A stretch of 32,000 bases of DNA from an uncultured Planctomycetota bacterium (GCA_947085455.1 CAMTWR010000043.1:71569-103568), one strand, 5' to 3'. Positions 1 through 32,000 are shown, counted from the stretch's first letter. Notes: generated by a model from the sequence alone, not told the origin. Program-made: numbers and translations.

Positions 1-80
1 AAACGGCTTCAAATTGGGACGTAGATTGACACGTTTCCCCGATGAGGCAAGTCAGGCATCATTCAAAAACATTGCATTCA

Positions 81-102
81 CGCATCGACTTTTCTCGATG
101 CG
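81..102 (-). terminator. Stem-loop downstream of the GNAT gene
   Basis: Perfect 8-bp stem cgcatcga/tcgatgcg with a 6-nt loop, about 50 nt past the minus-strand stop at 154. A T-run (gttttt) follows a few nt later on the minus strand. Confidence 0.45.
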
Positions 103-153
103 ACTATCAGCCACCAAATTACAGCGAGCGTTACGGAACCGAATGCTGACGCT

Positions 154-672
154 TTAAAGAACCTTGAGGTAGATCACCTTGGAGTCTCCCTCGCCGTAAA
201 ATTCTGGCAGTTCTGCGACCGGACTGTAACCACAGCGATCGTAGAAATGTCGTGTCGGCAGATAGTCGGGGCGTCCAGAAGTTTCGACGTAAATCCGACG
301 CCCATTTTGATGGCGGATCAAGTCTTCCGTCAGGGTCATCAGCCACTTGCCGAGTCCATGTTTCTGCTCGTCAGAGTGTACGGCGATCCAATAAATATCG
401 AAACTGTTGGCGGTGCACGGTATGGGGCCATAGCAAACGTAGGCTACAACTTTACCGGCTCGTTCCGCGAAGGCAAAAAAGTAACCCGACGCATCGCCTC
501 GTCGCACACGCTCTTCGACAAGTTCCGTGGCCACGTCAATTTCAGACGCGTGAAAAAAACCAGTCGATTCCACAATCTCGCGGACTCGTCCAATATCAGT
601 CTCCGTCACTTCGTAACGAAGCGTCACCGTGATGCCGTTTAGTGTCACACAATCAGGATTGAAAATATGCAT
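154..672 (-). CDS. GNAT family N-acetyltransferase (172 aa)
   Basis: The ORF 154..912 contains the acetyl-CoA motif A (EQKHGLGKWLM), and its C-terminal 172 aa have typical GNAT length and layout. The first 80 codons are Arg/Pro-rich junk, so the start was moved to the internal ATG at 672 (MHIFNP...). Confidence 0.75.
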   Translation of the reverse strand: MHIFNPDCVTLNGITVTLRYEVTETDIGRVREIVESTGFFHASEIDVATELVEERVRRGDASGYFFAFAERAGKVVAYVCYGPIPCTANSFDIYWIAVHSDEQKHGLGKWLMTLTEDLIRHQNGRRIYVETSGRPDYLPTRHFYDRCGYSPVAELPEFYGEGDSKVIYLKVL

Positions 673-873
673 CTTCGAAAGCTTTACCGGTACGGGACGG
701 CAATAAATGGCTGCCACTGAGAAGTTTAGCGTTCGTCGGTGCGTCCGCCCGGTTCGCGGCCGGCGATTTCTGGACAACGGACAAACTGCGTCGTGGCGTT
801 CTGAATTCATCGCGGCCAGCATGAAATTCGCCACAAGAACCAATGACTGCGGAAAAATCCATCGCGCAGAGAA

Positions 874-900
874 AGAGCCCGGCGGATTAAGCCGGGCTCT
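874..900 (-). terminator. Perfect 10-bp hairpin downstream of the Cys-rich repeat gene
   Basis: agagcccggc (874-883) and gccgggctct (891-900) pair perfectly around a 7-nt loop, 37 nt after the minus-strand stop at 937. Confidence 0.6.
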
Positions 901-936
901 GAAGAACTTCACTGGAGCTTCTACAAGCGTACGAGA

Positions 937-2244
937 CTAAAACCCGGCTGGATCAGCAACTGGGGCGATTGGCTTGCCGGCTTCAACGGACACCCCACCG
1001 CAGTTACCAGATGCACAGCCGCTTGCAACTCCAGGAGTCCCCGGAGCACATGTGGAGGTGCAGCAGACAGTTTCCGGCACAAGCACGCAACGTGTGTAGG
1101 GAACCTGCTTCATTACCTGCCGAGCGACCATGCGAGTACATGTTGTCTGAACTTCGCGAGGTACCGTTTTGCAGACTCGTCGAGTCGTCGTGTAAGGAAC
1201 CTGACGTGAGACGCAATATGGTACTTTGCGTGAGCAGGTTTCACTGACCATTTTGCAAACGGAGTAAGGGATTTCGCGAGTTCGCTGTTCCGCTACCATC
1301 TTGCAGACCTGATAAGGAATCTGCTGTGTCTTCGTTTCACATTCCATCCGGCAGGTTCGATAGGGAACCTTCTGAACGATCTCTTTGGCAACCATGCGAG
1401 TCACCTGAACTGGAACTGTCTTCACGACAACTTCCGGCACGTAACGGGTCACCTGAACCGGGCATGCCTGACGTACCACCTGCGGCACCATGACAGTGTA
1501 GGGCACCTGTTGCTGAACAACTTGCGGGCACCAGACTCGGCGGCAGACCTGACGAGGAGGGCATTGAGTCATGCAGATCTGAGGACCGCATGGACCACAA
1601 ACCATGCGAGGAACTTTAGGACCTGGAATGCACTGCGTTTGAGTGACCCACTGACCGACATTTCTCTGCACGCAACGTGTCCGAGTTTCCGGACGCATGA
1701 CCGTGTAACAACGCTCCTGCTGAATCGTCTCAGTCACGCACTTCATGACGGTCTGACGACATTCCTGCTGAATGGTTTCACACACCGGCTGCTGTATCGT
1801 GTACCGACACTCTCGCACATGGTCTTCCCAGACAGGACGCTGCACGGTGTAGTTTCGAGTCTGATAAAGCGTCTCGACAACGGGTCGCTGCACACAGTAG
1901 GTTTCCTGACGCACGGCGGTTTCCGTAACCGGACGATTGACCGTATAAGCTTCTTCCCGGTAAGCAGTTTCTGTCACCGTGCGGTAACAGGTCTCCTGCA
2001 GGTCCTCAAACGTGTTCTCATAAACCGTTCGACTCGAGGTGTACTCCTGAGGCTCGTAAACGGTTTCGCACACTGTGCGATAACACGTTTCGGTGGCAAC
2101 TCGACACGTCGTGTAACACGACGCCGGTGCACAGGCTGCTGTCGGGCAGCAGTTGTAGGACGGAACACCACACAAACCCGCTTGTGTGACTCCAGGAACT
2201 GACAACACAGCGGCAATGGCCGCCAGAACGTCTCGCATCCGCAT
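937..2244 (-). CDS. Secreted Cys-rich repeat protein, YTV-type repeats (435 aa)
   Basis: Starts at MRMRDVLAAIAAVLSVPGVTQAG, which is signal-peptide-like, with GGAG 10 nt upstream. The body is dozens of short degenerate repeats (CYRTVxET, YTVxRPV, VPYxxC) with about 40 Cys. This resembles the YTV repeat proteins described from Rhodopirellula. Confidence 0.7.
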   Translation of the reverse strand: MRMRDVLAAIAAVLSVPGVTQAGLCGVPSYNCCPTAACAPASCYTTCRVATETCYRTVCETVYEPQEYTSSRTVYENTFEDLQETCYRTVTETAYREEAYTVNRPVTETAVRQETYCVQRPVVETLYQTRNYTVQRPVWEDHVRECRYTIQQPVCETIQQECRQTVMKCVTETIQQERCYTVMRPETRTRCVQRNVGQWVTQTQCIPGPKVPRMVCGPCGPQICMTQCPPRQVCRRVWCPQVVQQQVPYTVMVPQVVRQACPVQVTRYVPEVVVKTVPVQVTRMVAKEIVQKVPYRTCRMECETKTQQIPYQVCKMVAEQRTREIPYSVCKMVSETCSRKVPYCVSRQVPYTTTRRVCKTVPREVQTTCTRMVARQVMKQVPYTRCVLVPETVCCTSTCAPGTPGVASGCASGNCGGVSVEAGKPIAPVADPAGF

Positions 2245-2403
2245 GATTCTCACTCCGATATCATCCGAAAGCCGCGCATCCGTTCGCTGACTTCTCCGTT
2301 TGTTTGAATATGGCAATTGCCGCATCAGTCACAGGTTACTCAAGCCGGAATTCAGGACTCAAAGACAATCCCTGTCTAAAGCCTTTTTTCTTCTTCAAAT
2401 ACA

Positions 2404-2664
2404 GACGAAATGTCCGGCTAGCTAAAAGATCTTATCCGCAGCAGACCACAAAGCTGAGGTAATTTGGGACGTTTGCAAGAAACCCACGATGCAAGAAATC
2501 GACAGCTCAGAGCAAACCGTACGTCTCGAAAGTCCGGCAGTGGGTACATGCTGCCCAGTGTACTCCGGAGCATAGAGAAGCCTTTGCACCGGACCGAAGG
2601 AAACCCTGCGAATGCTGTTCCTCTGGCAAGAATTTTTGCCGGCCTTCTTTATGCGTCACAGAAC
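2404..2664 (+). ncRNA. RNase P RNA-like region (divergent rnpB or a relic); boundaries uncertain
   Basis: Exact matches to E. coli M1 RNA blocks occur in the correct order: AGGTAA (2457-2462), GAAACCCACGA (2479-2489), ACAG..AGAGCAAACCG (2509-2519), ACTCC..GGAGCA (2562-2572) and ACAGAAC (2658-2664). Against this, the CR-I-like GACGAAATGTCCGGC (2404-2418) carries an extra T, the P12/P13 region seems absent, and I could not build a convincing P4 helix. Confidence 0.35.
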
Positions 2665-3032
2665 GAGGGAGCTCGCGACGATTGGCCGCATCTTCCAACC
2701 TTGTTGACCTGTAAGGAATCCCGGGGATTCGAGTGTGACCCCATTGCGCGCTGGTTGCCTTTCAACATCGCTCGCCAACGCAAGTGCGAAACGAGCCCCG
2801 CCGACGCACGACAACAAATCCAGAAGGCGGGGCGTGTTGCTTTCCGGCTACGTGTTTCCGCTCGTTCTTTTCGAAATTCGGCGTCATACGAGACGTTTTG
2901 TCCTATGAGTTTAAGAACTGATCGATTCACCTCCGGATTTTGATCCGCACACAATGCTTTTTACAATCCTTCGGCTGCACTGGCATCGTACCACGGATGT
3001 GTTGCAGCTCTTTTCACAGCGCTGACACTGTT

Positions 3033-4580
3033 ATGCTGCAACCTCATCCAGATCGTACAGCGGCGCTGTTTATTCTGCGCGGTGAGGATGGAAAGTTCGT
3101 CGCCAGAGGCAATCTGACGGCCAAATTTGGATATCGATTCACCGGCCCTGACATCAACAAAGGCGACGGCGTCTGGGCCCAATGGAAATGGACAGGATCG
3201 GAACTGGTTGTTGAGAACGACCGCTTCGGGTTTCTGCCCGTTTACTATTGCCTGCTTCCCACGGGGATGGGTGTAAGCACTTCGATCATGGACCTGCTTC
3301 AAGCGGGCGCTGATGAAACACTCAATGATGAAGCAGTGGCCGTCTTTTTGCGGCTCGGCTATTACGTCGGCAATGACACTCCTTTTCGTGCCATTCACCT
3401 GCTGCCGCCAGGCAGCGAACTGAAATGGAGTGAAAACGGTCTGCGTCTGCGTTCGACAGCTCCACAGATTTCAACGAGTGTTTCACAACTCAGTCGTCAG
3501 CAGGCCGTCAATGAATACGGCCAGCGGTTTCAGGAAGTTGTGGAGTCGATGCTGCCTGAAGCGTCAGACAAGATGTGTGTGCCTCTTTCCGCAGGACGCG
3601 ATTCGCGACACATTCTCTATGCACTTGTTCGGGCCGGTCGATTGCCGCAAATGGTGGTGACAGCAATGTCCGCTCCGCCAAGACCGTGCACTGACGCCCA
3701 GATCGCATCTGAGATCACAGCGGCTCTTGGTTTGCCGCATACTGTTCTCAGCCAATCGCAGGACCGCTTTGCAGATGAACTGGAAAAAGACTTCCTGACC
3801 AGTTTTTGCGCCGACGAACATTCACAGATGGTGCCCGTGGCGAAATGGCTGGACCGTGAACAATTCTCCGTCTCGTGGGACGGCATCGCGGGCGACATCT
3901 TCTCTTGCGGCGTATACAACGACAGCGGCATGCTGGATCAATTTCGAAACAGGCAACTGACTCAACTTTCCTCCGCACTGCTTGCGGACGATGGCTACCT
4001 GTCGGCGTATCTGACTCCGGATTATCGCGAACGTTGGAATCGGGAACTGGCTGTCAACAGATTGTCGAGGGAGCTTGAACAATACGCCGATCTGCCCAAT
4101 CCCGCCGCGCCTTTCTTCTTCTATAACAGAGTCCGGCGAGAACTGGCTTTGTGTCCGTTTGGAATGCTCAATCGTCAGACACACATTCTGGCTCCGTATC
4201 TCAGTCACAGTATTTTTGATCTGCTGATTAATCTGCCATTTGAATATTTTCGCGGGCGACTGTTCCATAGCGAAGCCATTGATCAGTTTTACCCTGAACT
4301 CCCACGGGTCGAATACATTTCCAGCCCGACTGGCTTCGTGCCTGAGAAGCGTTCACGAATCTGGAAGTTTGCAGGAAGGCTTGGATCGATGGCTCTGTCC
4401 GGTAAGGCATCGACTTCGTGCATTCGCAGAAGCTTTCTGATGCCTCGCCTCGCCAAGGCCATACTGAACCGAAACTTTGGAACAGAAGTCCCCGTGTTGT
4501 TCTCGAGACTTCTGGTAATGCTGCACCTCGAACAAACGCTGGCAGGACGGCTGTATTCAGGTATTCACGGAACCGCGTGA
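3033..4580 (+). CDS. Asparagine synthase (AsnB)-like PP-loop protein lacking the N-terminal Cys nucleophile
   Basis: The PP-loop variant is VPLSAGRDSRHIL (canonical SGGxDS). The N-domain end is AsnB-like (FGFLPVYY...TPFRAIHLLPPGSEL). The start was set at ATG 3033 (MLQPHPD), although the ORF is open from 2940. There is no Cys2. Confidence 0.65.
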   Translation: MLQPHPDRTAALFILRGEDGKFVARGNLTAKFGYRFTGPDINKGDGVWAQWKWTGSELVVENDRFGFLPVYYCLLPTGMGVSTSIMDLLQAGADETLNDEAVAVFLRLGYYVGNDTPFRAIHLLPPGSELKWSENGLRLRSTAPQISTSVSQLSRQQAVNEYGQRFQEVVESMLPEASDKMCVPLSAGRDSRHILYALVRAGRLPQMVVTAMSAPPRPCTDAQIASEITAALGLPHTVLSQSQDRFADELEKDFLTSFCADEHSQMVPVAKWLDREQFSVSWDGIAGDIFSCGVYNDSGMLDQFRNRQLTQLSSALLADDGYLSAYLTPDYRERWNRELAVNRLSRELEQYADLPNPAAPFFFYNRVRRELALCPFGMLNRQTHILAPYLSHSIFDLLINLPFEYFRGRLFHSEAIDQFYPELPRVEYISSPTGFVPEKRSRIWKFAGRLGSMALSGKASTSCIRRSFLMPRLAKAILNRNFGTEVPVLFSRLLVMLHLEQTLAGRLYSGIHGTA

Positions 4581-4607
4581 GAAAACCCGATCAATTTCAC
4601 TCTTCGT

Positions 4608-5645
4608 TTGTTGAACACGATGGCTGATACTTTTCAGCATCCAATCTTCTTCAGTCTTTCGGCCAATTCGAACATGCCTTCGACACGATTACATTCTGCG
4701 GCACGTCCTTTAAATGCGGATCTGCAGACTCACAAACGGCCCGTGGTTTCCGTCATCCTGCCCGTATTCAACGGTGAAGTTTTCATTCAGGCGGCGATTG
4801 AATCGGTCTTCGCGCAGACGTTTAAGAACTTCGAACTGATCGTTGTGGATGACGGATCCACAGATTGCACAATGGCCATTCTGGAATGCTACGGAGATCG
4901 TCTTAAGATTATTCGCCAGCAAAATGCCGGGCATGCGTCCGCAAGAAATGCGGCGGCTCGAAAAGCCAACGGTATCTGGATAGCGATGATCGATGCCGAT
5001 GATGTCTGGCATCCGGAGAAGCTACAGCAACAACTGGATCTGACGACTCTGGCAGACGTTGTTTATACCGGTGCTCACAACTTTGAAGATGCCGTTCGCG
5101 TCGATGATGCCACTTTCTTAAACGGGCAATGTCCGTCGGGAGATGTCTTCGACCATCTGATGCTTGATAACTTCATCACGCATTCCAGCATCCTGATGCG
5201 AAGAGACAAATTTTTCGCCGCCGGGGGTTACGACGAAACTCTTCGAACGACTTGCGACTGGGATCTGTGGCTGCGCATGTCAGCTTCCGGCTGCCAGTTT
5301 CATGGAATTGCCGCGCCCCTGACGCATTATCGCTGGCGGAACAATTCGAATTCGCGGAACCATGCGAGAACATGCTCGGACCGATTGCAGGTTCTGCAGC
5401 GAGCGTTGCAACATCCGCGGGCGACTAAAACATCTGTCCTTCTGCGACAGAAAGCGATGGCTCGCGTCTGGCAAACTTCGGCGTGGTTCGTTGCCGAAAA
5501 TGACGACCGCCAGGCTCTGCGATGGTATCTGCGGTCAGTCTGCTACCGACCGTACAGCATTCGCGGATGGAAAGAAGTCACCCGTTGCTGCCTTCATCTG
5601 TGCGGCATCAGCCGCAAGCGACTTCATTCTTTGCTCAGCCACTGA
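4608..5645 (+). CDS. Family 2 glycosyltransferase
   Basis: Contains the classic GT-A N-terminal signature VSVILPVFNGEVFIQAAIESVFAQTFKNFELIVVDDGSTD and IDADD (DxD). The exact start is uncertain, with several Met in the first 25 codons. Confidence 0.85.
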   Translation: MLNTMADTFQHPIFFSLSANSNMPSTRLHSAARPLNADLQTHKRPVVSVILPVFNGEVFIQAAIESVFAQTFKNFELIVVDDGSTDCTMAILECYGDRLKIIRQQNAGHASARNAAARKANGIWIAMIDADDVWHPEKLQQQLDLTTLADVVYTGAHNFEDAVRVDDATFLNGQCPSGDVFDHLMLDNFITHSSILMRRDKFFAAGGYDETLRTTCDWDLWLRMSASGCQFHGIAAPLTHYRWRNNSNSRNHARTCSDRLQVLQRALQHPRATKTSVLLRQKAMARVWQTSAWFVAENDDRQALRWYLRSVCYRPYSIRGWKEVTRCCLHLCGISRKRLHSLLSH

Positions 5646-5689
5646 TCACGAATTCCGAAAACTGCACTTCGTGAAGCCCAGCAAAGAAG

Positions 5690-5733
5690 TTTTGAAGTCG
5701 CGAGTTTGTGACTATCCGAACCCGAAGCGTCAG
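5690..5733. repeat. 44-nt intergenic repeat, copy A
   Basis: ttttgaagtcgcgagtttgtgactatccgaacccgaagcgtcag is 38/44 identical to 14259-14302. It starts 45 nt after the stop of a plus-strand gene. Confidence 0.8.
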
Positions 5734-5777
5734 TTTTAAAGTTGCGCATCTGCCGGATGCGAACAGGAAAAGGAAAG

Positions 5778-5815
5778 CGGGCGAGTCATCGTTGCGGGTG
5801 TCGATGACTCGCCCG
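5778..5815. terminator. Strong hairpin between convergent genes
   Basis: A 14-bp stem (cgggcgagtcatcg / cgatgactcgcccg) with a 10-nt loop lies between the GT2 stop (5645) and the peptidase-like stop (5925). The T-rich flank is on the minus-strand side (ctttccttttcc). Confidence 0.65.
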
Positions 5816-5924
5816 TTGGGAACGCAGGCGAAAGCAGCAGGTCGAAAGAAGGGAGGAGGAACCATCCTTCGCTGGAGTTTGGTGATCACAGATTGTGATC
5901 AGAGTAACTCCCCTGTGCATGAAG

Positions 5925-7307
5925 TCAGAACGACTTCTTCTGCCCTGGAAATCCGGCCCACTGAGGAGTGCTGCCGGTTTTCGCTGTTCGCTCCCGAGGG
6001 AGGTCTTCACCGCCGAACTGAAACGATTCCGAATTTCTATTTCGCAAATCGTTTCTGCCGGAAGAATCAGCTGTTGTCAGAGCCGTCGGCTCCAGCCCAC
6101 TTGCATTGAACTGCGAAGATGTTCGCAGCGGAGCGTCTTCGGTATTGGCATCAGGGCTCAAAACACTGTCAAAGAAACTCTCCGCAGAGTCCTGAGCGTC
6201 TTCCGCTTTCCCTGACTCCGACACATTTTTCGCAGTATCAGATTTTTTCGGGGCAGGGGCCTCGATCGTGGCGTGGCGACGTCCCTTTGCACTTGGTGCC
6301 GCAGCGACTCCCGACTTTCCTGAGGATGGCCGTGGCTCGACTGACGCGTTCTTCTGATTCGCAGAGGCAGTCTCTTTCGAACCTTCAGGCTCAGGACTTT
6401 GCGAACGAATCACAGGAGCCGGAGTGCGGCGGCGTTTGGGCGGAGTTGCTGGAACCAATACTGTTTTCATCTCCGGACGAGCCGCAGCCTGAGAATCCGG
6501 CTCAGCTTCGCTCTCGTTGGCAGCCAGCATCTGCTCGCGAGGCAGGGTCAGCTTTGGCATACCGGCCAGCACCCAGCCGCGCCAGTTTTTCTCCAAAGAC
6601 TCTATTCCCTCATGATCGAAATTTTTCCGAATGGCCTCTTCCCAGCCGCCGCGTTCGCCATCGGCAATAAACTTCAGATACGCGTGGCGGCCCTTCTGCT
6701 GAACAAGAAAGTCGGCGAGTGCGTAGCCTTCGGCATACAGTGTCAGCATTGGCCGCTGACCTTTGGGATACTCTTTCATGGACAACAGGTCTCGCAACGA
6801 AATCATTTCGTCCCGATTGCGAATGACTTCGTTCAGCAACGCCAGTTGTTTGAGTTGCTCCGAGCGATGTTCAAACAAAGTAGCTGCCCCTTCGTCTGCC
6901 CAGCGAGGAAGGGGGCGACGGAAATGACAGGCAAAAATCGTATGGTTGATTTCGTGAGGTAACACGGAGTCAAGAATTCTCTCGAGCGTGCCCTGAACTT
7001 CCATTCGCCAGTTCAGCACTTCTCCGCGGACGAACTGAAATGTCGTCTGACCACCGGCTCCCAATGCGCCTTCGCTGACCGTAACTCGGCACGGTCGACT
7101 CCAGTTGGGCAGAGGCTTGCCGGTCCAAAAGACAGCAAGTTGGCGACGATACACTTCCGCCGCTTTTCCGACCTGCTCGGCCACGTCCTGACGTGCCGCA
7201 GTCACAGAAAAGTTCACTGTTTGATATGTCGCAGCGTTGGCCTGACCAGCAGTCAGCAGCACAATCAGCAGCGTCAATCTTCGCAATCTCAGAGCGTCCA
7301 TGCTCAT
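5925..7307 (-). CDS. Secreted peptidase-MA-like metallohydrolase-fold protein with a long disordered C-terminal tail
   Basis: Signal peptide MSMDALRLRRLTLLIVLLTAGQANA. HEINH (HExxH) is followed by PRWADEGAA, giving the HExxH...EG layout of the Peptidase_MA_2 type. The last roughly 200 aa are S/A/P/E-rich and low complexity. Confidence 0.65.
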   Translation of the reverse strand: MSMDALRLRRLTLLIVLLTAGQANAATYQTVNFSVTAARQDVAEQVGKAAEVYRRQLAVFWTGKPLPNWSRPCRVTVSEGALGAGGQTTFQFVRGEVLNWRMEVQGTLERILDSVLPHEINHTIFACHFRRPLPRWADEGAATLFEHRSEQLKQLALLNEVIRNRDEMISLRDLLSMKEYPKGQRPMLTLYAEGYALADFLVQQKGRHAYLKFIADGERGGWEEAIRKNFDHEGIESLEKNWRGWVLAGMPKLTLPREQMLAANESEAEPDSQAAARPEMKTVLVPATPPKRRRTPAPVIRSQSPEPEGSKETASANQKNASVEPRPSSGKSGVAAAPSAKGRRHATIEAPAPKKSDTAKNVSESGKAEDAQDSAESFFDSVLSPDANTEDAPLRTSSQFNASGLEPTALTTADSSGRNDLRNRNSESFQFGGEDLPRERTAKTGSTPQWAGFPGQKKSF

Positions 7308-7914
7308 CCCGTGCGTGTCTTGAAGTTCAGTTTAATTAAGCAGCGAATCCATTCGCGGCTCGGGGTCGTCTTGAGTTGTGTTCGGCAGCAAATGCCGAAC
7401 CGCCTCACAGAAATGTCAAATTAATCTCGAACAAAAACTGTCTCAAACGCTTTGGCTCAAAGCACTTGCAACATTTTTTTTGCGGTCGGCATCCACCGTC
7501 GTCCCTCCGTGGGAACTCCGGCAGATTCTGCAGATGTTACAACGAGTGTCAGTTTTACATCCAGAGCAATTCCCCCGGCACTTTTTGCACTCCGCACGTA
7601 AAACTGCCCGCAGATAACTCTCCAAATAAAACTGCCAGGTCGGCCGGGCCTGCTCATTCTTCTGTGATGTCCTCTTTCGGCATCATGCAACGCTGACAAA
7701 CTGTTCCATTCTATGTTCGATTCAGGACGTCGTACGCTATGCTTCGATCCTGACAACCGAATAAATTTCGCACGGATATCTTCCCGCGATGAACGACCGG
7801 CCTCTGGCTTGGCGTAACGACACCACACCGAGCGGAGATGAAAGTCGGACGTCTTACCAATAAGGCAATTCGGTTCACTCATTTCGATTTTGCGGCACAG
7901 AGAGACAGCAGCTC

Positions 7915-8754
7915 ATGAGGATTCGTAAAGCCGTCATCACAGCAGCCGGTGACTATCATGCCCGCCTGCCCCTGCAGACTTTGGTTGATCGAAAGGGTGA
8001 TGTCCGATCAGCATTGCGAATGACACTGGATGAAATTGTGGATTCGGGGATTGATGAAATTGCGATCATCATTCGTCCGGGCCAACAGGATCCCTATCTG
8101 ACAGCGGCAGGACCCCACGCTTCGCGGCTCACGTTTTTTGAACAGGCCGATCCACGCGGATACGGCGACGCAATCCTTCGAGCCCGCTCCTTCCTTGAGA
8201 ACGAGTCATTTCTACATCTGGTTTCCGACCACTTGTATCTCAGCAAAACGGAACGCCTGTGCGCTCAGCAGCTGATCGACGCTGCATCGGCAAACGGCTG
8301 TTCTGTCTCAGCCATCCAGCCCACTCGTGAAAACGAAGTGATCTTTTTTGGGACCGTGGGAGGAACTCCGGTTTCTCGGTCCGACAACTTGTACGAAGTG
8401 AGTACTGTCATTGAAAAGCCGACTCCGACCGTCGCCGAACAGCGGCTGATCGTGGCAGGCCAGCGCGCCGGCTATTACCTGTGTCTGTTCGGAATGCATG
8501 TGCTGACACCGACTGTCCTCACTTTGCTGCAGCAGAATCTTGACAGCACACCGGCCGGTCAGAACATTGACCTAAGCAGTTCACTCAACCAGCTGGCGCA
8601 AACCGAACGTTATCTGGCTCTGGAAATCGACGGCGCCCGATACAACATCAGCTACAAGTATGGCCTGCTGATGGCTCAGCTTGCGTTCTCCCTCAGCGGC
8701 GTGGATCGCGATCTGGTCCTGAGTGAACTTGTGACTTTGCTGGCGACCAGGTAA
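7915..8754 (+). CDS. GalU-like sugar-1-phosphate nucleotidyltransferase with a degenerate G-x-G-T-R loop
   Basis: The N-terminus RKAVITAAGDYHARLPLQT aligns to KAVIPAAGLGTRFLPATK of UTP-glucose-1-P uridylyltransferases. The C-terminal GARYNISYKYGLLMAQLAF resembles the GalU RYDxGxKxGY segment. Confidence 0.65.
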   Translation: MRIRKAVITAAGDYHARLPLQTLVDRKGDVRSALRMTLDEIVDSGIDEIAIIIRPGQQDPYLTAAGPHASRLTFFEQADPRGYGDAILRARSFLENESFLHLVSDHLYLSKTERLCAQQLIDAASANGCSVSAIQPTRENEVIFFGTVGGTPVSRSDNLYEVSTVIEKPTPTVAEQRLIVAGQRAGYYLCLFGMHVLTPTVLTLLQQNLDSTPAGQNIDLSSSLNQLAQTERYLALEIDGARYNISYKYGLLMAQLAFSLSGVDRDLVLSELVTLLATR

Positions 8755-8832
8755 CAGCTTCGAATCTCGAAACACGTTTTGGGATTCTCGTGCGGAATCC
8801 ACTTTGCGACTACAGCTCCCTGCTGAGGCATC

Positions 8833-11800
8833 ATGATCAACCTGCTTTCCATCATCACGTCGACAGATTCTGACGTTCGTAATCGGTCGCTCGACAGAGA
8901 ATGTCGAGACCTCTCACCGGAACAGTTGCTGCGCGAATGTGAAGAGCTGGATGCATTCCGCCGCAGCAGTGAAAATCTCTACGATCGAGTTCGCTGTCTG
9001 TTCTTCCTTTACGCCATTCATCGTTTTCATCTTCCGACACAGTTGACCGGCCGTGAGAGCGGCCACATTCCCTACAATGCTTACGAACACATGCTGAATC
9101 GGCGCTATCCCGAAGCGCTGGATGTCTTTTTGATCAAGCTGCGGAATGATGGCCCATCCATCTCGCTGTCCAGTGCACTCGGTGAAGCTTACCATCGACT
9201 CGCGTTCCAGACTCTGGCCGACCAGGTCCGTCGCAGCGTTCGAACGGTACGAGGCAATCAGTGGATGTTCCGCACCGGACACCCGGCCGATGTGCCACTC
9301 CGACTTCATCCGGAACTATTGCAAATCGATCCGGTAACGGGCAGCTATCCCGTCCTGCGTGAACGCACAGCCGTGCGCATGGATTTTTCGCACAGCGGCT
9401 GGAGCGATATTTTCTTTCTGGGTATGGATTATCCCGAAGGCGCGAAAGTCATCAACGCGTCAATCGATCTCGCCGTGCGCGGCAGGCACCGTCAGCCAGA
9501 ACCTCCCATCGACTGCAGTCTGCGAGTTATCGACGAGCCGGTTCTGCGACTGATCAGTATCGACCTGAACGCGAGAGTGGAAATCCATGAAATCAATGAA
9601 GTCTTCGATTTCGCGCGCGACTATCTTGGCCTGATCAAAGGCGCGGTGATTGCCGCGGGGTTGATACCACCAGGGATGGAAGGTTGCGGCGGCAAAGTCG
9701 CTGATGTCTTTTCACGTATGATTGGTCCCGGACTGGGACTGGAAATCGCAAGTCGCGTCAACGATATCCCCAAGGGATCGCGTCTTGCCGTATCAACCAA
9801 CCTGCTCGGTTCGCTGATCTCGATGTGCATGCGGGCGACCAATCAGGTTTCATCCTTGACCGGTCAGCTGCAGGAATCCGACAGACGTATCGTGGCGGCT
9901 CGAGCAATTCTCGGCGAGTGGATCGGCGGTTCCGGTGGAGGCTGGCAGGATTCCGGTGGCGTATGGCCCGGCATTAAACTCATTCAGGGCTGCACCGCGG
10001 GAGCGGACGATCCGGAATTCGGAATTAGTCGCGGCCGGCTGATGCCTCAACACCATGTTTTCACCGCTGATGAAGTTTCCAAAGCCACTCGCCAGCGTCT
10101 TCAGGACAGTCTGGTTCTGGTGCATGGCGGCATGGCTCAGAATGTCGGACCGATTCTGGAAATGGTCACCGAGAAGTACCTGCTGCGCTGCGAGGCCGAA
10201 TGGACCGCGCGACAGGATGCCATCGGACTGCTCGATCAGATCACAGCGTCCTTGAAATCCGGCAATATTCAGGATGTCGGCGCTGCAACTCATCGCAATT
10301 TTCATGAGCCATTGCAGGCGATTATTCCCTGGTGCAGCAACGCTTACACGGAACGCCTGATTGAAGAATGCCGCGCGAAGTATGGAACTCGTTTCCATGG
10401 CTTCTGGATGCTGGGCGGCATGGCAGGCGGTGGTATGGGATTCATCTTTGATCCTGCGGTGCGCGAGGAAGCGCAGGACTGGCTGCAGGAAATGATGCTG
10501 CAGGTCAAACGCAGCATGGAAGCCTGTGTTCCTTTCGCAATGGACCCCGTCGTTTATGACTTTGCGATCAATGACAACGGTACGTTTGCCGAACTGCGAA
10601 CGGATGCCAGCCTGCCGAAAGGGTACTACGCGCTGATGGTCCCGGACTGGCTTCGCAAAGGTCTGTCTGAACTGTCGCCGATGACGCGAATCGAATTGGA
10701 ACGAGTTGGAAATGCCTGTCGAGATGGGAATGGCAGCAACGATCTCGCGGCCCATCTCATACAGAGAATTCTGCCGTCAACATCGAAAGAAGCTCGGCAG
10801 TCGGCGCGTCTCGAGGATCAGCTGAGAGACAACGGATTTGATCCGATTGCTCATGAGCAACTTCGAGAAGATCTCAGAGCCGGTCGACTTGGCATGGCTC
10901 AAAACCGACTGCATGCCTCCGTCACCATTGAAGACGTCTCCGCGTCAGAAGTTCTGGAAGCCCGCAGAGATATCCCGGCATCGGCATTGGAGGCCGGCCG
11001 AAAAGCCATCGCAGCCGGCGAGGTCGCCGTGGTATCGCTGGCCGCAGGTGTGGGCAGCCGATGGACTCAGGGCGCCGGCGTTGTCAAAGCGTTGAATCCT
11101 TTCTGCAAAATGCAGGGGAAGTGGCGTTCTTTTCTGGAAATCCATTTTGCCAAAACTCGCAAGGTTGCTCAGCAATTTGGAATCTCACCGTTGCATGTGG
11201 TCACATCCGGCTATCTGACCGATGGCCCGCTGCGTGAAGCGGCCGCTCGTATGGACAACAGCGGAATGCTGCGAGTCTCAGGCGGCGCGTCGGTGGGTCT
11301 GCGAATGGTTCCGACACTGCGAGACCTGCAGTTTGCATGGGAAGAAATGGCTCAGCAGGTTCTGGATCAGCAAAAAGAAAAAGTCCGCACAAGCCTGCGT
11401 GCGGCGCTGATGAACTGGGCACGAACGTCCGGAGAATCTTCGGACTATCGCGACAATCTGCCATCACAATGTATGCACCCTGTGGGCCACTGGTACGAAG
11501 TGCCCAACATGCTTCGAAACGGCACGCTGCGTCAGATGCTGATCGATCGTCCGCAGCTGAAGTACATCATGCTTCACAACATTGATACGCTCGGGGCCAA
11601 CGTTGATGCAGGATGTCTGGGCCTGCACATTCAGTCAAACGCAGATTTGTCCTTTGAAGTTATCAGTCGACGTCTGGAAGATCGCGGTGGCGGACTGGCA
11701 AAAGTCGATGGGCGAGTCCGATTGGTCGAAGGACTGGCGATGCCGCGGGAGCAGGATGAGTTTCACTTGTCGTGGTACAACTCGCTGACGACCTGGATCG

Positions 11801-12135
11801 ATATCGACAGGATGCTGAAAATCTTCGGACTGACTCGCGGCTCACTGGCCGATCAGAAGGCCGTTGATGCTGCCATCCGAGAACTCGGTCGGCGTATGCC
11901 AACGTACATTACCCTGAAGGAAGTTAAGAAACGCTGGGGCAATGGCCAGGAAGATGTGTTTCCAGTGTCTCAGTTTGAAAAACTCTGGGGCGATATGACA
12001 GCACTGTCCGACGTCAATTGCGAGTTTCTTACTGTTCCGACTCTGCGAGGTCAGCAGTTAAAAGACCCGGCTCAATTGGATGGCTGGTTGCGCGATGGAT
12101 CTGCCGCCTTCGTGGAATCACTCTGCCAGTGGTAA
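8833..12135 (+). CDS. 1100-aa fusion of an unknown N-domain, a fucokinase-type GHMP-kinase-like domain and a UDPGP-family nucleotidyltransferase domain
   Basis: The GHMP region shows GGSGGGWQDSGGVWPGIK (GGWQDQ-type), LVLVHGGMAQNVGPIL and WMLGGMAGGGMGFIF. Its phosphate loop is degenerate (PKGSRLAVST versus PxGSGLGSS). The C-terminal part has VAVVSLAAGVGSRW...LHNIDTLGANVD, which is typical of UDP-sugar pyrophosphorylases. Confidence 0.65.
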   Translation: MINLLSIITSTDSDVRNRSLDRECRDLSPEQLLRECEELDAFRRSSENLYDRVRCLFFLYAIHRFHLPTQLTGRESGHIPYNAYEHMLNRRYPEALDVFLIKLRNDGPSISLSSALGEAYHRLAFQTLADQVRRSVRTVRGNQWMFRTGHPADVPLRLHPELLQIDPVTGSYPVLRERTAVRMDFSHSGWSDIFFLGMDYPEGAKVINASIDLAVRGRHRQPEPPIDCSLRVIDEPVLRLISIDLNARVEIHEINEVFDFARDYLGLIKGAVIAAGLIPPGMEGCGGKVADVFSRMIGPGLGLEIASRVNDIPKGSRLAVSTNLLGSLISMCMRATNQVSSLTGQLQESDRRIVAARAILGEWIGGSGGGWQDSGGVWPGIKLIQGCTAGADDPEFGISRGRLMPQHHVFTADEVSKATRQRLQDSLVLVHGGMAQNVGPILEMVTEKYLLRCEAEWTARQDAIGLLDQITASLKSGNIQDVGAATHRNFHEPLQAIIPWCSNAYTERLIEECRAKYGTRFHGFWMLGGMAGGGMGFIFDPAVREEAQDWLQEMMLQVKRSMEACVPFAMDPVVYDFAINDNGTFAELRTDASLPKGYYALMVPDWLRKGLSELSPMTRIELERVGNACRDGNGSNDLAAHLIQRILPSTSKEARQSARLEDQLRDNGFDPIAHEQLREDLRAGRLGMAQNRLHASVTIEDVSASEVLEARRDIPASALEAGRKAIAAGEVAVVSLAAGVGSRWTQGAGVVKALNPFCKMQGKWRSFLEIHFAKTRKVAQQFGISPLHVVTSGYLTDGPLREAAARMDNSGMLRVSGGASVGLRMVPTLRDLQFAWEEMAQQVLDQQKEKVRTSLRAALMNWARTSGESSDYRDNLPSQCMHPVGHWYEVPNMLRNGTLRQMLIDRPQLKYIMLHNIDTLGANVDAGCLGLHIQSNADLSFEVISRRLEDRGGGLAKVDGRVRLVEGLAMPREQDEFHLSWYNSLTTWIDIDRMLKIFGLTRGSLADQKAVDAAIRELGRRMPTYITLKEVKKRWGNGQEDVFPVSQFEKLWGDMTALSDVNCEFLTVPTLRGQQLKDPAQLDGWLRDGSAAFVESLCQW

Positions 12136-12699
12136 TGCGAATTCCACTTCTGGCTCAGGTTCTGTAGCTTGTTCTGTGTCCATCACGTCTTCGTTTTCTG
12201 GTTCCGCAAAGGCTGTCCTGATCCGTGTGCGAAACTGCTTCATCTGCTCCGTATCCGGCTCAAAAACGATTTCGACCTTCAATCCAATCTGGAACCAGCC
12301 GCCCGGACGTTCCGACCGATGTCTCACCTGCGTCACAAAAAATCGCCAGGCATTTTCCATGTCGCCAACGGCAACGATGAATCGATCGGCCTTCGGCTGC
12401 ACTGGCACAAGTACTCCGAAACCCTGACGTCGCAGATCGCAGGTAGCCGCTGGAATGGCACGACCCATATCTGTGTCTTCGCCGATCGGTCCCGCACTGA
12501 TCGGGACCAGCCAGACACCGATCGTCACGCTTCGAGAACTTTCGCCCCGCCGACTCTGCGCTACACCCGTCTCATAGGGCATTGCGGCCATATCAAATTG
12601 ACTCAACAACCGCGCGAGCGCGATCTCAGCCTGCTTGCGCGGATCGCGGCGATTCAACATGCCTCCAAGAGTGCTTAAGATCGGCAGTCGTTCAAACAT
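12118..12699 (-). CDS. Hypothetical protein, possibly PilZ-like, with an acidic C-terminal tail
   Basis: First ATG is at 12699 with GGGAAA upstream. The RRGESSR...CDLRRQGFGVLVP...GWFQIGLKV pattern loosely follows the PilZ RxxxR / DxSxxG beta-barrel layout. Its 3' end overlaps the convergent 8833..12135 gene by 18 nt. Confidence 0.35.
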   Translation of the reverse strand: MFERLPILSTLGGMLNRRDPRKQAEIALARLLSQFDMAAMPYETGVAQSRRGESSRSVTIGVWLVPISAGPIGEDTDMGRAIPAATCDLRRQGFGVLVPVQPKADRFIVAVGDMENAWRFFVTQVRHRSERPGGWFQIGLKVEIVFEPDTEQMKQFRTRIRTAFAEPENEDVMDTEQATEPEPEVEFALPLAE

Positions 12700-12822
12700 C
12701 GTGTCATTTCCCAAAAGTATAATTGCCCTGGAAAGTATTGGTTATGCACGCTCTGAATCGGGTTTTTGAATACGAATTCTGATTTATGGTCATCACCTCT
12801 GGGCGGATCTGCACGATTGTGA

Positions 12823-12850
12823 CTCGTGCGAGTGGCTCGTGCGAGTGGCT
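12823..12850. repeat. Tandem 13-mer (ctcgtgcgagtgg x2 plus a partial copy)
   Basis: Two perfect adjacent copies at 12823-12835 and 12836-12848, in an ORF-poor gap. Confidence 0.9.
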
Positions 12851-12899
12851 GTTTTTCCTACTGAAGGAGCCAGCAGAAACGATCAAACGTCACATTGTC

Positions 12900-12921
12900 G
12901 CCTGAAGCCTGAAGCCTGAAG
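12900..12921. repeat. Tandem heptamer (cctgaag x3)
   Basis: Three perfect adjacent copies, read directly from the sequence. Confidence 0.9.
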
Positions 12922-13442
12922 ATGGTTGAGAAAACGGTACATGCTGAATTCACGCAATCGTTACGATCGGTCTTTCCAGGGAAGGGGCTCGCTCCAGCGA
13001 ATCCGATGAGCACTCCTGCATCCGACCTAAATGTCCCAAAAGTAACAGAACAGAGACCTTAATTTGGGCACGATGGTGCCGTGAGTGACGTTAAAAACGC
13101 AATCGTTAAGTGGGTCCGAGAATTTGCCAACGCACTTCGTAAAATTGTGGACTAAGTTGTCTCGAAAGACCGTAATTCCTCCGTGAGTACCTCAATTCCC
13201 CCATGGGCGAAGTTTGACTTTAGACGCGATGTTCGTCTCCTCTCTTGTTGAGAGGTATCTGGATTTCTAGACTTCCGTTCTCGTTTAAGAGTCCACAATC
13301 GCGTACTCTTCGCGGTTATGAAGTTCGACAGAGTTCTCATTTTCGTGCAAGTCACGCCGATCTGGGACGCGAAACCCCTGTCTATCCCTCAACAGCCCCC
13401 AATTCAAATCAATACCCGGCGTTTAATTCCAGGATGTGAACC

Positions 13443-14189
13443 TTGAGAGCGTTGATCAGCGACATACACGGCAATCTTGAAGCATTGCAAGCCGTGCTGG
13501 CGGATATCCGACAACGCGGCATCAAAGAGATCTATTGCCTTGGCGATATCGTCGGATATGGGCCCAATCCGGCCGAGTGCATCGATCTGGTGATGGATCT
13601 GGACATGTGCCTGCTGGGCAACCACGATCAGGCGGCGTTGTTTGATCCTGAAGGATTTAACGCCGGTGCTGAACGAGCAATTTTCTGGACTCGGTCTGTC
13701 CTCGAAAAGGGGATCGGCCCGAAAGCTGAAAAACGATGGGATTTTCTGGGCGAATTGAATCGCCGGTATCGCGACGAAGTGACCAACACGATGTATGTGC
13801 ATGGTTCAGCTCGCAACCCTTTGAATGAGTATGTCTTTCCCGACGACATCTACAATCAGGTCAAGATGGAGAAAATCTTTGCCCTTGTGGAACAGTACTG
13901 TTTTCAGGGACATACTCATATTCCGGGAGTGTTCACGGAGGCGCTGGAGTTCTTTGCGCCGGAAGAGATCGGCGGAAAATATCGCCTCGATAAACAGAAA
14001 CTGATGATCAATGTGGGCTCCGTCGGACAGCCACGCAACAACGACCCTCGCTCATCCTATGCGGTGTTCAATGGCGATACGGTGGAATTTCATCGTGTTA
14101 GCTACGACCTCGAAAAAACTGTAGAGAAAATCTACGCGATTCCAGAACTGGATAACTTCCTCGGCGATCGCCTCCGCGAAGGCCGCTGA
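13443..14189 (+). CDS. Metallophosphoesterase (calcineurin-like phosphoesterase superfamily)
   Basis: All MPP motifs are present: [25 protein letters not shown] and GHTH. It uses a TTG start with aggatg upstream. Confidence 0.8.
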
Positions 14190-14258
14190 TCGGCCCCATA
14201 CCAGAGTTGGCGCCGACCACACTGGCACTGCATTAACGACTATGCGCCGATGCACGCT

Positions 14259-14302
14259 TTTTGAAGTTGCGTGCTTGTGACTATCCCAACGCGAAGCGTC
14301 AT
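14259..14302. repeat. 44-nt intergenic repeat, copy B
   Basis: ttttgaagttgcgtgcttgtgactatcccaacgcgaagcgtcat is 38/44 identical to 5690-5733. It starts 70 nt after the stop of a plus-strand gene. Confidence 0.8.
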
Positions 14303-14788
14303 GATAAAGGCCTGAATTTCAGCATGCTTTATCAAACGCACGCCCGAAGCTCGCAGCTTGAAAATGCGAACGCGGGAACTCACGGAAACGCTGGCGTTTG
14401 ATTCCGTCACTGCAACGTCAATGCATCGCTAACGCTGCGTGAGGCAGGGCGACGCAACTGAGTCTCGCACTTTTCGACGGCAGCGTTCTCAACGGCTTCT
14501 AACCATTGTTCCTTTAACCATGTGAGGAACATCGCTGCAGGCTCGCTTCAAATCCCGGCTCAAATGCTGGACACCACACAGCCACTGCAGGATACTCCCT
14601 CCGCAAACATCGACACTCCGCGACGTGATGTGTCATTGCACAGACAGCAGACGTTAACAGTCTAATTCCTGCGACAGCAATCTGCCAAAACATCGAAAAC
14701 AGATGGGGCAACCGGCAGCTCGCAGAGAACCGGCTATCGCCTGGTCCCATTGATACACTTCATAAATGATGACAACGGACGTAACAGC

Positions 14789-15799
14789 ATGACTGTCGAT
14801 GACCAGTTAAAGAAACAACTGGATGATTTTCGCAAGGACTTTCACCGGCTGCGAACTGAAATCTCGCGAGTGATCGTCGGCCAGAACGAGATTCTCGACG
14901 ACACGCTGATTGCTCTGATCGCAGGTGGGCATGTTTTGCTGGAAGGCGTACCGGGGTTGGGCAAGACCTTAACCGTTCGAACACTTGCCGATGCTTTGCA
15001 TCTGGATTTCCGCCGAATTCAGTTCACTCCCGACCTCATGCCTGCGGATCTGATCGGAACTCAGGTGATTGCCGAAGCCGCTGATGGTCGCAAAGTGTTT
15101 GAATTCCAGAAGGGCCCTCTATTTTCCAACGTCCTGCTCGCGGACGAGATTAACCGCGCGACTCCAAAGACCCAGTCCGCACTTCTGGAAGCCATGCAGG
15201 AACACTCTGTCACCGTCGCCGGCGTAACTCACCGACTGTCCGAACCATTTTTCGTTATGGCCACTCAGAATCCTCTGGAGATGGAAGGCACCTATCCGCT
15301 GCCCGAAGCGCAGCTCGATCGTTTCTTTGTAAAGCTGCTGGTGAAATACCCGTCGGTTTCTGATCTGGAGGTGATCCTGGATCGCACGACAGAGAACATA
15401 AAACCCCGTGCTGAAAGTGTGCTCACCGGCGAACGGATTCTGGAGATGTCTCACCTGTCCAGGCAGATCCCGATTGCGGCCGACGTGCGTCGCTATGGAA
15501 TTGCGCTGATCGTCGCATCGCATCCTGATCACGAACTGGCCTCAGCCGCTGCTCGAAAATATATTCGCTATGGGGCCAGCCCGCGTGGCCTCCAGGCCCT
15601 GATCCTGGGCGCGAAGATTCGAGCGATTCTGGATCATCGTTACCATGTTGCACGCGAAGATCTCAAAGCCATGGCAATGCCAGTCCTGCGCCACCGTATG
15701 ATTCTGAATTTTGAAGGACAGGCGGAAGGCATCAGCACCGACGATGTGATTCGCAAAATGCTGACTGATATCAGTGAAGATGCCCTGTCCGTCGCTTAG
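14789..15799 (+). CDS. MoxR-family AAA+ ATPase
   Basis: Walker A is GVPGLGKT and Walker B is LLADEINR. SALLEAMQE and ATQNPLEMEGTYPLPEAQLDRF are diagnostic of MoxR/AAA_3. ATG 14789 was chosen over the upstream TTG at 14750. Confidence 0.9.
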   Translation: MTVDDQLKKQLDDFRKDFHRLRTEISRVIVGQNEILDDTLIALIAGGHVLLEGVPGLGKTLTVRTLADALHLDFRRIQFTPDLMPADLIGTQVIAEAADGRKVFEFQKGPLFSNVLLADEINRATPKTQSALLEAMQEHSVTVAGVTHRLSEPFFVMATQNPLEMEGTYPLPEAQLDRFFVKLLVKYPSVSDLEVILDRTTENIKPRAESVLTGERILEMSHLSRQIPIAADVRRYGIALIVASHPDHELASAAARKYIRYGASPRGLQALILGAKIRAILDHRYHVAREDLKAMAMPVLRHRMILNFEGQAEGISTDDVIRKMLTDISEDALSVA

Positions 15800-15865
15800 A
15801 ACTTCCTGCTGCCAATCGGCCATGCCGAAGCCTGATTTCCGTTCATCATCTTCCCGAAACGCCTC

Positions 15866-16738
15866 ATGCTGTTCCCCTCCGACTTTCTGACGCGACTTGA
15901 ATACCTTGCGATCGTCTCGAAGCGAGTGTTCCGAGGCCAGCTGCTGGCACAGCGGCGAACGATGCAGATGGGTTCTGGTATTGAGTTCTCTGAACACCGC
16001 GAATATACGACCGGCGATGACCTGCGTTACCTCGACTGGAACATCTACGCGCGGCATGGCGATCTGCTGCTGAAGCGTTTTCAGGAAGAACAGGATCTGC
16101 GCGTCTATGTGCTGCTGGATTGCTCCCGCAGCATGGCGTTTGGAAGCCCGGCCAAGTTTGATCTGGCCAGACATCTGGCCGCTGCACTGGCTTACATCGC
16201 GCTCTCAGATCTGGACCGAATAGGAATCATCGCCTACGCCGATGGAGTGATCGCCGAGCTGCCGCTGACGCGCGGCAAGGCTCGTATTTTGCCCCTCATG
16301 AAGTTCCTGACAGATCTTCCCACCAGCGGCGCAGATACAGATCTTAGTAAAGCTGTGCAGGGCCTTGTTCATCGAGGAACTCGGTCAGGGCTGGCCATTG
16401 TGATTAGTGATCTGTTTGATGAACACGGGTTTCAGCGAGGTCTGGATCAGCTTCGTTATCATCGTTTCGACACGCATGTCATCCAGTTACACGATCCCAG
16501 GGAAGCGAATCCTGAACTCCTCGGCGACGCAGAACTTGAGGATATAGAAACCGGCACAGTCCGGAAGGTGACAGTCACGGAACGCAATCTTGCGACCTAC
16601 AAGAAACTGTTTTCTGACCACCAGACTGCTGTGAGAGACTACTGCCACAAGTATGCCATGAGCTGCACTCAGTCACCCACGACCGTTCCGTTCGACGAAC
16701 TGATCCTGCGAATGATGAGACAATCGGGTGCGATCTGA
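15866..16738 (+). CDS. DUF58 (vWA-like) protein, the usual MoxR partner
   Basis: Contains HREYTTGDDLRYLDWN and a DCSRSM MIDAS-like segment. It lies 66 nt downstream of the MoxR gene. Confidence 0.85.
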   Translation: MLFPSDFLTRLEYLAIVSKRVFRGQLLAQRRTMQMGSGIEFSEHREYTTGDDLRYLDWNIYARHGDLLLKRFQEEQDLRVYVLLDCSRSMAFGSPAKFDLARHLAAALAYIALSDLDRIGIIAYADGVIAELPLTRGKARILPLMKFLTDLPTSGADTDLSKAVQGLVHRGTRSGLAIVISDLFDEHGFQRGLDQLRYHRFDTHVIQLHDPREANPELLGDAELEDIETGTVRKVTVTERNLATYKKLFSDHQTAVRDYCHKYAMSCTQSPTTVPFDELILRMMRQSGAI

Positions 16739-16837
16739 GTCTGCAACTCGACAGGATTCCGGCCACTCACGGCGGACTGGCCGGAGTTGCACTTCGAACG
16801 GAACCCGATCCGGCAACGGCAACTGCGATATGGGAAT

Positions 16838-17554
16838 TCAGGTGCACTCAGCCTGACCATGGGCCTGAGAACGAAGCATCACACAGGAACCCGGCCGGAA
16901 TTCGGAACCAAAGCCAGGCTGGCTTTCTACCCAGATGCGTCCTTCCATCAGCTCAACCAGTCGGGAGCAAATGGCAAGCCCCAGTCCTGCGCCGCCAAAC
17001 TTTCTGGTCGCCGAAGAGTCAATCTGTTCGAACAACTTCAAGATATCCGTGGTCCTATCCTCCGGAATACCGATCCCGGAATCTGCGACGACGATATACA
17101 CCATGACGAGTCCATCTTCCACCGAATCAACAAAGATCTCCACGTGAATAAATCCGGCCTCCGTAAACTTAAAAGCATTGGTCAACAGATTGGTGATAAT
17201 CTGTCGAAGCCTTCCCGCATCGTATGATTGAAGATCAAATGACGCTGATTCTTCATCGCAGACTGTTCGGCAATCAGTCCGCTGCTGCTGCCTTTCGAGA
17301 AACAGGCCGCCCATGTCGGCAACCGTTAGCTCTTCAGACGACAGCCGAGCGACACCCGTTTTCCGGGGATCTCTCCCAGCTTGAATCTCGTGGACTTCAT
17401 CGAGATACTTCGACAGAACGGCGTTGGAATCTGCCCAAACACCAAAGAATCATTGTTTTCCCTTGATCTTTTTGCACCACTGTCCATTCTGGTGTGCGAA
17501 AAGCGGAAATTCGTGATACGGTTTCGCTGGTTTTGTGTCCGATACTGCTCCCAT
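16838..17554 (-). pseudogene. Chimeric relic: integrase N-terminus fused in frame to a histidine-kinase HATPase_c C-terminus, interrupted by TGA
   Basis: My own translation in a single frame reads MGAVSDTKPAKPYHEFPLFAHQNGQWCKKIKGKQ*FFGVWADSNAVLSKYLDEVHEIQAGRDPR...LTVADMGGLFLE, then RLRQIITNLLTNAFKFT...DSGIGIP...GGAGLGLAI (N, G1 and G2 boxes). The TGA is at 17450-17452. There is no HisKA H-box or sensor domain. Confidence 0.6.
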
Positions 17555-17633
17555 GTGTTTCTCGCTTCAGGTGTCGTCTCGATCAGAACCGCTGCCGAAA
17601 AGCGCAAAATAACCAGTTATTTTTAATAATAAA

Positions 17634-17707
17634 GCGCCCGTAGCTCAGTTGGATAGAGCGACCGCCTTCTAAGCGGTAGGTCAGTGGTTCGAATCCACTC
17701 GGGCGCA
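17634..17707 (+). tRNA. tRNA-Arg (anticodon TCT)
   Basis: A 74-nt cloverleaf: acceptor GCGCCCG/CGGGCGC, D-arm GCTC-AGTTGGATA-GAGC, anticodon stem ACCGC/GCGGT with loop CTTCTAA, and T-arm AGTGG-TTCGAAT-CCACT. CCA is not encoded. An AT-rich TAATAAT sits just upstream. Confidence 0.95.
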
Positions 17708-17789
17708 TTAAAGGAGAGTCCCGTTTTTGCCACTTTTGGCTAAAAACTGGCCTCCCTCATTTTTGCCTGACACCAACAGTTGACACCAA

Positions 17790-18870
17790 TCAGCTTTCAT
17801 CGCTCGGCTTCACTGTGGCTTTCTTCATCATTGCCGACAACTTCTCAACCGCTTCTTTCTGAGCATTCTGCAGCAAATGCGAGTAAGTGTTGGCCGTTGT
17901 CGCGATGTCGCGATGTCCGAGCCGCTTTTGGATTACCTTGAGATCCACGCCCGCCGCCAGCATCAAACTAGCCTGCGTGTGTCTCAGATCGTGGAAGACG
18001 AACGTATCCGGGATTCCGGCCGCTTTCCTGATTGGATACCAAACACGCCGATCGAAGTTTGAGCCCCGGAGATATCCACCGCGTTCATTGCCGAACACGA
18101 TTGGAATGTCCTCAGGTTCGAAACCTTCCTCTCTGGCTTTCTTCAGCCTGCTCCTGAGAGCCTTAATTGCTTCAGCATCCAGAGCCACCACACGCAGCCC
18201 TGCCGATGTTTTCGGGTCTTTCACCTTCAATCCGCCGCTGAGTTCTTCCAGAGCGCTACGTACAGCCAGAACGCCCTCGTCTAGATTGACAGCGTTCCAG
18301 TGGAGTGCGAACAATTCGCCCTTCCTGAGACCTGTCATCGCCGCCAGGATGATCAGATCACCGAGCCGGTGAGATTCGCACGCCGCGAACAACTTTGCAC
18401 ACTGTTCTGGCTCCAATGGCGTTACTTCTTCCCGGCCAACCTTTGGCTTGTCCAATGCCGCGCACGGATTGTAGGGCAGCAGCCTAAGTTTCACGGCCTG
18501 ATTGAGTGCAGCCCGCAGAATCTTGATCGTCCGGAACCTGATTTCAGCGCTGATACCCTTCCGAGCCATCTTTGCCTGCCAGGTTACCAGTTGATCGCCA
18601 TCCAACTTAGACAGCTTTAAATGCCTGATGTTTGGCGTGATGTAGAGTTTCACGATGCCGCCATATTCCTGACGGGGCTTTCCAGCTCTGTTGAAGTGCA
18701 ATATGATCATCCAGCCACCGCTGGAGATACCCCGCGACCGTATCCTTGCCCACAACCGACTTGGCGTTCGTATCTCGCTGCTGTCTCAGGTTCTTCAGCT
18801 TCACAACGACTTCGGCCTGAGAGCCAATGATTCGAACGCGAAGTGAGGTGCTGCCGGTTTCAGGGACAGG
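17790..18870 (-). pseudogene. Tyrosine recombinase/integrase, frameshifted and 5'-truncated
   Basis: The catalytic domain is intact in frame B (GLRKGE, HDLRHT, GHRDIATTANTYSH give R..HxxR..H..Y). The N-terminal SAM-like domain (TVAGYLQRWLDDHIAL) is in another frame, with the switch at about 18680-18695. That upstream frame runs back to a stop at 18871-18873 without an ATG, so no full-length start remains (GTG at 18804 is the only candidate start codon). Confidence 0.75.
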
Positions 18871-18874
18871 TTAA

Positions 18875-19025
18875 TCTCTTATTCTGAGCCACAGAAAGGA
18901 CCCGGTAGATGGCTCGGAAGAAGACAGTATCGAAGTCAAGAGACACACGTCGGCGTTACACAGATGAGTTCAAGGAGGAAGCCGTGCAGATGATGCTGGC
19001 TGGTCACACTGCGCTATCGGTCATG
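18875..19025 (+). mobile_element. IS3-family remnant (putative left end plus the first ~38 codons of orfA)
   Basis: MARKKTVSKSRDTRRRYTDEFKEEAVQMMLAGHTALSV matches the RRYTxEFKxEAV HTH N-terminus of IS3 OrfA, and similarity is lost after about 19022. TGAGCC... at 18875 is a plausible TG-type terminus. No orfB is present. Confidence 0.55.
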
Positions 19026-19616
19026 GAGCCGCTGTTTTTCCGACCTCTGGAGCCATGTTGCGGAACTTTATTTTGCTGGTGCCCGCATTGCTGCCAGAGT
19101 CGACTGAACATGTGCAGACAGGCAACTGGGATTCTCTTGGAACTTGAGAGGTCCTGTCGTTTCCTCAGTGCGATTCCGGCTGCAGAACCGGGTTACCAAC
19201 CCCAGACGCTGGCGGCGCACTCGTCCGCCAGAGAGCGAACTTAACGCGTGCACGTTGAGGAACTACCACGCGAAGGTACCTAAGTGCAGTGCAATGGGCC
19301 GTACAAATCGATACCTCACGAACGATCCTCGCAAAACGGGTAGGGCTACACACTCGTTTGAGTTCTGTCTTGTCATGCCTTCAGCTCTCGCAGCCCCCCG
19401 AAGCGGCAAATTGCCGGTTTACATCTGCTTGTACAGTGCTCGCCGCCGTCGGCCAGAGCTCCCAAAAAACACAAATCAGACCCCCACCGCCTTCAGCTGG
19501 GAGCATGATCATGGTTATCGAAGGTGGCTTGCTGATGGGCTGGAACCCCGCGGAGCCGGAAACGGCTGCTGCACTCAGGACATGCACACTTTATAGTGGT
19601 TTGACATGAAGCAGTT

Positions 19617-20024
19617 TCATGCGGACGCCGCGATCACTTCCAGGTTCAACGAACTTTCATCTGTAGTCGAGTTCACTGCGCCGCTTGAACCAGCACCGCC
19701 GACTTGGCGTATCAAATTGATGTCGCGTCGGCGGTCGGACCGGAGCAATTTGTCTTCGCCACCAACGGCAGTGACGACCTGCTTGACTACCGCTGTCGGG
19801 TCGGGGTCGGAAGCGGAAGCGGAAGCGGACAAGAAGGAAATGTATGCCAGGCGATTGCGCGCCACATCCTTATCCGAAGAACCGCAGGTGGGCGTGACCG
19901 GACCAATGTCGTTCTTGCTCCTTGCCAAAAAATCGTCCGGAATCTGCGAATCATTGTCCGCCGTTGGAAAGTCGTTCAATTCAAGTGTCCCGTTCATCAC
20001 AAATTCATGAGTAGTCAGTGCCAT
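19617..20024 (-). CDS. Hypothetical protein (weak call)
   Basis: A 135-aa ORF with a plausible N-terminal half, but no SD and no motifs. Two plus-strand ORFs of similar size overlap it, and it contains a microsatellite-encoded SASASASDPDP stretch. Confidence 0.25.
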   Translation of the reverse strand: MALTTHEFVMNGTLELNDFPTADNDSQIPDDFLARSKNDIGPVTPTCGSSDKDVARNRLAYISFLSASASASDPDPTAVVKQVVTAVGGEDKLLRSDRRRDINLIRQVGGAGSSGAVNSTTDESSLNLEVIAASA

Positions 20025-20097
20025 TGCAACGTGGAGCGATTTGCGTCTGCAGCGGCTTTTTTTTCAAGCGAGTATCGCGATATCGGAATGCGGGAGT

Positions 20098-20331
20098 ATG
20101 ACAAAACAGACACATGATTCAGGTTTTTTTCAGCGGGTTCATCGTGGGCATTTCGAGAATTTTTGCAGAAAACTGACGGCAGCAGAGAGCCATGTTCAAC
20201 TGGAGAAAATTATTTCGACTATTGATGTCGCGGTCACTCGAAAAATGATCGACTCCAGCGATCACGAATCGTTGATGGAGTTGATTCAGCGCCGCAGGCA
20301 GGAACTCAACAAAGCAGACCCCGCGAAATAA
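20098..20331 (+). CDS. Small hypothetical helical protein (77 aa)
   Basis: ATG 20098 is directly preceded by GGGAG. The sequence is charged and helical-looking (…HESLMELIQRRRQELNK) and ends in tandem stops taataa. No recognisable motif. Confidence 0.4.
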   Translation: MTKQTHDSGFFQRVHRGHFENFCRKLTAAESHVQLEKIISTIDVAVTRKMIDSSDHESLMELIQRRRQELNKADPAK

Positions 20332-20402
20332 TAATTCAGTGCTTTCTGCGGCGGAGAACAGCACATTGTGACCCAGGCTCTCAGAATGAGCCTTATACTC
20401 CA

Positions 20403-20927
20403 TCATACCCAGTCTTTACGACCGAACGCCAGGTACTGCAGAAGAATTGGAAGCTCATAAACTGCCAACAACACGAACAACGTTCGTCCTTTCTTGTGCG
20501 TTTGATCAAACGCTGACATGTCGTGATGGAGTGAGTAGCGGCGATGGCTCAGCAGTTGCACTCGATGCCACGCTGGAATCATGATCAGATGCAACCAGAA
20601 GGGAATTCCCGGTGTCGCAACAGCCGCCGCGATTAATAACATCGAAGACAGGAATGTGGGCAGAAACACCGGAATCGGAATATTCCGCAGGAGCACTCCA
20701 AAGTAGGGGACGAATAGCATCGTCAGCACACAGCATTGAATCGTGGGCGTTATCTCCGGCAACAAGCTTCTGACGGCGATCGCGGCCAGCGAGCACAGAG
20801 AGAAATAAACGCCATAGACGGCAATGATGTGCCAAACGTTGATTCCAAACTGACCGTGGCGACACAGATGTCTCTGATACAGTTCGTCGAAATTGATACG
20901 CAGGATGTTCACTTTCTTTTTCTCCAT
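20403..20927 (-). CDS. Small integral membrane protein (about 4 TM), possibly DUF962/Mpo1-like
   Basis: Has four hydrophobic segments. The N-terminal YQRHLCRHGQFGINVWHII loosely recalls the Y..H....N...H signature of DUF962. It overlaps the upstream aminotransferase gene by 19 nt, suggesting operon coupling. Confidence 0.5.
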   Translation of the reverse strand: MEKKKVNILRINFDELYQRHLCRHGQFGINVWHIIAVYGVYFSLCSLAAIAVRSLLPEITPTIQCCVLTMLFVPYFGVLLRNIPIPVFLPTFLSSMLLIAAAVATPGIPFWLHLIMIPAWHRVQLLSHRRYSLHHDMSAFDQTHKKGRTLFVLLAVYELPILLQYLAFGRKDWV

Positions 20928-23059
20928 AATGCGGTCAACGCCGTGAACAGCATTCTGGCCGTCGAGGCGCGTAGCGTGTCGGCGATCGTCCTGCTTACAG
21001 CCGTTACTTCATCCTCGGTCACGGTGAGAGGTGGAGTAAACTTCAGAATATGCGGTTCGTACTGACAGAATCCCATCAACACCGGGCAGTTGGTGTGGTT
21101 CATCATCTGCAGCAGGTACAACTGAGCAGCATTCAGGCCCAATCGCTGAATAAGACTGCTCTGGCAATTTAATTCAATCCCAATCAGGAGTCCGTAACAG
21201 CGTATGTCCCTGACCAGAGAAACTCCTTTCAATTGCCGCACCAGCTCGTCGCGAAACTGCTGTCCCGCGACGGTCACCTGTTGCGAAACATCCTCGTGAT
21301 CTGCTCGCCGCAAACTATTCAGCAGGGCGCGATATCCGAGTTCATACGAGTACTTGTTGCGCAGGTCGGAGATCAGTGTTGATTGTCCGGATCTCAATCG
21401 CGACTCGATGCTGTCCGAGTACAGTGTCATCGCGAACGGGAACATCATATCGCTGACCCCTTTACCGATGGTCAGCAGATCCGGTTGGATCGATTTTTGT
21501 AATGACCTGACGAAGGGACCGGTGCGAAACATGCCCGTCTGAATCTCATCCACGAATAAAAATGCACCCGTCCGTTGCCGGATCTCCTCGATGCAATCAA
21601 GCAGAGAATCCGGAATTTCACGGACACCGCCCACGCCCTGAATCAGCTCCAACTGAATGACGGCGATGGGCGTTGTGGAAGCGATCTGTTCCAGTTGCGT
21701 AGCCGCGTCGTCTGCGAACGGATTCAGATAAACGACGTTAGCATACAAGGGATCAATATTTGTTCGGTAGTAGTTCTTTGCGGTGCCGGACAAGGCCAGA
21801 AGTGTCTTGCCACCAAACCCGCCGTGAAACGCCACAATCAATGACCGCGAAGGCTGAGCAGCCAGCGCCAACTTGATTGCATGTTCAGCAGCGGCTGCCC
21901 CACTGACGGCCGGTACGTGATGCGGCAGTCCGGTGAGAGTGGTTAGTCGCTGCTCGACTTCTCCGCGGATATCTTCGACAGCATCCATCTCCTTGATTTC
22001 TTTGGCCCAGTCCGCGGGATTGTGTCCTCGCAGACTGCAGGCTACGCCTCCGACTCCGTCAAACACAAGTTTGTTTCCGACGCGGACATAGTGGCCGGAT
22101 GCGGTCACGTCTTCCTGATCATAGCCTGCGAGCGAGATAACCTTTGCGAGTGATGAACTGAACAGATCTCGAAAAGTGCTGTACAATAGGTCGTGGTCAA
22201 CAAGTAACGGCTTCACTGCCTGCTGAAGTTGCGTGTAGAAAGCTTCAGAATGTTCCTGAAGGCACTTCAGAAAGTGCATTGTGGAGACAGTATTTGGTTG
22301 AAATGTTGTGGAATGAAAATTCGTCATGCCTTTCACAGTCCACTGTGCGGCAATCTCGCGGCGAGCCGTGAAGGCTCCGAAGGGAACCTGGCGTCGGGTG
22401 AATGATTCATCAAACACCACGATGTCGGGAACCAGCCCGCTTTTGGGCAGTGTTGCATTGTGGAGGAACAGATCCTGATCCAGGCAGGCGATCATCAGAC
22501 TGTGATCGCTGCTGCAAAACCGCTGAACGGTCTGGTGGAGTTCTTTTGATCGCAGTGATTCTCTCAAGGCCTGCGGCGACAGCACCAGAATTCCGGCCGA
22601 GACCTTGTCCTGTTCCATCCGGGTTATGAACTCTGCCGTCGACAATGCGATGATCTCAGGAATGAACTGGATGCTGATGGGTTCATAGACTCCATACGCC
22701 CCATCAGGCTCAATCGTCGTCTCCGCAAAATGGCGGAAATGGCTTCCATCGTCGACCATAAAAACCCGGGTCGCAGAACTGCGATGTTCCGTGATAGACG
22801 CATCGTTCTGCGAGCGAACATTCTGAGTGTATCTAGCCAGCTTCAGGGCTCCGCTCAGAGCTTCTTCACCTGAGTTCGCCAGGAAGGAGGAGCGTCGGCT
22901 TTCCTTCTTTGACTCTGGCCAAACGTCCCACACCATTTCTGCCAGTGCGACGCAGGTCTGAGCGACGAAGGGATTCAGATACAGACGCAGCAGATTGGGA
23001 ATCTTCAGGCGAATGATCTGGTCGCATGTCTGAAGCGCTGACAGGCCGTCTGCGTTCAT
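20909..23059 (-). CDS. Tandem class-III aminotransferase: degenerate N-terminal copy plus intact C-terminal copy (716 aa)
   Basis: The C-terminal half has the full motif set: LRGHNP, SGAAAAEHAIKLA, FHGGFGGKT, ELIQGVGGV, VDEIQTGMFRTG and PDLLTIGKGVSD (PLP Lys). The N-terminal half keeps FLANSGEEALSGALKLAR, PDIVVFDESF and HSTTFQPN, but lacks the Lys and the Q-G-x-GG and DE-Q-TG motifs. Confidence 0.75.
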   Translation of the reverse strand: MNADGLSALQTCDQIIRLKIPNLLRLYLNPFVAQTCVALAEMVWDVWPESKKESRRSSFLANSGEEALSGALKLARYTQNVRSQNDASITEHRSSATRVFMVDDGSHFRHFAETTIEPDGAYGVYEPISIQFIPEIIALSTAEFITRMEQDKVSAGILVLSPQALRESLRSKELHQTVQRFCSSDHSLMIACLDQDLFLHNATLPKSGLVPDIVVFDESFTRRQVPFGAFTARREIAAQWTVKGMTNFHSTTFQPNTVSTMHFLKCLQEHSEAFYTQLQQAVKPLLVDHDLLYSTFRDLFSSSLAKVISLAGYDQEDVTASGHYVRVGNKLVFDGVGGVACSLRGHNPADWAKEIKEMDAVEDIRGEVEQRLTTLTGLPHHVPAVSGAAAAEHAIKLALAAQPSRSLIVAFHGGFGGKTLLALSGTAKNYYRTNIDPLYANVVYLNPFADDAATQLEQIASTTPIAVIQLELIQGVGGVREIPDSLLDCIEEIRQRTGAFLFVDEIQTGMFRTGPFVRSLQKSIQPDLLTIGKGVSDMMFPFAMTLYSDSIESRLRSGQSTLISDLRNKYSYELGYRALLNSLRRADHEDVSQQVTVAGQQFRDELVRQLKGVSLVRDIRCYGLLIGIELNCQSSLIQRLGLNAAQLYLLQMMNHTNCPVLMGFCQYEPHILKFTPPLTVTEDEVTAVSRTIADTLRASTARMLFTALTALWRKRK

Positions 23060-23062
23060 TTT

Positions 23063-25270
23063 TTAGAGACTCTGTTTGCCGGGGTTGAAACGGACGTTCG
23101 GAAGGTGCGTACTGATGAATCCAAGGAAGACATCTCGATTGCTCCTCGTCATAAATAAGTCAGCGGAAATGCAGCTTGCCTGCCTGCAAGCGGAGTGCGT
23201 GATGCCATCTTTCAGGATCTGACGCAGTTGAAGTTTTGAGATTGGCAATGATTTGTGCTGTTGCCAGAAGATCAGAAATTCTTCAGGCTGCAGGAATAAC
23301 TCCACGTGAAATGCAAACTTACGCACAAACCAGTGGAACAGAGTCGATGCGACTGGCGTTTCTTCGAGCCGATCCCAGACGCGGCCAATACTGTCCCGAG
23401 GCATCTTCAGTGCACCGGCTGTCGCTGGGGAGTCGACGTAATAGCGCCGAATGTCGATGGCAGAGTTGGCTGCCCGATTTTTCCGAATCTCCACATTTGA
23501 GGCGTCGGGATCTTCGAAGACTTTCAGGATGTCTTCGGCGGACGGATCGTCCACGGTCTCGTGTCTTACGGAGTACACGGACTTCGGTTTTACCAGGAGT
23601 GTCAGTCTCAGCAACAACCGATGTCGACTTGTGTCATACATCGCATCTCGAAAGAGCCTGTCCCCTCGCCGCGCGAAGATAAACTGTTCGGATTCTCCAT
23701 CGTACAGCAGGACATCTTCGATGGTGTCGCCCAGAGTCGACACCTGACTTCCGGAACCATGCACCGGAACAAAGAACAATGTTCCCATACTGATCCACGA
23801 GTAGTTCGGAACAACGTAGAACTCACGATCATGCCGGTTGAGTTCCTGAATGCAGTGTTTCAGAGTCAATCCAGCATCGACTGTAAAATGAGTACGGGAA
23901 CTCGCAATATCATAGTCTGATCGGGAATTCGTTTCTCCGAGCAAACCTGACTCGCGAAGTATGGCCTCAAGGTCCAGCATCGAAGCATCTGACAGTTGCG
24001 TTTTCCCGGGCAGTCCCGTCGTCAGCACGACTGTCTTGTCAGAGAACTTCCATCCAAAATGATTCACACCGTTGTTGTATCCCGCCAACTGGATATCACG
24101 GCAGTTGTGTCGGTTGTAGAGGCTGATCATTTCTCGGACTGTGCGCGGTTTCAAAGTGTGGAAGTCAACCTGCCGTGCTGAGGGCATCAACCGAATCAGC
24201 ATGCGGATTACCACAGCAATGAACCACTGAACTCCAAGACTCCTGCACAGGATCGACAGCAGCGATTCTGCATCGTCGGCATGCTGCTCAGCGGCACGTT
24301 CGGCAAGAACTGACTGCCACGAACGCCGAACTCCAAGAATCGTCAGGTGGCGGATGCTCCGGAATCGGGAGTTCTGTCCGCTATCCGATGCTTCCTCGCA
24401 CGCAGTTGCGTGGGAAGACACAGAACTCTCGACGCGTCCGTTTTTGCTTTGAGAGGACGGTTCGATTTCTGTTGCAGACGAGGCGACGGCCTTAACATTT
24501 GGTGCCCTGCCCCGGAGCGGACTCAGAGATTCCAGCTCGGAGTTGATCGCAGAGAACAGCGTGGTTCCTGGTACGAACGTAGACGATAACTGAGGACCTG
24601 TCAGGGCAAGCAATGGACGCAGACTTTTCAGCCTACTTGTCATTGATGACGAAGGGCTACAGACATAGCCGGTCCGAATGACAACCAGTCGAGACTCCGG
24701 TGCTTTAAGCACGGCCAATGATTCGCCTGTCCCCAAAGAGACAGAATCTGATGTGGGAAGACCGGCTCCCTGAGTGTCAATTGGAGAATTCAAGCGGTCA
24801 CTAACCTGTCGGAACGATTCGCACAATTGATCAAGCAGTTCCTGCATGCCATCGCTTCGTCCGGGACACAAATGAGCATGCAACGAAGGCAGGACAATAA
24901 GGCAATTGAACGAAACCTGTGAATCGAGCTGAGACAAGCCCGAAAACAGACTCAGGACCTGATTCGTTATGCGATGGTCAAGAAAAATAACAATCTCGGC
25001 GGGGCGAAGGTCTTGTCGATGAACTCGCGGAAGAAATGAGTCTGGCGACAGCAACTCTGCTTTGCCCGCCATCGAAGCACGTCCTGGTCCGACATTCAGA
25101 GATTCAAAATAGTCGCGGGCGAGACCTTGATCACCACAGGAAACAATCAGCCGCAAACTAGTGGCAGATCGCTGCCCAGCAGTCTCAGGATCGAACCGTT
25201 CCTGCGGCGTGGCTTCCTGAGAATCAAGCAAACCAAAAGCGGAATTTGTCTCGTCCTCCGACTGTTTCAT
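23063..25270 (-). CDS. 735-aa protein: Ser-rich N-terminal half of unknown function, one hydrophobic segment, and a divergent VAO/ALO-type FAD-oxidase-like C-terminal half
   Basis: The C-terminal half shows a layout recalling PCMH-type FAD oxidases (gulonolactone/arabinonolactone oxidase, DprE1 group): KPRTVREMISLYNRHNCRDIQLAGYNNGVNH, TVDAGLTLKHCIQEL and ISMGTLFFVPVHGSGSQVSTLGDTI, ending in NVRFNPGKQSL. The canonical GHS and HWGK residues are replaced. An ATGA overlap links it to the Psd-like gene. Confidence 0.4.
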   Translation of the reverse strand: MKQSEDETNSAFGLLDSQEATPQERFDPETAGQRSATSLRLIVSCGDQGLARDYFESLNVGPGRASMAGKAELLSPDSFLPRVHRQDLRPAEIVIFLDHRITNQVLSLFSGLSQLDSQVSFNCLIVLPSLHAHLCPGRSDGMQELLDQLCESFRQVSDRLNSPIDTQGAGLPTSDSVSLGTGESLAVLKAPESRLVVIRTGYVCSPSSSMTSRLKSLRPLLALTGPQLSSTFVPGTTLFSAINSELESLSPLRGRAPNVKAVASSATEIEPSSQSKNGRVESSVSSHATACEEASDSGQNSRFRSIRHLTILGVRRSWQSVLAERAAEQHADDAESLLSILCRSLGVQWFIAVVIRMLIRLMPSARQVDFHTLKPRTVREMISLYNRHNCRDIQLAGYNNGVNHFGWKFSDKTVVLTTGLPGKTQLSDASMLDLEAILRESGLLGETNSRSDYDIASSRTHFTVDAGLTLKHCIQELNRHDREFYVVPNYSWISMGTLFFVPVHGSGSQVSTLGDTIEDVLLYDGESEQFIFARRGDRLFRDAMYDTSRHRLLLRLTLLVKPKSVYSVRHETVDDPSAEDILKVFEDPDASNVEIRKNRAANSAIDIRRYYVDSPATAGALKMPRDSIGRVWDRLEETPVASTLFHWFVRKFAFHVELFLQPEEFLIFWQQHKSLPISKLQLRQILKDGITHSACRQASCISADLFMTRSNRDVFLGFISTHLPNVRFNPGKQSL

Positions 25271-26157
25271 AAGCCCGCCTTTCCCGAGTTCGCATCGAAC
25301 AGCGGTTCACCGAAATGAATCGTCTCCTCTCGCTTGACCAGTGGTGAAAGTGTTCGGTCTCGTTCAGTCATCAGGATTACGGTTGACCCCAATTCAAACG
25401 TCGCGATCCACTCGGCGCGATCTACGGGCCGGGGCGTTTCGAGTTTGGTGACCGTTACTCGACGCGGGCTAAAGCGATGACCTGTTGGAAACGGATGTGT
25501 GATGTGACCAACACCCCAGCCTGCCACCATAATCAGCAGACATTTGCCCAGAGATGTATCGAGCTGCATAACGAGCCGCTCGTTCAATGCGAAGACAGGA
25601 AACTCGGGCCTCTGATACGGGGGATGAACAGGCAGGCGATGGCCAGGCACATGAACCAGTTGTTCCAGAACGCCATCGGCTGGCGTAAAGACACGATGAC
25701 AGTCACGTGGCGAGAGAAACAGAATGGCATAGTGCCCATCGTGGAACGGAGTCGTATTAGTCTCGGGGCACAGGGAATCGAGCGTGTAACGAATCCCTTT
25801 GATCGTCATCACCGTGCCACTTTCAATCCGACCGATGTCCTGAACGGTGCCATCAACGGGTGAGAGAAACTGGTCTGTCTGTGTTGGGATTGGCCGAAGT
25901 CCCGGCTTCACACCCCGCGTAAAAAGTTCATTGAGAGACTGAAACTGTTCCAGAGGCTTCTCCAGTTCCGTCTCATCCAGTGCTCCATATTTTCCGCCGT
26001 AGATCATCGAAAACACCTTTCGGCGCAATGCCGCTGTGGGGATGGGTGTTCGAGACAATCGCACTCCGATTGCGGCCCCGAGCATATTGAGAGTTCCACC
26101 ATGGATTCGACGAGCCTGTCGAAATTGTTCCAGTCGTATCTTCATGAAGTGCTTCAT
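25267..26157 (-). CDS. psd: Phosphatidylserine decarboxylase-family pyruvoyl enzyme
   Basis: Contains LNELFTRGVKPGLRPI, LSPVDGTV, RVFTPADG and the self-cleavage site FELGSTVIL (LGST). ATGA overlaps occur at both ends. Confidence 0.8.
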   Translation of the reverse strand: MKHFMKIRLEQFRQARRIHGGTLNMLGAAIGVRLSRTPIPTAALRRKVFSMIYGGKYGALDETELEKPLEQFQSLNELFTRGVKPGLRPIPTQTDQFLSPVDGTVQDIGRIESGTVMTIKGIRYTLDSLCPETNTTPFHDGHYAILFLSPRDCHRVFTPADGVLEQLVHVPGHRLPVHPPYQRPEFPVFALNERLVMQLDTSLGKCLLIMVAGWGVGHITHPFPTGHRFSPRRVTVTKLETPRPVDRAEWIATFELGSTVILMTERDRTLSPLVKREETIHFGEPLFDANSGKAGL

Positions 26158-27716
26158 ACTTCTGACGCCACGATCTCGGCAACGCGCAGAGCATTGGCGA
26201 TGATTGTTAAGGACGGGCCAACTCCCAATGAAGATGGCATGAAACTTCCGTCGACTACAAAAACATCCGGCTGATCAAACAGACGACATTCGGGATCCGC
26301 AACCGCGTAGTCTCGCGACAATCCAAAACGAATCGTGCCGCACTGATGAGCGACATGTTCCTGCGACGGTCTTAGTCCTGAGACGCAATGGACCGCTCCA
26401 GTGCTCTTCAGAAGATCTGCCATACGCCGAGAAAGCTCCGCGCCACGTTCACGATCGTAGTCCGAGAACTGATGATGAAGCTGAATAGTCCCGGACGGGG
26501 CAAGCGAAATGCGATTTTCCGGATTGGGCAGATCTTCAACGATGCCGACCAGAGGCAACATGCGTGAACGCAGAATCTTCAGCATCCAATGAGGAGCCCA
26601 TCGCAGGCCGGATTTTGCCATCATCAGTGGCCCCGGTGCCGGCAAGGACTGAACGATCCCCATTTTCTCAGGCAGATCCCGAGTGCCAAAGTAAAAGTCC
26701 GAAGAGCCGATCTGCTTGATGAAAGTCTCTGTCGCACCGGTGGGACGCCAAAAGAGGCCGATCGAGATCGGCGAATAGTGCATCATGTAATTCCGACCGA
26801 TCATGGGATGTTGAAACCCCGATCTCAGCAGCAGCGCTGCAGATCCCATCGCACCGGCTGACAAGACATAACGTTTTGCGGTGTATCGTTTCCGCGATCC
26901 GGTGGCTCGATCTCTTAGCCAAACACCATTGAGTCGCCCGTTGGTGCCTCGTTCCAGATGGTCGGCTTCCCAGTGAGATTTCAGAGTGAGAGAATCTCCG
27001 CGACCAATGCTTTCACTGACAAGCTGAGCTGATGACCGTCGCGCTCCGGTCGGGCAGGCGAATCCTGCACAGTTATCACACCGCAGGCATTTCGAAGCAT
27101 CAATCGCCAATGGTAAGCGATAAGGGTTGAGACCTGACTTCCATGCTGAACGCAGCAGCATTTCATTAATGCGAGCGAGGGGGATGACGTTTTTATCCGC
27201 CGCCGAGGAATTTGAAGCATGCCCATGCCTGCGCTCGTACGTTGCCGAATCATACGGTACTCCCGGGTTTCGAGGATCTCTTACATCCACAACTCCATAA
27301 AGTCGTTCGGCTGTTTTGAAGTGAGATTCGAAGGATTCGTAAGCCACCGGCCATTCATGTATCTCGCGCGGAATACGACGAGCGTAATATCGACCGGGTG
27401 AAAAGTCCGCCGGATGAGGCCGCAACAACGCGGCTCCGTAAACTGCTGTGCCACCACCGGCAACTCCGCCCATGTAAAGGCGGGACGGCTGCGAGTTCAA
27501 CAGGATGGAGCGATCATCGTACGGCTGCTTGCTGATTAATGTATTGAACTCATTGTGCAGAGATTGCGGATGAGTTGAAGCCACGTTCGTCAAAGTCGGC
27601 AGCATCTCCCCACGTTCAACCAGGAGCACATTCTTCCCGGCCGCCGCGCAGGTCGCAGCCAGGGTTCCGCCTCCAGCGCCACTGCCGATCACGATGATGT
27701 CAAAGTCTGCATCCAT
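26154..27716 (-). CDS. GMC-family FAD-dependent oxidoreductase
   Basis: The N-terminal DIIVIGSGAGGGTLA...LLVERG is a GxGxxG ADP-binding fold. The C-terminal HQCGTIRFG...VVDGSFMPSSLGVGPSLTIIANALRVA is the GMC signature. Confidence 0.85.
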   Translation of the reverse strand: MDADFDIIVIGSGAGGGTLAATCAAAGKNVLLVERGEMLPTLTNVASTHPQSLHNEFNTLISKQPYDDRSILLNSQPSRLYMGGVAGGGTAVYGAALLRPHPADFSPGRYYARRIPREIHEWPVAYESFESHFKTAERLYGVVDVRDPRNPGVPYDSATYERRHGHASNSSAADKNVIPLARINEMLLRSAWKSGLNPYRLPLAIDASKCLRCDNCAGFACPTGARRSSAQLVSESIGRGDSLTLKSHWEADHLERGTNGRLNGVWLRDRATGSRKRYTAKRYVLSAGAMGSAALLLRSGFQHPMIGRNYMMHYSPISIGLFWRPTGATETFIKQIGSSDFYFGTRDLPEKMGIVQSLPAPGPLMMAKSGLRWAPHWMLKILRSRMLPLVGIVEDLPNPENRISLAPSGTIQLHHQFSDYDRERGAELSRRMADLLKSTGAVHCVSGLRPSQEHVAHQCGTIRFGLSRDYAVADPECRLFDQPDVFVVDGSFMPSSLGVGPSLTIIANALRVAEIVASEV

Positions 27717-27736
27717 GGCATGGACTCTGGATGCGA

Positions 27737-27824
27737 ATTAAGAACTTCCCGTTAACAGTTTATGAGTGATTTGCGAACTGCGGGGCTACGCCAGAATTAA
27801 ACAATTTCTGCACGTGTTCTTAAT
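27737..27824. promoter_or_regulatory. Divergent promoter region with a 9-bp inverted repeat (candidate operator)
   Basis: ATTAAGAAC (27737-27745) and GTTCTTAAT (27816-27824) are perfect inverted copies within the 183-bp gap between the two divergent operons. A third GAATTAA half-site lies at 27794. Confidence 0.3.
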
Positions 27825-27899
27825 CCGTCTCATTCAAAACACGGGACTTGCGGCCTTCGTAAACCGACACAGGAACCCTTACACGATCGGCAACCCCTG

Positions 27900-28718
27900 A
27901 TGGAATCAGCGGTCATTCAGCGTCAGTATGACGATGTCATTGCAAGCCAGTACGATCAGGATCCTCAAAACACAACCGGCAAGTCCCTCGAGCGTGCTCT
28001 GGATCATCTCGAATTAGAAGGGCTCTTCTCGCAGATCCTACCGTCGATGCGAGTCCTGGATATTGGAATGGGAACCGGCATGTTTCTGGAGAAGCTGCGA
28101 GCCCGTTCTCAGCGTGCCATCGAACCCTGGGGTCTCGATATCTCAGAGAAGATGGCCAGCATCGCGAGAAAGAAGCTTCCGGATTTGATCTGTGAGATCG
28201 ATGACGGCGCAAACCTAGATAAGCATTTCAATGACGACCAGTTTGATTTGGTGGCAACACATTTTGTGACGGGTTTCGTTCCCATTGAACATATCGCTCC
28301 ACGGATCTTTGCAAAACTGGACGCCGGTGGTGTCTGGTCTTTCGTCGGTGGAACAACAGCCGGTTATCCAGAGTTACAGCGTCGCGCAGGACACCCGTTA
28401 CTCAAGCTGCTGTTCGGCGGCGGTACGACAGAGTTGCAGGGGATGATCTGCCCCAACAACGAACAGGCTGTCGTTAAGGTTCTGCAGCAGAACGGTTTCG
28501 AGATTCTGATGTCGGAGACATATAAGCCGGAGCTTCGGTTTCCGAATTTCGCCTCATTCATTGAATACGGCTATCACGGCGGCTGGCTGACTCCGTTCAT
28601 CGAAGAGATTGGATTGCATAAAGCGAAACGCTGGCAACAAGCGATCCTGAATCGACTTGTCTTTCCCGTCGTTGACCACCACAGCATTGTACTGGCCGTA
28701 GCGCGCCGACCTGCTTAA
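27900..28718 (+). CDS. Class I SAM-dependent methyltransferase
   Basis: Motif I is VLDIGMGTGMF, followed by post-I GLDISEKM and FDLVATHFV. The substrate is unknown. Confidence 0.75.
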   Translation: MESAVIQRQYDDVIASQYDQDPQNTTGKSLERALDHLELEGLFSQILPSMRVLDIGMGTGMFLEKLRARSQRAIEPWGLDISEKMASIARKKLPDLICEIDDGANLDKHFNDDQFDLVATHFVTGFVPIEHIAPRIFAKLDAGGVWSFVGGTTAGYPELQRRAGHPLLKLLFGGGTTELQGMICPNNEQAVVKVLQQNGFEILMSETYKPELRFPNFASFIEYGYHGGWLTPFIEEIGLHKAKRWQQAILNRLVFPVVDHHSIVLAVARRPA

Positions 28719-28741
28719 ATTCTTTCTCTGGGAGTTCCGCA

Positions 28742-30034
28742 ATGCGGATTGCGATCATCGCTGAAGTCTTTCTCCCCAAAATTGATGGCGTTGTTGGACG
28801 GACGGTGAATTTGATCCGTCAGTTGCAGGCAAAAGGCGATGAGGTCATCGTTGTTTGTCCGCGAGTTTCCGAACCTCGAAATTCGCCGGTTCCCCTGATC
28901 GAGTTCCCCAGCTTTCCCTGCGCCAGTTATCCCGAGTATGCCATTGGTCTGCCTGACCAGCGGCTAATTCGAGAGCTGCGGGAGTTCAGGCCCGATGTGG
29001 TCCACTTCCTCAATCCATTCGCGTTCGGGTTTCAGTGCTACGATTTGTTGTGTCGCAGTGACCTGCAATTGCCGGTGTTGTTTTCGTTCCACACGCTCTA
29101 CGGGGAATTCGTGAAGCAGTATCCTGGTCTGGGAATGCTCTCACGAGTGCTCTGGTGGCTGATGAAGAGCTATCACAACACGGCCGATCGAAATCTGACC
29201 GTGTCGGATTTCATGGCAGAAGATCTTCGCAAGCGAGGGTTCGAACGAGTAGCCTTGTGGCCTCCGGCGGTTGACTGCAGTCTTTACAATCCTGAGCGAA
29301 AGTCTGCCGCCATGAGGAGTCGGCTGAGCGGCAATCATCCGGAGTCGCCGTTGCTGTTGACGGTTTCCCGCCTGGCCTCCGAGAAGAACGTCAGCTTTCT
29401 GACGGAGGTGCTCGAACGAGTGCCGGAGGCAACGCTGGCAATCGTTGGTGGAGGTCCTCAACGCGAGGAATTGGTTCGAAGGTTCTCGCCCTACAAAGCT
29501 CACTTCGTAGGATACCTGCGCGGTGAAGAACTGGCTGCGGCTTATGCCTCATCCGATGCATTCGTTTATGCTTCTGAAACTGAAACGATGGGCAATGTCA
29601 TCCTTGAAGCCATGGCCTGCGGATTGCCCGTCATCGCAGCGAATGCGGGTGGTGTTACAAGTCTGGTCCAGCATGGCTCAGACGGATTCCTGTTTACTCC
29701 GCGTAACGCCACGGAAGCCAGCCGCTATGTTCGAGAGATTATTGAATCCGTGAAGCGGCAGGAACAAATGTCTGAGGCTGCTCTGGCGTCCGTTCAAACT
29801 CGGACATGGAGAAACTCCGGCGATGAAGTTCGTGCCCAGTACCAGCAGGTGATCAGCGAGTTTCAGCTTCGGTTACCGAGCCAGATTGAGAATCGTCAGC
29901 CCGGAACAATGGCCACACTTTTGACAAAGACCCTCGTTTACCTGTTTCAGCTTCTTGCACTTGGGAAAATCATTCCAACATTGAACCTGGAAACTTCCCG
30001 CACGCGTCAGCAGCAAGCTCCGGCATTTAAGTAG
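28742..30034 (+). CDS. GT4 glycosyltransferase resembling SqdX/SQD2-type diacylglycerol glycosyltransferases
   Basis: By recollection of SqdX-like sequences, MRIAIIAEVFLPKIDGVVGRT..., MRSRLSGNHPESPLLLTVSRLASEK and FVGYLRGEELAAAYASSDAFVYASETETMGNVILEAMACGLPVIAANAGG (E-x7-E) match. It has a hydrophobic C-terminal helix and GGGAG 8 nt upstream. Confidence 0.6.
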   Translation: MRIAIIAEVFLPKIDGVVGRTVNLIRQLQAKGDEVIVVCPRVSEPRNSPVPLIEFPSFPCASYPEYAIGLPDQRLIRELREFRPDVVHFLNPFAFGFQCYDLLCRSDLQLPVLFSFHTLYGEFVKQYPGLGMLSRVLWWLMKSYHNTADRNLTVSDFMAEDLRKRGFERVALWPPAVDCSLYNPERKSAAMRSRLSGNHPESPLLLTVSRLASEKNVSFLTEVLERVPEATLAIVGGGPQREELVRRFSPYKAHFVGYLRGEELAAAYASSDAFVYASETETMGNVILEAMACGLPVIAANAGGVTSLVQHGSDGFLFTPRNATEASRYVREIIESVKRQEQMSEAALASVQTRTWRNSGDEVRAQYQQVISEFQLRLPSQIENRQPGTMATLLTKTLVYLFQLLALGKIIPTLNLETSRTRQQQAPAFK

Positions 30035-30275
30035 ATACCTGGACGTGGAATTCATCAGAATTGAATTCAAATCGCGCTATAGCATTAACTTTCATATCCG
30101 AGACTTAAGTGAAGTGTCGCGGGATTCGGTATCGCTGGTGTTGAATCTCAGACTTTGTGGTTGGTGGAATCGCGAAAAGCAGCCAGCGAGGCAATTCTCT
30201 CATGACAGAGCGATCCGTGCATGTCGCAGCTAGAGGATCTGGTTTCGAATCTGACGTCAATCCAGGGAGGGCTCT

Positions 30276-30818
30276 ATGAAGACCAGTCGACGGCAAGCGG
30301 CCATCAATCAAATGGTCTATTGGGATCGCCAGATCACGTTTCTGATGAACCGAACTTTGAGATGGCGAACAGTCTCACCGTTCTTTCGAGTTATTAGTAA
30401 TCTTGGCAACGGGAAATTCTGGTATGCGTTGATGGTGATTCTGCCGTTGTTTCACGGTCACTATGGAATCAAAGCCGCCCTGCATATGGGGCTGACTGCA
30501 CTTATCACGCTTCTGGTTTACAAGTCAGTGAAAGGTGTGACTCAGCGACCACGCCCCGGTGCTGTCTACGAGGCGATCATGCAGGGAACTGTAGCTCTGG
30601 ATGAGTACAGTTTTCCGTCGGGGCATACGATGCATGCTGTCGCATTTTCAGTGATCGCCGTTTCCTGGTTCCCGGCATTGCTGCCGCTGCTGCTTAGCTT
30701 TACGGTTCTCATCGCAATCTCCCGCGTTGTGCTGGGGCTCCACTATCCAACGGACGTTGTGCTGGGAGCCTTGTTCGGCATGCTTATTAGTCAACTGAGT
30801 CTGCTGATCGTGGGATAG
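30276..30818 (+). CDS. PAP2-family lipid phosphate phosphatase
   Basis: All three PAP2 motifs are present: KSVKGVTQRPRP (Kx6RP), PSGHT and SRVVLGLHYPTD (SRx5Hx3D). It has multiple TM helices. Confidence 0.85.
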   Translation: MKTSRRQAAINQMVYWDRQITFLMNRTLRWRTVSPFFRVISNLGNGKFWYALMVILPLFHGHYGIKAALHMGLTALITLLVYKSVKGVTQRPRPGAVYEAIMQGTVALDEYSFPSGHTMHAVAFSVIAVSWFPALLPLLLSFTVLIAISRVVLGLHYPTDVVLGALFGMLISQLSLLIVG

Positions 30819-30840
30819 AAGTTATTCGATTCTGCTCGCT

Positions 30841-31752
30841 GTGAGTGACGAATCGAAACAAAACGCAGCTCGTCCGGAGACGATCAACTTGGTCATGTAC
30901 GCCGAACAGTCTCACTTGGACAGGCTCCTGTTTTCTGCTTCCGCTCAGCCGAATACCGTTCCTGACCGCGCGGCGGTCTTCAGGCTTGGATTGCAGTCCA
31001 TGCTTGGCTTATTCCTCGCGCCGCTCGGTCGAAGCGGAGCAAAGTTTCACAGACTACTTTCCTGTTCGAGCCGTCTGGAACATGGGCTGATTATCATTCT
31101 CCCGGGCATCGAAGGTTGCAGTTCTATCAATGACAGTATTGCTCGCGGCCTCGTTGCCGGCCAGTTGTCGCACGCGATTCAAATCATCGACTGGCGACGC
31201 TTTCGTCCGTGGAACCCGCTGCATCTGGCTATGCAGCGACACAATCGTACTCAGGCCCGGGTCGTTGCGGAGTTGATTGTCAGCTACCAGCGCAACTTCC
31301 CGGGCCAGCCGGTTCACTTGATCGGTCACTCCGCCGGTGCAGGGATGGCGTTGTTCGTTCTGGAGCAACTGCGAGAAGATCAGGCTGTGACTTCGGTCAC
31401 ATTATTGTCTGCAGCTGTTTCACGAAAATTTGATGTGGGGCGTCTTCTGAGTCGCACGACGGCTGGCATTTGGAACTTTTATTCTCCGCTGGATTTGCCC
31501 ACTGTCGGGATAGGCACCATGCTCTTCGGGACAATGGACCGTCACCACACCGTATCGGCTGGCGCACTGGGGTTCCTCATCAGGGATCATGATTCAGTGT
31601 CTGCTGGCATTTCACGGGAGCAAGGGCCAAGACTGAATCAGATTCCGTACAAAAAGAGTATGGCCAAATCCTGGAATTTCGGTGGTCATTTCGGATCTAC
31701 AAACGCGGCGTTTGTTCGGGAGCATATTGCTCCCATCTGCCGCCAACGTTGA
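30841..31752 (+). CDS. Alpha/beta-hydrolase (lipase/esterase-like)
   Basis: The nucleophile elbow is HLIGHSAGAG (GxSxG) and there is an N-terminal hydrophobic segment. It may use the GTG start at 30841, with an alternative ATG at 30895. Confidence 0.65.
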   Translation: MSDESKQNAARPETINLVMYAEQSHLDRLLFSASAQPNTVPDRAAVFRLGLQSMLGLFLAPLGRSGAKFHRLLSCSSRLEHGLIIILPGIEGCSSINDSIARGLVAGQLSHAIQIIDWRRFRPWNPLHLAMQRHNRTQARVVAELIVSYQRNFPGQPVHLIGHSAGAGMALFVLEQLREDQAVTSVTLLSAAVSRKFDVGRLLSRTTAGIWNFYSPLDLPTVGIGTMLFGTMDRHHTVSAGALGFLIRDHDSVSAGISREQGPRLNQIPYKKSMAKSWNFGGHFGSTNAAFVREHIAPICRQR

Positions 31753-31859
31753 ACTCTTCACTTCGCAGGGACGTGAGATCATGATGAGTTTCACAGAAGA
31801 TCTTCTTGTCGACGAACCTCTGGATTTTGTCGCTCCGCATCTGCCGGGATTAACAGACA

Positions 31860-32000
31860 ATGAAGTCGGTGGGAGTCCGTGGTCGGGTATTGCTGGTCGA
31901 TGGCTTCACGGTCACTGCGGCCGACACACCCGAGAATCAGACCGAGTATCCGCAGAATCCCGCGCAGAAAGAAGGCATTGGTTTCCCGATTCTGCGCGGC
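31860..32000 (+). mobile_element. IS4-family transposase fragment, 5'-truncated and running off the window
   Basis: MKSVGVRGRVLLVDGFTVTAADTPENQTEYPQNPAQKEGIGFPILRG matches the W-G-x-L-x-x-DG-T-x-x-x-x-PDTPEN...FP segment, which normally sits about 100 aa into IS4-type transposases. An in-frame stop at 31851-31853 lies directly upstream. Confidence 0.55.

Follow-up and report, generated by a model that had tools for sequence, protein, structure and literature searches.

PlcP belongs to the Mn metallophosphoesterases, LpxH being its outgroup, and plcP-agt operons lead to MGDG and GADG in phosphate stress (PMC9239053, PMC8528852). The locus described here lies in a DNA stretch of 32,000 nucleotides from an uncultured Planctomycetota bacterium (the window) and consists of two divergent arms. 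The right arm resembles this PlcP–Agt phosphate-stress lipid-renovation module, because in relatives the hydrolase gene is followed by that of a PlcP-like metallophosphoesterase, paired with a GT4, the curated-family scores being far below cut-off. No characterised pathway corresponds to the left arm, and our literature search found no characterised system with the same gene combination, in agreement with the first-pass annotation of this DNA. We tentatively read the locus as a Planctomycetota-specific cluster for lipid head-group remodelling, in which a right arm of PlcP–Agt-variant type would be combined with a left arm installing an amine. The cluster probably builds a nitrogen-containing membrane lipid, and it likely has a role in coping with phosphate scarcity.

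Gene layout and conservation of the cluster

The coordinates given earlier hold for nine ORFs, two ATGA overlaps, a 3-nt gap, a 19-nt overlap and a 183-bp divergent gap. The features are as follows:

20403-20927, minus strand: MEM, small polytopic membrane protein, 174 aa (alignments, AF2 model)
20909-23059, minus strand: AT, 716 aa, Aminotran_3
23063-25270, minus strand: X, 735 aa (structure prediction and fold search)
25267-26157, minus strand: Psd, PS_Dcarbxylase
26154-27716, minus strand: GMC, GMC_oxred_N/C, first gene of the core operon
27717-27899, no strand: divergent intergenic region between GMC and MT, 183 bp
27900-28718, plus strand: MT, class I SAM-dependent methyltransferase
28742-30034, plus strand: GT4, Glycos_transf_1 and Glyco_transf_4
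30276-30818, plus strand: PAP2, PF01569
30841-31752, plus strand: alpha/beta hydrolase, Abhydrolase_1, GHSAG
31781-31864, plus strand: 5' stub of a metallophosphoesterase, 28 codons (identity to the L047 gene)
31865-32000, plus strand: start of an IS4/DDE-type transposase (frame-3 translation, relative L046)

The five minus-strand genes had been proposed to form one translationally coupled operon, and each junction was read at its claimed site: ATGA overlaps at 26154-26157 (GMC/Psd) and 25267-25270 (Psd/X), a 3-nt gap between X and AT (TAA-AAA-ATG) and a 19-nt overlap between AT and MEM. This reading of the junctions, made directly on the sequence, verified the translational coupling. The gap from which the two arms diverge was likewise found at 27717-27899. 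Pfam and NCBIfam support GMC_oxred_N/C, PS_Dcarbxylase, Aminotran_3, class I methyltransferase, GT4, PAP2 and Abhydrolase, which upholds the earlier calls for these seven proteins.

The comparison set comprised 50 related Planctomycetota loci, 44 of them on contigs reaching far enough. The order GMC–Psd–X–AT–MEM is colinear in all of these sufficiently long loci (44/44), and this core spans Planctomycetaceae, Pirellulales, Isosphaeraceae, Gemmataceae and Tepidisphaerales; given such recurrence, it is confirmed that the arrangement is more than chance. MT adjoins the core in nearly all lineages (38/44 loci, with five of the six misses being contig ends), and three further MT homologues, chosen independently, each lie inside a full cluster. 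GT4 is present in 28/44 loci and is missing beside the Isosphaeraceae-type copies; therefore, an adjacent GT4 cannot be a requirement of the conserved core. A full-length metallophosphoesterase gene occurs in 25 of the 44, PAP2 in 16 and the alpha/beta hydrolase in 15. GT4, PAP2 and the hydrolase are accessories restricted by lineage, the latter two being specific to Planctomycetaceae. The core block thus co-occurs with the right arm, as the MT and GT4 counts attest, and these data support the two divergent operons as a single conserved unit. Since they form one unit, the scattering of orthologues that would have spoken against the earlier reading is not what the relatives display. The cluster comprises eight to ten tightly conserved genes and is found in Planctomycetes only.

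Proteins of the core operon

The GMC protein matches, over its full length, the catalytic subunit of the B. cepacia FAD-glucose dehydrogenase (8hdd/6a2u, E = 7.5e-19), and also the large subunit of fructose dehydrogenase. Its residues 210-222 carry a four-cysteine Fe-S motif, C-x2-C-x2-C-x4-C-P, three cysteines of which align with the 3Fe-4S ligands Cys212/218/222 (PMC6719666). The cysteine motif and the catalytic His are kept in 32/33 orthologues, while the usual second catalytic Asn is replaced by an invariant Gly. By remote similarity, the GMC enzyme is assigned as an Fe-S-type sugar dehydrogenase. The match to the aminoglycoside 6'''-hydroxyparomomycin C oxidase (7dve, E = 2e-9) covers the C-terminal half only, and the analogy to neamine-type chemistry drawn in the first-pass annotation is correspondingly weak.

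Psd matches PF02666 (E = 1e-44), scores 138 bits with TIGR00163 (cut-off 111.75) and aligns with E. coli Psd (7cnw, E = 2e-25), N-terminal region included. About 35/37 orthologues keep the catalytic Asp and His together with the LGST site of self-cleavage. In one relative (L002), a separate canonical Psd adjoins the cluster (NF001941, 364 bits). We assign the protein, from its sequence, as a cluster-specific pyruvoyl decarboxylase paralogue with intact catalytic motifs.

X begins with an alpha/beta domain that contains a low-complexity insert, followed by a hydrophobic helix at about 336-363 and a C-terminal flavoenzyme domain at about 370-735. The window protein itself has no match in Pfam or NCBIfam. 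The top Foldseek match of its AF2 model (pLDDT 72) is L-galactono-1,4-lactone dehydrogenase (8qnb, E = 2.7e-12), and alditol oxidase, type-II cholesterol oxidase and DprE1 are further top matches. The X family is small and confined to Planctomycetota; FAD_binding_4 was found in 9/22 of its members, and the sole match of the family profile among PDB sequences is GalLDH (E = 0.007). The earlier description as 'FAD-oxidase-like' is thus backed by the fold search and by weak family-level matches, although not by a Pfam match of the protein's own. The C-terminal domain is predicted to be a VAO/PCMH-type flavoenzyme, remotely nearest to aldonolactone dehydrogenases, and the single hydrophobic helix is predicted to anchor the protein in the membrane.

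In AT, Aminotran_3 covers residues 366-695 (E = 1e-48); acetylornithine and putrescine aminotransferases and PigE come closest to it. The N-half alone also matches class-III models (E = 5e-9). The PLP-lysine motif GKG[TV]SD is present in 38/38 C-halves, and its equivalent in the N-half is FDES. The protein had been called a tandem class-III aminotransferase; the class-III assignment stands for the C-half, which appears to be an active omega-type enzyme, whereas the N-half (1 to about 335) is a degenerate copy devoid of the PLP lysine and reads as a catalytically dead class-III-like pseudo-domain.

MEM is modelled by AF2 with five to six helices (pLDDT 93), and a fold search against the PDB gave no match. 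In alignments, H20, H24, N30, H33, Q124, H128 and E158 are invariant and D136 is near-invariant. Only 107 relatives were found in 1.84 billion representatives, every one from the same family, and 10/23 orthologues show matches to Mpo1-like PF06127 below threshold. MEM probably acts either as an enzyme that binds metal or as an anchor that accepts electrons.

The divergent arm and its possible link to phosphate

MT matches Methyltransf_25/11/23 in Pfam and, weakly, PmtA, TylM1-type sugar N,N-dimethyltransferases and PEAMT; its gene context suggests N-methylation. The best NCBIfam matches of GT4, both below cut-off, are the GlcNAc-PG synthase GpgS (139 bits, cut-off 480) and the monoglucosyl-DAG synthase Mgs (93 bits). 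Its best PDB match is BshA, and its C-terminal tail is hydrophobic. As both curated matches are lipid glycosyltransferases, the lipid type proposed earlier gains support, and the label 'SqdX-like' gives way to that of a candidate Agt-like lipid glycosyltransferase. PAP2 is recognised by PF01569 (E = 3e-23), with weak matches to SepP, PgpB and UppP. The hydrolase matches Abhydrolase_1 (E = 7e-6) and, weakly, LIDHydrolase and Hydrolase_4, and its sequence shows a GHSAG nucleophile elbow. The right operon of relatives ends, after the hydrolase, in a PlcP/LpxH-like metallophosphoesterase, whose best NCBIfam match is LpxH (51 bits, below cut-off).

The 150 flanking ORFs include four PhoX, three PhoD, four purple acid phosphatases, two PhoH and two OmpR-type regulators, and in one relative (L047) the order is PhoB-type regulator, cluster, PhoX, purple acid phosphatase. 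Such phosphate-stress neighbours are limited to the window's Planctomycetaceae subclade and two Pirellulales-type loci; none was found beside the Isosphaeraceae, Gemmataceae and Tepidisphaerales copies. A phosphate-sparing role, implied by the earlier reading, is newly supported by the PlcP–Agt-like pair in relatives and by the PhoX, PhoD, purple acid phosphatase and PhoB-type regulator neighbours in the window's clade, and the cluster may be regulated by phosphate.

Alignment of the orthologous intergenic regions revealed a 35-nt block, at 27791-27825, whose position is conserved among relatives. The weight matrix derived from this block matches only at the intergenic position, in more than 15 loci including ones outside the training set, and never upstream of the neighbouring phosphatase genes; a simple sigma-70 consensus scan misses the block. 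Against a link to phosphate, no Pho-box-like motif was found in common, and the conserved block is cluster-specific. We regard it as a candidate promoter, or operator, for the core operon.

Proposed pathway and alternative readings

In the pathway that we propose, a phospholipase-C-type enzyme, possibly together with PAP2, would free diacylglycerol from phospholipids, and GT4 would glycosylate a lipid acceptor. The left arm would be a membrane-associated pathway by which a head group of polyol or sugar type, bound to lipid, receives an amine. If every enzyme catalyses the kind of reaction known from its closest characterised relative, the most economical order would be as follows. The Fe-S GMC dehydrogenase would act on a hemiacetal or a primary alcohol and oxidize it as far as the acid or lactone, and X, being aldonolactone-dehydrogenase-like, would convert a neighbouring hydroxyl to a 2-oxo group. 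AT, with its single active site, would then yield a lipid-bound alpha-amino acid, from which the Psd paralogue would produce a primary amine by decarboxylation, to be N-methylated by MT. The His-rich MEM could serve as membrane electron acceptor for the flavoenzymes or perform an extra metal-dependent step. A DAG hexose bound through C1 would have no route to an alpha-amino acid, so that this linear chemistry would need another attachment or a glycerol-type head group. If the scheme is correct, an amine-bearing, possibly quaternary lipid would replace PE- or PC-type phospholipids at low phosphate.

In a scheme after the first-pass annotation, GT4 would form hexosyl-DAG, GMC and AT would turn a sugar CH2OH or ring OH into an amine as for neamine, and MT would methylate it, with Psd acting in parallel on ordinary phosphatidylserine and X and MEM in side roles. 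We consider this scheme rather unlikely. It can draw on the partial GMC match to 7dve, on the omega-type class-III nature of AT, which normally goes with amination of aldehydes or ketones, on the adjacency of GT4 and MT in most lineages and on the weak similarity of MT to sugar N,N-dimethyltransferases. However, GMC fits the Fe-S sugar dehydrogenases much better, and the core persists beside no GT4 in Isosphaeraceae-type loci. The scheme also gives Psd, X and MEM no pathway role despite their strict co-inheritance and translational coupling: decarboxylation of a serine head group is left unconnected to the other steps. A canonical Psd is separately present in at least one genome. Moreover, a glycosidically bound hexose would not easily yield the alpha-amino acid needed by a pyruvoyl decarboxylase.

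Another reading, which we regard as improbable, is a serine-independent phospholipid route, in which phosphatidylglycerol would be converted to phosphatidyl-glycerate and phosphatidyl-hydroxypyruvate (GMC, X), then to phosphatidylserine (AT) and PE (Psd), and on towards PC (MT). It would parallel the phosphorylated serine pathway, but on a lipid; we know of no precedent for it, and it is pure inference. All five enzymes would be used in order, the Psd-family enzyme would receive its natural substrate, and MT does weakly match phospholipid and phosphoethanolamine N-methyltransferases. S. acidiphila, which carries the core and MT, has PC and PG as major phospholipids, PE being absent from the list of major lipids (PMC12493201). 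Nevertheless, sugars and lactones, rather than glycerol, are the substrates of the enzymes closest to GMC and X, and MEM is left without a role. Since this route saves no phosphorus, the PlcP-like gene, GT4 and the phosphatase-rich neighbourhood would also go unexplained.

Less probable again is a pathway outside lipid metabolism. The core would then synthesise or break down an amino-polyol or amine in solution, for instance a compatible solute or a head group obtained by scavenging, and its lipid-type neighbours would merely be co-regulated. GMC, X and AT have relatives with soluble substrates, Psd-family members can act on free amino acids, as tryptophan decarboxylase PsiD does, and unusual solutes are known from Planctomycetes. 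On the other hand, the hydrophobic helix of X, the polytopic MEM and the alignment of Psd with the E. coli membrane enzyme point to the membrane, GT4, PlcP-like and PAP2 genes are tightly co-inherited with the core, and no transporter gene was found within the cluster.

A chance pairing of two unrelated operons, or a block put together by mobile elements, is hardly credible, and the synteny all but refutes it. The flanks do carry an integrase and an IS element, and both flanks are replaced relative to L047, but the same divergent pair occurs in dozens of species of several orders without mobile elements, and no repeats bracketing the block were found.

The mobile-element flanks described earlier are real: the left one has a tyrosine recombinase at 17790-18755, the right one a fragment of an IS4/DDE transposase, from about 31865 onwards. 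The DNA homology of the window to the intact relative L047 stops exactly at 20401 and 31867. The metallophosphoesterase stub shares 69% identity with residues 1-29 of the L047 protein; an IS insertion cut the window gene to 28 codons. As the PlcP-like gene is destroyed in this genome, the system may be partly disabled there. The frame-3 translation of the IS4/DDE sequence contains DTPENQTEYPQNPAQKEGIGFPILRG, and a 98%-identical relative (L046) carries a DDE_Tnp_1 gene at the same site, the junction being common to both with 95% DNA identity.

Gene layout and conservation of the cluster

The nine open reading frames named by the first-pass annotation were all present in the window, at the following positions:

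26154-27716, minus strand, GMC oxidoreductase (GMC)
25267-26157, minus strand, Psd-family decarboxylase (Psd)
23063-25270, minus strand, 735-aa FAD-oxidase-like protein (X)
20909-23059, minus strand, fused class-III aminotransferase (AT)
20403-20927, minus strand, small polytopic membrane protein (MEM)
27900-28718, plus strand, SAM methyltransferase (MT)
28742-30034, plus strand, GT4-family enzyme (GT4)
30276-30818, plus strand, PAP2-family protein (PAP2)
30841-31752, plus strand, alpha/beta hydrolase

The first five genes form the core operon, or left arm, and the last four the right arm. Pfam and NCBIfam searches confirmed the GMC_oxred_N/C, PS_Dcarbxylase, Aminotran_3, class I methyltransferase, GT4, PAP2 and alpha/beta hydrolase assignments. 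The junctions that the annotation had described were likewise read from the sequence: ATGA overlaps at 26154-26157 (GMC/Psd) and 25267-25270 (Psd/X), 3 nt between X and AT, a 19-nt overlap between AT and MEM, and a divergent gap of 183 bp between the two operons (27717-27899). The base composition is uniform throughout the block. A consensus promoter scan of the divergent gap found nothing. A 35-nt non-coding block at 27791-27825 (minus-strand sense, GATTAAGAACACGTGCAGAAATTGTTTAATTCTGG) is conserved at the corresponding position of more than 15 related loci and has no other occurrence in 0.83 Mb of sequence from relatives. It may act as the promoter or operator of the core operon.

Species-representative genomes scanned with the X alignment yielded 42 loci, and further look-ups extended the set to 50 unique loci. 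The order GMC-Psd-X-AT-MEM is colinear on a single strand in 44 of these; contig ends break the remaining 6, and no locus shows a rearrangement. Among the carriers are members of Planctomycetaceae, Pirellulales, Isosphaeraceae, Gemmataceae and Tepidisphaerales, with Singulisphaera acidiphila, Paludisphaera soli and Aquisphaera insulae as cultured Isosphaeraceae carriers. The locus of S. acidiphila DSM 18658 (L034) corresponds to NC_019892.1:5129368-5150792, reversed, with the core at 7115-14109 in locus coordinates. By their record titles, many of the cluster-bearing MAGs come from lakes, glacier-fed streams and soils. MT adjoins the core in 38/44 loci, divergently in Planctomycetaceae and Pirellulales and convergently downstream in Isosphaeraceae; in five of the six loci without an adjacent MT the contig ends there, and the Gemmataceae locus L037 alone truly lacks the gene. 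When three MT homologues were picked solely for their large contigs, all three lay within the same cluster. GT4 is adjacent in 28 of the 44 and missing from nine Isosphaeraceae-type loci, while PAP2 and the hydrolase, present at 16 and 15 loci, are inserts specific to Planctomycetaceae. The orthologues are thus syntenic rather than scattered, so the two arms, as the annotation had proposed, constitute one inherited unit across the 44 loci.

Two divergent copies of the core with MT were found in one MAG, MFD01716.bin.2.43 (contigs 25658 and 25659, loci L027 and L045), with X proteins 35% and 40% identical to that of the window; they are either paralogous clusters or the product of a mixed bin. 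Another divergent copy (L044, 6719-16053; identities 31-35%) exhibits short AT and MEM matches and a GMC gene in which the Cys motif and the catalytic His region are scrambled, and is possibly decaying. Typical Planctomycetaceae-type clusters also occur at three loci from MAGs labelled Candidatus Kuenenia (L012, L013) and Chitinophaga (L017), the contigs of which are probably mis-binned or mislabelled.

Enzymes of the core operon

The GMC protein matched over its full length the catalytic subunit of the Burkholderia cepacia FAD-glucose dehydrogenase (E = 7.5e-19), and also the large subunit of fructose dehydrogenase. Its Cys-rich insert aligned with Cys212, Cys218 and Cys222 of the B. cepacia enzyme, which are the ligands of a 3Fe-4S cluster in that protein (PMC6719666). 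The resulting C-x2-C-x2-C-x4-C-P motif and the catalytic His are kept in 32 of 33 GMC orthologues. The cluster enzyme shares with the FAD and 3Fe-4S sugar dehydrogenases of B. cepacia and Gluconobacter the GMC fold, the three Fe-S Cys and the catalytic His, but differs from them by an extra fourth Cys (CxxCxxCxxxxCP) and by an invariant Gly at the second catalytic position, usually Asn, which leaves the His/Asn pair incomplete. Genes for a Tat-signal hitchhiker subunit or a multihaem cytochrome c subunit were found neither in the window nor in any related locus. Lacking a signal peptide, the GMC protein is presumably cytoplasmic.

The Psd protein scored 153 bits on PF02666 (cut-off 22) and 138 bits on TIGR00163 (cut-off 111.75), and aligned with E. 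coli Psd (PDB 7cnw/6l06) at E = 2e-25. The catalytic Asp and His and the LGST pyruvoyl-forming self-cleavage site are kept in about 35 of 37 orthologues. In comparison with E. coli Psd, the cluster protein is divergent and operon-bound with oxidoreductases and an aminotransferase. Because locus L002 encodes, beside the cluster, a second Psd with 364 bits on the specific Psd model, far above the cluster copy, the comparison suggests that the cluster Psd is a specialised paralogue. This canonical-type gene (L002, 15069-15962) lies directly downstream of the cluster, with a GT2-DUF2064 gene, PhoD and a PlsY-like acyltransferase nearby. An exact-sequence look-up of the window Psd returned no record.

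The X protein has 61 database relatives, every one from Planctomycetota. Its predicted structure, of moderate confidence (pLDDT 72), together with Foldseek, assigns the C-terminal half to the VAO/PCMH flavoenzyme fold. The best fold matches were L-galactono-1,4-lactone dehydrogenase (GalLDH), alditol oxidase (AldO), type-II cholesterol oxidase and DprE1, with E = 1e-12 to 1e-9. When the family profile was run against PDB sequences, GalLDH was the sole match, a weak one (E = 0.007), over the FAD-binding domain with its HG[ST]G motif. FAD_binding_4 was found in 9 of 22 family members, the window X not being among them; the latter gave no Pfam match, and the ALO-type C-terminal domain (PF04030) was found in none of the 22 at E <= 1. 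A hydrophobic helix at about residues 336-363 divides the VAO domain from an N-terminal alpha/beta domain. X thus shares the fold of the aldonolactone oxidoreductases (GalLDH, GULO/ALO, alditol oxidase, DprE1), but with an identity of just 10-15% and with the N-terminal domain and the membrane helix as extra elements. An ether-forming role similar to that of alkyl-DHAP synthase was rejected, this enzyme not being within the top 50 fold matches.

The annotation had described AT as a tandem class-III aminotransferase, yet it is no genuine tandem: only the C-terminal half is an omega-type class-III domain (Aminotran_3, 166 bits) with the PLP lysine, present in 38/38 orthologues. The N-terminal half is only a remnant of the family: it keeps the NSGxEAxxGAxKLAR signature and carries FDES in place of the PLP lysine. 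Since class-III aminotransferases function as dimers, AT looks like a fused pseudo-dimer with a single active site, as judged from these motifs.

For MEM, a confident model (pLDDT 93) of a polytopic helical protein was obtained, which gave no fold match in the PDB. Residues H20, H24, N30, H33, Q124, H128 and E158 are invariant and D136 nearly so, and the family counts 107 members among 1.84 billion representatives. An assignment as Mpo1-like (DUF962) 2-hydroxy-acid dioxygenase, suggested by the motif, was not adopted: of 23 orthologues, 10 gave PF06127 matches, all sub-threshold (E = 0.002 at best), and no protein of the DUF962 family turned up in an exhaustive profile search.

The right arm, its truncation and the phosphate-type neighbours

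The label of SqdX-like, given earlier to GT4, found no support. No SqdX-type family was found in the best 25 of 48 NCBIfam matches, and no SqdB-like (UDP-sulfoquinovose synthase) gene in the window or related loci. The top two curated matches, both far under the NCBIfam cut-off, were lipid glycosyltransferases, namely Mgs (monoglucosyl-DAG synthase) and GpgS, the GlcNAc-PG synthase of P. aeruginosa (PMC12713373).

In 25/44 loci the last gene of the right-hand operon encodes a calcineurin-like metallophosphoesterase, with LpxH as best curated match (51 bits, cut-off 134), and in 25/44 loci this gene and GT4 are adjacent in one operon. Such a pair is the hallmark of the PlcP-Agt lipid-renovation pathway of Sinorhizobium/Ensifer, SAR11, Pseudomonas aeruginosa (PA3219/PA3218) and Methylosinus, by which cells under phosphate stress convert phospholipids, through DAG, to MGDG or GADG (PMC9239053, PMC8528852). 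The cluster shares with it the operon of an LpxH-related metallophosphoesterase and GT4, the genes being candidate orthologues of PlcP and Agt. It differs from it by the addition of MT, of PAP2 and the hydrolase in one family, and of an always present divergent operon of five genes for oxidation, transamination and decarboxylation, which is in no described PlcP-Agt system. The right arm looks like a variant of a known module. For the left arm, the literature searched offered no characterised pathway as a match. The annotation knew of no characterised system with this gene combination, and the literature searched holds no description of one.

Of the metallophosphoesterase gene, the window retains a 28-codon 5' stub (31781-31864) that shares 69% identity with the protein of L047, an intact relative. 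IS4/DDE transposase sequence follows directly, the stub and this sequence together occupying 31781-32000. The same junction is found in L046, a metagenomic relative with 98% identity. The PlcP-like gene of this genome is destroyed by the IS insertion. DNA homology to L047 runs exactly from 20401 to 31867, so both flanks were replaced in the lineage of the window. The left flank (16838-18755) encodes a histidine kinase cut down to its HATPase_c domain (157 aa) and, at 17790-18755, a tyrosine recombinase of the phage-integrase family, at the position where relatives carry PhoX and purple-acid-phosphatase genes. No repeats bracket the block as in a composite transposon, and the Metallophos_2 reading frame at 13443-14186, considered as a displaced PlcP-like gene, is unrelated (E = 0.23). 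Within the replaced, lineage-specific left flank, a 95-aa reading frame at 20119-20406 (minus strand), without family match, forms an ATGA overlap with the MEM stop codon; a short gene is likewise called there in L046. Further to the left lie a pair of genes for a MoxR-type AAA ATPase (AAA_3) and a DUF58/VWA protein (14750-16738), a separate sugar-nucleotide/glycan group at 2940-12135 (Asn-synthase-like, 546 aa; GT2, 345 aa; NTP_transferase, 279 aa; and a UDPGP-domain protein of 1100 aa) and a YTV-repeat protein (937-2325).

A census of 150 flanking reading frames showed 4 PhoX, 3 PhoD, 4 purple acid phosphatases, 2 PhoH, 3 HD proteins and 2 OmpR-type regulators. In L047, the right side reads PhoB-type regulator, metallophosphoesterase, hydrolase, PAP2, GT4 and MT, and the divergent side GMC, Psd, X, AT and MEM, then PhoX and a purple acid phosphatase. 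Phosphate-type neighbours are limited to the Planctomycetaceae subclade of the window, in at least 3 arrangements, and to two Pirellulales-type loci with PhoH and polyphosphate kinase; beside the copies of Isosphaeraceae, Gemmataceae and Tepidisphaerales there are none. The search for a Pho box or another operator in common was negative, the conserved block being restricted to the cluster's own promoter. Downstream of the cluster in L001 (15554-21890) are genes for a purple acid phosphatase, an HD protein, a DUF5690 transporter-like protein, a DAO flavoenzyme and a HAD hydrolase, a set that we take to resemble aminoethylphosphonate uptake and catabolism genes.

A proposed head-group pathway and competing readings

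The cluster likely acts on lipid head groups and plausibly serves to spare phosphate. Judged from its genes, the cluster would represent a phosphate-linked remodelling of lipid head groups with an unprecedented enzyme set and with two orphan families, X and MEM, in its core. In the right arm, the PlcP-like enzyme, perhaps with PAP2, would most plausibly supply DAG, and GT4 would make a glycolipid. Every strictly co-inherited gene finds a place if the left arm converts, in a linear series of steps, the terminus of a lipid-bound sugar or polyol. GMC, whose nearest relative is an aldose 1-dehydrogenase, would oxidise the terminus to the acid or lactone level, and X, related most closely to enzymes that oxidise aldonolactones at C2, would oxidise the neighbouring hydroxyl to a 2-oxo group. 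Transamination would yield an alpha-amino acid, to be decarboxylated by the Psd paralogue in a pyruvoyl-dependent step and finally N-methylated. MEM could be the electron acceptor for the Fe-S and flavin centres, or catalyse an additional metal-dependent step. We infer this left-arm scheme as a whole, including the part given to MEM. Its chemical weak point is that a hexose joined to DAG via C1 cannot give an alpha-amino acid, so the scheme requires a head group of another kind, namely a glycerol-type diol, an exocyclic diol or a sugar linked other than via C1.

In the most far-reaching reading, the core would make a new class of membrane lipid, in which an attached sugar or glycerol head group would be converted in place to a lipid-bound alpha-amino acid and then to a (poly)methylated aminomethyl group. 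Such a PE-/PC-like lipid would be serine-independent, Psd-paralogue-dependent and possibly phosphorus-free, and be made by an Fe-S GMC, a membrane-anchored enzyme similar to aldonolactone oxidases, a pseudo-dimeric transaminase and new His-rich membrane metalloproteins. We put this reading forward tentatively and consider it rather unlikely.

The core and MT could, instead, build phospholipids along a PG-PS-PE-PC route, which gives the best fit to Psd and agrees with the PC/PG-rich lipidome of S. acidiphila (PMC12493201), but saves no phosphorus. A neamine-like amino-glycolipid, as proposed in the first-pass annotation, is possible but gives no account of Psd, X and MEM. The annotation's interpretation is supported in part: the union of the two arms was confirmed and the lipid head-group function is likely, and the SqdX label found no support. 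Two known routes, that of ArnA/ArnB to 4-amino-arabinose and that of the aminoglycoside 6'-oxidase/transaminase pair, reach a cationic amine from a sugar hydroxyl through oxidation, coupled or not to decarboxylation, and then transamination. The Arn enzymes, an NAD-dependent SDR and a DegT-type aminotransferase without a pyruvoyl decarboxylase, belong to families unlike those of the cluster, and the aminoglycoside oxidase is a partial and weaker match to its GMC, aligning (as the 6'''-oxidase) over the C-terminal half only. The N-methylated amino-polyol series of aminopentanetetrol head groups, described in the literature for archaea and Aquificae, fits the proposed chemistry; since X and MEM are confined to Planctomycetota, identity with that pathway was rejected and it is kept as a chemical analogy only. 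DGTS (BtaA/BtaB) and the trimethyl-ornithine lipid of Singulisphaera (OlsH/OlsI/OlsG) are quaternary-amine, phosphorus-free surrogates of PC, and the latter occurs in a planctomycete which also bears the cluster core (PMC12971839, PMC12493201). The cluster, in contrast, contains no Bta or Ols families, and its flavin oxidation, transamination and decarboxylation chemistry is unrelated to theirs; the ornithine-lipid pathway (OlsH/I/G) was rejected on the same ground, its enzymes being unrelated to those of the cluster. Anti-phage defence was dismissed, as PADLOC gave a generic methyltransferase-domain match for MT alone and none for the other eight proteins.

Among the major adaptations of aquatic and soil bacteria to scarce phosphate is the exchange of phospholipids for phosphorus-free lipids. 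The bacterial toolkits known to us are few, namely PlcP-Agt glycolipids, DGTS and ornithine or glutamine lipids, and to our knowledge there has been next to no study of how the lipids of Planctomycetes respond to phosphate stress. If true, the proposed pathway would bring a new head-group chemistry, assign a function to the orphan families X and MEM and put the Psd fold to a new use, and it might explain the biosynthetic origin of some unassigned nitrogen-containing polar lipids in environmental lipidomes. It is directly testable in S. acidiphila, which is cultured and carries the core and MT. This species exhibits four unidentified lipid spots, and gene deletion is now feasible in it (PMC12493201).
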